Origin: a virus
Length of the DNA stretch: 64,000 nucleotides
Strand: one strand, 5' to 3'
Virus record (IMG/VR): IMGVR_UViG_3300021197_001243
Span: 1-64,000 of that record
Shown here: positions 1 to 64,000 of the stretch, in pieces
How positions within the stretch are numbered: position 1 is the stretch's first letter
How the letters are laid out: every line of letters starts with the position of its first letter
Translations under genes and position numbers: made by a program
Notes under the pieces: generated by a model
What the model saw: only the letters and a program-made list of their open reading frames with translations
Told to the model about the DNA's origin: nothing
Databases searched by the model: none

Positions 1-21
1 AACTAATCATATATTTAAACA

Positions 22-333
22 ATGAAAACAGTAGGAGAATTTTTACAAATGTTACCGGAGCCATATGCTTCGGCTGCAATACTTGCTACTTCTTTAGAGG
101 AAGTGGTAGATAATACGTGTAGTAGTCTTTCTGACGCTATAATCAGCTTCGATTGGAATGAATATGCCATAGATGATGCTGTTAAATCATGGGCAGAGCT
201 ATATTCAATGGCTTTGCTTAGTGAAACTGATACCGACACTATGTGGGATGTACCACAAAAAGATATTATTGAGGCACAATTAGCTGCCTTAGAAGATATG
301 GGATTTGGAATGAATCATATATATCTTAATTGA
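22..333 (+). CDS. hypothetical phage protein (LPEPY...SL..AI..F.W motif family)
   Basis: 103-aa ORF with A-rich leader; motif resembles that of ORF 1780..2139. Confidence 0.7.
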   Translation: MKTVGEFLQMLPEPYASAAILATSLEEVVDNTCSSLSDAIISFDWNEYAIDDAVKSWAELYSMALLSETDTDTMWDVPQKDIIEAQLAALEDMGFGMNHIYLN

Positions 334-416
334 ATTAACCAAGAACATCTGGACATCTTTAGAAAAGCCATTGATTTCATAGGCATTCTAAGAACACCCT
401 AAACTGAAAGGTTACT

Positions 417-482
417 AGGTGTGGTGGCACCTTAAGTCACTAGAATAATCATTTTTTATAATCATTTTTAAAACTATTCGTT
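417..482 (+). promoter_or_regulatory. candidate H-type RNA pseudoknot plus AU-rich leader upstream of the SSB gene
   Basis: AGGTG(417-421) pairs CACCT(428-432); GGTGG(423-427) pairs TCACT(437-441) with two G-U; followed by two ATAATCATTTTT copies before the ATG at 483. Confidence 0.4.
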
Positions 483-1055
483 ATGAATATTGAAGAACAA
501 TTGAGTGCATTACAGACAGGTGAAACATTGCTAGTACAAGCATTGAAAACCAAAAATCCTAATAAAGTTCAGCTTGAATTTGCCGAAAAAGTTAGGAGTA
601 CAACAGGAAATGCTGGATCATTACTAGGTATGTTGAATAAGTCAGATGACAGATTTTCAAGTGGAGCACGTAGAGCGTGGTTAACTGCTGAAATCAATGA
701 TGTAGCTGAATTACTTGACATTAATGTAGGTGATGATGCTGACTGGGGACTAACTTCAACAGGCAAAGATGCTTTACCTATTGGTATTTTGAATCCAATG
801 ATTCACAATATGAGAGCAAGACTGCAAATCAATGAAACTGTTACACCAACTGAATGGCAAGCAGATAACATTGAAACTGCAGCTAAGAGAAAAGGTGCAG
901 AAGGAGAGTTTATTACATTTAAAGGACAACACATCTTTAGTAATACTGATGTAGTTCTTATGAATGCAGATGAGTCTCCAGAGCATACTGTTCTTACTGC
1001 AGACACTGTAACAGTTAAAGCTGCAACTCCAATTACTGATGAAGTAGGTCTGTAG
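483..1055 (+). CDS. putative crAss-family single-stranded DNA-binding protein
   Basis: 190 aa; C-terminal LQINETVTP...KRKGAEGEFITFKGQHIFSNT resembles, from memory, the crAss-like phage SSB family; early-region position; followed by a hairpin. Confidence 0.55.
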   Translation: MNIEEQLSALQTGETLLVQALKTKNPNKVQLEFAEKVRSTTGNAGSLLGMLNKSDDRFSSGARRAWLTAEINDVAELLDINVGDDADWGLTSTGKDALPIGILNPMIHNMRARLQINETVTPTEWQADNIETAAKRKGAEGEFITFKGQHIFSNTDVVLMNADESPEHTVLTADTVTVKAATPITDEVGL

Positions 1056-1100
1056 TAGGAGAGTTATCGTTGTATTTGGTTAAATAATTGTTTTACGCAT

Positions 1101-1145
1101 CTATATATGGAGAGGTTGGCAACGAGCCTCTCCTATATAGTATTT
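1101..1145 (+). terminator. hairpin / probable intrinsic terminator after SSB
   Basis: GGAGAGGTT...AGCCTCTCC stem with GCAA loop, extended by CTATA/TATAG; weak U tract. Confidence 0.6.
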
Positions 1146-1167
1146 ATAATCATTTAAATAGTATAAT

Positions 1168-1365
1168 ATGATAGATCTTAGAAAAAATATTGACACCCCA
1201 TTTTCAGATAAAGAACTCCATGATGCGCATATAGAGACACTGATACGTGAAAATACAGATCCTGATATAATGTATGCACGGCATATTGAAAAGCTCCATA
1301 AAAATTTTGAAGAGTCTCAAATAAAAGAAGCTTTGCTTCAAGATATAACAGATGACTCAGAGTAA
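1168..1365 (+). CDS. hypothetical protein
   Basis: 65-aa ORF overlapping the next start. Confidence 0.6.
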   Translation: MIDLRKNIDTPFSDKELHDAHIETLIRENTDPDIMYARHIEKLHKNFEESQIKEALLQDITDDSE

Positions 1366-1705
1366 AACAACATATAGGCCATTACCAGAATATTTGACCA
1401 TAGGTCCTTCTAATATAGAGGGCCTTGGTCTTATAGCTATAGACGATATAGTACCTAATGTTCCAATGGGTATTACACATATTCACGACCCAAGATTTGA
1501 AGATAGTTTTGTAAGGACACCTTTAGGTGGGTTTATAAATCATTCCGATGACCCTAATTGTGAAATATTGTATGAAGAAGATAGTAATACTATAGAGAGA
1601 GGTTTACCAGTTATACGAACATTATATAGTATAAAACCTATATCTAAAGGTGAAGAATTAACAGTTAAGTATAAGTTATATGAGTTTAACAAAAAGATGG
1701 GCTGA
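1352..1705 (+). CDS. stand-alone SET-domain protein (putative lysine methyltransferase)
   Basis: SET motifs: SNIEGLGLIA (GxG), GFINHSDDPNC (NHSxxPN), ISKGEELTVKY (ELxxxY). Confidence 0.9.
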   Translation: MTQSKTTYRPLPEYLTIGPSNIEGLGLIAIDDIVPNVPMGITHIHDPRFEDSFVRTPLGGFINHSDDPNCEILYEEDSNTIERGLPVIRTLYSIKPISKGEELTVKYKLYEFNKKMG

Positions 1706-1868
1706 AAAAATAGGATACTTTGAGAAACAGCAGTATCCTCAAGATGAGGCTGAGTATGAAGAATATTTAAAAAATAAAAATGAAAAAGATAGCACAATTG
1801 ATAGACAAGATTCTAGTGTTCATAATCTTAAAGACAAGGGAAAAGCAGACAGTACAGAGGTCTCTTGA
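1680..1868 (+). CDS. hypothetical protein
   Basis: 62-aa ORF overlapping both neighbours; only the N-terminal half looks convincingly coding. Confidence 0.45.
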   Translation: MSLTKRWAEKIGYFEKQQYPQDEAEYEEYLKNKNEKDSTIDRQDSSVHNLKDKGKADSTEVS

Positions 1869-2139
1869 AAAGTCTTTGATTTATGATGATTATGCAAGAG
1901 CTATGATATATGCAGACAGAGTGACTCTTACACACACTGCGTATTCAAGAGCATCTGCACTTAGATGGGCTTTTAACTGGGAGAAAACTGAAGAAGGTTT
2001 TGTGTACTGGGAGAATATACATGATGCTCTATGTTTACAAGATAGAAGAGACAAGAAACTTGTAAAGCTTCGTAAAACTGTTTTTGTAGTATGTATAACT
2101 CTTTTATGCTTTTCAGTATATAAACTAATTACGTTATGA
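1780..2139 (+). CDS. hypothetical protein with C-terminal transmembrane helix
   Basis: ALRWAFNWEKTEEGFVYW motif; hydrophobic TVFVVCITLLCFSVY tail. Confidence 0.7.
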   Translation: MKKIAQLIDKILVFIILKTREKQTVQRSLEKSLIYDDYARAMIYADRVTLTHTAYSRASALRWAFNWEKTEEGFVYWENIHDALCLQDRRDKKLVKLRKTVFVVCITLLCFSVYKLITL

Positions 2140-2444
2140 ACAGAGATTTTTTTGAATTAGAAGTATGTGTACAGCAATGGGCTGAAGAGAAAGGCATATT
2201 TGATAAAGCCACACCTCTTAAACAAGCTCTTAAGACACAAGAAGAGTTAACTGAATTACTCAATGCTATTGTAGATGATGACCAACCAGAAATTGAAGAC
2301 GCTATAGGCGATATATTGGTCACACTAATCATTTTAGCAGAGATGAAGAAAGTAACTCTAGAAGAATGCCTGAATGGTGCTTATGATGTCATAAGAAAAC
2401 GTACAGGTAAAATGATTAATGGACAATTTGTAAAAGATGAATGA
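2136..2444 (+). CDS. MazG-like (all-alpha) nucleoside triphosphate pyrophosphohydrolase
   Basis: QALKTQEELTEL...EDAIGDILVTLI: EExxE...DxxxD MazG motif; ends RTGKMINGQFVK. Confidence 0.88.
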   Translation: MNRDFFELEVCVQQWAEEKGIFDKATPLKQALKTQEELTELLNAIVDDDQPEIEDAIGDILVTLIILAEMKKVTLEECLNGAYDVIRKRTGKMINGQFVKDE

Positions 2445-2619
2445 GAAAGAGATAGTGAGTAGGATAAATACAGAGTTTAACAATAAAGTGCGTAAAAGAA
2501 CCATATGGTCACGCATTGAATTGTTTGAATTGCATAGAAATGTGTGTGATATGTATTTAAATCCTATTAAAAGAAAGAATCTTGCTATGGTTAGGGACAA
2601 ATATGATGATGTAAATTAA
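2437..2619 (+). CDS. hypothetical protein
   Basis: 60-aa ORF overlapping the MazG-like gene end and coupled by TAATG to PolA. Confidence 0.65.
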   Translation: MNEKEIVSRINTEFNNKVRKRTIWSRIELFELHRNVCDMYLNPIKRKNLAMVRDKYDDVN

Positions 2620-4508
2620 TGGATGTACGATTCATAGGACCAGACCGGCAATTCTCTAAGTTTTCTTCTGCCACTATAGAAGAATGTGTAGAGTATTGTG
2701 CAAGTAAACGTATTCTTGGTGTAGATACTGAGACTGAGGGTTTCAGTTTTATTACCAAGAAGATGATCATGTTTCAGATAGGTGATATGGATCGACAGTA
2801 TGTAATTGATACACGCTTTCAATCTATTGAACCACTGAGAGATGTTCTAGAGTCAGAGGGTATAGTTAAGGTGTTTCATAACGCTAAGTTTGACTATAAG
2901 TTTATACGTGCTGTAGGTATATGTACTGAAAATGTATGGGATACTTTTCTTGTAGAGAAAGTACTACACTGTGGTAAAGACAACGTTAGATTTAGTCTTG
3001 CACATGTAGTTAAAAGATATCTTAACAAGACTCTTAGTAAAGAGGTACGTAATCAGTTTGTAGGGTTGACAGGTCAGCCTTTCACTGATAGTCAGGTGTT
3101 ATATGGTGCTAAGGATGTAGTATATCTCCTTGGTATTGTTGAACATCAGAAAGAAAAGCTTAATAAGTATAACCTTAATGAGGTTGCACAGCTTGAGAAT
3201 GATGCTGTTTTAGCATTCTCTGATATAGAGTATGAAGGTCTTAACATCAATCAAAATGAATGGTTAGAGATTAGTGCTGAAGTTGAAATCAGTATGGAGA
3301 AAGTCGAAAAGAATATGGATGAAACCCTCCTTAATGATGATAGATTCCAGGCTTTTGTATCAGACTATGTACAAGGAGAATTGTTTACAACCTTTGACGA
3401 ACTAAGGAAGATAGATGTAAAATGGTCATCCCCTAAACAAGCTTTAGAAGTCTTTCAAGTACTCATACCTGACTTGGAAAAGGTAGATGCTAAGTTCTTG
3501 TATAAACACAGGAAAAAGCATCCTCTTATCCCTGCATATATGAAGTATAAGGAGCAAGCTAAAGTTGTATCATCTTATGGGAAAGCATTCTTAGAGAATG
3601 TACACTCAGACAGTAAGATACATACCAGTTTTAATCAGATTCTTAATACAGGACGGGTAAGTTCTCGTGAACCTAATATGCAGCAAATGCCTGCGTCTAA
3701 CAAGTTCCGTAACTGTATTAAAGCACCTGAAGGATGGGTATTTGTATCGAGTGACTATAGCTCTCAGGAATTGAATGTTATAGCTTATGGTTCACAGGAT
3801 CCTGTATGGCTTGAGGCACTTGAGAAAGGTCAAGACTTACACTCAGTGTGTGCAGCTCTTGTATATGGTGACAAGTGGATTGATGCTGCAGAAGATGAGT
3901 GTGCTTATATGAAAAGTAAGTCTAAGTGTAACTGTTCTGAACACAAGAGTCTTAGGACTAAGGTTAAGACAGTAAACTTTGGTTTAGCTTACGGTATGGG
4001 ACCTAATAAACTTGCAGATACTATAGAGTCATCTCTTGGTGAGGCTAAAGAACTGATAGAACAGTACTTTAAGGTGTTTCCTAACATAGGTAACTTCCTT
4101 ACTAAGCTTGAGAAGTTTGGTGTTAAGTATGGCTATGCTAGAACTTATCCCCCTTACAATAGACGACGATGGTTTTCTGATTGGTTTAAAGGGATTGGTG
4201 CAGAACCATCTCTTAAAGGTATAGCCGGTACTATAGGTAGAGCATCTAAGAATACTCCTATTCAAGGTGCATCAGCTGACATGACTAAGCTTGCTCTTGT
4301 AATTGTAAGAGATTTCATACGTGAGACTAATGTACCTGTTAAAATAGTAATGACAGTGCATGATCAGATTGATACTGTATGCTCTAAAGAATATGCTGAG
4401 GAGTGGAAAGTAAAGATGACTGATCTTATGGAGGAGGCAGCTCTTAAAGTTATACCTAATGGCTTATTAAAAGCAGAAACTAACATCTCAGAATGCTGGG
4501 AGAAATAA
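2619..4508 (+). CDS. polA: family A DNA polymerase with 3'-5' exonuclease domain
   Basis: Exo I GVDTETEG, Exo II HNAKFD, Exo III YGAKD; TGRVSS, motif A DYSSQEL, motif B KTVNFGLAYG, motif C VHDQI. Confidence 0.97.
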   Translation: MDVRFIGPDRQFSKFSSATIEECVEYCASKRILGVDTETEGFSFITKKMIMFQIGDMDRQYVIDTRFQSIEPLRDVLESEGIVKVFHNAKFDYKFIRAVGICTENVWDTFLVEKVLHCGKDNVRFSLAHVVKRYLNKTLSKEVRNQFVGLTGQPFTDSQVLYGAKDVVYLLGIVEHQKEKLNKYNLNEVAQLENDAVLAFSDIEYEGLNINQNEWLEISAEVEISMEKVEKNMDETLLNDDRFQAFVSDYVQGELFTTFDELRKIDVKWSSPKQALEVFQVLIPDLEKVDAKFLYKHRKKHPLIPAYMKYKEQAKVVSSYGKAFLENVHSDSKIHTSFNQILNTGRVSSREPNMQQMPASNKFRNCIKAPEGWVFVSSDYSSQELNVIAYGSQDPVWLEALEKGQDLHSVCAALVYGDKWIDAAEDECAYMKSKSKCNCSEHKSLRTKVKTVNFGLAYGMGPNKLADTIESSLGEAKELIEQYFKVFPNIGNFLTKLEKFGVKYGYARTYPPYNRRRWFSDWFKGIGAEPSLKGIAGTIGRASKNTPIQGASADMTKLALVIVRDFIRETNVPVKIVMTVHDQIDTVCSKEYAEEWKVKMTDLMEEAALKVIPNGLLKAETNISECWEK

Positions 4509-4518
4509 ACTATTTAAC

Positions 4519-4794
4519 ATGGACTTTGAAACAAAAATAGAAAATGCAAGTGTAAGTATTGATTTTGATTACCAACCTGAAGAAGCTATGGTTATGTACT
4601 ACCCAGATGGTAGTGGTTATCCAGGGTGTCCAGCAAGTGTTGATAACATTAATGTAGTATGGAAAACTCAAAAGTTTAACTCTAAAACACGTAAGCAAGA
4701 AGATGTAGAGGTTGATATTACTGAGCTGCTTAACGAATTAGGACATGACCTTGAAGAACTGTGTTGGGATTATTTAAATAATGGAGACTTTTAA
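4519..4794 (+). CDS. hypothetical phage protein
   Basis: 91-aa acidic ORF with YYPDGSGYPGCP motif. Confidence 0.75.
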   Translation: MDFETKIENASVSIDFDYQPEEAMVMYYPDGSGYPGCPASVDNINVVWKTQKFNSKTRKQEDVEVDITELLNELGHDLEELCWDYLNNGDF

Positions 4795-5992
4795 AATGGA
4801 AAAACTGACAGTTAAAGATACTGAGCAGCGTATGGCTTACAGGAACTACATAAATAATAAGTATGTAGGTTCTATTATAGCAGGTACGGGGTTTGGTAAG
4901 ACAAGAGTAGGTTTATTTGCTGTCGTAGAGGCATTGAATAATTCTGATTTAGATGCACTTGTACTTGTACCTTTTGAACACCTTAAAGATAATTTCAAAG
5001 AGGAGATGAGAAAGACAGGGCAAGAGAAGTATATAGATAGAATACAATTCTATTGCTATGCTTCAGTAAAAAAGCTATTAGATTCCCCTGACAAGTATTG
5101 TGTAGTGGTGTGTGATGAGATACATCTTGGTCTCACTGATCCGTGTTTTGAATTTTACAACACAGATAAGTTTGAAAAGATGATGTTTCTTACAGCTACT
5201 CTCCCAGAGGATCCGTTGTACCGGGCAAGACTGCAGAGAGTAGCACCTCCTGTCTATACTATAACTATAGATGAGTGTGTAGCTAAAGGTCTTATAGCTC
5301 CTTACAAAATAAAGTGTGTAGCTTTAGAACTCACAAAGGAAGAGAAAGCACAGTATAAAACTGTTAATGCAAACTTTGGGTATTGGAAAGGTAAGCTAGG
5401 ATTTGATGCTTTTAACATGGCTCAAGCTGTACTTGCAAATAAGAGTAAGTATGGTAATGAAATGATGCAAGCAGCATTAGGATTCTATAGGGCTATTCGT
5501 CAACGTAAAACAATTGTAGATCATGCAAAGAACAAAATTAAACTTGCGCAACTATTTGCTAATAGCACTGATGGGAGGATTCTGGTTTTTGGTGGCGATA
5601 ATGCTTTTACCGATTCTCTTGCTGATTCTCTTGATGGATCTGTTGTCTATCACTCTAAGAAGACAAAGAAGGTCAAAGATGCAGCGTTAAAGGATTTTAA
5701 GAATGGTGATGCTAAGGTGCTATGTAGTACAAAAGCATTGAACCAGGGTCTTGATATCCCTAATGCTCAGATTGGACTTATATGTGGTCTTACAAGTAAG
5801 GCTCTCACTATGATACAGAGGGTGGGTAGACTTGTAAGAATTGACCCTGACAACCCTGAGAAAGTGGGTAGTATAGTTATATTATATGTACAAAATTCAC
5901 AAGAGGAAAAATGGCTGAGAAACTCACTCAAAACAACGGATCCAAGCAATATAGTTTGGACGTCGCAAGAGGAACTACTAGAAAGCGTATAA
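4781..5992 (+). CDS. superfamily 2 (DExH) helicase
   Basis: Walker A GTGFGKT, DEIH, LTAT, GLDIP, QRVGR. Confidence 0.93.
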   Translation: METFKMEKLTVKDTEQRMAYRNYINNKYVGSIIAGTGFGKTRVGLFAVVEALNNSDLDALVLVPFEHLKDNFKEEMRKTGQEKYIDRIQFYCYASVKKLLDSPDKYCVVVCDEIHLGLTDPCFEFYNTDKFEKMMFLTATLPEDPLYRARLQRVAPPVYTITIDECVAKGLIAPYKIKCVALELTKEEKAQYKTVNANFGYWKGKLGFDAFNMAQAVLANKSKYGNEMMQAALGFYRAIRQRKTIVDHAKNKIKLAQLFANSTDGRILVFGGDNAFTDSLADSLDGSVVYHSKKTKKVKDAALKDFKNGDAKVLCSTKALNQGLDIPNAQIGLICGLTSKALTMIQRVGRLVRIDPDNPEKVGSIVILYVQNSQEEKWLRNSLKTTDPSNIVWTSQEELLESV

Positions 5993-6144
5993 GCAACGCT
6001 GAACTCGTACGTATAGGTAAGGATAACTTAACTAAAATTACTCCTATAACTCCAGAGTATAGGTTTGAAGAAGAGAAGAGTGAAGGTGTGGAGATACTAG
6101 AAAAGATTATAATAATGTCAGATAACATATCTGATATTACATAA
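5911..6144 (+). CDS. hypothetical protein
   Basis: 77-aa ORF filling the gap after the helicase; overlaps it by 82 bp. Confidence 0.45.
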   Translation: MAEKLTQNNGSKQYSLDVARGTTRKRISNAELVRIGKDNLTKITPITPEYRFEEEKSEGVEILEKIIIMSDNISDIT

Positions 6145-6160
6145 CAATTTTGTATCTTCA
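6130..6160 (+). promoter_or_regulatory. candidate Bacteroidota-type promoter (-7 element variant TATCTTCA)
   Basis: TATCTTCA at 6153-6160 resembles TAnnTTTG; intergenic before the replisome organiser-DnaB operon. Confidence 0.4.
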
Positions 6161-6203
6161 TAGCTTCTGACTTCCAAAGTTTAACATTTAAGAATTGTAG
6201 TAT

Positions 6204-6752
6204 ATGAACATTGATATTGAACATATCATAGGGCTAAAGCTGTCCCCTGACGAATATGTTTTCCTTCTACTGCACCACAAAGAAAAGTATAATGACTATG
6301 TGTCTAGAGGTATAAAGTTGCGAATCAATCTTGTAAAACTTCAAGAGATGGATTACATCAAAATACTTGAGGAGAATAAGGTTGCCGTAAGGCAAAAGTT
6401 TATAGACCTTATAGAGACAGATTTTGATAGACAGTTTGCAGAGCTTATAGCTACATATCCTATGAAAGTAGGTAATGCAGGTAAGTATCGCATACTTCAT
6501 GCTTCTAATCCTGATGCTAAAGCTAATTCTAAAGCGAAAGCTAAGTATAGAAGTATACTTAAGAAAGACCCTTTACTTCATAACAAGATTATAAGGTTAC
6601 TTAATGTGCAGCTTACACAGCAACGAGAGAATTTGCAGTATCTAAATGCTCTTGATGTATGGTTAAATCAATCTATGTGGGAAAAGTGGGAAGGTATTGA
6701 CGAAAATACAGAAGACGATAATGACGAAAGAAACACAAGAGTCCTCGATTGA
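6204..6752 (+). CDS. putative replisome organiser / helicase loader
   Basis: F..L...YP.K...KAKAKY...WLNQSMWE pattern typical of phage replisome-organiser C-terminal domains; directly upstream of DnaB. Confidence 0.6.
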   Translation: MNIDIEHIIGLKLSPDEYVFLLLHHKEKYNDYVSRGIKLRINLVKLQEMDYIKILEENKVAVRQKFIDLIETDFDRQFAELIATYPMKVGNAGKYRILHASNPDAKANSKAKAKYRSILKKDPLLHNKIIRLLNVQLTQQRENLQYLNALDVWLNQSMWEKWEGIDENTEDDNDERNTRVLD

Positions 6753-7686
6753 GGTACTAAAAAAGCTAGGTTTTCAACCTATACGCACAGCTGTAAGGCA
6801 ATCTATAGCTGTCGTAGACAAAGCAAAGAAGGGATTACGAAATATATTTCTTACTAACTGGCCTAGACTGAACAGACACCTATTAGGTGGACTACAGCCA
6901 GGTAAGCTGTACATTATAGCAGGTAGACCAGGTACAGGTAAGTCAGCATTTAGTAATCAGTTAATCTTTGACTTGTTAGACAACGCTGCAAGTTTGAATA
7001 AGAAAATGGTGGTATTCTATTGGTCTTTCGAGATGCCAGGTTATCAGCAGATAATGCGTAGCGCTTCAAAGGATACAGGTAAACAGATGGCAGATCTTTA
7101 CTCAGTTGATTCAAAATTAGCAGAGCAAGACTTTCAGACATTTATAAATAGTGTATCTAAGTATGTGAAGTATCCTGTATACTTTCAGAACAAGCCTAAG
7201 AATGTAGAATTTATAGAGTCAGCTTGTGAGAAGTTTACTATGCTACATCCTGATGTACAAATCCTTAATCTTATTGACCATACCAGACTTGTTCCAGGTA
7301 CGGAGGATATAGAGATGAAGAGACTTAACAGTCTTTCTAAGGCGTGTATGAGGATGCAAGCTAATATGGGTACTATAAACCTGTTATTGTCACAGTTAAA
7401 CAGGAACATAGAGAAAGAGGACAGGGCTAAGAATCAGTTTCAGCCTATGTTATCTGACTTGTTCGGTGGTGACAGTATAGGTCAAGATGCTCATGTAGTT
7501 ATGATGATACAAAGACCTCATGACTTATATGGTATTACATCAAAGTATTGTGGTGAGGATCCTAGAGGATTACTTGCCCTACACCTTGAAAAGAACCGTG
7601 ATGGTATATTGGGTATGATCCCATACGACTTTGACGGTGCAAAGTTTACAATTATAGAACGTAAATCTAAAACTAAATCTAAATAA
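6697..7686 (+). CDS. dnaB: DnaB-like replicative helicase (short; lacks the usual N-terminal domain)
   Basis: AGRPGTGKS, SFEM, IDH, LSQLNR, SDL...GQDAHVV, KNRDG. Confidence 0.95.
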   Translation: MTKIQKTIMTKETQESSIEVLKKLGFQPIRTAVRQSIAVVDKAKKGLRNIFLTNWPRLNRHLLGGLQPGKLYIIAGRPGTGKSAFSNQLIFDLLDNAASLNKKMVVFYWSFEMPGYQQIMRSASKDTGKQMADLYSVDSKLAEQDFQTFINSVSKYVKYPVYFQNKPKNVEFIESACEKFTMLHPDVQILNLIDHTRLVPGTEDIEMKRLNSLSKACMRMQANMGTINLLLSQLNRNIEKEDRAKNQFQPMLSDLFGGDSIGQDAHVVMMIQRPHDLYGITSKYCGEDPRGLLALHLEKNRDGILGMIPYDFDGAKFTIIERKSKTKSK

Positions 7687-7688
7687 TA

Positions 7689-8444
7689 ATGGCAAACACA
7701 AATGCAATAGTATTACCTACTGCACCAGTACCTGGCACTACAAAAAGTCCAGAGAATCTTATAATCTATTCTAAACCTAAGACAGGTAAGACTACAATGC
7801 TTTCTAAACTGAAAGATTGTCTTATCATAGATTTGGAGAAGGGTACAAATAAGATAGATGCAATGAAAGTACAGGCTAATAGCCTAACAGAATTACATCA
7901 TATTATCAAAGCTGTTAAAGCTTCCGACCACAAATACAAATACGTTGCAGTAGATACTGTAACAGAGCTAGAGGCTTGGTGTGAGTGGGATGCTACAGCA
8001 ATGTATATGAAAACCCCTATGGGTAAAAACTTTAATCGTGTCCAAGATCCGAAGACCGGGGAGATGAAAGTACTTCCAAAGAGTCAATGGGACAGTGTAT
8101 TAAGTTTACCCAAGGGCGCAGGATACCTGTATCTGCGTAATAGTTTCAAGAAGTGGATGAATATGCTACTTACTTTAGCTCCTCATGTAATTTTCGTAGC
8201 ACACGTAAAAGATGCTATGGCTGAGAAGAAAGGGAAGGAAGTAGCTGTCAAAGACCTTGATCTTACAGGTAAGTTGAAGATGATAACTGCTCAAAAGGCA
8301 GATGCTATCGGATATGTGTATTGGGAGGGAGAAGAACTAACAATTTCATTTTCTTCTAAAGACGGCATAGAAGCAAACTCTCGCTGCACACATCTAAAAG
8401 ATAGTGTAATTCCATTTGAATGGGATAAGATTTTTATCGATTAA
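7689..8444 (+). CDS. Sak4-like / AAA_24 P-loop ATPase (single-strand annealing recombinase)
   Basis: YSKPKTGKTT Walker A, IIDLEKGT, VAVDTVT Walker B, ADAIGY. Confidence 0.85.
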   Translation: MANTNAIVLPTAPVPGTTKSPENLIIYSKPKTGKTTMLSKLKDCLIIDLEKGTNKIDAMKVQANSLTELHHIIKAVKASDHKYKYVAVDTVTELEAWCEWDATAMYMKTPMGKNFNRVQDPKTGEMKVLPKSQWDSVLSLPKGAGYLYLRNSFKKWMNMLLTLAPHVIFVAHVKDAMAEKKGKEVAVKDLDLTGKLKMITAQKADAIGYVYWEGEELTISFSSKDGIEANSRCTHLKDSVIPFEWDKIFID

Positions 8445-8471
8445 TAAGTAACCATTTAATTTTTATAAAAC

Positions 8472-8900
8472 ATGAGTATTGAAATGAGGGACTCTCAGAA
8501 CCCTGAAACCACTGAGAACACAGACCTATCTAACTGCACTGTTGTGACAGAAATGACAGTAGATATGATTCTTAATGAACTTGCACAAGGTGTAAATAAG
8601 ACTCAAATGCAAAAGAAGTTCGCTTATCGTGATGAAAATGGAACTGTAAGACCGTTTGAGAAGTGGATGATTGACCAAATGTTCAAAGATCCATCTCTTA
8701 GAGGTAAAAAGCCTGCAAGAAAGAAGGTTCTACCATTTACATTTAAAGGTACAACTACTGCACCTACTACACCTGAGCTTAAGGACGACATTTCTGAAAC
8801 AGAAGGTAGACCTCAGTTTGATCGATCTACTCAGAGTAATGGGTATGTAGAGATTAATGTAGAAGAAAATGATGAAAATAATAACCAATTCAATTACTAA
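8472..8900 (+). CDS. hypothetical protein
   Basis: 142-aa ORF within the recombination operon. Confidence 0.75.
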   Translation: MSIEMRDSQNPETTENTDLSNCTVVTEMTVDMILNELAQGVNKTQMQKKFAYRDENGTVRPFEKWMIDQMFKDPSLRGKKPARKKVLPFTFKGTTTAPTTPELKDDISETEGRPQFDRSTQSNGYVEINVEENDENNNQFNY

Positions 8901-8902
8901 TA

Positions 8903-9706
8903 ATGGCAATTAAATCAAATAGTTCCGAACAAGAAGTAGCTAGTGGAGGCAAAAAGCTTTACACAGGCATTACTCCTATGAGTGTGGTAGCAGTAAATCC
9001 AACACTGGATGAGCTACACGCTATGGATATCATGTATCAATCAGAACCTAACTACACTGTAGATTTTGGTGATGGTGACGTACAAAAAGTTGTTCTTTGG
9101 CTTAAGAATGAGGATATAACCGTACCTATGGAAATCCTTATCACCCCTGGGCCTTGGAAATCTAAGACAGGTAAGTTTAAGTGGCTTAATAGTCAAGGTC
9201 AAGAGACTTGGGCACAGGAAGATGAGAATGGAGCTATAGATAGCTCTAATCTTATGGACTGGTTCAAGAATCCTGAGAGCTGTTACAAAGTTGCACGAGG
9301 TGCAGATACTCTTACAGATTTTGTAAAAGTATGGGCTAATGTTGCTCCTGGCGATGAAGTTCAACTTGACACTCTTTCTAAGATAGAGAAAGGTGACATG
9401 ACAGAGCTTAAGCAGCTTATCAAAGCACTTGCAAGTAACAAATTACGTGTACTTGTATTTGTACGTGATGGTAAGTATCAAGGAGTTTATACTCGTCACT
9501 TTGGTAGACTTATGCCTCAGAGAAATGATCTGTTCTTGAAAGCTATGAATCAAGATTATGGTCAGGTTAAAGGTGAATACAGTATCGAGTGGGGAGAGCA
9601 CAAACCAGGTGTTCTTACTCCAGATGCAGTGGATACTACGTCTGAGATTTCTGAAGACGCAGATTGGCTTGCTGATCCTGTAGGAGAAGAAGAGTCTCCA
9701 TTTTAA
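8903..9706 (+). CDS. conserved replication protein, possibly a second SSB (Sak4 partner)
   Basis: 267 aa, beta-rich, acidic tail ending GEEESPF as in SSB C-termini; downstream of Sak4. Confidence 0.55.
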   Translation: MAIKSNSSEQEVASGGKKLYTGITPMSVVAVNPTLDELHAMDIMYQSEPNYTVDFGDGDVQKVVLWLKNEDITVPMEILITPGPWKSKTGKFKWLNSQGQETWAQEDENGAIDSSNLMDWFKNPESCYKVARGADTLTDFVKVWANVAPGDEVQLDTLSKIEKGDMTELKQLIKALASNKLRVLVFVRDGKYQGVYTRHFGRLMPQRNDLFLKAMNQDYGQVKGEYSIEWGEHKPGVLTPDAVDTTSEISEDADWLADPVGEEESPF

Positions 9707-9726
9707 GTAGAGTTTAATTTATAATC

Positions 9727-9764
9727 AAGGGGAGGGTACAATAATGTATCTTCCCCTTTTATTA
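9727..9764 (+). terminator. intrinsic terminator
   Basis: AAGGGGAGGGTACA-ATAA-TGTATCTTCCCCTT followed by a T-rich tract. Confidence 0.85.
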
Positions 9765-9772
9765 TTTTACGT

Positions 9773-10789
9773 ATGGGTATAGATGTAAGAAATAGTGATG
9801 TAGTATTATCCGTGGAAACCATTTTAAGTAAAATAACTGATTATGACATATTTAGATTTTACTGTCCACCATTTAAGCAGGTAGGTAAAAAGTTTAGTAG
9901 TGAGCTAAGAGAGGATCCTATACCAAGTGCACATATAACTGTGAAGAACAACAGACTAAGATATATCGATTATGGATATACAGAGCATAGGTTCGACAGC
10001 ATAGGATATGTACAGTACAAGTATAACATACCTTTTAGGAGCGCTTTACTTACAATAGACCGTGATTTTAATTTAGGTCTTGCAGGTAAGAATAATACAG
10101 GTAAAGTAGTAAGTATAGGTAAAACTTATGGGGTGAAAAAGTTCCAAAAGATACCTTGCCTTATACAAATACGTACAAGACAATTTAGTACGTATGATAA
10201 ACTGTATTGGGAAGACTATTGTATTAGTAAAGAGACTCTCCGAGAGTATAATGTAAAACCTATCACTCACTATTGGATAAATGGGATACGCTATCCTGCG
10301 CATAAAGTTGCATATGCTTACTGTGAACATCCTGGAAAGTACAAATTATACTCTCCATTGAAACAGGAAGGTAAATGGTTCGGTAATATGCAAATGAAAC
10401 ATGTACAGGGTGTTACAATGTTACCAATATTTGGTAATTTGTGCCTTTTAGCATCATCATTGAAAGATGTTATGTGTCTTTATGAACTTGGGATTCCAGC
10501 TGTAGCATTACAGAGTGAATCTATGATGCCTCCTAAGAAGCTTATTGCTTTTCTTAAGAGGAAGTTTGATAAAGTAAAGGTGTTGTACGACAATGATTTT
10601 ACAAAAGATAATAACCCAGGACAGACTATGGCTTTATCCATCTGTAAAGAGTATGAACTCGAGAATATCTGTATTCCTACTGAGCTAGGAGCTAAAGATA
10701 TATCAGATGTGATGCAAATTCATGGGCCTGTCAAAGCAATATCCCTAATAAAATGGCATTCAAAAGAAAAGGTAGGAGAAAAGGAGTAA
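9773..10789 (+). CDS. DnaG-family (TOPRIM) primase, crAss type
   Basis: SELREDPIPS N-terminal motif, SSLKDVM, LQSE, YDND, AKDISD. Confidence 0.85.
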   Translation: MGIDVRNSDVVLSVETILSKITDYDIFRFYCPPFKQVGKKFSSELREDPIPSAHITVKNNRLRYIDYGYTEHRFDSIGYVQYKYNIPFRSALLTIDRDFNLGLAGKNNTGKVVSIGKTYGVKKFQKIPCLIQIRTRQFSTYDKLYWEDYCISKETLREYNVKPITHYWINGIRYPAHKVAYAYCEHPGKYKLYSPLKQEGKWFGNMQMKHVQGVTMLPIFGNLCLLASSLKDVMCLYELGIPAVALQSESMMPPKKLIAFLKRKFDKVKVLYDNDFTKDNNPGQTMALSICKEYELENICIPTELGAKDISDVMQIHGPVKAISLIKWHSKEKVGEKE

Positions 10790-11196
10790 AGCTGATTAAA
10801 AGTAAACCCTCAGTTGTAGACGGCATTAAGTTTAAAAGTAAACTTGAAGTCTATGCCTATAAGGAACTTCAAAAAGCCAAGATAAAATTCAAGTATGAAG
10901 AGGATAAGTTCAGTCTTATAGACGGATTTCCTCCAATCTCAGAATCTTGGGAGTTCAGGTATAAAAAGTTTGCACCTGTTAAGAATACAATCAGAGGAAT
11001 AACCTACACACCTGACTTTACGTGTCCAGATATGCGGTGGGTAATAGAAACAAAAGGTAGACCTAATGAGTCCTTTCCGTTAAGATGGAAGTTATTTAAG
11101 AGATACATACACTCAACAGGTAAACCTACGCTTTTGTTCCTCCCTACTAATAAATCACAGGTAGATATCTGCATAGAACAAATTTTAAAGTTATGA
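10753..11196 (+). CDS. PD-(D/E)XK endonuclease, T7 endonuclease I / DUF1064-like Holliday junction resolvase
   Basis: DGIKFKSKLE, YTPDF, VIETKG. Confidence 0.85.
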   Translation: MAFKRKGRRKGVKLIKSKPSVVDGIKFKSKLEVYAYKELQKAKIKFKYEEDKFSLIDGFPPISESWEFRYKKFAPVKNTIRGITYTPDFTCPDMRWVIETKGRPNESFPLRWKLFKRYIHSTGKPTLLFLPTNKSQVDICIEQILKL

Positions 11197-11564
11197 TACA
11201 CAGTGACCAGCACTTAAACTGGTTAAGATCTTTAGAAAAAGGGGACCTTATAGGTCTATCATACTTCAACGGCATACAACCGGGTATAATTCAAAGAGTA
11301 CGTAGGGGGCATTGTAAAGTATGGAGTTGGAAAGAATCTCGTCCAGGCTATCCATATAATCAAGATATAGTGGAAAATCTCCCTTGTGAAGTGGATTGGA
11401 TACCTGTGCAGGAAGGTCAGTATGATTTACCTAGAGAGGATGTTACTATACGATTGAGGTATATAAAAGCTCGTGCGTATGAACGCCTTATGCCTTACCC
11501 TAAAGATTTTATCAGTAAAGAGACAAATAAAATTATTAATCATGTTAAAGAAAGATTGTTTTAA
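11193..11564 (+). CDS. hypothetical protein
   Basis: 123-aa ORF coupled to both neighbours. Confidence 0.7.
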   Translation: MIHSDQHLNWLRSLEKGDLIGLSYFNGIQPGIIQRVRRGHCKVWSWKESRPGYPYNQDIVENLPCEVDWIPVQEGQYDLPREDVTIRLRYIKARAYERLMPYPKDFISKETNKIINHVKERLF

Positions 11565-14291
11565 ATGAGTATAAAAACTATTGAACGTCAAGACACTGGA
11601 ACTAAAGGTGTCGAAAAGAAGATTGATGCAGGAGCTGAAAAGCTTGTGTATGACATCTTGCAACAGACTCAATATTCTACTCCTATTAAGTCTACTGTAC
11701 GAGAGTTAACCACAAATGCGTGGGATTCTCAGAGGGAGAAAGAAGTAGCAATTGAGGTCCTCACAGGCAAAGCCAAAGTTGAGGATTATTATATCGAGAG
11801 ACATGGGGAACAGTATGAAGATAGCAATTTTGATGCTTCATATTATGACCTAAAGTATCTTGATACAGAGAACAACACAGTTGAGATTACCTACATACAA
11901 GAAGAAGGTGCAGGATTCTGTGATACATTTAAAGTACAAGATTATGGTGTAGGCCTTGGAGATAAAAGACTCGAAGGTATCCTAAGTCTTGGCTATTCTA
12001 CTAAGCGTAATACTTCAGAGGGCTTTGGTGCTTTCGGTCTGGGTGCAAAGGTTGCATTCTCTACTGGTGTACCTATGTATATGGTGGAAACCGTGCATAA
12101 TGGAAGAAGGTTTAAATGTGCTTGTTATCCATATCGTACTGAGTTTGTAATCTCTAAGTTTTCTAAAGATGGTACTATGAATGATTTTATAACATTCAGT
12201 GATGGTACTAAAGTATACTATGAGAAGACAGACGAAAAGAATAATACTATTGTAAGCTTTGGAGTTAAGAAGCACAATAGATATTCTTATCGTGATGCTG
12301 TTGACCAGCAACTAATCTATATTGATGGTGTAAATTTTACTATCAAAGAAATAGAGGGTGAAAGAGAGTATGAGTATAGGAATAAGTCTACTAAGGCTGA
12401 AGTAGTATACAACTCTGAGTCTCTTATAATCAGTAATGGTACTGTATTCAACAGACCTCACATAGTTATTGTGAAGGATCCTGCAGATGAGTCAGGTATC
12501 AACTATGGTCATGTAGACTTCCGTGAGTTGGAGTTGCAGGATATGTACGGCTCTATAGGTTTTAAATGCCCTATGCGTCAGACGTATCGTGATGAGTCAG
12601 GTAAGGAGATTGTCATACAAGATGGTGTAAGTGTTACTCCGTCTCGTGAGAAAGTTATCTGGAATGACGCTACTAAGGCTTATATCTTATCTGTTATAGA
12701 GAAGGCTACAGAAGAGGCATCTCAACTTGTAGAGGATAAGCTTCAGAACTCAACTGAAATCTTTGAATGGCTTGAGCAGTGTGCTAAAATCTTTCATAGG
12801 AATGACTCTGATGATATTATTCATAGGATGTCTAACATCATTAATAGTGATGACTTATCTCCTGTGTTCTCCGGTGACTCTATGATAAAGTATCTACCTA
12901 TAAGTAATTTCTTTACAGATAGGATTAAGATAGATAAGGTTACTATAGATTATAGAGGTAAGGTAAAAAGAGACCCAATTACAAATTGGAACACTTTTAA
13001 CTTTGATACTATCTATATTAAGGATACTGTGTATAGCCCTGTAAAGGACATGTATATATGCAAAGGACTTGGTAAAGGTAGTTTTACTTCTGTAGTCATA
13101 AAAGAGTGGAATGATCCAGAGTCTAAAGATGAGTCTGTAAAAGAACTTGCAGATAGTTTATCTGATCTTATAGATGAGCAAAAGCTTAAGTATGAGGCAT
13201 TAGAGGAGTTCATATTGAATGATTCTAGGGTGCAATCCTATAGTGAGTTAGAAGTCCCTGCAGAATTTCTTAAGAAAGCTAAAGAGATTGAGGTCACAGA
13301 GGACGCATTGACTCCTGCAGAGAAACGACTTCTTGAGAACAAAGAGGTAGGTTTTACTCTAAGGTATGATCCTGATGCTCATAGAAGTACTTCTCGTAAG
13401 ACATGGACATGGGATAAGGTTGAGCCAAAAGGTATAGATCTTATAACTACAGATGAGGAAGTGTATTATGGTGGTAAAGAAGATGAGGAATCTCTTGTTC
13501 TTGCTGCCGGTATACTATATCCTTCTGCTCCTGTGATTAACAATTATAACTATTGGGGTCAGAACCCTAGAGCTTTGTTTACACTTAGCCCTTCTGTACG
13601 TTATAATATGTGGGCTAAACAGGGGGAGTCTTATGTAGATGATACTAATTATCCTCAATTAATTAAATTAAGTAGTACTGCGATAAAAAGAGTAGAGAAA
13701 GCTAATTCCTCTTTATCTCATATAGAGAACTTTTTCTTCTTTAGGACAACTTATAATACAATTGAGACTCATCCTATGGTTAGACGTGCTTATACTATTC
13801 GTAAAATAGGTACTACTTTCCCTTTCTTTGATGCTTATTTAAGATCTTTTGATAAGATTGATAATAAAATATCAAGTAAGGCTAGAACGTTACGTGCGTA
13901 TCTATGCGAGTATGACAACTTCTTATGGGCAATTAAAACTGCTTTAGACCACCCTATCTGGGATAGAATGGATGAGTTGTATGAGTTTCAGGTGTTTTGT
14001 GCAAACATTGACTCTGAAGATGAGGATAGAGACAAGAAGATAGCTCAAAAGAGCTTTGAAACCTTTGTCTTTACTGATATCGTAGGAGCTAATGTAGCTG
14101 ATCTTGAGATTCTAAGTCTGCATGAAGAGCTTAATTCTTATGCTAAAACGCTTGATCCTTTATTTAGGGATTTACCTACAACTACGTTTATGCAAGATGA
14201 CTCTGCAGAAGAGATTGCAAAGTACATTAAACTGTACAATCGTGATCAATGGGAGTGGGATAACAAATCTTTCCTATCCTCATTACAATAA
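11565..14291 (+). CDS. rIIA: rIIA-like protein (N-terminal GHKL/HATPase domain)
   Basis: VRELTTNAWDS, VQDYGVGL, STKRNT...GAFGLGAK, VTPSREK; followed by an rIIB-like gene. Confidence 0.85.
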   Translation: MSIKTIERQDTGTKGVEKKIDAGAEKLVYDILQQTQYSTPIKSTVRELTTNAWDSQREKEVAIEVLTGKAKVEDYYIERHGEQYEDSNFDASYYDLKYLDTENNTVEITYIQEEGAGFCDTFKVQDYGVGLGDKRLEGILSLGYSTKRNTSEGFGAFGLGAKVAFSTGVPMYMVETVHNGRRFKCACYPYRTEFVISKFSKDGTMNDFITFSDGTKVYYEKTDEKNNTIVSFGVKKHNRYSYRDAVDQQLIYIDGVNFTIKEIEGEREYEYRNKSTKAEVVYNSESLIISNGTVFNRPHIVIVKDPADESGINYGHVDFRELELQDMYGSIGFKCPMRQTYRDESGKEIVIQDGVSVTPSREKVIWNDATKAYILSVIEKATEEASQLVEDKLQNSTEIFEWLEQCAKIFHRNDSDDIIHRMSNIINSDDLSPVFSGDSMIKYLPISNFFTDRIKIDKVTIDYRGKVKRDPITNWNTFNFDTIYIKDTVYSPVKDMYICKGLGKGSFTSVVIKEWNDPESKDESVKELADSLSDLIDEQKLKYEALEEFILNDSRVQSYSELEVPAEFLKKAKEIEVTEDALTPAEKRLLENKEVGFTLRYDPDAHRSTSRKTWTWDKVEPKGIDLITTDEEVYYGGKEDEESLVLAAGILYPSAPVINNYNYWGQNPRALFTLSPSVRYNMWAKQGESYVDDTNYPQLIKLSSTAIKRVEKANSSLSHIENFFFFRTTYNTIETHPMVRRAYTIRKIGTTFPFFDAYLRSFDKIDNKISSKARTLRAYLCEYDNFLWAIKTALDHPIWDRMDELYEFQVFCANIDSEDEDRDKKIAQKSFETFVFTDIVGANVADLEILSLHEELNSYAKTLDPLFRDLPTTTFMQDDSAEEIAKYIKLYNRDQWEWDNKSFLSSLQ

Positions 14292-14294
14292 AAG

Positions 14295-14311
14295 TAATTT
14301 ACGTATCTTTA
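14295..14311 (+). promoter_or_regulatory. candidate Bacteroidota-type -7 promoter element (TATCTTTA)
   Basis: TATCTTTA at 14304-14311 in the rIIA-rIIB gap; 1 mismatch to TAnnTTTG. Confidence 0.4.
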
Positions 14312-14330
14312 ATTTATAAAACTGTTACAA

Positions 14331-15512
14331 ATGATAACAATAAATGTTATAGATGACCAAATAGTTGGATCATGCGGTGAGACTCCGTTTTCAATGCCTT
14401 TCGATAAAGCTATTTATGACACCTTAGAGTCTTTGGCTCATGCAGCAGAGATTGCTGAGGATATAGATGACTACAATAGTATTATTGCAGAGGGTGAAGC
14501 TCTGGTTCTTAGTGCTAAGGAGTTTATAGGGTCTGTTATAGAGACAGAGTGTGAATACCTTAAAGTGGATCCTATGTCTAGAGAGTTCTTTCTACACTAC
14601 AATGGTCAGACATCTGATATTGCTATGCCACAAGCATTGGTAGATAGAATTGTACATTCTCAAGATGTAGGTGTAGATTTTATGCCTCTTGTACGTATGT
14701 GGGTAAGATTCTTACGCAACCCTAACCTTAATAAGGAGGGTAAAGGCGCTGCTTTCGGTGAGAAGTTCTTCAATTTTGTGAATATGAAGTATGTTCATCC
14801 TAAATTGAAGGAAGAATTTATGAAAGACCACGGTCTTACAGAGGAGGCAGCTGAAGAAAGAGCTACTATGTACCAAATGAAGATCACTAAAGAGGGTCTA
14901 CTCAATGGCTACAAGGTTTCTAAAGAGATCGAGCATAAGTATGAGGCAGATGAAGATGGTGAGGTACGTGAAGTTCCTCGTTATGCACGAACTTTCAATC
15001 CTGATACAGGTGAAATTGACTCTGATGGTAAGCCAGAACACGTAGAAGATAGACTATTTGAACCATCTATGATGGGAAAAGGTGGAGATTCTTTTAGTTG
15101 TGATGGTCCTACTGGCTATGATTCTGATGGGCATTTTATTAAAGTAGGTTGCAGACATGCGTTAAGTAGCTGGGATATGGTGAACATTGATGATGATCGT
15201 TCCTGTGTACCTGGTCTTCATGTAGGCGGATTAAAATACATAGCATGGTATGCAGGTGAGATACACAATGTCTTCATCGATCCTATGCATGTAGGTGCTG
15301 TTCCAGATGATGTGGATGGTGCTATTCGTTGCAAGGAGTACTTTGTACACAGTTCTTTGGTTGGTGTTAATGGCTCCATATACCACAGCTCTACTTATGC
15401 AAAAGCTACTGATGAACAATGGAAAGAGATGCTTGAAGAAGCTGTCGTAGTCCATATTGAAGCAGTAGAAAAACAAACGGCAGACTTAAAAAGGCTTCAG
15501 TCTTTAGTGTAA
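14331..15512 (+). CDS. rIIB: rIIB-like protein
   Basis: WVRFLRNP, ITKEGLLNGYK, SCVPGLHVG, IDPMHVGAVP...IRC; adjacent to rIIA. Confidence 0.85.
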   Translation: MITINVIDDQIVGSCGETPFSMPFDKAIYDTLESLAHAAEIAEDIDDYNSIIAEGEALVLSAKEFIGSVIETECEYLKVDPMSREFFLHYNGQTSDIAMPQALVDRIVHSQDVGVDFMPLVRMWVRFLRNPNLNKEGKGAAFGEKFFNFVNMKYVHPKLKEEFMKDHGLTEEAAEERATMYQMKITKEGLLNGYKVSKEIEHKYEADEDGEVREVPRYARTFNPDTGEIDSDGKPEHVEDRLFEPSMMGKGGDSFSCDGPTGYDSDGHFIKVGCRHALSSWDMVNIDDDRSCVPGLHVGGLKYIAWYAGEIHNVFIDPMHVGAVPDDVDGAIRCKEYFVHSSLVGVNGSIYHSSTYAKATDEQWKEMLEEAVVVHIEAVEKQTADLKRLQSLV

Positions 15513-15530
15513 ATCGTTTGGAGATCAGCA

Positions 15531-15568
15531 GGGACCGGGTACTTAATTGTGCTCGGTCCTTTTTTATT
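15531..15568 (+). terminator. intrinsic terminator
   Basis: GGGACCGGGTAC-TTAATT-GTGCTCGGTCCT followed by TTTTTTATT. Confidence 0.88.
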
Positions 15569-15588
15569 AATCACATTATACAACATGA

Positions 15589-16440
15589 ATGTTAGAAATT
15601 ATAAAACAGGCGGATGGGTTATACGATCCAGAGTCTATAGAAATTAATGAAAATAAGCTATGCTTGATAGATGCAGATAGCCTCTTATATTATTGTATGG
15701 GGGAAGAAACCTTTGAAGCATGTAAAATAAAGCTTGATAGTTTTATACTCGATATACTTGAGAACTGTAAAACCCATAAGTATGTAGCTTTTATGACTCC
15801 TTACGACACTTTTAGAAGAAAAGTAGGTGTTACAAAGCCGTACAAAGGAAATAGAAAGGGTAAAACAGTTCCTCCAGTATTTTATGGGTTAAAAGCTTAT
15901 GCACAGCAAGAGTGGGATTTTACTACTGTTGATGGTATAGAGGCAGATGATTGTGTAGGGTTATACAATTCAATGTTAAAAGATATTGAAGTTGTAATCT
16001 GCAGTCCCGATAAGGATGTAATCTTGCAAGTACCAGGTCTTCATTATAACTATCAAAAGAATGAGTGGGTGGATACTACAGAGGAGAGTGCATGGAAGTT
16101 TCTATGGATGCAAGTCCTAGCTGGTGACAGTGTAGATGGTGTGCCTGGTATTCCTGGTATAGGTATGAAGAAAGCTGAAAAAGCTTTTGAAGACCTTGAT
16201 GTAGATGCATTTCCTTTTCGAGCTTTACATATGTATGTAGAAAAGATTAAATTAGATAATGATTCAAAGTTTAATCAATCTACAGTTAAACAAAAGATTG
16301 ATAAGTTCAAAGAGACTTTAGATCTTGTTTATATGCTAAAGTCCGATAAAGATCTTAGTACATATGGAATAGAATTACCTGAATTACAAATCAATAATGT
16401 ACTAGAAAAATGGGAGGAAGAAACTCAGTCATCACTATAA
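15589..16440 (+). CDS. 5'-3' exonuclease / RNase H (FEN, T7 gp6-like)
   Basis: LIDADSL, YKGNR, IEADD, SPDKD, GDSVDGVPGIPGIGMKKA (H3TH). Confidence 0.93.
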   Translation: MLEIIKQADGLYDPESIEINENKLCLIDADSLLYYCMGEETFEACKIKLDSFILDILENCKTHKYVAFMTPYDTFRRKVGVTKPYKGNRKGKTVPPVFYGLKAYAQQEWDFTTVDGIEADDCVGLYNSMLKDIEVVICSPDKDVILQVPGLHYNYQKNEWVDTTEESAWKFLWMQVLAGDSVDGVPGIPGIGMKKAEKAFEDLDVDAFPFRALHMYVEKIKLDNDSKFNQSTVKQKIDKFKETLDLVYMLKSDKDLSTYGIELPELQINNVLEKWEEETQSSL

Positions 16441-17156
16441 AGGATCCGCTTACAGTGACTGTAGCAAATACTATGGATGTAACCGTAGTAAAAGACGAGG
16501 AGGAAGAGATAGTTTCAATTGATATTCCGGGACTATCTCAAATATCGTTAGGTAATGTTATATCTGTATCTAATCGTAAGTTCAAGTTTAAGATTAATAG
16601 TATCGAGAGTAAGGACATAATGGGTTTACCTGTTTATGATCTTATAATGGCCCCTAGAACTAAAGCATCTCTATTTATTTTACCGATGCTACCAGGTAAT
16701 AGGCAAAGCTACTATTATGATAAACTGTTTCTTAACTGTTTTGTAGGTACAAAGGATGAGCCTAATGTAATTGCCTTATTGTTTAGGTTTTCAGGTATAA
16801 AAAGCTTTATAGCATTAGAAGAGTCTTTGAAGAAGTTAAAAACTTTTGTAAAAGCGGAAGACCCTACTAAAACAACTGTAATGTTTGTATTTAGAGTGCC
16901 TGATAGATACACTAAGAACTATAAAAAGTTTTTAGAGGGTAAGTACTCTGAGATGGACACTGAATACAAATACAGAGTGTTGGACTTTCATAATGCTACT
17001 ATAGATGGAGCTATAGGTCAAATTCTTTTCAAAGACGACGAGCGTAAAGTTCAGTTAGAAGAGATTATAGGCCAAGCTTTACCTGAAAATGCGGAGCTAT
17101 TGAGTACTCCAAATATCCGTCAAGAGACGTATGACCATAAGGTATACGATATCTAA
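16410..17156 (+). CDS. conserved hypothetical phage protein
   Basis: 248-aa ORF with FILPML and FLEGKYSEM motifs; start uncertain. Confidence 0.75.
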   Translation: MGGRNSVITIKDPLTVTVANTMDVTVVKDEEEEIVSIDIPGLSQISLGNVISVSNRKFKFKINSIESKDIMGLPVYDLIMAPRTKASLFILPMLPGNRQSYYYDKLFLNCFVGTKDEPNVIALLFRFSGIKSFIALEESLKKLKTFVKAEDPTKTTVMFVFRVPDRYTKNYKKFLEGKYSEMDTEYKYRVLDFHNATIDGAIGQILFKDDERKVQLEEIIGQALPENAELLSTPNIRQETYDHKVYDI

Positions 17157-17175
17157 AAATCCTTAAGGATGTAAA

Positions 17176-17457
17176 GTGAGAGATAAGGATTCTCTTAGTG
17201 ACCTGTTTCCGGTAACAGCTTTACTAAACTTAACTATTATGGTAGTAAAAACACCTATTGCTTTAAAGTATCTATATACTCGACGGCATCAGATTACAGA
17301 TCAAATGTCTAGACTTATAGACATATCTAATGATTCTAGATGGGATGTACGAGCTAAAAAAGAATTTGAAGCTATGCAAGCAGCCTATAAGGCTACTATA
17401 GATGAAATCAATTTATTAGAAAATTTAAATTACGAAGTAGAGAATGAAGATATATAA
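17176..17457 (+). CDS. hypothetical protein
   Basis: GTG-start ORF, helical C-terminus; the true start may be the later ATG (MVVKTP). Confidence 0.55.
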   Translation: MRDKDSLSDLFPVTALLNLTIMVVKTPIALKYLYTRRHQITDQMSRLIDISNDSRWDVRAKKEFEAMQAAYKATIDEINLLENLNYEVENEDI

Positions 17458-17902
17458 TCAATTTATAATGGAAAAAGTTATAGACATAGTATGTAAGACT
17501 ATGAATGTAGACACAAAAGAAGTGTTTAGTTCTAATAGACATAGAGATGTAGTGGATGCCAGAAGGATAGCTATGAACATTCTTATACAAGAAGAAGGTC
17601 TATCCTTAACATCTGTATCAAAGTTTGTAAAGAAGAACCATGCTACAGGAATACATCATAGAAAAGTGCATAATACTTTATATGCAGCTGAAAAAGGCTA
17701 TAAAGCTTCTTATGATCTCTGCGTTTTAAGATATAAAGGTGGAGATCAATCTACTTTTTCTGATGTTTTAGACCTTACTACTAGGTATAAAGAGCTAGGT
17801 GAAAAGCTAGAAGAAAAAGATAAAGAGATAGCTGATCTTAAATATACTATCCTCAAGCTTGAGAACAAGTTTAGAGATCATAATTTTATGATACCTGCTT
17901 AA
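17444..17902 (+). CDS. DnaA C-terminal (domain IV, HTH) protein with coiled-coil tail
   Basis: VFSSNRHRDVVDARRIAMNIL...SLTSVSKFVKKNHATGIH matches the Bac_DnaA_C pattern (S..R......AR..AMY...SL..IG..F..DHxTV.H). Confidence 0.8.
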   Translation: MKIYNQFIMEKVIDIVCKTMNVDTKEVFSSNRHRDVVDARRIAMNILIQEEGLSLTSVSKFVKKNHATGIHHRKVHNTLYAAEKGYKASYDLCVLRYKGGDQSTFSDVLDLTTRYKELGEKLEEKDKEIADLKYTILKLENKFRDHNFMIPA

Positions 17903-17916
17903 CCAAAACAAAGAAG

Positions 17917-18153
17917 ATGAGAATAATTAATGTAATTGTACGCACAAATCAAAATCCAGTTGTTTCTATAGATAGCTTTGGCGTTTTTGAAGAACAGCTT
18001 TCTGATGAAGTTGTTAAACAAGCTGAAGAGTTATTTATCCAAAAAGCTGTAAGTGAACTTGGAGTTGATGAAGAAAAAGCAGAAGATAGTTTAGAAAATG
18101 GATATATTGATGACGGACTTGTAATAATATCAATTGTATGGTCAGATATTTAA
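17917..18153 (+). CDS. hypothetical protein (cassette 1)
   Basis: 78 aa; ATG inside the repeat. Confidence 0.8.
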   Translation: MRIINVIVRTNQNPVVSIDSFGVFEEQLSDEVVKQAEELFIQKAVSELGVDEEKAEDSLENGYIDDGLVIISIVWSDI

Positions 18154-18168
18154 ACCAAAACAAAGAAG

Positions 18169-18354
18169 ATGAGTGATATGCTAAAAACAGGGTTAATTCC
18201 TTGGTTTTCTAAAACACCTATTAAAACTATAATTGGTTATGAAGACATTGATGGTTTAGGTACAATAGAGCATTCTGTATTAGGGTGTAGACCTCTAACT
18301 TCAGAAGAGATTGAAGAAGAAAAGAAAAAAATTAAACCAAAACAAAGAAGATGA
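18169..18354 (+). CDS. hypothetical protein (cassette 2)
   Basis: 61 aa; ATG inside the repeat, stop inside the next repeat. Confidence 0.75.
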   Translation: MSDMLKTGLIPWFSKTPIKTIIGYEDIDGLGTIEHSVLGCRPLTSEEIEEEKKKIKPKQRR

Positions 18355-18470
18355 TAACATCAGAATGCTGCGGAGCAGAACCTGTACTTGATAGTGATGA
18401 TCTTGGGATATGTCCTGAGTGTAAAGAGCACTGTGAGTATGTTAAAAACGAAGAAGATGAAGACACTTAA
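18351..18470 (+). CDS. small zinc-finger-like protein (39 aa; cassette 3; not in ORF track)
   Basis: MITSECCGAEPVLDSDDLGICPECKEHCEYVKNEEDEDT*; ATG inside the repeat; CC...CxxCxxHC. Confidence 0.8.
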   Translation: MITSECCGAEPVLDSDDLGICPECKEHCEYVKNEEDEDT

Positions 18471-18627
18471 AGAGATTATCGAAAATAACATTGCAGCCCT
18501 TGAAAAAGGTAAAAAATGGTTGACAGACCGTAGCTATGAAGAAGCTGCTGAGGAAACACAAATCAACATCAATATATTATTAGGGATACTTTCTGAACAT
18601 AAAGACCAAAAAAAAGAAGATGAGTGA
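18457..18627 (+). CDS. hypothetical helical protein (56 aa; cassette 4; start re-assigned)
   Basis: MKTLKEIIENN...; ATG preceded by the repeat variant AAAAACGAAGAAG. Confidence 0.75.
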   Translation: MKTLKEIIENNIAALEKGKKWLTDRSYEEAAEETQININILLGILSEHKDQKKEDE

Positions 18628-18808
18628 AAGTATAGTAGGAAATAGAGTAAGTCTTAAAGACCAGCCTGAATATGTAGGGGTGGTTAAGGAACTGCATTTA
18701 GAAGCGGATGAAGAAAAGGGCAGAAAGAAAGACCTATTCAAAGTTCTTTGGGATAAAGGAACTGTAGGTATAGTGGAAGTAAAAGACCTAATAAACCAAA
18801 ACAAATGA
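18620..18808 (+). CDS. small SH3/KOW-like beta protein (cassette 5)
   Basis: VGNRVSL...VGVVKE...FKVLWD...DL pattern. Confidence 0.7.
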   Translation: MSESIVGNRVSLKDQPEYVGVVKELHLEADEEKGRKKDLFKVLWDKGTVGIVEVKDLINQNK

Positions 18809-18906
18809 TTGATCAATTTTTACTAGCAACAGCATTTGCTCTATTAATAACATTTGTGTTTTTAATTATAGACGCAATATGTAAAAACAATAAAAAAGAT
18901 GAATAA
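18805..18906 (+). CDS. small single-pass membrane protein (33 aa; cassette 6; not in ORF track)
   Basis: MIDQFLLATAFALLITFVFLIIDAICKNNKKDE*; ATGA coupling. Confidence 0.7.
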   Translation: MIDQFLLATAFALLITFVFLIIDAICKNNKKDE

Positions 18907-19084
18907 TTATGGAATATTAACAACTTATAATCCATACACTAAATTATGGTATGCATTTAATAATGAAGATGTAGCAGATTACTTTTCTAACCCTTCTAAA
19001 ATTACATTCGGGGAAGGAAAAACTGCTCCTAAAGCTATGAAGCATTACCATCAACGTGTAGAGTATTTAAAACAAATAAGATGA
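18899..19084 (+). CDS. hypothetical protein (cassette 7)
   Basis: 61 aa; YNPYTKLWYAF motif. Confidence 0.75.
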   Translation: MNNYGILTTYNPYTKLWYAFNNEDVADYFSNPSKITFGEGKTAPKAMKHYHQRVEYLKQIR

Positions 19085-19326
19085 GTAAAGAAAAAACAAT
19101 ACGCCCTGAGCTATTTGAGGTAAAGCATGAATATGGTTGTACTTATGTAATAGCTTATGATATGATTCATGCATTGCAGTCAATGCCAAGTTATACTGAT
19201 ATTAAGTATGAGATTTCTCAATTAACAGGACGCGGTAATATGATTAACTGTTTAGAGGTAGCTAAAGAATGTTTACCTCAAGGACTTGTAAATAAAACTG
19301 TAGATGATAACGAAAGTAAAACGTAA
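19081..19326 (+). CDS. hypothetical protein (cassette 8)
   Basis: 81 aa; ATG preceded by AAAACAAATAAG. Confidence 0.7.
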   Translation: MSKEKTIRPELFEVKHEYGCTYVIAYDMIHALQSMPSYTDIKYEISQLTGRGNMINCLEVAKECLPQGLVNKTVDDNESKT

Positions 19327-20158
19327 AAGTATGGTCATTAGACCATCAGGACGTTCATCTGACTTTATATCTCCTTCTTTCGGTTACGGGTGTTTATTAG
19401 ATTGTAGCTACTGCTATATGAAGAGACATACACCTAAAGGTCTAAGTGTTGCAGAGAATACTAATGACATACTTACAGAGATTTCAAATCATGCATTTTT
19501 TGCAACGGTAGATAAGCCGAACCAAACAGATCCTGAGTATGTAACATATGATATTGCTTGTAATGAAGACTTTGCCCTACATTCTAAATACCATGAGTGG
19601 GAGAAAATATTTGAGTTCTTCAAAGAACATCCTATAGCTAAAGCAACATTTGCCACTAAGATTATACCTGAAGTATTTCTTAAGTACAACCCTGAAGATA
19701 AAGTCCGGATACGTTTTAGTCTAATGCCTCAAAAGATAAGCTCGATACTAGAGCCTAATACAAGTAAGATAGAGGATAGACTACTAGCAGTAGAAAGATT
19801 TATACATGCAGGGTACGATGTACATCTTAACTTCTCACCCGTAGTATATTACGATGGGTGGGAAAAAGATTATACAGAGTTGTTTCATCTTGTAGATGAT
19901 ATTGTAACATACAAAGACAAGGTTAAAGCAGAGGTTATATTTCTAACTCACAATGCTAAGAAGCACTGGCATAATCTCGAGAACAATGTACCGGGGGAGG
20001 AGTTATTGTGGACCCCAGATGTACAAGAAGTTAAAAAATCTCAGTACGGTGGTGATAATGTACGTTATAAGTTAGGTCTTAAGTCAGATCTTATAGCGCA
20101 GTTTAAGGATATACACGGATCCATAATACCGTGGAATACTATTAGATACATTTTTTAA
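19304..20158 (+). CDS. splB: spore photoproduct lyase-like radical SAM enzyme
   Basis: RPSGRSSDFISPSFGYGCLLDCSYCYM (CxxxCxYCY), YDIACNEDF, RIRFSLMP, HLNFSPV, EVIFLTH, YGGDNVRY. Confidence 0.88.
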   Translation: MITKVKRKSMVIRPSGRSSDFISPSFGYGCLLDCSYCYMKRHTPKGLSVAENTNDILTEISNHAFFATVDKPNQTDPEYVTYDIACNEDFALHSKYHEWEKIFEFFKEHPIAKATFATKIIPEVFLKYNPEDKVRIRFSLMPQKISSILEPNTSKIEDRLLAVERFIHAGYDVHLNFSPVVYYDGWEKDYTELFHLVDDIVTYKDKVKAEVIFLTHNAKKHWHNLENNVPGEELLWTPDVQEVKKSQYGGDNVRYKLGLKSDLIAQFKDIHGSIIPWNTIRYIF

Positions 20159-20292
20159 TGAAAAGATTCCAAACTCGTAGAATAACACTTAGAAATACTC
20201 TTATACTAAAAAAGTATGGGTTTCCACTTTTCTTTATGATGAATATACTAAGTACAATACTTGTAGTGACAATGGTAAAGTACTGGTGGTAA
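20158..20292 (+). CDS. small basic membrane protein (44 aa; not in ORF track)
   Basis: MKRFQTRRITLRNTLILKKYGFPLFFMMNILSTILVVTMVKYWW*; TAATG coupling to the SplB-like gene. Confidence 0.55.
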   Translation: MKRFQTRRITLRNTLILKKYGFPLFFMMNILSTILVVTMVKYWW

Positions 20293-20298
20293 ACTAAA

Positions 20299-20327
20299 TT
20301 TCAGGGTCTCTTTAAGGGGCCCTGGAA
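20299..20327. terminator. bidirectional terminator between convergent blocks
   Basis: TTTCAGGGTCTC-TTTAA-GGGGCCCTGGAA hairpin (with G-U pairs) between the two converging stop codons. Confidence 0.75.
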
Positions 20328-23300
20328 TTATTCTATTTGTCCTACAAATTTTATAAATTGGTTATAGCCTGGTACAAAAGTTTCTGCTACTTCTCTTGGA
20401 AAACCTTTTGTCCTTGCATCTAACTCTTCACCTTTAAATGTTGCAGAGGTACTTCTATATCCTGCTTTTACTAGAGCAAATGCATCATCTACTAGACCTA
20501 AAGTAGGGATTGCAGATTGATTTAATTTTTGCAATTCTAAAGGATTCATTGCAAAAGTAGTTTCAAGTATAACTTTTGCTAGTATGTCAGATAATAATCG
20601 TGTACCATAGTTGGTATTTTTTAAAGGCTCATCATCATCATTAAATCCTCTTGCTCCGAACAGCATTCCTATAAGAGATAGTGTAAGAACTATTCGTGCC
20701 TCTGCAAGAAATGACCTTGTAGATGCCTCTCTCATTTCAATATATGATTCAAGATCTACTTGAAGCATATCAGGATCAGTAGTATTTGCTTTTACAAAAT
20801 CTAATTCTAATTGTATTGCAGCTCTTTGCCTTTTATATCTTTCTTCTTTTGCCTCACTCCATTTATTTTTAGATTCAAGTCTTGCTTTTCTTTCGGCACT
20901 TACAGTATAAGATCGTAAAAAGGCAAGATGTGAAAATGCATTATAAACTCTTTCTAAAGCTGCTGCTGTTGATGCTAAGTATCCGTTAGTTTCATCTGTA
21001 GACTGCTTACCAAGAATAGCTCGCATTCCCCCAATAAATCTACCTTCTACAGGAGCATCTTCGATATAATCATATCGTCTTCCCCCATATCTTTTAAGTA
21101 CAAATGCAGGTGCCCACCATTTGAATGTACCTAGTAATCTAAAAGCTAATTCTGTGTGAGCTGCCACTATATTATCCTCTCCTTGCTCACCTTTTATTCC
21201 TCCTACTACCTTTTTTACTACCTGTCTAAACTGTGTAAATGCTTCATCAGGTAAAGCATCTAAATCTACTACAACCTCTCCGGTTTTCTTATCCACTGTA
21301 GATTTCTCTGAAACTATCTCTAGTATTGATTTTGATCCTTCAGGTAATTGATTTAGCCTTTTTACAAGACCATCTTTACCTAATCCATAGTTTTGCATCA
21401 TAGCTACAGCAACAGTTCTATCTATAGATCTATCTGTCATACCTAAAGGTTCATACATAAATGATGTATCAAGATTTCTTGTTAGCACAGTAGCATGCAT
21501 TCTTCTTCCTCTATGATACTCTCTACCTTGTGTATGCAAGTTAAAATAGTCTGTTATACCATAGTAAAAATCTCTATCCTTAGCAAACATTAGTAGAGAG
21601 TCTGATAGTTCTTTTGTTCCGTAATGAACTCCTCCCATACCTTCTACATATGTAAATAAACTACCTGCTATTTTAGTAGATATTGCAAGTTTTACAGGTA
21701 CAGATATCTTCATATAACTAAAAAGAGCGTTAAGCTTACTTACAAGCTTTTGCATACTTACATTACCTATAATCTTATCCTTACTACTATAAGAATGTCC
21801 GTACATATAGTAGTTAAAGAATTGGTCAAATAATTTAAGAGTATCTGGATCTAGACCTTCTTCATCTAATACAGGTTTACCTGATTCTCGTATTATTTCT
21901 GTTCCTCTTTTTGTAGATTTTGTTTTTAATTGCTGCCCTGCTAAATGTTTAGTATGTAATTGATGTCTTAAGAACAGCATTTCAGATTCTATCTTAGACT
22001 TTTCGATATAATTATAAATGCTTGCTCCCATCATATACATAGACCTAGACAAATCTCTTGATACAAGCTGAGAAGATTTATCTCCTTTTCTATTTTTAAG
22101 TGCATTTATAAAAGGTAACGGTACTTTTTGTATAGGATTACCCCCGCTTGTATCATCTTCATCTACTTTGACAGCAAATCCTCTTGACCACCAATCTTGT
22201 ATAAAATCTTTACTGAATATATCTTTTCCTCTTGTAAAATTTTCAATAAGAGTTTTTCTAACTGTAGGAATAGTATTGCCAGATAGATATACTCCATCCA
22301 TTTCTTCATTATACTCTCTAAGCTGCTCTTTCCAAGCATTAAAGTATGTTAAAAGAGCCTCATTCCCAGGCTGATTAAGTTTTTCAAAACTTTCACTCCA
22401 TACTTCTTTGGCATATTCAGGTTTTACTTCTAAGTACATCCAGTATTTAGGTGATGCCCAAGCAGAAGGGTTTCCTCCAAACACATTATAATTATCCTTA
22501 AAAGATTTTAGATACGCATTATAGGCTTTTCCTTTGTTAGGATATTCTCTTTTTAAGTACTCTATTCTTTTTTTAAGAGCTTTATTATAAGACTCTTTAG
22601 CCCCTTCTTTTATCTGGAATCTTTCTTTCATCCAGGCTACAGATTCTTTTTTTACTTCATCAGGTACACCTACTTTTTCTAGTACCTCTTCCCAAAACTC
22701 TTTTTTAAACATTGGGATAAGTTTTAACTCTTCTCCCGTATCCTCTATAAACATTTCATATACATCTACAAGAGACATATTTTTGCTTTCAGCATACAGT
22801 TGTAAAGACTCATCTAGGTTAAACCACTTTCTTCTAAGCTCTTCAACTCTACGAGCTATGATATCATGAGTAATATTTATTCTTCTTTTGCCTTCTTGGA
22901 ATATAGGATTCTCAATTTGATCCATAACTATAAACTTGTCCAAGAATCCAAGTCCTGCATAAGGTATTGTAGTATCTAATCTAGAGTTTACTAAACTTCT
23001 CCTAAGAAGTTCTTCCTCTATAATTTCAACTGCATCTTCTACAGACCTACTTAATTCTGCTATGTCATCGTAAACAGCAGTTTTTTCTTTTTTAGTTTTT
23101 AAAGATTTAGCCTTACGAACCATCACAGCGTTTATATCAGAAAACATTTGTAACAGATCTAAAGAATGCTGTAATTCATCAAAAGACATATAGTTCTCTG
23201 AATCTTCATCTGAAATAGATGCATAATCAGTAGCTTTATTTATAGTCTCATTTAGAGTTTCAAGCAGCTCTCCAAGATTTGATTCTACTACTAATGATTG

Positions 23301-25247
23301 TACAGCTCTGTACAGTACATCTTTTTCTCTACGGATTTTTGCCGAAGGCTTCATTTTGTTTAGCTCTGTAAGCCTATTGTATATTTCTGACAACTTTGCA
23401 TTTATTCTTTTGTCGTCAGTGTATTCTTTAGCTACAGATATATGCTGTAAGAACTTATTTTTAGATTTACCTATATTAAAGGTGTTTATACCTGTAGGTA
23501 TACCTGCCTTACTCCACGAAAAATCCATATGCCCAGGTATAATTCTAGACATCCTAATTTTACCTATACTATAGTTATCAGATAAAGTAGTAGCATAGAT
23601 TCCTAACTGTGAATCATAAGACTCTCTTTTACCTCCTCTAAAAGGATCAATAACTATTTTTTTTGAAGCTCCTGCACCTTCAGTAAACTTTTGCTTAGGA
23701 GCTATAAACTTAAAGTCATAAATTGCTACGGATCCATCAGAAAACAAAAACAATATATCTATAGTACCTGCAGTATCAGTTGCTTTATCATAAACTTGTA
23801 CCTCTGTAAATACTTCAAAGTCTTTATCTTTTGCTATAGTATCTTGAGTTTTACGTACCTGTGTTAAAAGCCGTTTCATTTCTCCACGAAACTCTTTAAA
23901 CATATTATCAGTAAGATCTGCTTTATACTTTACATCAGATTCAGTTAATTTAACTCTGCTATCTTCTAAATCTACAACAGAAGCTCCTTTCATTTTTGAT
24001 GCCTCATCCTCTACAAGAAATTGTCCTACATTATGAAGATTTGTACCTGCGTCTCTAGCAAAAGCTGATTTAGGATTTTTTTGCATACCTTTTACAGCTT
24101 CAAGACCCCCCATATTTCTCATAAAGCTTATAGTAGAATCGTCTGTAGCTCTTCGAGTAACCATTTTAGTTGTACCATCCTCTTGCTCAAGCATATATCT
24201 CGCTATAACTCCTTGATCGTCTTCAAATAACTCAAAGTTTTTTATTTTACCTTCAGCTAACTCTTTTGTAATATCTGTTTTTATAGAAAGCTTATTATGT
24301 GTACTTATAAGTTCTCCTTTAATAAGTTCTGCTGGTGTAGCTGTACCTAATGACCTGAATAAAGTATTGTTGCTAGTGTTATCTATAGCATCTTGGTATT
24401 TTGTAAGATCGTTATTGAACATTTTGTATGCAGCTTTGACATACGGATCCTCTAAATTGAACATGTTCTTTATAGCTTGCCATGCTCTTTTCCACCAACG
24501 ACTCTCTCTATCATTGATATTTTCATCAGTGGCTCTATTAACCATTACCTTTGCAATAGCTTCATCTATAATATCTTCTTCTGTATACTCTGATATAGCT
24601 GCTCTATATTTTGTAGATACCTCTGCATATTCAGGAGTAGTAAATATTCTAGAACGCATAGAATTATATAATGCACTCCCTGTATCTTTTAAAGCATTGA
24701 CATAAAAATGAGTTATTTCCTCTGTAAGCTCTGACTCATTACCTAAAGTAGCCACTATAGATTTATTTATAAGATCTGCTACAGCTACTCCTGCAATAAG
24801 ATTACCTTCATTGTCAGTTAAAGTCTTTGCAACTTTAAAAGATATTCCAAGCTGATTCATAATAAGCTTAAGACTGGCTTGTATGTTCCTTTCTGCTTCA
24901 GCTATTCTTTCTTGTACTATCTTTTCTTCTTTTTCCGGGGAAATATCTGCAAGCTCTTGAAACCTTTCTATTTGAGCCCCCCTAAATCTTACAAGTGTAT
25001 TTCGTACAGTGGTATCTCTAAAATAAGAGTTTCCTCGTATAGCTTTAACCTGAGAATCTTGTAAGTATACTACAGGCTCGGTCTGCATATCGTACGTAGT
25101 TTCTAATACGTCTTGAACACGGGCAGCTTCTTGATTAAACTTATATGCAGGCGCAGATAGTTGGTATAACCTCCTACTCTCGTTGTACTCCATAAGGCCT
25201 TTTTCGACCATATTATTTATTATGTTGGATTCTATACTACAACTCAT
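20328..25247 (-). CDS. large ejected virion cargo protein with degenerate zincin-like and PD-(D/E)XK nuclease domains
   Basis: 1639 aa; EEITHF...DEAIAK; GTNLH...TEVQV...AGTIDILF...IYDFKF...QLGIY (RecB-like nuclease); adjacent to the vRNAP as in crAss-like phages. Confidence 0.75.
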   Translation of the reverse strand: MSCSIESNIINNMVEKGLMEYNESRRLYQLSAPAYKFNQEAARVQDVLETTYDMQTEPVVYLQDSQVKAIRGNSYFRDTTVRNTLVRFRGAQIERFQELADISPEKEEKIVQERIAEAERNIQASLKLIMNQLGISFKVAKTLTDNEGNLIAGVAVADLINKSIVATLGNESELTEEITHFYVNALKDTGSALYNSMRSRIFTTPEYAEVSTKYRAAISEYTEEDIIDEAIAKVMVNRATDENINDRESRWWKRAWQAIKNMFNLEDPYVKAAYKMFNNDLTKYQDAIDNTSNNTLFRSLGTATPAELIKGELISTHNKLSIKTDITKELAEGKIKNFELFEDDQGVIARYMLEQEDGTTKMVTRRATDDSTISFMRNMGGLEAVKGMQKNPKSAFARDAGTNLHNVGQFLVEDEASKMKGASVVDLEDSRVKLTESDVKYKADLTDNMFKEFRGEMKRLLTQVRKTQDTIAKDKDFEVFTEVQVYDKATDTAGTIDILFLFSDGSVAIYDFKFIAPKQKFTEGAGASKKIVIDPFRGGKRESYDSQLGIYATTLSDNYSIGKIRMSRIIPGHMDFSWSKAGIPTGINTFNIGKSKNKFLQHISVAKEYTDDKRINAKLSEIYNRLTELNKMKPSAKIRREKDVLYRAVQSLVVESNLGELLETLNETINKATDYASISDEDSENYMSFDELQHSLDLLQMFSDINAVMVRKAKSLKTKKEKTAVYDDIAELSRSVEDAVEIIEEELLRRSLVNSRLDTTIPYAGLGFLDKFIVMDQIENPIFQEGKRRINITHDIIARRVEELRRKWFNLDESLQLYAESKNMSLVDVYEMFIEDTGEELKLIPMFKKEFWEEVLEKVGVPDEVKKESVAWMKERFQIKEGAKESYNKALKKRIEYLKREYPNKGKAYNAYLKSFKDNYNVFGGNPSAWASPKYWMYLEVKPEYAKEVWSESFEKLNQPGNEALLTYFNAWKEQLREYNEEMDGVYLSGNTIPTVRKTLIENFTRGKDIFSKDFIQDWWSRGFAVKVDEDDTSGGNPIQKVPLPFINALKNRKGDKSSQLVSRDLSRSMYMMGASIYNYIEKSKIESEMLFLRHQLHTKHLAGQQLKTKSTKRGTEIIRESGKPVLDEEGLDPDTLKLFDQFFNYYMYGHSYSSKDKIIGNVSMQKLVSKLNALFSYMKISVPVKLAISTKIAGSLFTYVEGMGGVHYGTKELSDSLLMFAKDRDFYYGITDYFNLHTQGREYHRGRRMHATVLTRNLDTSFMYEPLGMTDRSIDRTVAVAMMQNYGLGKDGLVKRLNQLPEGSKSILEIVSEKSTVDKKTGEVVVDLDALPDEAFTQFRQVVKKVVGGIKGEQGEDNIVAAHTELAFRLLGTFKWWAPAFVLKRYGGRRYDYIEDAPVEGRFIGGMRAILGKQSTDETNGYLASTAAALERVYNAFSHLAFLRSYTVSAERKARLESKNKWSEAKEERYKRQRAAIQLELDFVKANTTDPDMLQVDLESYIEMREASTRSFLAEARIVLTLSLIGMLFGARGFNDDDEPLKNTNYGTRLLSDILAKVILETTFAMNPLELQKLNQSAIPTLGLVDDAFALVKAGYRSTSATFKGEELDARTKGFPREVAETFVPGYNQFIKFVGQIE

Positions 25248-28200
25248 TATTTTTTACAAGTTAAAGGGTCTTTTTTACCTTTTTTAGGTTTACTCTGGGC
25301 TTTATTTTTATTTGCAATAGTGTAATTAGAATCTAAAAATATGGTATTTGTCATATTTACAAGATTGGTGCTTCCTCTTACATCTATTGGTACAGAAACT
25401 CCTTCTTCGCCCTCTACAGGATTTCTAAAGTAAACTACTTCAGCTTTAGGTCTAGCTGCACCCTGTGCTATAGCTTGTTTAAAAGCTTTTTTAGACTTAG
25501 AAGTTAACTGATATGTAATAGGGTGAGTCTTTTTACTATACGTATTATTTTTAACTGCAATAGTCCTATCATTACGGTTATTCTCTAAAAAGTATTCAAA
25601 GTAATCTTCTATCCTACCGTTAAATACCATACCTGCATTTCCAGTTGCATACCTATCTAAAGGATCTTCCATTAATCTCATAATTGAGTCTCCAGGTATT
25701 GTATTTAAGAATGAATTTCTTGCAGTTTCAATTCCGGTTTGAAGTAATGCTGTTTTAATAATATTTCTTGCTATATCAGGATATGTAGCTTCAACTTCTC
25801 TAAATCCATCATAGATACTATTCATTTCAAATGGAGTCATAGTTCTATTCAAAGGCTGAAGATAATCATTTGTCATGTCTTTACCCTCTCTAACAGGAGA
25901 TATAACAGGTATGAGGTTCTGTATGAATGGATTATCTTTTAAAGGATGCTTTACTTTAGGATTTTGAATCGTTTCTATCTGCATTGCCATAGAGTCTTCT
26001 CCAAGCATAAGAGATTCTATATTATCTCCTAAATCTATTTCTTGATTTGAATCTTCTCTATATACAGGAATATTCTGCATTATAAATGATATAAATCCAT
26101 TTTCATACTTATTCAAAATTTTTGCTCTTTCATCTACAGAAAGACCTCTAATATTAGGATTTGTATATATTTTTTGTATCCGTTTAAAGTCCACCATAAA
26201 TGCAGCCTGCTGATCTTCTGTCAAAAATAGATCATTAAAAATAGTCTGCATGTCATAGTTGTACATAGACAATGATCTCATAAATGTATCAGGTGTTCCT
26301 TTTTTAGCTATAAAATCTTCAAATCCTATTATATCTTGTTTAGAACCTAGTATATGTATTTGATCTGGCTCAAATGCTATAATTTCACCTAAGCCTTCTG
26401 TATCTATTATACCATCGTTACCTAAGTCTGAAAATCTTTTAGTATCACCAGGTTTATTTATGGTCTCACTTAATCCAGGAGCATCGGTAATAGGATTTTT
26501 TAAATTTAAAACAACAGCCATTTTCACTTCCCCTACATGTGCATAGGCTGCCTTATCGGAAGTGAAATAAAAACCATCACTTATTAATTTAGTTTTATCA
26601 AATTCTTCAAATTTTTCTTTTGTGTTATGATAAACAATATCTTTTACTTTACTCTCAGGGAATATAGTGTTTAGATAAGCATTGTACTGTTCTTCTGTAC
26701 CTATCTCTGCTAGCTCAGGATTGGATTCAAATACTTCAGAGACACCTTCAGTAACCTCAGTTGCAGGTTGAGTAGTATTTATACTTGTTATTTTCTCAGC
26801 ATTTTTAAACAGCCCTGTACTTAATGCACTTTTATACATATCTAAGATAACTCTAAGATGATTTCTGCTCTTAGGTATCTTAGTATCAAATGCTTGAGCC
26901 GTAACTATATTACCAAGAGTTTCACCTAGTTTGCTGTACATAAACATATCAGATAGTACTTGAAGCTGTACATACTTTTCTTCTTCAGTCATATCCTCTA
27001 CATCTTTTGCCACCATAGGTTTAAGCATATCTGCACTTAAAAGGTACGTATCAGATTCTGTAGGAGAAGTTTTAAAGTTTGTAGCATATAGCGTTCTAAG
27101 ATCTTTAGATATTTCTTCATCATATATACTTTCTTCCATTACCTTACTTGTTCTACTCCTACCTATTTCAAGCATTTGTAGGTAGTCTTTAACAATAGGC
27201 TGGTTAGCAAACATTGCTTGTGTACGTATATCTACTCCTACTCGAGTAAGGAACATCCACATATTTGCATTGTCCGGAGTAATATTCAAAATGTGAAGTA
27301 TAGGATTGTTCACAACATCTACAGAAGCGTTTGTAAACTGACTTATAGCATCAGATATACGCATAGTCCCTTCAACATTAGTCACTCTCCCTAAAGAATG
27401 TTCCATAGCTAATGGATCAAACCCTGTAAAGTTTATAGCTATCTCTTTAATAGCTCCTGTAGGAAGTTTAAGCTCATTATCAGTATCTAAAGTAAGTCCT
27501 GCTATTTGCCCTTTAATATGGTGCGTAGAACCAAGTGCTGCTATACCTACAAGTACTTTACCTTTATTAAATGCTTCAGCTACCTCTATAAGATTAGGTA
27601 TGCTAGTATCTGTATGGTAATCTGTAATAGTTGCTAAATCAGGTAGTCTTTTATCACCTTTATAAATACCTTCTACAAGTTCATTAGTATTAGGATCTAC
27701 ACCTCCATTTAGCTCTAAAGCAATTGCCTCTAAGTCATTTGTATGCACAGGTTGTAGCCAGGTATCATATCTTTCCTCATTATTTATTTGCAATAACGTA
27801 ATCATATCTTCCATTACAGCATTCTGCATAGCCCCCTTACTCTGTGAGTTGTACTTAGTGGCTTTTGGATTTTCAGCTTGCCATTCTTCAAAAGATTTAG
27901 AGAATACTTCTTGTTTAGCTATAATTTTTTTAATTCTAGCATATGATTTACGTATCTCTTTAGGATTAGAGTCAAAATACTGTGCTAGCTTATCCGCCTG
28001 TTCATTAGATATATCTTCTGCAGATTCTTTAAATAGCTCATCTGCTGTTTTTTCTCCAAAAATCTTACTTACAAAAGAGTCTGTAAGCATTTTTACAAGC
28101 TGATCTCTTTCTGCTACAGAATCCATTATGTCTTCCATCTCTTCAAGAGCCTTCATATTTCTATTCAGGATACGTTGCTCTGCATTATACCACTCTTCTA

Positions 28201-31200
28201 AAGAATCATAAAACTTTTCTTTTACAAGTTTACCTCCACGCATTCTATATGCTGGGAAATACAATACAAGTTTATCTATATCAAAGTCAGATCCTGACTT
28301 AGTAACCATTTCAGATGGAATTACCACTGTAGGACCTGCAGTTCTAGGTAAAAATCCTTTCACTTTAATAGCTTCAATAGAGTGAATACCGTCTGTAGGT
28401 ATACGTATACCTATAAGTTCAAGTAGGTCAAGTTCTCCTACTTTAGTGTCTCCATCATATATACCATCTTTTTTAATTATCATATCCTTACCCACCATCT
28501 CTTTAAAGTGATGTGGTAGATATACTTGCATATATTTATCTCCTTCAGTGTAAGCTTCAAGCTCATCAAGTCTCACTCCAGGTATACCATCTATTTTTGA
28601 TGTTTCAAATCCTAGCGAAGACTGTTGTACATACATGTCCCCTTTAAATCTTTGACGGATAACTCTCTTACCCGCAAGACTCCATAGTACTCCTTCAAGC
28701 CTTCCTTTATTAGACACTGCATCAAAGTACACAGGTTTTTTCTCTTCATTACGCTCTTCAAGATAATCTAAAGACGCAAGGAGTTGTTTAGGCATTTGAC
28801 GTCTTAAACTCTCATTTTTAATAGCAGCTATAAACTTGCTGAAGTCATTGTTTATCACTTCATAGTTCATAGTATTATCCTCATTCCTACCTTTTTCTTT
28901 TATACCAAACTCATCTAAAAGTTTAGTGTAAGCTTGCTCTGTAAGGCTGTTAAGAACAGAATTATATCGTTCAATAGTAGGACTAAGAGCTTCAAATTCT
29001 GGACGAATAGCTCCGTTTTGAAATAAATCAGATAGTACTTGTACTCTTGCTTGTGTAGCAATCGGAGATGTACCTTTAAATTTAGAAGGCACTTCTAACT
29101 GTGTCCCCATAAATCTGTAGTCTATATTAACCACGTTAGAAGAATCTAAATTATTCTTTAACATGTCAGAGTTAAGTATAACTCCATCCTCCATAAGTTC
29201 TAACTGACTATCTTCTCCAGGTACACCAATCTTAAATGCAGATGGAAGTATAAGTCCCCCTAAAGTTTCTGAAGTAAGAAATTTGTACATATTTTCTATA
29301 CCTGTAAATGTCTTATTCCCCATTTTTCCTAAACCAGGATATATAGGTGCAGCAGACATTTTAAAGAAACCTGGTACTTGAGTATTTATATTGTCATTAG
29401 CGAGATATCCAAAATACTGGAATTTAAGAGGTGGGAATTTACCCATAACTTCATCAGTTATAGTATCTCCTCTATACATTACATTTTCATAGACTTTTTC
29501 TTGTGCAGGGCTCCAAGTATTTCCTCTTATAGCCATTTCTCTGTATGCAGGAAGAGTAAGTAAAAGTGTACCATCCGCTTTTTCAGCTGCTTTAGCATAA
29601 GCTGCAGCTACTTTTGGAGATAAAGAATCTATATACTCCTGTAAAAATGGAGTTATACGTGAAGGTTCTTTTACTACAACTAATTGTTCAAATCCATCTG
29701 CTACTTTTCCGTCAAATAGTGTAAATTCTGCATCTGTTTTATTGTTTTTTACTCTAGAGTTTTCAGAAGCGTTAAGCCATTCATTTAAGCCTTCATCTAC
29801 ATTAAATATGTCTTTTACACCTACAGCACCTTTTACTCTTTTAAATAAAGCTTTATAAAATGCTGGATCTCCAAAAAACATTTTGAACATCTCATTTTTA
29901 TAAATAGTCTGACGTACAACAACTGTTTCTACAAACTCTTGAAGTTTTTCTTTTGATACATTATCAGGGAGTGTTTCTCCAAATCTAGCTCTATTTAGCC
30001 CATATAATTGATAGCTGTCATCTTCATTCTTAGAAACCACTTTAAGTTTATCCATAAACTCTATAAGTTCTTCTACATCTTCTTTTAAAACTTTTTCAAT
30101 AGACTCAAAAAATGCATTGCTGTTAAGAGTTATAAATTCTTGTATATCATCTCTAGTGGCCTCTGCATTATTCATCATATTATTGAGGTGAGATGTCATG
30201 TCAGGATTAAGTTTTGACATAAGCTTTTTAAACATCCTCAACTTATTGATACGATCAGTGTAATCTTTTACATTAATTTGCTCTTCAGTCGCAGTGTTAG
30301 TAGCCACTATTTCATCTACTAAATATCCAAGTAGTGCATCTTTTGCTGACCGGATATCCTTAAATTCCTTTATAGGGAATCTTATAGAGAAATCTGTAGC
30401 TATATCTGCCGCTTTAAGTACAGGCATTACACCTTCCATTATAGACTCTATATAGCTTGTAAGATTATCTGTAGGGCGCAGCTTAGAAGTTTTTACTCCT
30501 ACTTGACCTGCACCCTCTATTGCAAGACCCTCACGTATCATTACATCCATTTTAACATTTGGATCGTCTCTAAGTGCTTTTAGAGTGAGGGAATTAAATG
30601 CATAAGGGTTTTTGTTAGGATTCTCTTTTGTAGGGAAATAATCTTTAAGCTCATCTATAGGGGTATTTGCTATAGTGCTCATTTCATTGTTCATAGAAAT
30701 GCTATAAACAAGTTTTCCTTCAGGATTTTGATGCTGGAACTCATACTCTATATTAGTAGTATCAAGTTCAAGCTTTGCAAGATGATTCATCCTTGTAACA
30801 CTAAGAGATTCACTCCTGTCAAATAGTGCTGTAAGAGATGTAGTACCTGCTATTATATCTCCAAATACAAAGTCAATACCATTATCTATAGCATTTCTAT
30901 ATGTAGTGTCCGTACCAGGTAACATCATTTCATTTCTAGAATCTATCTGTAAGATTCCTTCTAACTTTTCTCTATTAGAGAATACTATTCCTAAATGTTC
31001 AAGGGCATCAAGTTTGTACCCATAATCTCTTGAGTTTTCTACAGCATTAAGTACTCCTTTTATAGTAAGTTTTCTATTTCCAAATTTGGATTTTACATCT
31101 TTATCAAATACAATATTGCCTCTCTCATCAAATTGCACATGTTTAGATGTCCGTGTCTTACCTCGTAGCGATGCATTCCATCTTGCACGTATACCTCTAA

Positions 31201-34200
31201 GATTTCTTTCTAGGTTAGGGTCTATGTTATAAATTTTACCTGTCTCTTGCAGTATAGTATACTGTGTGTCATACATTGTTTTTGCAAACTGATTTCTAAA
31301 CGCTGTTTGCAATAATGCTTCTTGAAAAGACGTAGGCATTACATAAGGATCCTCCCCTAATCTCTCTAGTACATCTTTAGCCCAAGGATACTCTTCTTCA
31401 AGGTCTATTAATGTATCTAACTGGTCTTGAAAATTTAGTTTACCCTGCAGTTTTGTTTGTAGAGTTTTTAGTACAGATTTAAGCTCGTATGCACCTCTTA
31501 GTCCTGTTGAATTACGTTCTCCGGTTCTGTTAGGAATTGTTCCAAGTATAATTTTAATAACTCCTTTTGCAGTGTCTGTAGGAGACATTTCTAATTGATC
31601 TGCAATATCTTGGAACATTTTACTGCTTACTTCATCTTCATCTCTAGTATCTTCTAACTCTAAGTCAAGTCCTAGCTGTTTCATAAACTGCTGATGAATC
31701 ATAGTAGCATCATATCTGTTTTCTGTTCCCAGATCCCAAATTCTACCTTGTATTTCTTTTGAACCTAAAGCACTACTATAAAGAGCTTGATTAGCCTTAA
31801 GTACTTGATTATATGCAGCAGTACCTTCTTTCAACTCACTAAGTCTCTCTGCGTAATCGTCATACATTAATGCCCATGCATCTCTGTATGCTTGTGCTAA
31901 TGCTGAACTTTTTACAGGTGTCATATCTAGAAAATCTGCAAATTCTAAATTTACCTCTCTACCTTCTTCTACTTCGTAAGTTACATTTTGTATAGCCTCT
32001 GCTAAATATGAGGTAAGAGTGGAGTTAAGATCTGCAGTAAATACAGCACTTTGACCATTTAAAATCTGTGTAGCTGCCATCATAGGGCTACCTACATTCT
32101 TATTTTCAAGGTTTCTTTGTGCATTTTTAAACCCTCCTTCTTCAATCTTAGCAAAAAGCCCCTCTATACCTTTTATAGTGGGATCTATTTCAAAAGCTTT
32201 ATCAAGTTTAAATACAGTTCTAAACGTATCTCTGATAAAATCAAATAGTTTTTGGAAAATAGTTCTTTGCTCTGGAGTTACAGTGTCTTGTCCTATTACA
32301 TATTTACCTTTTGACAATACATATCTCCTGAACTCTTCTGCTAACCATTCTTCTGCCTCTTTATCTGTAAACTCTGAAAGGAGTTTTGATACAGGCTTAT
32401 AAGAACGATCTTGTTCTCCTTTAGCTAGCTCTTGGTATGGTACTGCTTTACCTTTTGTACGTCGTACAATATTGTAAAGTTTTTGTCTATCTCTTGGAGA
32501 CAACATGTGCAGAGATACATTATGAAATCCTTCATGGTATAGTGCTCCTCCTGGTGCAAGATCCGATACAAGTATTTTACCAAAATCTTTAAGTTGAGCA
32601 TATCCTTCTCCACTCATACCAGAAATCATTCCTAATACAGGAATAACCTCTGTAATAAGCATACCCTGTAATCTTGCAAGTTCTTCCCCAAATGTTTCCT
32701 GTATATACTTATCAGATGGTAATGTGTAAGAGCTTGCTAAGAATGGTAAATCTTCTTGATCAGTAGATGGACGCTTTGTAGTAGTTGGTGTTGTTGTAGT
32801 ATCTGGCTCAGTATCATCTTCTTTGTATTTCTCTTCAAAAACTTGCGATTGCTCTTTAGAAAGATCCCCATCCATATATCTATCTTGGATTCTTTCTTTT
32901 AAAGCTTGCGGTTCATCTGGATCTTCAAGTATCTCTATAAGCTCTTCTCCAGACATCCGGTTTATAGCCATATCTACATACTTTAAATCAGCTGGGGGCT
33001 CGTATGTAGGCTTTTCTTCAGGCTTTTTATTAGGATCAAGATCAGTTAGTTCAGTGATAGGTGCTCCAGTAGGAGAAAGTTCAGGAGACTCATTAGGATT
33101 TGTAGAAGGACGCGTTACTCCTGCTTTTTCTAAAGTTTCATTTACAGTATCTCTAATAACTCTACCTGTTCTTGTAGCTCTTTGTACAGCTTTACCTCTA
33201 AAACTCCTTACATATTTAAGAGATTTTCTTTGCTTTTTACTATTGTTGAACATTGCATACCCACCATGCCATCTTGGAGCATCGAGTATTTCAGAATCAG
33301 AATTTGAAGATATTGGAGTTGCTCTTGTTAATAATGGAGATTGTCCTTCATCTCTATCTTTTAAAAGATATTCATTATAATTCTTCCATGTTTTACTGTT
33401 ATCTTCATCTAGAGTAAGGTCATCGTTTAGAATTACCTGTAGGTATCCTTCCTTTTTACCATTTGTAATACTACTCTTACTTATATTGTGGTATTTAGTA
33501 GTTAAAAACTTTTTGAAAGAATTATATACTTCATCTTCTACACCGGCTTCAAAGTTTTCTAACCCAATTTCTTGACTTTGATCTCCGAATATAAATGTTC
33601 CTTTACGGTGAATTAATTGAAATCTAGGGTCATCTTTTTTAGACTTTTTACCCCGCATATAGATTATATCATCTAAAGCTTTTTTAAGAGATATCTTTTC
33701 ACCTTCAAATTCAAATTCAAATTCTTTTGCAGCTTCATATGCTTTTTCCCAACTTTTAGTCCCTTCTTGAGCATCATAACTTTCCTTACGTACAGTTATA
33801 AGTTTTTGAAGTAATCGGAGTACATTTTCTACTTCATTAGCTTCAAACTCTCTCCCTATCATAGGTATAGCTAGTTGACGTTTCTTGTCAAACGCCCATA
33901 CAAGACCTGATCTTGTACGCACAGGCATAGGTATATCTTTAAGAGTTATAGTTTCATCTATAGTTTTAGAGGTACCTATATATAACCCTACGTCAGAGTA
34001 TTGATTTTTACTATGTAGTTTCCCAGAATTTTGTGTGGCCTCATCTTCAAGGACTATTTTCCCATTAGATTTACCTGTAATATTATATAAGTATACTTCG
34101 TCAGATTCTAAAGTTTCTTTTCTCCAGGTTTCATGAGCTTCACTAATGTCATCTTTTTCAGACTGTTTTAAATCTTTATCACTTCTAAACCTTTCGTCTC

Positions 34201-37200
34201 CGTTAGCCCTCTTTAATTTAGAGGTCATAGCAGATGTAAATACAGGGTTATTTTCGTCGTCTGTTACAAATTTATGGACATTCTCATATCTTTTTTTCTT
34301 AGCGTTCCAGGCTTGGATTTTAACTGCTACAAGTTTTATATCATTCTCGTCAAAGAACATATCTTTTGTAAGCCCCAACTTTTGCAGGTCTTCAGGGATA
34401 TTATCTCTAGTTACTGCTGCAAGTGAATAGTTATAATAAGTTTTTCCTTTGCTTAGAGTAGGACCTACATCAGTAGTATGCAGCCAATTAAACCATCTTA
34501 ACTGAGATTCTGCTATAAGGAACTTTTCTTGCTCTTCGTCTGTTCTATCATCTTCATCTATAACTACAAGATTTCTATAAGTTTGAAGTGCACCGTCGTA
34601 CACATCTTTATTTTCATCAGTTACATGGCGACCAGTAGTTCTATTAAATCCTGGATACGATATATCCGACTTAGCTAATGGTGCAGTATCAAGCTCAAGA
34701 TTATAGGCATCTTCTACAGGGAATGTATAGTTTGCAGAAGGCCTGTTAGGATCCGCATCTGTACCTTTTTTGATTTTAGTATTCTGAATTAAGGTAAATG
34801 CAACTAAGTTTGTAGATGCATCCTGAAATTGTTTTAAAGTCTCTACAAAGGGTGCTATTCCATCTAAGGAATTTATATCTACAGGTAGTAATTCTTTTAA
34901 TCTATTTATACTCTGCTCTGTAAGAATAATTTCTGATGCAAGAAACTCTACATTATCTTGTTCTTCAAGAGTAAGTTTATTTTTCTTTTTAAAATTAGCT
35001 CTATGCTGATTTAAAAGATCTTCAAGTATACTTTTGTAGTCATTTAATTGTACAAGTTCATCTGTAATTTCTTGTATACTCTTTTCAATAATGCCTACTT
35101 GAGATTGCTTTTCTTCTTTTAGCTTAACCATATCTCTTAAAAATCTTAGAGTAAGATCGTTTGAAATGGATTTTTTAGAATCTATTTCTTTTAAGAGTCC
35201 TTCTGTTTTACCGTACATTTCAAGACTGTACGTATTAAGGTTAGGTTGATTTACTTCAAACTCATCTATAACAGATAAGATATTGTATAGATTATCTCTA
35301 TCTACATTAAGATCTTTTAAAAGGCTTTCTCCTATACGGATAGTTTCCTCTATGTCTGCTATCTTTTTATTTGCATCTTTTACTGTTAGGAATCTGCCAT
35401 TTTTTCCTCTGATACGCTTACCAGCTTCAAGTTTCTCTACATCTTGTACAAGATCTGCAAGAAGATCCTTTATTTCTTGTTTAAGATCAAGTATTCTTTT
35501 TTCAAGATTTACAACTTCACGTTCAGATGTTTTACGTGCTTCTTGAAGTTTATCTTTAAACTCTTGTACTTTTCTAGCGTCCTCTTCATCTTTTCTTTTA
35601 CGAGCTTTCTTTTCTTCCTCTGTAACCTCTGTATCAAGAGCATTTATTTTATCGATAATATTCTGCGTTACTTGTGGATTGTAATAAGGATCCATAAGCT
35701 TTTTATACATCTCCCCGGCAGACTGTCTCCTTGCTCTTAATTTTCTAAGATCTGCAAGTAATCCATATACCTCTTTTTCATTCTTCGCAAAACCTTCAGG
35801 ATCAGACTTTTTCCAAGGCTCTATAATTTTTTCATACTCCTCTTGTGATAGTATATTTTCATCACCTACCTCTTTAATTATAGCGTTTAGCTCTACTTTA
35901 GCATCGTATAAAGTACGAAGAGTTGCGGCTTGTGCTGGAGATCTATCTGTTATTTTTTCTAGTGCGTCAATAGTATTTAAAACAGTTACAAGTTGACCTC
36001 TAACGTCTGCCTCCCCTGTAAAAGCCGCTATATCTATTTGACGAATATTACCTTCTGCATCTTGGTACTCTATTACAGGCATTGTTTCAATATCAGTAAG
36101 ATCTTCAGTTGTAGTCTTACCTTCTTTGTCACTTATCCTGTATCCTGGAGCTTTTGCTAGTGTACCTCCTATAAGTGGAGCTAATTTTTCTATTATACTT
36201 CCCTCTCGCTCTTCTGTGTTATTCATTGTAGATAAAGCATGAATAAGCATTTTTCTATTAAAAGCTTTTGTACCAGGCCTATCGTATCCTACATATTTTT
36301 CTTGCTCTGTATATCTAAGATTAGAATCTACTTTATTTACATTTTCATAAACTTGTTTAGCTCTTTCTTTTACAGCATTTACTACATGAGATTTTCTTTT
36401 AGTAACTTCTTCACTTGTAAGATTTTCAGCTGTGTATCCTCCCCACTCTATAAACTCTTCTTCAGACATATTGAGAATCTCATCGGTTTGATTTTCAATA
36501 TCTTGATACTGACCTGTATGTATTTTAGCCATTACATAGTCAAAGAAGTTATCATACTCTAGATCTTTAGCTAAAGCCATGTCTCCAGCCTCCATAGCTT
36601 GATCCATAAGTTTACTTCTCTTGGCTACATTCATAAAAAATGCAGCATTAGTAGAAAGAGTTTTTAGAAGTCCTGGGTTCTCCTCTATAGCTTTGTCTAA
36701 ATAGTCAAGAGCCTCTCTTCTAACCTTTGTATTTTTATAAGCTTGTATTGCAGTAGTATTTACACCTGGAAGTCCTAAACTTCCCATTATAGCTCCAAGA
36801 ACTACCTCTGTAAGACCTTCATCTGTAAAATAAGACTCTGCTCCTGCCTCTTTAAATGAGCTTACACTAGCACCTACAAGCTCTCTAAGACTGTTATCAT
36901 CTCTTATCCCAGAAAGAAGTGCATAATCTGCAGCAGCTCTTTGCATTACACCCTGTCCACCTTCTTCTATTACACCTTCATAAAAACCTCTTCCTGCTAC
37001 ATATCCCACTCCTTTAGCAACATCTGTTGCTGTTTTACCTATTTTTCCCTCTACAAGTTTTCTTGCTCTAGTACCTACTCTTGCAATTCCATTATCTAAA
37101 GATTGTACTCCAGGTATATTACGAATAAGGTTGTGTTTACCTAGACCATAAAGTTTAGGGACCATAAGTATGTTACTCATACCTACTAAAGCTACGTTAC

Positions 37201-38221
37201 CTGCAAAGACACCATTAGATAAAGAAGTGGCTTCGTCTTCAATATCTTGCCTTTCTTTTACACTAAGAGCTTCAAATTTTTGCTCTTTAGTCATATTATA
37301 AGGGTCAAGACCTTTTTCTTGTAAAGCAGCAATTATAAGATTATCTTTTATTCTATCATATGCATGTCTAGATTCTACACCGGCTTCATACATAGCACCC
37401 GTACCAAGCTGTCTTACAAGTTTACCAGTATCTAAAAGTTGCTGTCTTGAAACAAACTGTGATGCTGCTTTTGCTACATCTGTGGTTTTCCTCCCTAATG
37501 TTGTAGCTTTAAATAACCTTGTACCTCTTGCTAAAAGAGATGCAGTTCCTGCTGCTTGTACTCCTGCAGCACCTCCAAGTGTAGCAGCTGTTAAAGCTGA
37601 TAATCCTAATTCTGTAATTACAGCTCCAGCTAAGAAACTCATACCGTTTAAGAATTTGTCAGACCAAAAGTTTGCTGTACCCATTTGATCCCACAAACCT
37701 TTTTCTCTTTCAAATTGAGTATAATGGTTAGGTAGGGTTTCATCCATAGCAGAGTTTAGATCATCTAAACCTCTTGCAAATTCATTATTGTAAAATGAGC
37801 TCCATTTTTCATCTCTAACACCTGAATATAGACCATATCCCAATCCAATAATACTACCTATAACATTAACTCCTGTTTTACCTGCAAATTTTACAGAGCC
37901 ATTAGCGTATTTATCAATATCAGTTTGAGTGGCACCTCTATAATCTGAAAGATCATCTAACTGCCCAGGTAAAGTAATGTTGTAATCTTGCTTATACTTT
38001 GCAAAATCTTCTGGTACATACTGCCCTACATTTTGTACTGGAGCAGGTGTAAACATACCTATAGCATCTGCCTCTTGTACAAGCATAGAGTTAAATGCTG
38101 TATCTTCAGGTAAATTAGAAGGATCATCTTCGTCTCCTAACTCTGCCGGTGCAGTTTCAAGAGGAGATGCTGCAAGTGCTGTGTCTTCAGGGAGGTTTAA
38201 TAGCTCGTCTTCTTCTTCCAT
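25247..38221 (-). CDS. giant virion RNA polymerase polyprotein (crAss-type two-barrel RNAP) with zincin and ART-like domains
   Basis: 4324 aa; RIPT...GSDFDIDKL catalytic DxDxD (~28270-28295); FGDPAFYK..KR; zincin HEGFH...LAEEF (~32325-32540); N-terminal Gly/Ala-rich hydrophobic helices; long coiled coil. Confidence 0.93.
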   Translation of the reverse strand: MEEEDELLNLPEDTALAASPLETAPAELGDEDDPSNLPEDTAFNSMLVQEADAIGMFTPAPVQNVGQYVPEDFAKYKQDYNITLPGQLDDLSDYRGATQTDIDKYANGSVKFAGKTGVNVIGSIIGLGYGLYSGVRDEKWSSFYNNEFARGLDDLNSAMDETLPNHYTQFEREKGLWDQMGTANFWSDKFLNGMSFLAGAVITELGLSALTAATLGGAAGVQAAGTASLLARGTRLFKATTLGRKTTDVAKAASQFVSRQQLLDTGKLVRQLGTGAMYEAGVESRHAYDRIKDNLIIAALQEKGLDPYNMTKEQKFEALSVKERQDIEDEATSLSNGVFAGNVALVGMSNILMVPKLYGLGKHNLIRNIPGVQSLDNGIARVGTRARKLVEGKIGKTATDVAKGVGYVAGRGFYEGVIEEGGQGVMQRAAADYALLSGIRDDNSLRELVGASVSSFKEAGAESYFTDEGLTEVVLGAIMGSLGLPGVNTTAIQAYKNTKVRREALDYLDKAIEENPGLLKTLSTNAAFFMNVAKRSKLMDQAMEAGDMALAKDLEYDNFFDYVMAKIHTGQYQDIENQTDEILNMSEEEFIEWGGYTAENLTSEEVTKRKSHVVNAVKERAKQVYENVNKVDSNLRYTEQEKYVGYDRPGTKAFNRKMLIHALSTMNNTEEREGSIIEKLAPLIGGTLAKAPGYRISDKEGKTTTEDLTDIETMPVIEYQDAEGNIRQIDIAAFTGEADVRGQLVTVLNTIDALEKITDRSPAQAATLRTLYDAKVELNAIIKEVGDENILSQEEYEKIIEPWKKSDPEGFAKNEKEVYGLLADLRKLRARRQSAGEMYKKLMDPYYNPQVTQNIIDKINALDTEVTEEEKKARKRKDEEDARKVQEFKDKLQEARKTSEREVVNLEKRILDLKQEIKDLLADLVQDVEKLEAGKRIRGKNGRFLTVKDANKKIADIEETIRIGESLLKDLNVDRDNLYNILSVIDEFEVNQPNLNTYSLEMYGKTEGLLKEIDSKKSISNDLTLRFLRDMVKLKEEKQSQVGIIEKSIQEITDELVQLNDYKSILEDLLNQHRANFKKKNKLTLEEQDNVEFLASEIILTEQSINRLKELLPVDINSLDGIAPFVETLKQFQDASTNLVAFTLIQNTKIKKGTDADPNRPSANYTFPVEDAYNLELDTAPLAKSDISYPGFNRTTGRHVTDENKDVYDGALQTYRNLVVIDEDDRTDEEQEKFLIAESQLRWFNWLHTTDVGPTLSKGKTYYNYSLAAVTRDNIPEDLQKLGLTKDMFFDENDIKLVAVKIQAWNAKKKRYENVHKFVTDDENNPVFTSAMTSKLKRANGDERFRSDKDLKQSEKDDISEAHETWRKETLESDEVYLYNITGKSNGKIVLEDEATQNSGKLHSKNQYSDVGLYIGTSKTIDETITLKDIPMPVRTRSGLVWAFDKKRQLAIPMIGREFEANEVENVLRLLQKLITVRKESYDAQEGTKSWEKAYEAAKEFEFEFEGEKISLKKALDDIIYMRGKKSKKDDPRFQLIHRKGTFIFGDQSQEIGLENFEAGVEDEVYNSFKKFLTTKYHNISKSSITNGKKEGYLQVILNDDLTLDEDNSKTWKNYNEYLLKDRDEGQSPLLTRATPISSNSDSEILDAPRWHGGYAMFNNSKKQRKSLKYVRSFRGKAVQRATRTGRVIRDTVNETLEKAGVTRPSTNPNESPELSPTGAPITELTDLDPNKKPEEKPTYEPPADLKYVDMAINRMSGEELIEILEDPDEPQALKERIQDRYMDGDLSKEQSQVFEEKYKEDDTEPDTTTTPTTTKRPSTDQEDLPFLASSYTLPSDKYIQETFGEELARLQGMLITEVIPVLGMISGMSGEGYAQLKDFGKILVSDLAPGGALYHEGFHNVSLHMLSPRDRQKLYNIVRRTKGKAVPYQELAKGEQDRSYKPVSKLLSEFTDKEAEEWLAEEFRRYVLSKGKYVIGQDTVTPEQRTIFQKLFDFIRDTFRTVFKLDKAFEIDPTIKGIEGLFAKIEEGGFKNAQRNLENKNVGSPMMAATQILNGQSAVFTADLNSTLTSYLAEAIQNVTYEVEEGREVNLEFADFLDMTPVKSSALAQAYRDAWALMYDDYAERLSELKEGTAAYNQVLKANQALYSSALGSKEIQGRIWDLGTENRYDATMIHQQFMKQLGLDLELEDTRDEDEVSSKMFQDIADQLEMSPTDTAKGVIKIILGTIPNRTGERNSTGLRGAYELKSVLKTLQTKLQGKLNFQDQLDTLIDLEEEYPWAKDVLERLGEDPYVMPTSFQEALLQTAFRNQFAKTMYDTQYTILQETGKIYNIDPNLERNLRGIRARWNASLRGKTRTSKHVQFDERGNIVFDKDVKSKFGNRKLTIKGVLNAVENSRDYGYKLDALEHLGIVFSNREKLEGILQIDSRNEMMLPGTDTTYRNAIDNGIDFVFGDIIAGTTSLTALFDRSESLSVTRMNHLAKLELDTTNIEYEFQHQNPEGKLVYSISMNNEMSTIANTPIDELKDYFPTKENPNKNPYAFNSLTLKALRDDPNVKMDVMIREGLAIEGAGQVGVKTSKLRPTDNLTSYIESIMEGVMPVLKAADIATDFSIRFPIKEFKDIRSAKDALLGYLVDEIVATNTATEEQINVKDYTDRINKLRMFKKLMSKLNPDMTSHLNNMMNNAEATRDDIQEFITLNSNAFFESIEKVLKEDVEELIEFMDKLKVVSKNEDDSYQLYGLNRARFGETLPDNVSKEKLQEFVETVVVRQTIYKNEMFKMFFGDPAFYKALFKRVKGAVGVKDIFNVDEGLNEWLNASENSRVKNNKTDAEFTLFDGKVADGFEQLVVVKEPSRITPFLQEYIDSLSPKVAAAYAKAAEKADGTLLLTLPAYREMAIRGNTWSPAQEKVYENVMYRGDTITDEVMGKFPPLKFQYFGYLANDNINTQVPGFFKMSAAPIYPGLGKMGNKTFTGIENMYKFLTSETLGGLILPSAFKIGVPGEDSQLELMEDGVILNSDMLKNNLDSSNVVNIDYRFMGTQLEVPSKFKGTSPIATQARVQVLSDLFQNGAIRPEFEALSPTIERYNSVLNSLTEQAYTKLLDEFGIKEKGRNEDNTMNYEVINNDFSKFIAAIKNESLRRQMPKQLLASLDYLEERNEEKKPVYFDAVSNKGRLEGVLWSLAGKRVIRQRFKGDMYVQQSSLGFETSKIDGIPGVRLDELEAYTEGDKYMQVYLPHHFKEMVGKDMIIKKDGIYDGDTKVGELDLLELIGIRIPTDGIHSIEAIKVKGFLPRTAGPTVVIPSEMVTKSGSDFDIDKLVLYFPAYRMRGGKLVKEKFYDSLEEWYNAEQRILNRNMKALEEMEDIMDSVAERDQLVKMLTDSFVSKIFGEKTADELFKESAEDISNEQADKLAQYFDSNPKEIRKSYARIKKIIAKQEVFSKSFEEWQAENPKATKYNSQSKGAMQNAVMEDMITLLQINNEERYDTWLQPVHTNDLEAIALELNGGVDPNTNELVEGIYKGDKRLPDLATITDYHTDTSIPNLIEVAEAFNKGKVLVGIAALGSTHHIKGQIAGLTLDTDNELKLPTGAIKEIAINFTGFDPLAMEHSLGRVTNVEGTMRISDAISQFTNASVDVVNNPILHILNITPDNANMWMFLTRVGVDIRTQAMFANQPIVKDYLQMLEIGRSRTSKVMEESIYDEEISKDLRTLYATNFKTSPTESDTYLLSADMLKPMVAKDVEDMTEEEKYVQLQVLSDMFMYSKLGETLGNIVTAQAFDTKIPKSRNHLRVILDMYKSALSTGLFKNAEKITSINTTQPATEVTEGVSEVFESNPELAEIGTEEQYNAYLNTIFPESKVKDIVYHNTKEKFEEFDKTKLISDGFYFTSDKAAYAHVGEVKMAVVLNLKNPITDAPGLSETINKPGDTKRFSDLGNDGIIDTEGLGEIIAFEPDQIHILGSKQDIIGFEDFIAKKGTPDTFMRSLSMYNYDMQTIFNDLFLTEDQQAAFMVDFKRIQKIYTNPNIRGLSVDERAKILNKYENGFISFIMQNIPVYREDSNQEIDLGDNIESLMLGEDSMAMQIETIQNPKVKHPLKDNPFIQNLIPVISPVREGKDMTNDYLQPLNRTMTPFEMNSIYDGFREVEATYPDIARNIIKTALLQTGIETARNSFLNTIPGDSIMRLMEDPLDRYATGNAGMVFNGRIEDYFEYFLENNRNDRTIAVKNNTYSKKTHPITYQLTSKSKKAFKQAIAQGAARPKAEVVYFRNPVEGEEGVSVPIDVRGSTNLVNMTNTIFLDSNYTIANKNKAQSKPKKGKKDPLTCKK

Positions 38222-38242
38222 CTATGTACTTAATTATCTTTA

Positions 38243-40270
38243 TTAAAAGGTCGTGGTTCCTTTCGGTTTTGTACCACCAAATAAAAGTCCTAATTCTTCT
38301 CCTCTGGCTGCAGAGTTATCTAAAATACCTTGAACTACTGCTCCAAGAGTTTCAGGTCGCTGTACAGCCTTATATACTTGGTTTGTCCTAGAATTTTTAT
38401 ACTCTATACGAACATAAGATTCAATATTTCCATGAGAAGGATTTCTTCTTACTTTATATGTGTAATCTATATGTGTAACACCATTAGGCATTTTTCCATC
38501 AGTAATAGGATCTCCTGTTTTTGTAGGTTTAGGATAATTTATAGTTTTTGAAGCATTAGGTTTACCTTGTGCAATAAGATCGGATACAGCCCCTAGTCTT
38601 TTAAACTCTGCTAGAGGTTTAGATTTGTCTCCTACAATAAGATTAAATACGTCCCCATCACCAGACGTATATGTAATCTCCATTCCTCCTGCTAAAGGAC
38701 CTCTTGCAGTTAATCCATTTATTTGAACTGTAGCCTCTGTATCTCCTCCTTGAAGGGCGGTTATAATTTCCTTCTGCCAATCCTCATCTAAATCCCAAAA
38801 TTTACCATTAAATGGATTCCAAGTATCGTTTCTTTCGTCAGCAATTTGATCTCCCCATTCATTTAATGTTAATGGAGTATTAGTGGGATTATCTATATCT
38901 ATAACTTGTAAACTAGGAGAGTTACCTAATACTTTTTTCATAGACTCTATTCCTTCTATTCTAGGAGCATATACAGTACCTATTTGTACTGCAGGATTTT
39001 GTACAATTCCTTCCCAAAGTTCTTCAGAGTACTCTCTATCTGTTTGACCAGGTAGTCTAGGTACTACATTTGCATACTCCTCTCTAAGATATTGAAGTTT
39101 ACCTTCTGTATTTCCTCTAATATTTAAAAGGTCCTTTCCTTCTGCAATTTGCTTTCTTACTCGTTTTGTAGATTCTTCAAGAGTAGATGGTCGAGTCTTA
39201 CCTCCCCAAGGATCTTTTTGTTGGCCTGGTATAATAGAAATTTTACTGCCATCAGGATTAAAATGCTCATCAAAATCAAGATTTTCTGTCTCTGGATCTA
39301 TATCAACAGTTTGTCTAGATTCTACTGGAGTACTTGTTGGAGTTTCTTGATCTGCTAAAGCTTTCATATAAGGGCTTTGCATATATTGAAGCTTAGATCC
39401 TCTTTGAGGTGCAGCTGCTGAGATTAAATCTTGAAATAGTACTTGCTGTGCTTCTTGTGCATCATACAAGGTTCCTGTAGCATCATTAACTGAAAGTTGT
39501 TGTAATGCTCTCATTTTTTGTAGACCTTCTGCACTATCCATATACAAAGGTAATACAGCCTCTGCAACTTTTCTTATTTTATTTCCTGATACTGCAGATC
39601 CACTTTGCAACATGAACATTGCTTGTTCTACAGGTAAGTTAAGATTAGCTGCTACTTGCTGTAAAAGAATAGGATCATCTGCAATACCTTGCATTAGTTG
39701 CCGGGCTTTTTCTTCTGCAGGGAGTTTATTTTCAGATAAAGGTTGATATACACCTTGAGTTTCAGTGACATGTGTATCAGTTACATGCTCAGTTATAACT
39801 TCTCCTGTTTTAGGATCTCTCATAGCAAGTCCTGTTACTGGATCTATAACAGGTTTTTCTCCAAAATCGTAAGATTGTAGCCCATTAGCTCTACGCTGCG
39901 ATATAACTTCTAATTCTTTTTGTCGATTTTGCCAAGACTCTACAGCGTTAAGTACCTTTTTATCTGTCATAAAATCTGTTACAGAATCAGATACAGCCAT
40001 AGATCCAAACTCGTATGCTCCAGAATCTACAACATTTGACATAGTATTTCCTACTCTCCCTCCAAGATCTTGTACAGTATAGCCATCTTTTTTTAAAGTT
40101 TGGACAGACCCCATAGCTCTTTGTAGATTATCATACTCTGCTTTATTAGTAGTATATCTATTTGCTAAGGTTTCAGCAGTTTCTTTACGACCAAGATCTA
40201 CAAACATAGATTCATACTCAGGAAATTGTATTCCTCCGTATTGATATTTCAGCTTCTCTTTGTAATCCAT
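38243..40270 (-). CDS. internal virion (cargo) protein
   Basis: 675 aa, no Cys seen, N-terminal KYQYGG; lies between cargo 1 and the vRNAP. Confidence 0.7.
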   Translation of the reverse strand: MDYKEKLKYQYGGIQFPEYESMFVDLGRKETAETLANRYTTNKAEYDNLQRAMGSVQTLKKDGYTVQDLGGRVGNTMSNVVDSGAYEFGSMAVSDSVTDFMTDKKVLNAVESWQNRQKELEVISQRRANGLQSYDFGEKPVIDPVTGLAMRDPKTGEVITEHVTDTHVTETQGVYQPLSENKLPAEEKARQLMQGIADDPILLQQVAANLNLPVEQAMFMLQSGSAVSGNKIRKVAEAVLPLYMDSAEGLQKMRALQQLSVNDATGTLYDAQEAQQVLFQDLISAAAPQRGSKLQYMQSPYMKALADQETPTSTPVESRQTVDIDPETENLDFDEHFNPDGSKISIIPGQQKDPWGGKTRPSTLEESTKRVRKQIAEGKDLLNIRGNTEGKLQYLREEYANVVPRLPGQTDREYSEELWEGIVQNPAVQIGTVYAPRIEGIESMKKVLGNSPSLQVIDIDNPTNTPLTLNEWGDQIADERNDTWNPFNGKFWDLDEDWQKEIITALQGGDTEATVQINGLTARGPLAGGMEITYTSGDGDVFNLIVGDKSKPLAEFKRLGAVSDLIAQGKPNASKTINYPKPTKTGDPITDGKMPNGVTHIDYTYKVRRNPSHGNIESYVRIEYKNSRTNQVYKAVQRPETLGAVVQGILDNSAARGEELGLLFGGTKPKGTTTF

Positions 40271-40274
40271 TATG

Positions 40275-42623
40275 TTATACTTGTGATGTGAATGCTACAT
40301 ACGTGTCGTGCGCAGATGCTCCTGGATTTTCTTTTTGATACTTTTTTGCAAATTTTTCATAATTGTTAGCATAGAATCTATTCATTACTCCTGTATCTCC
40401 CGCAGCAGCTTTTGCTTGTTCTTCCATTGCATAGTATTCTAAAGTATCTTTTGCCATACCCCTAGCTACATCTCCGTAAGCTTTTAATTTATTGTTTTTA
40501 GATTCAAGAAGTCTAAGAGCTTCATTTCTTGCAGATACTGCATTTTTATACTCTATCTCTGCGTTTTTATATGCTGTTGTATCTTTTCTTTCGGCATTCT
40601 TAAATGCTTCTGCTTGTCTTATATCAGCATTCAATTTATTAATTCCAAGTGCCATTTTTTCTTCTTCTCTCATAAGACCTATTCTAGCTTGCTGATATTT
40701 TCCTGCTTTTCCTGGCCCTGTACCTGTATTTATATCTCTTAACATTGCTCTACGCTCTGACTCTCTTCCTCCTTTAGTTGGATCTTTTACTGAAGGTAAA
40801 TATATCTGATCTGGAGGCGGAATAGAAGCTACATTTAAAGGATCTACTCCTTCTTTAGCATTCATAGCAGATATAGTAGCAATTTGCCCTGCTGCACCAA
40901 GTGCTGCTATTCCATATGGAGCATATTTATTAAACTCTCCTGTAGATTTGTCTTTAACAGGAGGTTTAGCAGGTCTTTTTCCTGAACCTGTAAGTGTGCC
41001 AGCTCCAAATCCAGGATACCCTGAAAGAGGTGATGCACCAAGTGGCCCAGTTCCTGCCGTGTAAGACATAGGAGCTGACGACCATGCTGAAGTTGCTGCA
41101 GGTGTAGATGTAGAGGCTGCTCCAGGCATTGTAAGTACTTGTCCTGGCTGTATTCTACCAGGGTCAGCACCTATAAGAGCTTTATTAAGATTATATATCT
41201 CATTATAATCTGCTATTCCCTGCGCTTGAGCTATACCAGATAATGTATCTCCTGATTGTACAGTATATGATCCGGATTGATACTTAGGAAGACCTCCATT
41301 TCCAAATCTTTCAGGTTTATTTGTATCCTCTGCTTGACGGTTCATTAGGTCTCTGATAACCTTCTTTTTCATGTCTCTAGGGAGATTCATTTTTTCAACT
41401 TTATCTCTAGCATCAGCATAGCTTGGAGATTTTTTATTTTTTCCCTTTTTACCATCTATCCCTCTATGCTCAGAGAACATATAAGTACCTGATTTTACTC
41501 CACCCTCTCTTAGAATCTCTTGAGTAATATCAGTTTGATCGATCATTTCTCTGTTTTCCACTTCTCCTTCTGCCATCCCTGACTCTTCTGGTACAATTTG
41601 AGGTCCTCCATCTTGAGGATCACTGTTAAAAGCTACTGGAATACCACCTTGTTCATGTGTAGGTCCATGTACTCTACTAAGTCCTCCTACTCCATACTTT
41701 TCCATGTACATAGGACCTCCAGACTTCATTTTAGGTAAGCCTCCATCTCTAGATAGTCCAGATCCTGCACCATAATAATTCATATTAGAATATCTATCTA
41801 AGTTTTGTTGCCTTTTATCTGCCTGACGTTGTTTATAAGCCATTCGATCAGCCACTCTTTCGTCATATGATTTACCTAAATTTCCTTGTTTAGCTTGATA
41901 AGAAGCTTTAGCTCCTTCAGAAGCAGCCATTGTAATAGCTCCCGCTGCAGCAGGAATCCAAGCAAGTGGACCCCATGCAGCTGAAGTTGCCATTAATCCA
42001 GATCCTACAGATGATGCTGCAGATGAAGCCTTTATTTTTTTATTATACCTTTCAAGTTCTCCTCTAGTCTTTTTATCATAATAATTAGAGGGATCATCAA
42101 TTTTACTACTTGACGCAAGATTTGCTATTGCTCCAACTGTTCCTGGTACTGCGCCTAAAGCTGTACTTGTTATTTCCCCTTTTGTCATTTGTTTAGGCTT
42201 GGGCTTTAATGCATCAAGGGTAGATGCGTCTGAGTCTTTTCTTTGTCCAAAATTTGTGTCTTCAGAAAAATCTTGAAGAGTCCTTGTATTCAAAGTGGTG
42301 TCCAACCCAGAGTCGTACCCCCCGTATAAATTATTAAAAGTTGTAGATCCTGGAGTATAATTCCCAGAAAGGTACCCAGAAGATGAAGGGGCTCCTCCAG
42401 TCACACTTCCAGTGTCAAATCCATAAGTATTATTACCTGTAGAAAATCCAGATGTACCTAAAGTGCCTGTACCAAATGATCCCGTAGGAGAAAAGCTAGA
42501 GCTTCCAAGTGCTGGTGTAGGAGTTACTACTGGACCAGCACCCGCTGTTTGGTATTTTTTAAGAGGATTTTTTTTAGATTTCTTCTTAGATTTTGCCGGG
42601 GATTTCTTTTTAGAGTTTCTCAT
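40275..42623 (-). CDS. internal virion cargo protein with glycine-zipper TM segments and a LysM domain
   Basis: 782 aa; LysM SYTVQSGDTLSGIA...IQPGQVLTMP (~41125-41270); GPTHEQGGI motif; AWGPLAWIPAAAGAITMAA hydrophobic segment. Confidence 0.78.
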   Translation of the reverse strand: MRNSKKKSPAKSKKKSKKNPLKKYQTAGAGPVVTPTPALGSSSFSPTGSFGTGTLGTSGFSTGNNTYGFDTGSVTGGAPSSSGYLSGNYTPGSTTFNNLYGGYDSGLDTTLNTRTLQDFSEDTNFGQRKDSDASTLDALKPKPKQMTKGEITSTALGAVPGTVGAIANLASSSKIDDPSNYYDKKTRGELERYNKKIKASSAASSVGSGLMATSAAWGPLAWIPAAAGAITMAASEGAKASYQAKQGNLGKSYDERVADRMAYKQRQADKRQQNLDRYSNMNYYGAGSGLSRDGGLPKMKSGGPMYMEKYGVGGLSRVHGPTHEQGGIPVAFNSDPQDGGPQIVPEESGMAEGEVENREMIDQTDITQEILREGGVKSGTYMFSEHRGIDGKKGKNKKSPSYADARDKVEKMNLPRDMKKKVIRDLMNRQAEDTNKPERFGNGGLPKYQSGSYTVQSGDTLSGIAQAQGIADYNEIYNLNKALIGADPGRIQPGQVLTMPGAASTSTPAATSAWSSAPMSYTAGTGPLGASPLSGYPGFGAGTLTGSGKRPAKPPVKDKSTGEFNKYAPYGIAALGAAGQIATISAMNAKEGVDPLNVASIPPPDQIYLPSVKDPTKGGRESERRAMLRDINTGTGPGKAGKYQQARIGLMREEEKMALGINKLNADIRQAEAFKNAERKDTTAYKNAEIEYKNAVSARNEALRLLESKNNKLKAYGDVARGMAKDTLEYYAMEEQAKAAAGDTGVMNRFYANNYEKFAKKYQKENPGASAHDTYVAFTSQV

Positions 42624-45600
42624 CGCGCTTGGATTCTATACAGAGCTTCTGTGTTATACAAATTTATCAAATTATTATCAAGGTTATTGCATATAAGTCT
42701 AAATGCTAAGAACCTATCTATAAACTTACCTCGTTCATTCCAAGGTTTTGTTGTGTCTATGTACGCAGTATTTAATACTTCATTCATTCCTTCTACATTA
42801 AACATAGCTAAAGATACCGATGTAGGTACGGGTGCAGGAGATGTACCTGCTACTGTAGTATTTACAATACCGTAGTTACTGCCTGCAAAAGGACCAGTAT
42901 AATAAATAGAAGCATCATCTACTTCTTCAGACATGTCTCTAAACTGATTTATTTTCCAGGATCCTCCTGTTTTTCTTGTGTTTATAAGGTACTCTAAAGG
43001 AGAGTCTCCAGAGTTTGCACTAGAGTTATAAAGTATAAATGAGGTAAATCCTGCATTAAGGTCTTTAATATCTCTTCTACCAGATGCTTGAGGTTCAAAT
43101 ACATCTGCTAGCCAGTTAAGACTGTAGAATAGTTTATTCTGTCCAGACTGTAAGTTATGTACAATCTCTACTTCAAAGCTATAGGTTGTTCCATAGAACC
43201 TACCTAAAGGTGATGCATTAGCATGTCTATAGATTCCTCTGTCTACAGCCACTGACTCTCCTCTTATGAAAGAGTAAATGTCTATACCAGAGGTACTATA
43301 CATGTACGGAACATAATCATGGAAAGAAGTCCAGTTCCCTCCTTTTCCTTGTGTACCATCCATAGTGAAAGATGCTGTCCATCCACCTTGCGTAAAATAT
43401 TGAGAGTTATCTGGAGTTATTTTAAGTTCACTCCAAGGACCCATTACTTCAGCTTCAGTTCTTCCAGCTATATAATAAGAGCCATTTACCCATATTATTC
43501 CAGAGGTATTTGCAGTGGTAGCAGCTAAAGTGCTTTCAAACACTCCTGAATAGCTAGTTATAAACTCTTCTGTAGGTATAATATCTCGTTTTGTAAGTAG
43601 AACTCTAGAGTATCTTTCATCCCATACTGCATGGAATCCCATACCCTCTATAGGACTATCTATCATACCGTCAAACCCATAAGCTTCTAAAGCAAAAGGT
43701 ATGTTTTCTTGTAACCATCGTTGTAACCCGAAAGCAAGAGCTGATAAGTCTACAGGAGTCGCTCCTGCTGTTAAAAATATTTTCCTTGTTTTAACATCTA
43801 CAGAAAAGTATCCAAATGGAGTTACAATAGATGCTCTTTGAGCTCTTGTACCCATGTACCCTGTGTCAGCCATTTTAATCTCATCAGGATCTTGAGCAAA
43901 TAAGTCTCCACTACCTACATAAGCACTTGTACCGTCGTCAAGCTTCATTTTCTGCTTACCCTTTGTTCTATATAGAGTATCCTCCATATGGAAATAAAGG
44001 AGGTTGTCAGCACTTATAAGTTTCCAAAGTTCTCCTTTATGTGTAGGGAGTTCTCTGTACTGGTCCACTCTAAAAATTCTAAATGTATCAATGATACTAT
44101 CTCTCTGGAGTTTATCTGATCTTATAACTCTTGCAGGGTGCTCTTCAACTATATCTTCAGTTATAGGCTTAGGTACAACTGCTTTTACATTATTTACTAA
44201 AGAGTAGGCCTCATTATACTTCATGTTACCCGTCTCATCATCAGGGTTATAGCTAAGATCTACATCTGCTTTAATCTCTAATATATCTGCAGCAGACCCT
44301 CCTGGGAAGTACATACTATTAGGACTTTCAATATGTCTGAAATTAATGTTATCTGTAGACTCTACAATTGTAAATACTACAGACTTTAAATCTCTACTGC
44401 TAGGAAAGTAATTATGACCTCTTCTTTGTTCTCTAGAAGTCATTCTATACCCGTACCTACAGATATAAGTATCTCCTCCAAATATTCCTTCTTTTGTAAT
44501 AGTTGAAGTTTGAAAATCTGCAGGGTTATCCCTGTAAGTTTCTCCCACTACAAAATTATTAAAGGCCTCTCCTACTACCTCATATCCGGTCCATACAAGA
44601 TCTTGCACATCGAACCTATCATAGATATCAGTTTTAAATGCTTTAAGATTTGCCATATGCAACTGTAATCCTGTATCATCTCTGTCTTCTGAAGGAGCGT
44701 AACCGTGACTTGTGGAAGGGTCATTTGTAGTATACCCATAATAACTTATTTCATCTCCATTTACAGGTTCAGAGTTAAAATCGTCATACTGCCATCCTGG
44801 AGCATCATTTCCAAATCGCTGTGTATGAGATATTAATGAGAATGGAAATTGAGGTCCTGTAAGTTTTAATGCAAGTAGACTTTCTCCTCCCATATTATAA
44901 ATATCTCTTTCAAATCCAAAAGGTTTTGCTTTTAACCACTCTCCACCATTTACAAATCTTTTTGCTTTGTTTGATATAACGCAGTTTAGAATTACATTTT
45001 TAGGTATACTTTGATTTCCACTACAGAAAAATGCTGTGTAGTTTTGGGGTTCTAGACATGAACTATCTCCAGTTGAAATATCCTCATCTGCTTCTACTTC
45101 ATCATTATAAAAAGTTACATTCCCTTTAAATTGGAACATATCTAAAACATACTGCAGTTTTATATGTGTAGCAGAACTTATATTCTTTCTACCGTTTAAT
45201 AAGTAAAAGTCATGGAAAGAGTAAGTGGTAGGTATAAAATTATTATAGTCATGGTATAAATGTCCAGGTATGCCTGAAGGATACCAATATTCCGACTTAT
45301 CTACTACTGCATTTTCACTACTTTCTCCTTTACACCCTGCAGTATCACTATCAAATTGTGGTGACATATAATGTAATGGAGATTGTCCAAGTACAGTTCT
45401 ATTAGGATGTGTTCTATCTGCATGATATATTCTAAATCCTTGGGCTTGATCTGCAATAGATTTAGGAACTTTAAGATTACCTAATTCAAATCCTAAAGCC
45501 TGTACTTCGTGCTCAAGATTAAGTCCAGCATCACTTTCATCTAGTATAGGAGTACACACTGCCCATGCTACCCATCCTGGACGTTTATCATTATTCTTTC

Positions 45601-48094
45601 TTGGAAAACCATTGTCATCACTTGGTCCTGGAGGATCAAAAGTAGTCTCTACTACGGATTGGTTTTCACTTCCCGCAGTAGTTGTTCTTCCATATCCAAT
45701 ATTTCCACAGCTTTCTGCAGTCTGTCCAAATCCAGACAGTTGCCTTCTCCATCCCACCATAACATCTTGGTTTTCCGGTGGAGCATACCCATTGTATTTA
45801 AAGTCTACTTCTTGAACATTTAAACATGGAGGTCCTGGATAATATCCAGTTTGATTTGTTTCTACAAAGTTACCTGGGAGATCATAAGGATAACACCATT
45901 CAGTGTCAGGGTTTATAGCCCCATCATACCATTTAATCTCTTTACAGTCAGAGCACCAAGACCAGCAAGGTCCATCATTTCCACAGTATCCTGCTCCGTA
46001 GTACTCTGCAGAAAGAGGATTAGCCATAGGATTGCCTGGAACAAAGCATGTATCTACATCATTTTCCCAAGGAGTTTGTGTGAATTGCATTCTTCTATTA
46101 TGAGGATCCCAATCATTAAGGTCTGAAGCTGAAGAGGTTTCATTGAGGCTAGTTTCAGAAAAATTCCAAATTTTTACAAAATCTGAAGGTTCATCTGGAA
46201 CACCTGCTCCACCACTACCGTCTGAATCGCAATCTCTCATATAAGCAAACCAAGACCAGTATATTGTAACTTTTATACCTGTATTGGTCCCATCAGCAAT
46301 ATCTGTAGCATTACTACCTGTTACAGTTGTTCGAGTATCATTATTATTACTTGGGAATCTATGGTGTCTTACATTAAGTTTACGAAGAGAGTCATAAGCT
46401 ACATTAGGATTTTCAGCATCTACTACATCAAAATCTTCAGAGTCTGGATAGAACTCATTAAGGTTATTCCAGAAGTTCATATTATTACTAAGTCCTGTAG
46501 TAGAAAGGTTTCCTACAAATGCAGAAAAATCATACCATTGAAAAAAGTGAGATATAGGATTTTCTGCTGATCCTGTAATATTCATTATAGACCAGTTAGT
46601 AGATCCGCTACCATATAAAGTAGCATCCTCATCTATTTGATCATTAACAGGGTAGTTACCTGTCCATTCCCCCACTACATCTCGTTGAAGCTCATTTACT
46701 TGAGAAACAGGTACATTCTTTAAAGGTGCTCTACCTGGAATATGATAAGCATAACTCATACTCCCATCTTTTAAGATAAAAGCTATGTAAAATGCATATA
46801 CTTCTTCTCTTGTATACCCCTTGTATTTAAATATGTTATTTGCATCTCTATATCCTTGAGACCTATCATGAATAAAGATTGAATCTTTCTTTTGAAGATT
46901 TGCAGTACTTAGTTGAAAAGGATCAAAAGGACTTAAAGATTTTACTACAGATGTAAGGCTTATAAAGTTTGCATATTTCTGATACCCTAAATCTACTTTA
47001 GACTTTAAATTTCCTAAGTAAAGAGTACCGTCAAGCTGTGTAATAGTTTTAGCGTGTGTGTACGATACAGTATCAATTGTTACTTCTTCTACAGAAAATG
47101 CCTCTGAACCTCTATCTCCAGAAAATACCACCTCTATTTCATAGTCCTCTGTAAGAGTGTTATAGTGATGATCAAGTATTTCTATTTCTGGTAACTTTCT
47201 TGCCTGTCTACCTCCTCCTATATCAAATACCACTGCAGCATTTAGATATCTATAATCAGGGTTAATGTTAGTTACTTTCCACCGTATAGTTTTACCTGAA
47301 GGTATTCCTGCAGGAGCTCCATCATAAGAATCAATAGGACTTATACCTTCTGGTGCAGGCACTATAGACACAGGATTTACCACTGTTACAAAGTTTGTAC
47401 TTGTAAAATCGTCGTCTTTATATCCAAGTGCGAGGTAGTAAACTCCTGTTTTACAATCCCCTCCCATATGTATTTTTACTTCTTCTACGTGAGGTACGGG
47501 ACCTGTATTAGGGAATAAGTCTAAAACACATATAGGATCTGGGTTTTCAGTCGTATTAGGATTTACTCCGTATATATAAGTAGTAGGGCTTTCTTTTTGA
47601 CGTGTAATATTTAATGTACGTGGAGGATTAAGATCATCTGTCCAGTACATTACAAGGTCATTATCTCCCTGCTCTATAAACTCACCTTCAATAGGATTTG
47701 AAATTTGAAAGTTAAGAGTTCTTCCTATCGGGGACCATGTAGGGTCAGCATTCTCTTCATCAAGTCTTAAAAGAGGATTATAGTCAGAGTTATAGTATAT
47801 ACCTATTTCACATCTTTTATCAAGAATAGTTGTAGGATTATCTACAATTAGAAACAGTACAATTTCATTATCTGTAAGAGGAATTGTTCCAATTACAGTA
47901 CTGTACTCAGGTAAAGAAGCCATTAAGGTATTTCCCTCTTCATTAGAAATTGCCCCCAGGCTTCTATTTAAGATTGCATTTTTTGCATATCTAATAGTTC
48001 CTGCAGGCTGATCTATATGAGAAGTATCTTTAAAGAGACCTTTAATATATCTTATAGATGAAGCTGATTGCTTTCCCTGTTCCTGTTCAGCCAT
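42620..48094 (-). CDS. tail stabilisation / muzzle protein (P22 gp10-like)
   Basis: 1824 aa; KGLFKD...YAKNA...NEEGN N-terminus, YWTDDLNPPR, LYLGNL, FGGDTYI, WTSFHDY; usual position before cargo genes in crAss-like phages. Confidence 0.85.
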   Translation of the reverse strand: MAEQEQGKQSASSIRYIKGLFKDTSHIDQPAGTIRYAKNAILNRSLGAISNEEGNTLMASLPEYSTVIGTIPLTDNEIVLFLIVDNPTTILDKRCEIGIYYNSDYNPLLRLDEENADPTWSPIGRTLNFQISNPIEGEFIEQGDNDLVMYWTDDLNPPRTLNITRQKESPTTYIYGVNPNTTENPDPICVLDLFPNTGPVPHVEEVKIHMGGDCKTGVYYLALGYKDDDFTSTNFVTVVNPVSIVPAPEGISPIDSYDGAPAGIPSGKTIRWKVTNINPDYRYLNAAVVFDIGGGRQARKLPEIEILDHHYNTLTEDYEIEVVFSGDRGSEAFSVEEVTIDTVSYTHAKTITQLDGTLYLGNLKSKVDLGYQKYANFISLTSVVKSLSPFDPFQLSTANLQKKDSIFIHDRSQGYRDANNIFKYKGYTREEVYAFYIAFILKDGSMSYAYHIPGRAPLKNVPVSQVNELQRDVVGEWTGNYPVNDQIDEDATLYGSGSTNWSIMNITGSAENPISHFFQWYDFSAFVGNLSTTGLSNNMNFWNNLNEFYPDSEDFDVVDAENPNVAYDSLRKLNVRHHRFPSNNNDTRTTVTGSNATDIADGTNTGIKVTIYWSWFAYMRDCDSDGSGGAGVPDEPSDFVKIWNFSETSLNETSSASDLNDWDPHNRRMQFTQTPWENDVDTCFVPGNPMANPLSAEYYGAGYCGNDGPCWSWCSDCKEIKWYDGAINPDTEWCYPYDLPGNFVETNQTGYYPGPPCLNVQEVDFKYNGYAPPENQDVMVGWRRQLSGFGQTAESCGNIGYGRTTTAGSENQSVVETTFDPPGPSDDNGFPRKNNDKRPGWVAWAVCTPILDESDAGLNLEHEVQALGFELGNLKVPKSIADQAQGFRIYHADRTHPNRTVLGQSPLHYMSPQFDSDTAGCKGESSENAVVDKSEYWYPSGIPGHLYHDYNNFIPTTYSFHDFYLLNGRKNISSATHIKLQYVLDMFQFKGNVTFYNDEVEADEDISTGDSSCLEPQNYTAFFCSGNQSIPKNVILNCVISNKAKRFVNGGEWLKAKPFGFERDIYNMGGESLLALKLTGPQFPFSLISHTQRFGNDAPGWQYDDFNSEPVNGDEISYYGYTTNDPSTSHGYAPSEDRDDTGLQLHMANLKAFKTDIYDRFDVQDLVWTGYEVVGEAFNNFVVGETYRDNPADFQTSTITKEGIFGGDTYICRYGYRMTSREQRRGHNYFPSSRDLKSVVFTIVESTDNINFRHIESPNSMYFPGGSAADILEIKADVDLSYNPDDETGNMKYNEAYSLVNNVKAVVPKPITEDIVEEHPARVIRSDKLQRDSIIDTFRIFRVDQYRELPTHKGELWKLISADNLLYFHMEDTLYRTKGKQKMKLDDGTSAYVGSGDLFAQDPDEIKMADTGYMGTRAQRASIVTPFGYFSVDVKTRKIFLTAGATPVDLSALAFGLQRWLQENIPFALEAYGFDGMIDSPIEGMGFHAVWDERYSRVLLTKRDIIPTEEFITSYSGVFESTLAATTANTSGIIWVNGSYYIAGRTEAEVMGPWSELKITPDNSQYFTQGGWTASFTMDGTQGKGGNWTSFHDYVPYMYSTSGIDIYSFIRGESVAVDRGIYRHANASPLGRFYGTTYSFEVEIVHNLQSGQNKLFYSLNWLADVFEPQASGRRDIKDLNAGFTSFILYNSSANSGDSPLEYLINTRKTGGSWKINQFRDMSEEVDDASIYYTGPFAGSNYGIVNTTVAGTSPAPVPTSVSLAMFNVEGMNEVLNTAYIDTTKPWNERGKFIDRFLAFRLICNNLDNNLINLYNTEALYRIQAR
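42659..42666 (-). promoter_or_regulatory. candidate Bacteroidota -7 promoter element TAAATTTG for the cargo operon
   Basis: perfect TAnnTTTG 35 nt upstream of the ATG at 42623, inside the end of the muzzle gene; no clear -33. Confidence 0.45.
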
Positions 48095-48096
48095 TT

Positions 48097-49062
48097 CTAG
48101 AAATTATCTGATGTAAATTGTTCTCTATCGTTTAAACTTTCAAAGAATGTAGAGTGAGCATTCACGTCTGGAACTAGCCTCACCCACTGATTCATAAAAG
48201 ACTCGTACTTATCAATATCTGGATAATTTGCAGAGTTACGTGCTTGTGTGCAGTAGTTTTGCCACATAGCTTCTGCGTACTCGTATCCAAGTTTTGGATT
48301 ACGTCCAGGTATACCTTGTAGTAATAATTTCTTATAGATGTACCAAAACATTGCCTCTCTAAAAGAAATGTCATCCGGTACAAGAGGATAGCACTCTTCA
48401 TCTGTAGGGAATGCCATATAGCTTATGCAAAGTTTACCTGTTGCAAAAGAAGTTTTAACATATCCACAATCTATAATATAGGTATCCTTATACTTTACAG
48501 TTGCATTTACACATCCGTCACAATGGATACTATCATGAAATGTAGAGGCACCATACTGTAAAGGAGATAGACAGGATCCTCCAGTGAAGTATACATTACT
48601 TAATACAGCTATTCGAGAGTTTATTTCTCTTAACTGCTCAGTATTTGTTTTATAGCGTGTATCAAATGTATCCATATCTTCCGTCGTAAGTGAGGATACA
48701 TATCTCCCACTCTCCGTTCTTGATACTAATTGGTTTACACTGTCATAGTATGTACCTATATCTGCATTAAGTGCATCTATTTGTTTGTTTAAAACATCTA
48801 ACTCATTATTTACAGTTGGAGATACACAAGTATTTACTGCTACCTGATTAATGTAGTATAGGTCTCCTGGTAAGCATCCTTTATGGTCAGCAATATCTAT
48901 AACCACTTGTTTTTGACATAGCTGAGGAGCAGCGCCTATATGTTCTAAAGCCTCTCCAATCCATTCTACAGCATCATGTACAAAGTCAGCAGTATTAGGT
49001 TTGATGTCCCTGAATACTTTCCTAATAATTTCTTTACTGGATACGTTCTTATAGATTGCCAT
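48097..49062 (-). CDS. tail ring (tubular, P22 gp4-like) protein
   Basis: AVEWIGEALEHIG, TSFATGKLCISY.AFP.DE..YPLVPD, YCTQA. Confidence 0.78.
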   Translation of the reverse strand: MAIYKNVSSKEIIRKVFRDIKPNTADFVHDAVEWIGEALEHIGAAPQLCQKQVVIDIADHKGCLPGDLYYINQVAVNTCVSPTVNNELDVLNKQIDALNADIGTYYDSVNQLVSRTESGRYVSSLTTEDMDTFDTRYKTNTEQLREINSRIAVLSNVYFTGGSCLSPLQYGASTFHDSIHCDGCVNATVKYKDTYIIDCGYVKTSFATGKLCISYMAFPTDEECYPLVPDDISFREAMFWYIYKKLLLQGIPGRNPKLGYEYAEAMWQNYCTQARNSANYPDIDKYESFMNQWVRLVPDVNAHSTFFESLNDREQFTSDNF

Positions 49063-49540
49063 TTTTATATTCTTTGAATCTTAGATAAGCAAGGTCATCC
49101 TCTTTTATCAGTTTTGTCAACTTCTCTTTATTTCCTTTAACTCCTCTTGTAGGTACAAATGCATATGCAGTTTTATTCTTGATTATACATCTATCCTTAC
49201 ACCATCTAAATCTGAAGTATTGAGAATCTGTAAAGTATACTAACCATTTCTCTCCTTCACCGGTTTCTTTATTATACAAAGAAATTCCCTTATCTAAAAG
49301 AGTTTGTTTATATTTTAAAGACTCTTGCCAATTAATCTTTGGGGTTCTAGGGTCTCTTTTTCTTCTCCAGATACTTAAGGTTGAGAGTCTATTTTTCATA
49401 TCGAACTCTTTACCTTCAAGCATATAGTCTACAATCCCTTCATTAAACTGTAGTAAAATCTTTTTAAATAATTTATAATCTACAGGTGAACTCGAGGTGG
49501 TTTCATAGGTATCATATATGTCTTTAATTCCCTTTGCCAC
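49049..49540 (-). CDS. IHF/HU-like DNA-binding protein of crAss-like phages
   Basis: basic 163 aa; ILLQFN..I...MLEG.EF.M..RL..LSI...INW pattern; typical position between ring genes. Confidence 0.72.
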   Translation of the reverse strand: MAKGIKDIYDTYETTSSSPVDYKLFKKILLQFNEGIVDYMLEGKEFDMKNRLSTLSIWRRKRDPRTPKINWQESLKYKQTLLDKGISLYNKETGEGEKWLVYFTDSQYFRFRWCKDRCIIKNKTAYAFVPTRGVKGNKEKLTKLIKEDDLAYLRFKEYKNGNL

Positions 49541-50222
49541 GAGCTGCTTGTTTAGGTGGTGTAGTCATTGGTAAAGTATCGTTCTCAGTATCTGTTAAAG
49601 TCTGTGCTATCATCATAAAAGTTCCCTTAGCTAAACCGTCAGTTATAGCTTGCACCATATCCATAGGTAAAGGGAAGTTAGCGCTATCGTCGTAGCAATC
49701 AGATCCGTCGCATTCAAATTTAGCTACTTCTTCAGGATCCTCAAATACTCCTCTAATGTTAATAGTATCCATTCCTCCAGGATTATAAATATACAACCTG
49801 TCTTCTATCATATAAGCCTTCCTTGTATTCTTTGTAAATCTATCGTAAGGTAAAAACTGCACAGTTAAAGGATCTACTACAGGTATAGTAATTATTCCTG
49901 ATGGGTCTGAAACGTGTGTTACAGCATCTTGAAAGTTATACCTTATAGTTCGAGGTATATCTACTACAGTTCTTACTACGTCGCAATCTAAAGGGAGGCT
50001 ACAGCATTGAGAGGCGTTTACCTTTTCAAGTTCTATACACCCTAAACTTTGTTCAGAATGTCTAGATATAAGTCCATTTTTTACAAAGTCTCTACGGAGC
50101 AGCATTGCCCGGTAATACTTTATATTAAACTCAATCTGGCTTAGAGAAATGTATTCGTTATTGGAAGATCTTCCACCTCGATACAGATTTAATATGTTAT
50201 ATGCAATCTCTTTAAGTGTCAT
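49524..50222 (-). CDS. tail ring protein
   Basis: MTLKEIAYNI...YYRAMLL, YIYN...IRGVFEDP, FPLP. Confidence 0.78.
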   Translation of the reverse strand: MTLKEIAYNILNLYRGGRSSNNEYISLSQIEFNIKYYRAMLLRRDFVKNGLISRHSEQSLGCIELEKVNASQCCSLPLDCDVVRTVVDIPRTIRYNFQDAVTHVSDPSGIITIPVVDPLTVQFLPYDRFTKNTRKAYMIEDRLYIYNPGGMDTINIRGVFEDPEEVAKFECDGSDCYDDSANFPLPMDMVQAITDGLAKGTFMMIAQTLTDTENDTLPMTTPPKQAARGKGN

Positions 50223-50976
50223 CTGTACCTATGTATTTAAGTTTACCTGCTACGTGTGCTATTATATCTCCGCCACTATTTAGATTAGATACCTGCATTG
50301 TAAACATTTTTCCACCTCTAAAAAGTAAAGGGTATTTAAATTCTGTCTCTACATGTCTAGCATCTCTGTACATTGCATTATGTCTTAAGACTCTTTTTTG
50401 CTGTACAGGAGTTCTTGTATAGAAAGGTGCATTTGTTTGCTCTTCTATTCCCCAGGTAAAAGATGTTGTAGCTACAGTTTTAGGTATAATAGTAACATGC
50501 TCTACTTCAAATTCATAAGATGCAGGAACTGTAAAAGAAAGTGTTTCTGCTGATCCTGTAGATGCTCTCATTGCACAATAAGGAGTTGCAGGTACACCTG
50601 TAGTTACTGTTCCTGAACCTACATATATTACACCATCATTTGAGCCTAAACTGCCCGTCTCTATAACTTCTATACTTAAAATATTTGTGTAAGCATTAAC
50701 TGTAGTAACTCCTGTTCTACCATTCATATCTACAATCTCTGCAAACAATCTTCCTCCAGAGATCCCTGTAATATTTACTATTCTTGCTCCTGTACCGGCT
50801 ATAGTATCATTAGTACTACCGCTTGATACAGTCATAAGTCGTAAAGACTCAGGTATATTTATACGTGCAGTAGTTGCAGATATAGGCCATATATCTCTAA
50901 CGTTAGAAGTATGCCCAGTTACATACCCACTTAAAAGAACTGAGCTTTCAGTGCTATTTAAGGGGGTAATTATCAT
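50212..50976 (-). CDS. putative structural protein
   Basis: beta-rich; SSGSTNDTIAGTGARIVNITG motif; in the tail module. Confidence 0.65.
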   Translation of the reverse strand: MIITPLNSTESSVLLSGYVTGHTSNVRDIWPISATTARINIPESLRLMTVSSGSTNDTIAGTGARIVNITGISGGRLFAEIVDMNGRTGVTTVNAYTNILSIEVIETGSLGSNDGVIYVGSGTVTTGVPATPYCAMRASTGSAETLSFTVPASYEFEVEHVTIIPKTVATTSFTWGIEEQTNAPFYTRTPVQQKRVLRHNAMYRDARHVETEFKYPLLFRGGKMFTMQVSNLNSGGDIIAHVAGKLKYIGTDDT

Positions 50977-51332
50977 GCTACTGCCCAGTGACCGTATTCA
51001 CATATACAAACTCCTGTATCAGCTCTTAGTTCTAGTCCTGCAGATGCTGCTATAGGAAACAATGCAAATTCTCCAGCTCTAATTATAGCTAAAGTGTTAT
51101 CTGCATTATTCTTTATAGTTACAAAGTTTGTAGCATCTGTATTACGTATGTATACGTAAGACTGTACATTACCTGTTCCAAGTATTACAGTGTCTGCACC
51201 TGTAGCTACAGAAACCTTTGCCATATTAAGGAAAGGTTCTGTTATAGATACAGATTTCTCAACAGTAAAGTCCAGACGATCTGGACCTACTGTAGAGCTT
51301 GTTGTATTGAGTCTAAATTTTACTGTTGCCAT
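50973..51332 (-). CDS. small beta-rich structural protein
   Basis: 119 aa; YVYIRNTD...AGEFALFP pattern. Confidence 0.65.
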   Translation of the reverse strand: MATVKFRLNTTSSTVGPDRLDFTVEKSVSITEPFLNMAKVSVATGADTVILGTGNVQSYVYIRNTDATNFVTIKNNADNTLAIIRAGEFALFPIAASAGLELRADTGVCICEYGHWAVA

Positions 51333-51335
51333 CTT

Positions 51336-51746
51336 TTATGAGATTAATCGTTGTAGTCCTTTTAACTGTTTTGCATTAAGAGTTTTAGGTAAGATATCTT
51401 CTTCTATGTAAGTTAAATCGATAGTTATTTCTTCTTTTAACATGTCTTCAACTGACTCTATCTGCTTTTTACGCTCCTCTACAAGAGCTGCATTTTTTTC
51501 TTCAAGCTCTTTTATTACGGTTTCATCACCTTGAGCTTCGTTTACAAGTTTTGCAAGCTCTTCAAATTCTCTTGAAGGTCTCATTGTATCGTCTAAAGGC
51601 TTCAATACCTTTTCAATACTTGTAGTAGTTGCTGTGACCCTTTTAGCAAACTCTAAATCTCCAACTTCTTGGACACTATAAAGAGCTTGTAGCATATCTA
51701 CTGCATCTTGTACTTTTACCGATTCTGTTATTTTTTCTACTTTCAT
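51336..51746 (-). CDS. hypothetical helical protein (possible fibre chaperone)
   Basis: 136-aa acidic helical ORF right after a fibre-like gene. Confidence 0.55.
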   Translation of the reverse strand: MKVEKITESVKVQDAVDMLQALYSVQEVGDLEFAKRVTATTTSIEKVLKPLDDTMRPSREFEELAKLVNEAQGDETVIKELEEKNAALVEERKKQIESVEDMLKEEITIDLTYIEEDILPKTLNAKQLKGLQRLIS

Positions 51747-51777
51747 TTTTATATATATAATTGATTAAACTTCCCTA

Positions 51778-53166
51778 CTAAGCAATTGTGGCTCCTGATA
51801 TTCCGATAACATGCCAGTCACCATTTGTAAATAATAAATGTACATTTTCTCCTACAGCATTGAAGGTTATGTTCGTACCTCCTGCTAGGCTTGTTGGAGT
51901 AAGAGTACCTGCGCCCCCAGCTGTAGCTATTTGACAGATAAATTTTGTTTGACCTTCAGCACCATCTGCAAGTGAAAGTGCATTTGTACCTGTATCTGTA
52001 AAATGAGTTATTTGACTTGTTATGTCTACTGCTCCAGCTCCTACTAAATTTTGCGGTCCCTGTGTAAATTGTAGATATCCATTAGGTAACTGTACATTTT
52101 GTGCATTTGAAATAGATAGTCCTTTTAAACCTGAACCTGATCCAGACCCAGAGTATGTTGAAAGATTAAGATGCCCTCCTACTCCTGAAGCACCGCCTGC
52201 ACCTGCAGTTATATACATATGCCCTCCAGTACCAGATCCAGAACCTGTTCCTGAGCCTATATTCATATTTCCGCCTGCAGTATTACCTGAACCTCCATTA
52301 GCACCATTTAGAGTAAGTTCGGCACCAGCTATACTAGATGCTGCATTTTTAACCTTTATTTCATAGTTTTTATAAGTATTAGTATTACCTATTTCTAAAA
52401 CTCTTGCTGTAGTACCTACTAAAGACAGCTGTGCTGCTAGAGAAGGTACTGTTGGAGTGGTATCTCCTATTCCTACATATCCTGAAGCATCTACTGTGAT
52501 ACCTTCATCTGTACCGTCGCCACTTATAAAGCTGTTTCCAGCTGCAGCATCCATATTAATATTATAAGTATTAAGATCAATATCTGCTCCTGCAGAACTC
52601 ATACTTGCGGCAAGAGTAATACTTCCTGCTCCATTAGTAATAGTCATTCCTGTACCGGCAGTAAGTGTAGCTACAGAAGGATATCCATTAGCAGTGTGCC
52701 CTATAAGTAACTGTCCATTGGTAGCCATAGGACTTGATGCAGCTAAAGTACTTGCAGCTGATGCATAAAGTATAGATCCTTTAGTAACACTACTTAGACC
52801 TGTACCTCCATTTACAACAGATAAAATTCCAGATACATCTGAAGCTAAAGCTACAGTAGTTATAAAGTTAGAGGTGCTATTATCACATTTACTTAAGTCT
52901 ATACCTGCTTCTAAAGCTGTAAGAACAATATTATCTGCTACTGTAGCAACAGTAAGAAGGCCTGTATCTCCAGACTTAATACCTTTAAAGTTTAGCTGAT
53001 TTTTATTACTAATACTTGAAAACAAACTTTCTGACCCTGCACCTGCAGTAGCTAGTGAAGGAAATAAAGATTGTAATTGAAATTTTAATCTGCTTGTTAC
53101 AGGTATGTAATGGGAAGAGGTTACACTCGTTTTAGCTAACGTTCCCCAATTAATTACTTCTGACAT
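51778..53166 (-). CDS. tail fibre / spike-like protein
   Basis: 462 aa, Gly/Ser/Thr-rich; LSVVNGGTG, TLTAGTGMTITNGAGSITL, GSGTGG repeats. Confidence 0.7.
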   Translation of the reverse strand: MSEVINWGTLAKTSVTSSHYIPVTSRLKFQLQSLFPSLATAGAGSESLFSSISNKNQLNFKGIKSGDTGLLTVATVADNIVLTALEAGIDLSKCDNSTSNFITTVALASDVSGILSVVNGGTGLSSVTKGSILYASAASTLAASSPMATNGQLLIGHTANGYPSVATLTAGTGMTITNGAGSITLAASMSSAGADIDLNTYNINMDAAAGNSFISGDGTDEGITVDASGYVGIGDTTPTVPSLAAQLSLVGTTARVLEIGNTNTYKNYEIKVKNAASSIAGAELTLNGANGGSGNTAGGNMNIGSGTGSGSGTGGHMYITAGAGGASGVGGHLNLSTYSGSGSGSGLKGLSISNAQNVQLPNGYLQFTQGPQNLVGAGAVDITSQITHFTDTGTNALSLADGAEGQTKFICQIATAGGAGTLTPTSLAGGTNITFNAVGENVHLLFTNGDWHVIGISGATIA

Positions 53167-53184
53167 TTTTCTCTATTTAAGATT

Positions 53185-56100
53185 TTATAATTCTATGTTG
53201 TCTCCATCGATAGTCATCCTTGCTCCTCCTTCTGTGGTAGGATCAGATATATCAGGATCTGTTTGAATATGTGGAGGTATTGGAGTAGAACCTGGAATAC
53301 CACAATCTTTACACTCATCTTTAACAAATGCAAGATACGAATCTAACCTGTTTGTTGTATCAATGAACTGTAAAGGCTCTCTACAATATTCCCAAAATGG
53401 CTCTCCTGCTTCAGTTTCCGGATCAGATCCTATAGCATATATACCCAGAATCATTGTGTAAATATCATTACTCACTGGATGTTTTACTACGTCTCCCCAT
53501 TGATAAGCTGCTGTAGCTGACCATATAAGAGATTCTCCTGCAGGCCCTCCTTCTGACCATTTTGTACTACAGCTTTCACCTTGTACAGTTTCACTGTAAG
53601 TAGGGGATAAAGAATCTGCACAGTTAAATACACAATCTAATCCTTTTCTCCCTAGTAAGTATTTAAGTAATACTAAGACCTCAGCTACTTTTGTTTTACA
53701 AAGGCTAAGTCTTCCTGCCTTCATAAGATTAAAGTAAGTATTAAGTTTATCACTCAAACATGCATCAAGTCCCGTAAGAACTCCATCTATTTCAGGAGGA
53801 TTACATGGGGAGGGTACAAAGCTATATTCACAATCTCCATCAGATGCATTAGCTGCAGGACTATAATTGTCTGCATTAGTATCCATACATCCGTATACTA
53901 TAGTAGTATTAACTCCTAATATATCTACTTCTGTACATCCGTTACCATTAGTTACAGTTACCGTATATACCCCATCTGCAAGAGTAGGGCCTATAGCAGT
54001 ATCCTCTGTAGTTATAGATGCTCCTGTTTCATTATTTACCCATGTTACAGTGTAAGATGTAGTTATGTTTATAAAAGTTATCGTAGGAACATTACTTGCA
54101 ACAGCTATACTTCCTATAATAGGTTCTGTACAAGCATATACACACCCTGTAGGTATAGTTGCATTAGGATCATAGTTTGTAGCCTCTGGCTCCATACATC
54201 CTGATATACCGTATACACAAGATCCGTCATCTATAGACGCAGTAGGATCAAAGTTAGATGCACTAGGATCTGTACACCCTAAAGTTTCATAAGAACATGA
54301 ACCATCATCAACAGTAGCAATAGGATTATAATTAATTGATAGAGGATCCGTACACCCTTCAATAACTGGAGGTGGAGGGGTGTTTTCACAATTAAAATAG
54401 CTAGGACCAAAAGTTTCAGTTTCAATCCATGTAGAACATCCTGATTCTGCTGTAAATACTATATTAACTGTCATTGAATCACCTTGTGACACAGTTATAG
54501 GGGAGTTTTCAGGATATTCAGTTCCACTACTATCGTAAATTAAAACTGTTTCTATATTTTCAGTAGGACCATAACGAAATGAAAACGCCCCTGTACAAGG
54601 ATCTACACGCCAATCTATATTTACGTCACATGTAATTTCACTTTCTTCATATCCTATATATCTCCAAATAACAGCTTGACACGAGGAGTTTCCAGTATGT
54701 TCTACTACTATAGCATACCATCCAGTTGGAAGATTTGAAAATGTAGTGGTGGGTGAGGATAGATTATTTGCACCTTGTACAGGCATACCATAATATCCTT
54801 GTCCATTTCCTACTGAGTTATAGATATTTATAGTATATGTAGAAGGAGTAAGTAAAGGTTCTACTGCAGAATTTACAGATCCTACATACTGTAGAGTTCC
54901 ATCTGCTGTACTTTCAGAGCTTGCATTTGTAACAATTGTATTAGATCCATCTATAAAATCTCCTTGATTCTGACCATTAATTATAAGTCCTGTACCTCCG
55001 GCACCTTTACCACAGTATATACAGCTACCATCATCAATAACTGCAGCAGGATCATAGTTTAATGCATATGATTGAGTACATCCTTCGATAGGAGTTACGG
55101 GTCCACTTCCTACTCCTGCAGGCATTCTAACTTTAAATTCTCTAAAGCATCCTGTAGAGTCGGTAACCTTTACAGTATATATTCCAAATTCAGTTGTATA
55201 TGGAACATCTGTAAAAGTGTGTGTAGTCGAAGATGTAGGTAATGGATTTGCAGTACCTAAGTATGTTATACCTGAAGGCACTATAAGTTCATAGGTGTAA
55301 TTTGCTGTACCGCCTACTGCAGTTATAGCAAAAGACCCCGTAGTATACATCGTAGTTGCAGGGGTTATAGTAAGTTGCGCATCTACCTCTGTACAGTTTA
55401 CTGCACATGCACAACAGTCTACAAATATTGCAGGATTAAATCCATTTAAAAAATTAGAGGGAATTGCATTTCCATCACAGTCTTGTTCCGTTACTTCAAA
55501 GTATGATGGAGATCCAGGATCAGTACACACGTCATATGTGTATTGAGAAGGAACTCTACAACTTTGAAGATTTACAGCCCAGTCAAATACTGCTACAGCT
55601 GCATAAGAACTTGTACCATATAAAGCATCTACAAATAATGATAAAGATTCAGCTTCTTCAGCAAAATCATTTACAGACATATTAAGTGCAGCTATAAACC
55701 TTACATGTTGTAATCCAGAGTTTTCAGGATCTGCTGTTCCTCCTGCGTATCCATTTGCACTCCAAACTTGAGTTATATAGTCAGATTCTACTGAAAATAA
55801 GTCTGTAGTAGTAGCTCTCTCCCATAAATTGGAATATCCAAATACTCCTGCAGGATCTGCAGTAGGATAAGCTGCATAAACATTTGTTTGATTAAATGCA
55901 GTTCTTCCACTAGCAGTTTGTAAGTACCCAATGTTTTCAGAGCAATCTTTAGCGTATCCTAAATGAGAATCTCCTAAAGATGGAACTTCTCTGTTTACAC
56001 CGAAAATATCTACATCTATAGCTGTAGTATACCCGGATCCAAAAGTTATTTGATACTTTTTAAAACCTCCAGATGCTTCAGTATAGTTTGCATACTCTAT

Positions 56101-56274
56101 CTGTACTTTTTCAAAACTATAAACTATAGATGTAGGGTCTGCACCATTTGCAGTAATATCATCTACGTTTCCTAAGACGTCGTACCCAAAAGCTGTACAA
56201 TAATTTATTATTACATACAGCTTCCCTTGGTATACAGCTGAAAATCCACTTATATGTTTAGGTGCTCCTATCAT
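53185..56274 (-). CDS. large structural protein with GCTDPxAxNYDPxAxxDDGSC repeats, SprB-like repeats and a CBM5/12-like module
   Basis: five GCxD...NY...DGxC-type repeats; GGTANYTY...YTVKVTDSTGC; WSATAAYQWGDVV. Confidence 0.75.
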   Translation of the reverse strand: MIGAPKHISGFSAVYQGKLYVIINYCTAFGYDVLGNVDDITANGADPTSIVYSFEKVQIEYANYTEASGGFKKYQITFGSGYTTAIDVDIFGVNREVPSLGDSHLGYAKDCSENIGYLQTASGRTAFNQTNVYAAYPTADPAGVFGYSNLWERATTTDLFSVESDYITQVWSANGYAGGTADPENSGLQHVRFIAALNMSVNDFAEEAESLSLFVDALYGTSSYAAVAVFDWAVNLQSCRVPSQYTYDVCTDPGSPSYFEVTEQDCDGNAIPSNFLNGFNPAIFVDCCACAVNCTEVDAQLTITPATTMYTTGSFAITAVGGTANYTYELIVPSGITYLGTANPLPTSSTTHTFTDVPYTTEFGIYTVKVTDSTGCFREFKVRMPAGVGSGPVTPIEGCTQSYALNYDPAAVIDDGSCIYCGKGAGGTGLIINGQNQGDFIDGSNTIVTNASSESTADGTLQYVGSVNSAVEPLLTPSTYTINIYNSVGNGQGYYGMPVQGANNLSSPTTTFSNLPTGWYAIVVEHTGNSSCQAVIWRYIGYEESEITCDVNIDWRVDPCTGAFSFRYGPTENIETVLIYDSSGTEYPENSPITVSQGDSMTVNIVFTAESGCSTWIETETFGPSYFNCENTPPPPVIEGCTDPLSINYNPIATVDDGSCSYETLGCTDPSASNFDPTASIDDGSCVYGISGCMEPEATNYDPNATIPTGCVYACTEPIIGSIAVASNVPTITFINITTSYTVTWVNNETGASITTEDTAIGPTLADGVYTVTVTNGNGCTEVDILGVNTTIVYGCMDTNADNYSPAANASDGDCEYSFVPSPCNPPEIDGVLTGLDACLSDKLNTYFNLMKAGRLSLCKTKVAEVLVLLKYLLGRKGLDCVFNCADSLSPTYSETVQGESCSTKWSEGGPAGESLIWSATAAYQWGDVVKHPVSNDIYTMILGIYAIGSDPETEAGEPFWEYCREPLQFIDTTNRLDSYLAFVKDECKDCGIPGSTPIPPHIQTDPDISDPTTEGGARMTIDGDNIEL

Positions 56275-56768
56275 TAGCAGCTACATCCACAGCTATCAGA
56301 ACAAAGTTCGAGAGCTTTATTATACTTAGCGTTAGCATTAGTGTAGATAGCAGTATTATTAGCTACATCTCCACTTATTTGAGAGAGGTCTGTTTCTATT
56401 GCATGAATAAGAAGCATAACTCTATTTGCAGTTTCCAGTGTTCCACTGCATCTTGTGCATTCACAGTCACAACCTAAAAGAGAGTCTACTTTCTTAGCTA
56501 TACAGCAGTCTAGTTCACATTTTCCTAGTTCTCCAGAGTATACGGAAGCTCCCGTAACATTATCTGTAATTGTAACTTGGAAAATTCCTGCTTGTGTACC
56601 TACGGTAGATGCTAAAAGTCTTGCAGTACTGTAAGTTCCACTTGCTGTAGCTGTTGCAGAAAAACTATCATCATTTACACTTATAGTAAGAGGTCCTTGT
56701 GCTGTAGCACCTGAAACACCTATACTTATAAACCTGCAATCACCTGTAATACTGGTTGTAATGTTCAT
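56274..56768 (-). CDS. Cys-rich tail hub-like structural protein
   Basis: 164 aa; CELDCCIAK...CDCECTRC...LCSDSCGCSC. Confidence 0.65.
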   Translation of the reverse strand: MNITTSITGDCRFISIGVSGATAQGPLTISVNDDSFSATATASGTYSTARLLASTVGTQAGIFQVTITDNVTGASVYSGELGKCELDCCIAKKVDSLLGCDCECTRCSGTLETANRVMLLIHAIETDLSQISGDVANNTAIYTNANAKYNKALELCSDSCGCSC

Positions 56769-56780
56769 TGCGAATATTTT

Positions 56781-56827
56781 AAAAAAATAAAAACCGAGAA
56801 AGAGGTCAATTCCTCCCTCCCGGTTTT
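56781..56827 (-). terminator. intrinsic terminator
   Basis: minus strand ACCGGGAGGGAGG-AATTGA-CCTCTTTCTCGGT followed by TTTTATTTTTTT. Confidence 0.85.
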
Positions 56828-56848
56828 AAAAAATCTCCAAACCTAAAT

Positions 56849-57235
56849 TTAGGCTGGGATATAGTCTATATAGATATCAAACTTACCTGCAGTCAATGCT
56901 GCTGTAGCAACGGTAATACCGATTGCTGCACTTGAGGTAGCTTGAGCTCCAAGATCACTATTCAACAATCCAGTATGATCAGTTACTTGAGTAGCTGTGT
57001 CATAAGCATTGTTTGAAAATGCAGTTGCTGGAGAAAGAGTTACTCCTCCTGCAGTGATTGCGATAGTTGCAGATCCGCCTGATGTACATGCTGTTTTACA
57101 GTGAGTATAGCATGCAACAATAACAGCGTCATTAGGAACAACTTCGCTGATAGCGAGTGTTCGTGCTCCTGCTCCACCTGCATCTGTACTGAAGTCGTAC
57201 GTAGCTTTTGCGGTTACTTTTTTAGCTTGTGGCAT
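56849..57235 (-). CDS. putative capsid decoration / auxiliary capsid protein
   Basis: 128 aa, Ala/Thr-rich beta protein ending ALTAGKFDIYIDY. Confidence 0.65.
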   Translation of the reverse strand: MPQAKKVTAKATYDFSTDAGGAGARTLAISEVVPNDAVIVACYTHCKTACTSGGSATIAITAGGVTLSPATAFSNNAYDTATQVTDHTGLLNSDLGAQATSSAAIGITVATAALTAGKFDIYIDYIPA

Positions 57236-57262
57236 AATTTCTAAAAATTATAAGGTTAATAA

Positions 57263-58180
57263 TTAAAGGTTAACAGGTGCAAATGCTCCTGGGCAAGATG
57301 CCAACCAAGGGTTAATTTTACTTTCAAAGTCCGCTTGACCTGCTCCTGCAGCTGCATAAGCAATAACGATGTCTCTGTAGTTATCTACACCTCGGATAGA
57401 TCCTGGTGCAGCATTGCCAAATCCCAACTTATACAAATCATAAGTAGTAGCAGCAACTGCGTAAGCAGGAGGTGCAACTGGAAGTTGAACTCTATCATAG
57501 TATCCTCGACCCATACCTTGTAGGCTAGCTTCAAGTTCTACAATCAAGTTTCCATCACCACCGTTTCCTAAATCAGGAGTGTTTCCTGCAGCAATAGTAG
57601 CAGTAGTAGTAAAAGTACCATCAATGTCTTCTTGAGTTTCAAAAGAAGAAAGTACTCTGTAAGGATCACTATCAAAAGTTTGTCCTGTAAGAGTAATAAC
57701 GTTTCCAACTACAGCTGAACTAGCTAAGAAAGCAGGAAGATTAGCATTGATTGCAGTATTAATAGCTGCAGCAATAGTGTTTTGAACATCTCCTAATGCA
57801 ACGGCTACAGTAAAACTTCTACGCTCAAATTGTGCTTGACCGATTGCTCGACTTGTAACTTTTACAGTTGCATTAAATGCGGCACTTGCAGTACCAGCAA
57901 TAGTGATAGTACTTGTTTGCGCCTGCTGTGCATCGTAAGATTGTCCTGTCCATCGTGATACACTTGAACCGTCGATCCAAGGGGATACAACGTTAGCACG
58001 ACCAGCGGCAGTACCTTGAATTAATCGAATTGCAGAATAGTCTGCGATTGTTTCACCTCCTACAAGAGGGGTGTGTCCATCTGCGGAAAGTCCTACTACA
58101 TCGACTGCTCCTGGGCCTAATAGCCCTGCAGTATATGCACCTGCAGCAGTAGTTCCGTCTGAAATTAATAGCTGTCTCAT
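57263..58180 (-). CDS. putative auxiliary capsid protein
   Basis: 305 aa, Ala/Thr-rich; ELE...QG..GYY.R...P.....TYD; downstream of the adaptor. Confidence 0.65.
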   Translation of the reverse strand: MRQLLISDGTTAAGAYTAGLLGPGAVDVVGLSADGHTPLVGGETIADYSAIRLIQGTAAGRANVVSPWIDGSSVSRWTGQSYDAQQAQTSTITIAGTASAAFNATVKVTSRAIGQAQFERRSFTVAVALGDVQNTIAAAINTAINANLPAFLASSAVVGNVITLTGQTFDSDPYRVLSSFETQEDIDGTFTTTATIAAGNTPDLGNGGDGNLIVELEASLQGMGRGYYDRVQLPVAPPAYAVAATTYDLYKLGFGNAAPGSIRGVDNYRDIVIAYAAAGAGQADFESKINPWLASCPGAFAPVNL

Positions 58181-58209
58181 AGCTTATTATTTTAAAATTT
58201 ATAAAAAAA

Positions 58210-59355
58210 TTATTCTCTGTTTATCGCTTCTCCCATCTGTGTCTTATATCTTGGATCAGAGGATTCTTCTAAAATTGAAGAAGCTGCCATTGCTATTACC
58301 TCTTCATGTGTATGATCAGGTAGTTCACAATTATAGCCCAAAGATAAGTTTATAGGTTGAGGTTTCCTTAGATATGTGATTTTTACACTTGACGTTATAA
58401 ATATAGCATTAGTATAGATATCTATGAAGCCTCCTCGTATAGTTGTAAGTGGAGAAGTGTGGGTGGTACTATTAAAAGGATCATCTAAAAGTCTGAATAT
58501 ATCGTCCTGTTGAGAAAATTTATTCAAAACTGTATCCTCAGTAAAATTATCTCTAGGTACTCTTACAAGATTGTTACTTCTATCCTCAAACCTAGGAGGT
58601 ACAGAAGTTACAGGATTGTTTAGAGTATCTATAGATACAAGAGGAGTTACATTACCATTTGATGCGTCCCAGTTAAAAACCCCACCGGTACCATCAATGT
58701 CGACAATTACAATAAAAGTATTAGGTATGCTTAATGGACCATAAGATTCCCAATATATTTCAAATCCAGGCTGAGGATTATTAAGTAAGTCAGCTCTGAC
58801 CTCATTTATATATTGCGGATATGCACTTGGAGAATAACCAGAATCTATAAGCTCTGGACTTGCAAACCAAACTGGAATAATAGAAGGTGTGACAGTACCG
58901 TCTTCCATTCCTATAGAATCTACAAATTCATTACCATTCACCATAAAATCATCAAAAGTGAAGGTAAAATAATTTATATCTTGATTAGCTATAAGATTGT
59001 AATCTATTGTTCTACAGTTATCTACAAATATCTTAGACCTTTGGTTTACCAGGTACATATAATTTGCGGGTAATTGAAATTGATCGACAAAGATGCTATC
59101 CGGCTTTAGGATTTCTTTAAAGGTTACACCACTTTCATACTCTACAAGTAAAGTACGAAGTTCGTCTATACGCTTTTGTGATTCCTCAAAACCTTCCTGA
59201 TATACATTATTCTTCCCGTACCTTTGGTTTATAAACCTTTGCATTGCACGGTTTAATTCAAGATCTATCTCTTCAGAGAGCAATTGATCTGCTCTTTGAG
59301 AGTTTATCCTGTCTACCGTTTGGCGCAGGGAGATATGCATTTCAGTTACGTTCAC
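58210..59355 (-). CDS. head-tail adaptor / ring protein 1
   Basis: MNVTEMH...EEIDLELNRA..RFI..RY, GFEESQKRIDELRTL, YLRKP, CELPDHTHEEVI. Confidence 0.8.
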   Translation of the reverse strand: MNVTEMHISLRQTVDRINSQRADQLLSEEIDLELNRAMQRFINQRYGKNNVYQEGFEESQKRIDELRTLLVEYESGVTFKEILKPDSIFVDQFQLPANYMYLVNQRSKIFVDNCRTIDYNLIANQDINYFTFTFDDFMVNGNEFVDSIGMEDGTVTPSIIPVWFASPELIDSGYSPSAYPQYINEVRADLLNNPQPGFEIYWESYGPLSIPNTFIVIVDIDGTGGVFNWDASNGNVTPLVSIDTLNNPVTSVPPRFEDRSNNLVRVPRDNFTEDTVLNKFSQQDDIFRLLDDPFNSTTHTSPLTTIRGGFIDIYTNAIFITSSVKITYLRKPQPINLSLGYNCELPDHTHEEVIAMAASSILEESSDPRYKTQMGEAINRE

Positions 59356-59361
59356 GCTTTC

Positions 59362-60282
59362 TTAGTTTGAAAGTTCTTTATGTCGAAGTCTAAGAGTATT
59401 CAATACCCCCGATCTTTTTGGACTCTTAAGCACTCTAATAGCATCGTCCATGTCCTCCCCTAAAGTCTCATCTACATTTACAATAGCGTTACCTACTTTA
59501 TGAAGTACGCCTGATTCTATAAACGAGCTTATCTCGGCTCTTATGTCCAGATTTTCATCTGTGGCAAATTTAAGGAATTTTGCTGGACTTTTTTGCTTAA
59601 GATCAAAAAGCATATTCTCTACTTGCTCAGAATCTAAAGTATCCACTTTAACATTACTTAAAACTCGTAGAATGTTTTTCATTCTAACTACATCGTCCGA
59701 TGCTTTTATAAATTCTCTATCTGCACGTTTTGCAACTTGTACAGAATTGTTTTTCTTCTTATCATCCTTGTTAGGATCTTGGATATAAAATCTCATAAGA
59801 GAACTTTTTTGCATTTCCTCAAGGCTATCTGCTACAAGAGGATGTCTTTTTGCAAAATTATATTTTATAAAATCCATTAGATTAAGAGGTTCTCCATCTT
59901 GATCTTTTCCCACTTCAAGCTCCATACCTGCAAATCCTACAGGGATTCTAAGTTCAGCCCAAAACCTTCTTACATATCTAGACCATTCTCTGTCTTCTGG
60001 ACCTACATCCAAAAGAGTTGCAAGATATTTAGTCTCAATTTCTGTATCCGTGAAACCTCTTAAAGGTTGACGGTTTACAAATACACTTGAAAGTTTAACT
60101 ACAGCTTCTGCTCTGATCTCTTTAGGGAGATGACTAGCCACTTCTTTTCTTCGGACATATATTTTTTTAGTCCCAAAGTCTACAGATGCTTTTATAGTGG
60201 TGGATTTTTTTGAAGTTGTTGTTTCGACGTCCTTCTCAGCCGCTGCTTTAGGCGCAGTTTCCTTTTTTGTTTTTGTTGTCAT
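59362..60282 (-). CDS. conserved crAss-like protein downstream of the MCP (gene 75-like)
   Basis: PLNLMDFIKYNF..RHP.VA, FYIQDP, PAKFL; ATG at 60282 preferred to the GTG at 60327. Confidence 0.75.
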   Translation of the reverse strand: MTTKTKKETAPKAAAEKDVETTTSKKSTTIKASVDFGTKKIYVRRKEVASHLPKEIRAEAVVKLSSVFVNRQPLRGFTDTEIETKYLATLLDVGPEDREWSRYVRRFWAELRIPVGFAGMELEVGKDQDGEPLNLMDFIKYNFAKRHPLVADSLEEMQKSSLMRFYIQDPNKDDKKKNNSVQVAKRADREFIKASDDVVRMKNILRVLSNVKVDTLDSEQVENMLFDLKQKSPAKFLKFATDENLDIRAEISSFIESGVLHKVGNAIVNVDETLGEDMDDAIRVLKSPKRSGVLNTLRLRHKELSN

Positions 60283-60336
60283 AATTCTTTCTAGTTTAGG
60301 TTTTCTGAGGTGTAAAGAATAACTCACTCAGAATGT

Positions 60337-60370
60337 AAATAAAGGGGAGAAGAAATATACTCTCCTCCCC
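60337..60370 (-). terminator. intrinsic terminator after the major capsid gene
   Basis: minus strand GGGGAGGAGA-GTATATT-TCTTCTCCCC followed by TTTATTT. Confidence 0.85.
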
Positions 60371-60387
60371 CAATATCTACAGTTTAC

Positions 60388-61842
60388 TTACGATGCTACG
60401 CACTCGATGTCAAGGCTAGTATCAAATCTGCTCAAGCAGACAGCACCAGTCTTCAACATGTGTACAGAAGCACCATCTACGTCAGATGCACGAGAAGTGT
60501 TTGCATCGAATCCTCGAGGCACAACAGATCCAGGTACACACCATCGTAGGTGTTCGCGTCCTTTCTTAGAGATCATCTTAAGGTTTGCTTTTCCGTCATA
60601 ATTAGACTGGTCAACAAATACCATACGATAAGACTCTAAAGAATATCCAGTTACTGGATGAAGAGCTCGAGCACGAGCAACAGGACCGTGATCAAACAAC
60701 GGCATTTTCACAACATTAACAGCATGACCGTCAATGTGCTCATAACGCTTGAAGTATCCTGTAAGTCCAAGATTTCTTCCTGATCCGTTGATGAACTCAG
60801 TAGTTGCACTTGCTTGCCACTGATTTGCATTGAAGTAAGCCTTCATTGCAGCATCAAATTCTCTCATACCACCAGTACCAGTGTAAAGAGTAACCTGCTT
60901 TTGGTTAGCATCAGTCATTCCGTAGAATAGGTCACCAATGATGTTCAAAAGTTGGTTTTCAGTCAAAGTAGCATAAGTCTCACGGTTGATGATTTGCTCA
61001 AGAAGACCTGGGCCAACAACAACTGGCTGTCCATTCTCATCTCGCATATTTACAACACCGTCATCGCCATACGTACGCTGACCGTACCAGTACATCATCT
61101 CGCATTCTTCTTTGAACTCAAGCATGTGCTGGTATTCTTCGTAATCCATCCAAAGTTTTGTAGTACCTCCGCCTTTCTTAGGAAGTGCGAACTCAGCTAC
61201 AAAATCTTTAGCGTTACCTGACATATGGTAAGACTTACGTACTGTGGTAAGCTTGTTACGTACAAGCCCTGGAGCTTGCCAGTTAGAAGCATTTCCACGA
61301 GAGAAGTCTACTCCAACAGGTGCAAACAACTGAGCCCATAGGTCTCCCGCTGTAAATCCTGTAGTTAGAACTGTAGCTGCTGCTGGGTTTACAAGTTGAA
61401 GAGTATATACCCATCCTTGTCCAGTGCTTGAAGCTACAGGCTCTCTCATAATACGAGCTTGCTCTCCTGCTCCGTTCACAAGAACGTAAGGAAATACAAA
61501 CCACTTATCAGGGAATGTTAGTTCAAAAGTAGATCCTCCCTGTCCTAGGTTAGTTCCACCGTTAGTGACTGCCACAGGGCGAGTCATAAGTTTTCGAGTT
61601 GCTACACGATATTCATACTCCAATCGGTCAATAGATTCAACATTACCTACACCTTCTGACATAAAAGAAAGTGGGAAACGCATATCATCTCGTCCTGCGA
61701 GGTGTGTGATTATCGGAGACAATTCAGTCGGCTTTGACAACATTGCGTTAGCCAGACTGTTCATGTCTGTCATCTGCGCATCGTTGAAAGTCGTGCGTAC
61801 GACGGAAATATTCTCTCCGCCATTTCTTGGTCCATTAATCAT
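60388..61842 (-). CDS. major capsid protein (crAss-type HK97 fold)
   Basis: 484 aa; MTDMNSL, RNKLTTVRKS, GPGLLEQI, LYTGTGGMREF, HPVTGYSLESYRMVFVD. Confidence 0.93.
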   Translation of the reverse strand: MINGPRNGGENISVVRTTFNDAQMTDMNSLANAMLSKPTELSPIITHLAGRDDMRFPLSFMSEGVGNVESIDRLEYEYRVATRKLMTRPVAVTNGGTNLGQGGSTFELTFPDKWFVFPYVLVNGAGEQARIMREPVASSTGQGWVYTLQLVNPAAATVLTTGFTAGDLWAQLFAPVGVDFSRGNASNWQAPGLVRNKLTTVRKSYHMSGNAKDFVAEFALPKKGGGTTKLWMDYEEYQHMLEFKEECEMMYWYGQRTYGDDGVVNMRDENGQPVVVGPGLLEQIINRETYATLTENQLLNIIGDLFYGMTDANQKQVTLYTGTGGMREFDAAMKAYFNANQWQASATTEFINGSGRNLGLTGYFKRYEHIDGHAVNVVKMPLFDHGPVARARALHPVTGYSLESYRMVFVDQSNYDGKANLKMISKKGREHLRWCVPGSVVPRGFDANTSRASDVDGASVHMLKTGAVCLSRFDTSLDIECVAS

Positions 61843-61867
61843 TTGTTTTCAATTTAAAATTCGGAGA

Positions 61868-62971
61868 TCAGCCTCCTAGGTTGTTAATATCAAAGTCTAA
61901 AGACTCAAATCCACTGTTAGAGCTATTTGATTTAGATCTAACACTCTTAGCCTTTTTACTATGACTTTCCAACTTTGTCTTTAGGGATTTAGCAGCTTTA
62001 GTAGTTGCTCTCTTCCCAATATATTTATCAATATCAAATCCTTTAAACATCAAGAAGTCTACAGCCAATTTCTGGTCCATACCTGCTTGATGAAAATCTA
62101 TATCTCTTTGAGTTGCCCCAGTAGAGTCTATAGGTTTTGATATATAGTCGAAGAATTTACCCTTATCTCTTTGTGAGATAGGAATCCCCGATAAGTTATC
62201 TGCTTCTGAGATTGTGGTACTTACATTCTCCCACATCTGCGCAGTTTGAGCATGTCTTTCTGCATTTACTCTTCTTTGATCTTCCAAAGTAGCTTCTCTT
62301 TGAAGAGCTTGTGCATCAGAAAGTGCTTTTTTAGCAGCCTCAGCTTTATCTTTTAGAGTTCCTTTATCTTCGTATGATTCTAACATATCTCCAATAAAAT
62401 CCTTCTCTGTACCTCTTGCTATAAAGTAATCCGTAAGAACTCTTTTTTGCGAATTGGTATCATCTTCTTTAATTTCTATTCTAGAGTAATCTGTTTCAGG
62501 AGTAAAGGCCCTCATAAACTCATTAGGGTCTCCACCTTGTTGCACATACTCTAAATGCTTTTGCACTGTAGGAAATCTTTCAAAAAGACTATCTAAAGTT
62601 TCGACAGCAAGTTTTTCAGAAATAGTTTGAGTGAGCTTAGTAAGCCCTTCAGTCGTGTCTTCAAATTCATCATCAATTTCATATCCAAATTTTTCTAAAA
62701 TTTCACCAACCACTGTAGATTCTTCTTCAGTGTCTGTATCTTCATCTTTAGGTTCGACTCTTAAAGGAGATTCTTCAACCTCATCTATAGTCTCATCTAC
62801 ATCCTCTGTTTCAGTCTCTGCTACAGGTTCTTCAATATCTGCAGGTTTTATTTCTGCAGCGGGTTCTACTTCTTTTGTAGGCTCTTCCTTAGCAGGTTCT
62901 TCCCTTACCGGCTGAGGAGTCAGTATATCATCAAATTCGATATCTAACGGCTCTATTTGATTATCTTTCAT
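61868..62971 (-). CDS. putative scaffolding protein (crAss gene 77-like)
   Basis: very acidic N-terminus, helical body; immediately upstream of the MCP. Confidence 0.78.
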   Translation of the reverse strand: MKDNQIEPLDIEFDDILTPQPVREEPAKEEPTKEVEPAAEIKPADIEEPVAETETEDVDETIDEVEESPLRVEPKDEDTDTEEESTVVGEILEKFGYEIDDEFEDTTEGLTKLTQTISEKLAVETLDSLFERFPTVQKHLEYVQQGGDPNEFMRAFTPETDYSRIEIKEDDTNSQKRVLTDYFIARGTEKDFIGDMLESYEDKGTLKDKAEAAKKALSDAQALQREATLEDQRRVNAERHAQTAQMWENVSTTISEADNLSGIPISQRDKGKFFDYISKPIDSTGATQRDIDFHQAGMDQKLAVDFLMFKGFDIDKYIGKRATTKAAKSLKTKLESHSKKAKSVRSKSNSSNSGFESLDFDINNLGG

Positions 62972-62976
62972 TATTA

Positions 62977-63008
62977 CAAAATTAAATGGAATGTTTTATT
63001 ACACCCAA
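62977..63008 (-). promoter_or_regulatory. Bacteroidota primary-sigma promoter for the scaffold-MCP operon
   Basis: minus strand TTGG(63008-63005)-N20-TAATTTTG(62984-62977); consensus is TTTG-N19-21-TAnnTTTG. Confidence 0.65.
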
Positions 63009-63050
63009 TAATATTCTTTTTTATAAGTGTAGTTATAATATAGCATTTTA

Positions 63051-64000
63051 CTATTGATATCTATGTAAACCTCCATCTCTAAATTCTTTTCTACCAGTAT
63101 TATCCCCATAATTTACATATCCTTCAGGAATAGTTTCCCATTTTTTAGTTTTTCTATTATATCTAGGAAGTCCTTTAGCATCATAAGTTTCTGCTGTACC
63201 AAAGGTTATAGCATTAGTAGGTGCTACAGTTGGCTCAATTATATCTTCATTGCCTACTTCTGTAGGTAATAAATTCGGGTGTTTAACTGGCATCTGTTTA
63301 ATTGGATCAATCTTATTCCACCAATTTCCTGGTGGAGGAAATCGTGTTGAAGTAGTAGGAGTAGGAGATGTTTGATTTTTAATGTAGCTGTCTGGAACTC
63401 CTTTTGAGCCATATTTCTCTACCCGCATCTTTTTTTGCTCTGGAGTAAGCATATCAAAAGGTGTAATAGCCAAATCATCATATGTATATATATGCACTTT
63501 TCTTGAATTTACTTCATGAGAGCCGTCTCTTGGAAGAGCAGTTAATTCAGCTTCTCCTTGCGGATCGATAAACCTATGTCTATACGTTGTAGGAAAGTCA
63601 TCATCATCTCCACCACCCTGCCACCAATCTTTAGCTCCAACAAGATTTCCTTTTCTAGTTGGGGGAGATGAATTTGGGTCTAAATTCTTTTTTTCATAGT
63701 TTAAAGCGTCTACCAGTCCTTGAGAATCTTCAGACCATCCCTCTCTGGTCAGGAGTTGTGAATTATACATATCATCTGCTTGAGATGAGCTGCTTGTTTC
63801 TAAAAATTTAACATCTTTAGTTCCTTTGGCTATTAAGTCCGCAAGTATTTTATTGTTCTGCAATAAATTTATAGAGTCCAACCTTGTTGGAACTCCAGCA
63901 TTTTGATATTTAGGTAAACCTCCGTTTTGATAATTTGTTACAACTTTACGTTCTCCAGTATTATCTCCAGGGTTATAGGTTCTTGTTGCTTTCCCTTCCT
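63051..64000 (-). CDS. putative internal virion protein, 5'-truncated by the window edge
   Basis: frame stays open from 63881 to the edge (…GKATRTYNPGDNTGERKVVTNYQNGGLPKYQNAGVPTRLDSIN…); carries xGGL.xYQ motifs. Confidence 0.7.
   Translation of the reverse strand, partial: EGKATRTYNPGDNTGERKVVTNYQNGGLPKYQNAGVPTRLDSINLLQNNKILADLIAKGTKDVKFLETSSSSQADDMYNSQLLTREGWSEDSQGLVDALNYEKKNLDPNSSPPTRKGNLVGAKDWWQGGGDDDDFPTTYRHRFIDPQGEAELTALPRDGSHEVNSRKVHIYTYDDLAITPFDMLTPEQKKMRVEKYGSKGVPDSYIKNQTSPTPTTSTRFPPPGNWWNKIDPIKQMPVKHPNLLPTEVGNEDIIEPTVAPTNAITFGTAETYDAKGLPRYNRKTKKWETIPEGYVNYGDNTGRKEFRDGGLHRYQ

What the first reader, a model, noticed from the sequence alone, without database searches (positions are those of the whole stretch)
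25239..25258. Only two cysteines in ~7400 aa of ejected cargo, face to face at the RNAP/next-protein junction: a possible disulfide-linked ejection chain
Seen: reading the translations by eye, the 4324-aa RNAP polyprotein has one Cys, third from the end (DPLTCKK*). The 1639-aa protein whose ATG overlaps that stop (TAATG) has one Cys, at residue 3 (MSCS). The 675-aa and 782-aa cargo proteins show none, while tail proteins are Cys-rich. Known: N4 virion RNAP lacks Cys, attributed to its passage through the oxidising periplasm. Inference: Cys is purged everywhere except this pair, which may form an intermolecular disulfide (or a shared metal site). That would join two co-translated proteins tail-to-head into a ~6000-aa thread that is ejected in order and uncoupled in the reducing cytoplasm.
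Basis: partly seen in the sequence, partly recalled or inferred. Interest (0 to 1): 0.85.

Follow-up and report, generated by a model that had tools for sequence, protein, structure and literature searches.

The report
Terminal cysteine pair links phage polymerase proteins
Two giant proteins that this crAss-like phage probably packs into its particle, one carrying its RNA polymerase, contain no cysteine except one at each of the two ends that face each other, a pattern that relatives keep wherever the genes are separate and that most likely marks an end-to-end disulfide bond, still untested.

Summary
On the minus strand, the 4324-aa protein has one Cys (residue 4322 of 4324), the overlapping 1639-aa protein has one (residue 3), and the 675- and 782-aa proteins have none: 2 Cys in 7420 aa, against about 102 expected.

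The pair is not chance.
- It is the only invariant column in the N-terminal alignment of the 1639-aa family.
- In 18 crassvirus genomes, 20 of 24 annotated boundaries inside the polymerase block carry a C-terminal and an N-terminal Cys.
- None of the 36 outer ends of the block does.
- The pair is absent where the pieces are fused. Here the crAss001 gp47- and gp50-like parts are fused, and no Cys lies between them.

The cultured phages phi14:2 and crAss001 show the same rule. An unrelated cyanophage, A4, has the same sole-Cys pair, and cryo-EM shows it as a disulfide (PMC12002296).

My best reading is a head-to-tail interchain disulfide that makes one covalent chain of about 5963 residues in the virion. 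The bond itself, ordered ejection and reductive release are all untested.

This scan has already reported the same pattern on other crAss-like DNA. I found no paper that states the rule.

The parts
25247..38221 (-). 4324-aa virion RNA polymerase fusion protein. The N-terminal part is like crAss001 gp47 / phi14:2 g067; the C-terminal part is like crAss001 gp50 / phi14:2 g066 (RNAP). Its single Cys is residue 4322.
   Evidence: blastp: residues 79-688 match gp47 (E 2e-22); residues 3154-3341 match gp50 (E 3e-21). blastp: residues 88-555 match g067 (E 7e-10); residues 2706-3343 match g066 (E 3e-22). tblastn hits to annotated crassvirus RNAP genes. Cys count.
25256..25258 (-). Codon of Cys4322, third residue from the C-terminus (..DPLTCKK*).
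   Evidence: Column C348 is one of only 3 invariant columns in A3 (15 sequences, identities to the window sequence 12-73%). All 8 near-full-length orthologues P0018-P0025 have exactly one Cys, 2-3 residues from the end.
25250..25333 (-). Lys-rich C-terminal tail of 28 residues that carries Cys4322; predicted flexible.
   Evidence: AlphaFold2 model of the last 350 aa: mean pLDDT 75.2, pTM 0.74, and residues 323-350 below pLDDT 50.
20328..25247 (-). 1639-aa protein homologous to crAss001 gp49 (RNAP-associated virion protein). Its single Cys is residue 3. Its ATG overlaps the upstream stop (TAATG).
   Evidence: A family HMM hits crAss001 gp49 at E 3.5e-20 and cr108_1 22608 at E 5.5e-104. Cys count. 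12 of 16 homologues have a sole Cys at residue 3 or 4; the other 4 were called from the internal Met.
25239..25241 (-). Codon of Cys3 (MSCSIE..).
   Evidence: C3 is the only invariant column in A2 (23 sequences, N-terminal 420 aa, identities to the window sequence 11-81%). The model places it in a short coil just before helix 5-15; the first 60 residues have pLDDT 77-90.
28274..28288 (-). DFDID (residues 3312-3316), the DFDxD catalytic motif of crassvirus virion RNAPs.
   Evidence: Motif found. It lies inside the segment aligned to gp50 and g066. The DFDxD motif is named in the abstract of preprint 10.1101/2020.03.07.982082.
38243..40270 (-). 675-aa Cys-free protein at the position of crAss001 cargo protein gp46.
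   Evidence: 0 Cys. Assigned by synteny with crAss001 gp44-gp45-gp46-gp47. No family hit.
40275..42623 (-). 782-aa Cys-free protein with a LysM domain, at the position of crAss001 cargo protein gp45.
   Evidence: 0 Cys. LysM PF01476 at E 2.6e-9. Endolysin and transglycosylase PHROG hits.
42620..48094 (-). 1824-aa virion structural protein (crAss001 gp44-like) with ordinary Cys content (19 Cys). It bounds the Cys-free block.
   Evidence: phrog_15100 at E 3e-42. Weak blastp hit to gp44 at E 1e-4. Cys count.

Best explanation
The polymerase block of this crAss-like phage is made as two proteins. One is a 4324-aa fusion of the gp47-like and gp50-like (catalytic) parts. The other is a 1639-aa gp49-like protein.

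All cysteines have been removed from both proteins except Cys4322, on a flexible basic C-terminal tail, and Cys3 of the next protein. I propose that these two thiols form one head-to-tail interchain disulfide once the proteins are packed in the particle and leave the reducing cytoplasm. The block then exists in the virion as one covalent, unbranched chain of 5963 residues.

Shown by sequence: the purge, the invariance of the two Cys, their strict co-occurrence at gene breaks, and their absence at fusions and at the outer ends of the block.

Shown elsewhere by structure: the same sole-Cys pair is a disulfide in phage A4.

Inferred:
(i) the bond forms here;
(ii) it keeps the polymerase parts together in 1:1 ratio during packaging and delivery;
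(iii) the Cys sit at the extreme ends because only an end-to-end link leaves a linear polymer that can pass the portal and tail channel partly unfolded, one protein drawing the next;
(iv) cytoplasmic reductants may then separate the parts.

The purge of all other Cys would prevent wrong crosslinks.
For: 1. Depletion: 2 Cys in 7420 aa against 101.8 expected, and 2 in-frame against 126 and 418 out-of-frame TGY codons.

2. Conservation: C3 is the only invariant column among 23 N-termini. C4322 is one of 3 invariant columns among 15 C-termini.

3. W1639-family loci: an N-terminus could be read in 34 of 54 loci. 32 of those 34 have exactly one Cys, at residues 3-5; the other 2 abut a contig end. 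In all 21 loci with an upstream ORF ending within 250 nt, the visible part of that ORF (246-3333 aa) has exactly one Cys, 0-3 residues from its end.

4. Co-occurrence: among 54 distinct junctions of adjacent Cys-poor large ORFs, 31 have both Cys, 22 have neither, 1 has the C side only and 0 have the N side only (nominal Fisher P 3e-14). In 150 ordinary ORFs, 6.7% have a Cys in the first 10 residues and 11.3% in the last 10.

5. Fusion test: across 18 genomes the block is split in three ways: 47|50|49, 47|50+49 and 47+50|49. 20 of 24 annotated boundaries carry the pair. 0 of 18 first N-termini and 0 of 18 last C-termini carry a Cys. One Cys-less 'boundary' (cr108_1 606|607) is a group I intron, so it is not a protein end.

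6. Cultured phages:
   - phi14:2: g067 has its Cys as the last residue; g066 has Cys3 and Cys-1; g065 has Cys3; there are no other Cys in 5398 aa.
   - crAss001: gp47 C-2; gp50 N5 and C-8; gp49 N5.

7. Precedent: in A-4L, gp27 has a sole Cys at 1715 of 1717 and gp26 a sole Cys at 5. Cryo-EM shows them as a disulfide (PMC12002296).

8. Disulfides do occur in crAss001 virions, between tail hub and ring proteins (PMC10172136).

9. Breadth: 120 giant phage proteins sharing only a shuffled module of about 160 aa hold 73 internal Cys in 436,551 aa. 64 of them have a Cys in the first 10 residues and 81 in the last 10.
Against: - No biochemical or structural observation of the bond exists for this phage or any crassvirus. 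The crAss001 atlas did not resolve these termini, and the word 'cystein' does not occur in its main text.
- The conservation counts are not phylogenetically independent.
- Exceptions:
  - cr273_1: the nearest C-side Cys is 49 residues from the end.
  - crAss002: by its annotated start, the N-side Cys is at residue 35, after an internal Met33.
  - IAS virus gp055|gp056: an unclear boundary with ambiguous bases.
  - L064: an N-terminal Cys with no C-terminal Cys in the ORF directly upstream.
  - Carjivirus gp47: a C-terminal Cys with no facing partner.
- Gut crassviruses live in a low-redox habitat, where spontaneous oxidation is less certain.
- Schitoviridae and T7 purge Cys from ejected proteins without keeping any pair. 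The purge alone therefore does not imply a link.
- I could not run a complex prediction.
Confidence: 0.6

Rival explanations
1. The disulfide exists but acts only as a static lock of an ordered internal core on the portal, as described for phage A4. It plays no part in threading or in the order of ejection.
For: The only structure with such a bond (PMC12002296) shows it stabilising a C-terminal helix of gp27 in a cleft of gp26, within a pentameric ring above the portal.
Against: A static lock could sit anywhere in an interface. Here the Cys are always 0-8 residues from a chain end, in families with unrelated termini. In the window, the C-side Cys lies on a tail predicted to be disordered. Both points fit a topological constraint better than a folded interface.
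Confidence: 0.2
2. The facing Cys do not bond to each other. Instead they share a metal ion or make only a non-covalent terminal contact.
For: Suoliviridae junctions read H-C-K-G | C-P-N, which offers a His as a possible third ligand.
Against: Most junctions, including the window's (LTCKK | MSCS) and those of phi14:2, offer only two thiols and no conserved His, Asp or further Cys nearby. The one solved case is a disulfide.
Confidence: 0.08
3. The terminal Cys make homotypic links (tail-to-tail dimers of the 4324-aa protein, head-to-head dimers of the 1639-aa protein), or they link to another virion component such as the portal or cargo protein 1.
For: Some gp45-like cargo proteins carry an unpartnered terminal Cys: Carjivirus gp47, crAss002 gp30, the cr8_1 1182-aa protein and cr52_1 gp32. 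Sequence alone cannot tell which thiol meets which.
Against: Independent homotypic links would not need the strict both-or-neither pattern at junctions (31 both, 22 neither, 1 single). They would not explain the balanced counts in three-piece blocks (2 C-side and 2 N-side Cys in crAss001, cr128_1 and phi14:2). They would also not vanish exactly at fusions. The A4 bond is heterotypic and head-to-tail.
Confidence: 0.08
4. The pair is a by-product of nucleotide-level constraints at the gene overlap. Possible constraints are translational coupling, or a -1 frameshift on AAAAAAT that would fuse the two ORFs. Or the pair is plain chance.
For: The stop and start overlap (TAATG). A run of six A precedes the stop, and the downstream frame is the -1 frame.
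Against: - In relatives the junction spacing ranges from -10 to +895 nt, and the C-terminal residues vary (CKK, CKT, CYTP, ETC, GCK, CRQQ, ECNS, PCP..). No slippery site is conserved.
- In the downstream frame a TAA lies 9 nt upstream of the ATG.
- crAss001 gp47 and gp50 are on opposite strands yet carry the Cys.
- The chance expectation for a junction is below 1%.
Confidence: 0.01

Closest known systems
Ejection proteins gp27 and gp26 of cyanopodophage A4 (Anabaena phage A-4L): Cys1715-Cys5 disulfide in the pre-ejectosome (PNAS 2025, PMC12002296; passages read)
   Same: Two adjacent genes for large internal virion proteins. Each protein has exactly one Cys: residue 1715 of 1717, and residue 5 of 1114. 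Cryo-EM shows the two bonded head-to-tail.
   Different: No detectable sequence similarity to the window's proteins (blastp, E <= 0.01). Neither Foldseek search of my two terminal-domain models returned an A4 chain among its listed matches. The A4 proteins are not a polymerase. The paper reports one bond as a structural detail and states no general rule.
Virion RNA polymerase block of cultured crassviruses: phi14:2 g067-g066-g065 (g066 = PDB 6VR4) and crAss001 gp47-gp50-gp49
   Same: Homologous proteins. The DFDxD motif is present. The same Cys rule holds at every break. Foldseek's best match for the window protein's C-terminal 350 aa is 6vr4_A (E 0.0099, prob 0.97, TMq 0.34).
   Different: Those phages split the block into three proteins, with two junction pairs. 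Here the first two parts are fused and only one pair remains. The papers I could search do not mention the Cys: the main text of PMC10172136 has 0 occurrences of 'cystein', and the listing for preprint 10.1101/2020.03.07.982082 shows 0 occurrences of 'cysteine'. That preprint suggests that fused forms are 'likely cleaved'.
Cysteine suppression in ejected proteins of Schitoviridae (N4 gp50, DEV gp71-gp73) and T7 gp15/gp16
   Same: Near-total lack of Cys in proteins that leave the capsid through the tail. gp71 homologues have 0.00075% Cys against 0.865% in the proteome (PMC11445570). T7 gp15 and gp16 have 0 Cys.
   Different: Those systems keep no terminal pair. The N4-type polymerase is a single chain, so it has no junction to bridge.

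Membership tests
Crassvirales virion RNA polymerase block (crAss001 gp47/gp50/gp49; phi14:2 g067/g066/g065) | Sequence homology of the catalytic part to gp50 / g066 | tested here: met
   blastp E 2.5e-21 to gp50 and E 2.75e-22 to g066. tblastn finds 84 phage records, many annotated as RNAP.
Crassvirales virion RNA polymerase block (crAss001 gp47/gp50/gp49; phi14:2 g067/g066/g065) | DFDxD catalytic motif | tested here: met
   DFDID at residues 3312-3316, inside the aligned segment. The motif is named in the preprint abstract.
Crassvirales virion RNA polymerase block (crAss001 gp47/gp50/gp49; phi14:2 g067/g066/g065) | Gene order gp44-like, two small cargo genes, then gp47-, gp50- and gp49-like parts | tested here: met
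   The gp45- and gp46-like assignments rest on position alone.
Crassvirales virion RNA polymerase block (crAss001 gp47/gp50/gp49; phi14:2 g067/g066/g065) | Proteins present in the virion and delivered to the host | not testable with these tools
   Known for phi14:2 (MS/MS notes in the record) and for crAss001. Inferred here by homology.
Head-to-tail disulfide-linked ejection proteins (A4 gp27-gp26 type) | Upstream protein with a sole Cys within a few residues of its C-terminus | tested here: met
   Cys4322 of 4324, and no other Cys.
Head-to-tail disulfide-linked ejection proteins (A4 gp27-gp26 type) | Next protein with a sole Cys within a few residues of its N-terminus | tested here: met
   Cys3 of 1639, and no other Cys. 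The Met1 start is supported by relatives.
Head-to-tail disulfide-linked ejection proteins (A4 gp27-gp26 type) | The two Cys are bonded in the virion | not testable with these tools
   This needs non-reducing gels, disulfide mapping or cryo-EM. No complex predictor was on hand.
Head-to-tail disulfide-linked ejection proteins (A4 gp27-gp26 type) | Homology to A4 gp27 / gp26 | tested here: not met
   No blastp hit at E <= 0.01 and no A4 chain among the listed Foldseek matches. This is an analogue, not a relative.
Cys-suppressed ejected phage proteins (Schitoviridae, T7) | Cys frequency far below that of the phage proteome | tested here: met
   0.027% (2 of 7420) against 1.37%.
Programmed -1 frameshift fusion | Conserved slippery site and an open -1 frame across the junction | tested here: not met
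   TAA in the downstream frame 9 nt before the ATG. The junction sequence and spacing are not conserved.
Split intein / protein trans-splicing | Intein halves of tens of residues flanking the catalytic Cys | tested here: not met
   Only 2 residues follow Cys4322 and 2 precede Cys3. That intein halves are of this size is from my own knowledge.

The most novel reading that the evidence does not exclude
In all crassviruses the virion polymerase block is delivered as one covalent thread of roughly 5,400-7,900 residues. Evolution freely exchanges peptide bonds and terminal disulfides at the module joints. The extreme-terminal position of the Cys is imposed by the need for an unbranched polymer that can be pulled through the tail. 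Reduction in the host cytoplasm acts as a redox switch that frees the subunits to assemble the active polymerase.
Probability: 0.3. Interest if true: 0.85.

Novelty: new variant of a known kind. Interest (0 to 1): 0.72.

Why it matters
How podophages move megadalton loads of protein through a narrow tail, in the right order and ratio, is an open question. [quoted passage not shown]

A conserved end-to-end covalent link would give a concrete mechanism, and one that can be tested directly. Two cultured phages, phi14:2 and crAss001, carry the pattern, and a non-reducing gel would answer the first question.

The rule also has practical value for annotation.
- It marks true protein ends. It exposed a group I intron that is annotated as a gene break in cr108_1, and a probable wrong start in crAss002.
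- It predicts which giant proteins of uncultured phages are injected cargo.

Tried and rejected
- **Frameshift fusion at AAAAAATAATG:** rejected. There is a stop in the -1 frame 9 nt before the ATG, and no conserved slippery site or spacing.
- **Split intein:** rejected because there is no room for intein halves.
- **Start at Met13, which would remove Cys3:** rejected. Relatives lack Met13 but keep M-x-C, and the DNA upstream of the Met13-called homologues encodes MSCS.
- **Direct PDB sequence search with the 4324-aa protein:** gave only noise. Homology to the solved RNAP came from blastp against the phi14:2 record instead.
- **megablast of the junction region against phages:** found nothing.
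- **PHROG and Pfam scans:** gave nothing for the 1639- and 675-aa proteins.
- **Fold of the N-terminal 420 aa:** mediocre (mean pLDDT 61), with no meaningful Foldseek match.
- **Thioredoxin in this phage record:** sought with PF00085 and not found.
- **Fully fused three-part proteins among the 120 giants:** not found with the family HMM. 6 of the 120 hold a gp49-like part; 5 of these 6 have an N-terminal Cys and no C-terminal Cys, and 1 has no Cys at all.
- **Literature:** I found no statement of a terminal-Cys rule in searches. The journal version of the phi14:2 polymerase paper is not held.
Full report
**What is there**

The window holds the structural and cargo region of a crAss-like phage. 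It is part of a virus record of 83,756 bases, estimated 97% complete. Its nearest named relative is cr108_1, at only 22.8% identity.

On the minus strand the genes run as follows:
- major head protein (60388..61842) and other virion proteins;
- a gp44-like 1824-aa structural protein (42620..48094);
- a 782-aa LysM protein;
- a 675-aa protein;
- a 4324-aa protein (25247..38221);
- a 1639-aa protein (20328..25247), whose ATG overlaps the preceding stop.

**Checking the observation**

- the 4324-aa protein has one Cys, at residue 4322;
- the 1639-aa protein has one Cys, at residue 3;
- the 675- and 782-aa proteins have none.

The stated coordinates 25239-25258 span exactly the two Cys codons.

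The four genes hold 2 in-frame TGY codons, against 126 and 418 in their other two frames. The other 28 ORFs have 1.37% Cys. About 102 Cys were therefore expected, and Poisson P(<=2) is 3e-41.

**What the proteins are**

The 4324-aa protein is a fusion.
- Residues 79-688 and 1866-1970 align to crAss001 gp47. Residues 3154-3341 and 3554-3679 align to gp50.
- Residues 88-555 align to phi14:2 g067. Residues 2706-3343 align to g066, the solved virion RNA polymerase (E 3e-22).
- DFDID at residue 3312 fits the DFDxD catalytic motif.
- A model of the last 350 aa (pLDDT 75, pTM 0.74) has 6vr4_A as its best, though weak, Foldseek match.

An HMM of the 1639-aa family hits crAss001 gp49 at E 3.5e-20.

**Is the pair conserved?**

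The 1639-aa family:
- Of 16 homologues (28-100% identity), 12 have a single Cys at residue 3 or 4. The other 4 were called from an internal Met and have none.
- In DNA loci of the family, an N-terminus could be read in 34 of 54. Of these, 32 have exactly one Cys at residues 3-5, and 2 abut a contig end.
- In all 21 loci with an upstream ORF ending within 250 nt, the visible part of that ORF (up to 3333 aa) has exactly one Cys, 0-3 residues from its end.
- In six more distant loci the partner ORF lies 376-895 nt upstream and again ends in a Cys.
- In the alignment of 23 N-termini, C3 is the only invariant column.
- In 15 C-termini, C4322 is one of three invariant columns.

The 4324-aa family: all 8 long orthologues have one Cys, 2-3 residues from the end.

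**The fusion test**

In 18 crassvirus genomes the block is cut in three ways:
- 47|50|49 in crAss001, cr128_1, IAS virus and phi14:2;
- 47|50+49 in Carjivirus, crAss002, ctbg_1, cr8_1 and cr271_1;
- 47+50|49 in the window, cr55_1, cr1_1, cr130_1, cr118_1, cr52_1, cr273_1, cr109_1 and cr108_1.

Of 24 annotated boundaries, 20 carry a Cys within 10 residues on both sides. None of the 18 first N-termini and none of the 18 last C-termini carries one.

The four exceptions are:
- cr108_1 606|607 has no Cys on either side. It is a group I intron (RF00028, 80 bits), so it is not a protein end.
- crAss002 has M-S-C at annotated residues 33-35, so the annotated start is probably wrong.
- IAS virus gp055|gp056 are overlapping CDSs with ambiguous bases.
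- cr273_1 has its nearest C-side Cys 49 residues from the end.

Over all fetched loci there are 54 distinct junctions between adjacent Cys-poor large ORFs. They split into 31 with both Cys, 22 with neither, 1 with the C side only and 0 with the N side only. The nominal Fisher P is 3e-14, but the rows are not phylogenetically independent. I dropped ORFs with more than 0.1% internal Cys or shorter than 350 aa.

Ordinary ORFs carry a Cys in the first 10 residues in 10 of 150 cases, and in the last 10 in 17 of 150.

**Breadth**

A search with residues 3725-4324 returned 120 giant proteins. They share only a module of about 160 aa that sits at varied positions. Pfam gives this module a sub-threshold ART-PolyVal match.

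These 120 proteins hold 73 internal Cys in 436,551 aa (0.017%). 64 have a Cys in the first 10 residues (mode: position 3) and 81 in the last 10. 105 of the 120 have at least one of the two.

**Comparison with what is known**

- Cys suppression in ejected proteins is in print for Schitoviridae, where it is ascribed to passage through the periplasm (PMC11445570, passages read). T7 gp15 and gp16 also lack Cys. Neither system keeps a pair.
- A note from this scan led me to the cyanopodophage A4 paper (PMC12002296). It reports a disulfide between Cys1715 of gp27 and Cys5 of gp26 in the pre-ejectosome (passages read).
- I checked the A-4L record myself. gp27 (1717 aa) and gp26 (1114 aa) are adjacent, and each has exactly that one Cys. 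They are not similar in sequence to the window's proteins.
- The crAss001 atlas does not use the word 'cystein' in its main text, but it shows disulfides elsewhere in the virion.
- The phi14:2 polymerase preprint has no occurrence of 'cysteine' by the search listing. It supposes that fused forms are cleaved.
- Seven literature searches found no statement of the rule. Supplements were closed.

**Mechanism**

The comparative pattern shows that a terminal Cys pair stands wherever a peptide bond between modules is missing. The simplest chemistry, and the one seen in A4, is a disulfide.

The C-side Cys sits on a disordered basic tail of 28 residues. The N-side Cys sits just ahead of a confidently predicted small N-terminal domain.

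That the Cys always lie 0-8 residues from a chain end, in families whose termini are unrelated, fits a need for an unbranched chain that can pass the tail partly unfolded. The crAss001 authors propose partial unfolding for cargo.

Formation of the bond, ordered ejection and reductive release are all inferences.

**Verdict**

The same pattern has been reported repeatedly by this scan on other crAss-like DNA. This window is therefore one more instance: the two-piece, 47+50|49 form of a rule that appears to be unpublished for crassviruses and that has a single structural precedent in an unrelated phage.

Noticed in passing
window 26435-26638 (-), residues 3862-3929 of the 4324-aa protein: A sub-threshold ART-PolyVal (PF18760) match: 23.4 bits against a cut-off of 31.2. 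It lies inside a module of about 160 aa (residues ~3816-3976) that recurs at varied positions in 120 giant phage proteins. It may be an ADP-ribosyltransferase-like domain co-delivered with the polymerase.
   Followed up: partly
L001 16866-17184 (cr108_1, MT774385): The 290-nt gap between the annotated CDSs gp_22606 and gp_22607 is a group I intron (Rfam RF00028, 80 bits, E 1e-20). The two 'genes' are therefore exons of one polymerase gene.
   Followed up: yes
L005 16086-16190 (crAss002 gp33): The annotated start is probably 32 codons too far upstream. Residues 33-35 read M-S-C, like the starts of the orthologues in Carjivirus, ctbg_1, ctcc615 and cr271_1.
   Followed up: partly
L004 (Carjivirus gp47), L005 (crAss002 gp30), L010 (cr8_1, 2454-6002), L014 (cr52_1 gp32): Some gp45-like small cargo proteins of gut crassviruses carry one terminal Cys (C-1, C-7, N5 and N9 respectively) with no facing partner in the neighbouring gene. 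What they link to is unknown.
   Followed up: no
L064 about 5610-5790: A short ORF of about 57 aa containing a C-x-x-C sits in the gap between two Cys-free cargo genes. This is the one place where an N-terminal Cys lacks a C-terminal partner in the ORF directly upstream.
   Followed up: no
L036, L042, L064, L065, L066, L069: In distant relatives a gap of 376-895 nt separates the gene that ends in Cys from the gp49-like gene that starts with Cys. I did not examine what these gaps contain.
   Followed up: no
window 56274-56768 (-) and 53185-56274 (-): A 164-aa protein has 12 Cys (7.3%) and ends in SCGCSC. The adjacent 1029-aa protein has 37 Cys (3.6%). The larger has no PHROG match; I did not scan the smaller. 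They contrast sharply with the Cys-free block.
   Followed up: no
L075 (T7) 1229-1819: T7 gp14 has a single Cys at residue 2, while gp15 and gp16 have none. No facing C-terminal Cys was seen.
   Followed up: no
window 40275-42623 (-): The Cys-free 782-aa protein at the cargo protein 1 position carries a LysM domain (residues 453-500) and weak endolysin and transglycosylase PHROG hits. This suggests it binds or cuts peptidoglycan during entry.
   Followed up: partly
G000 (whole record): No thioredoxin (PF00085) match in this phage record. Several gut crassvirus records annotate a thioredoxin near the polymerase block (cr108_1, Carjivirus, cr8_1, ctcc615, cr128_1).
   Followed up: partly
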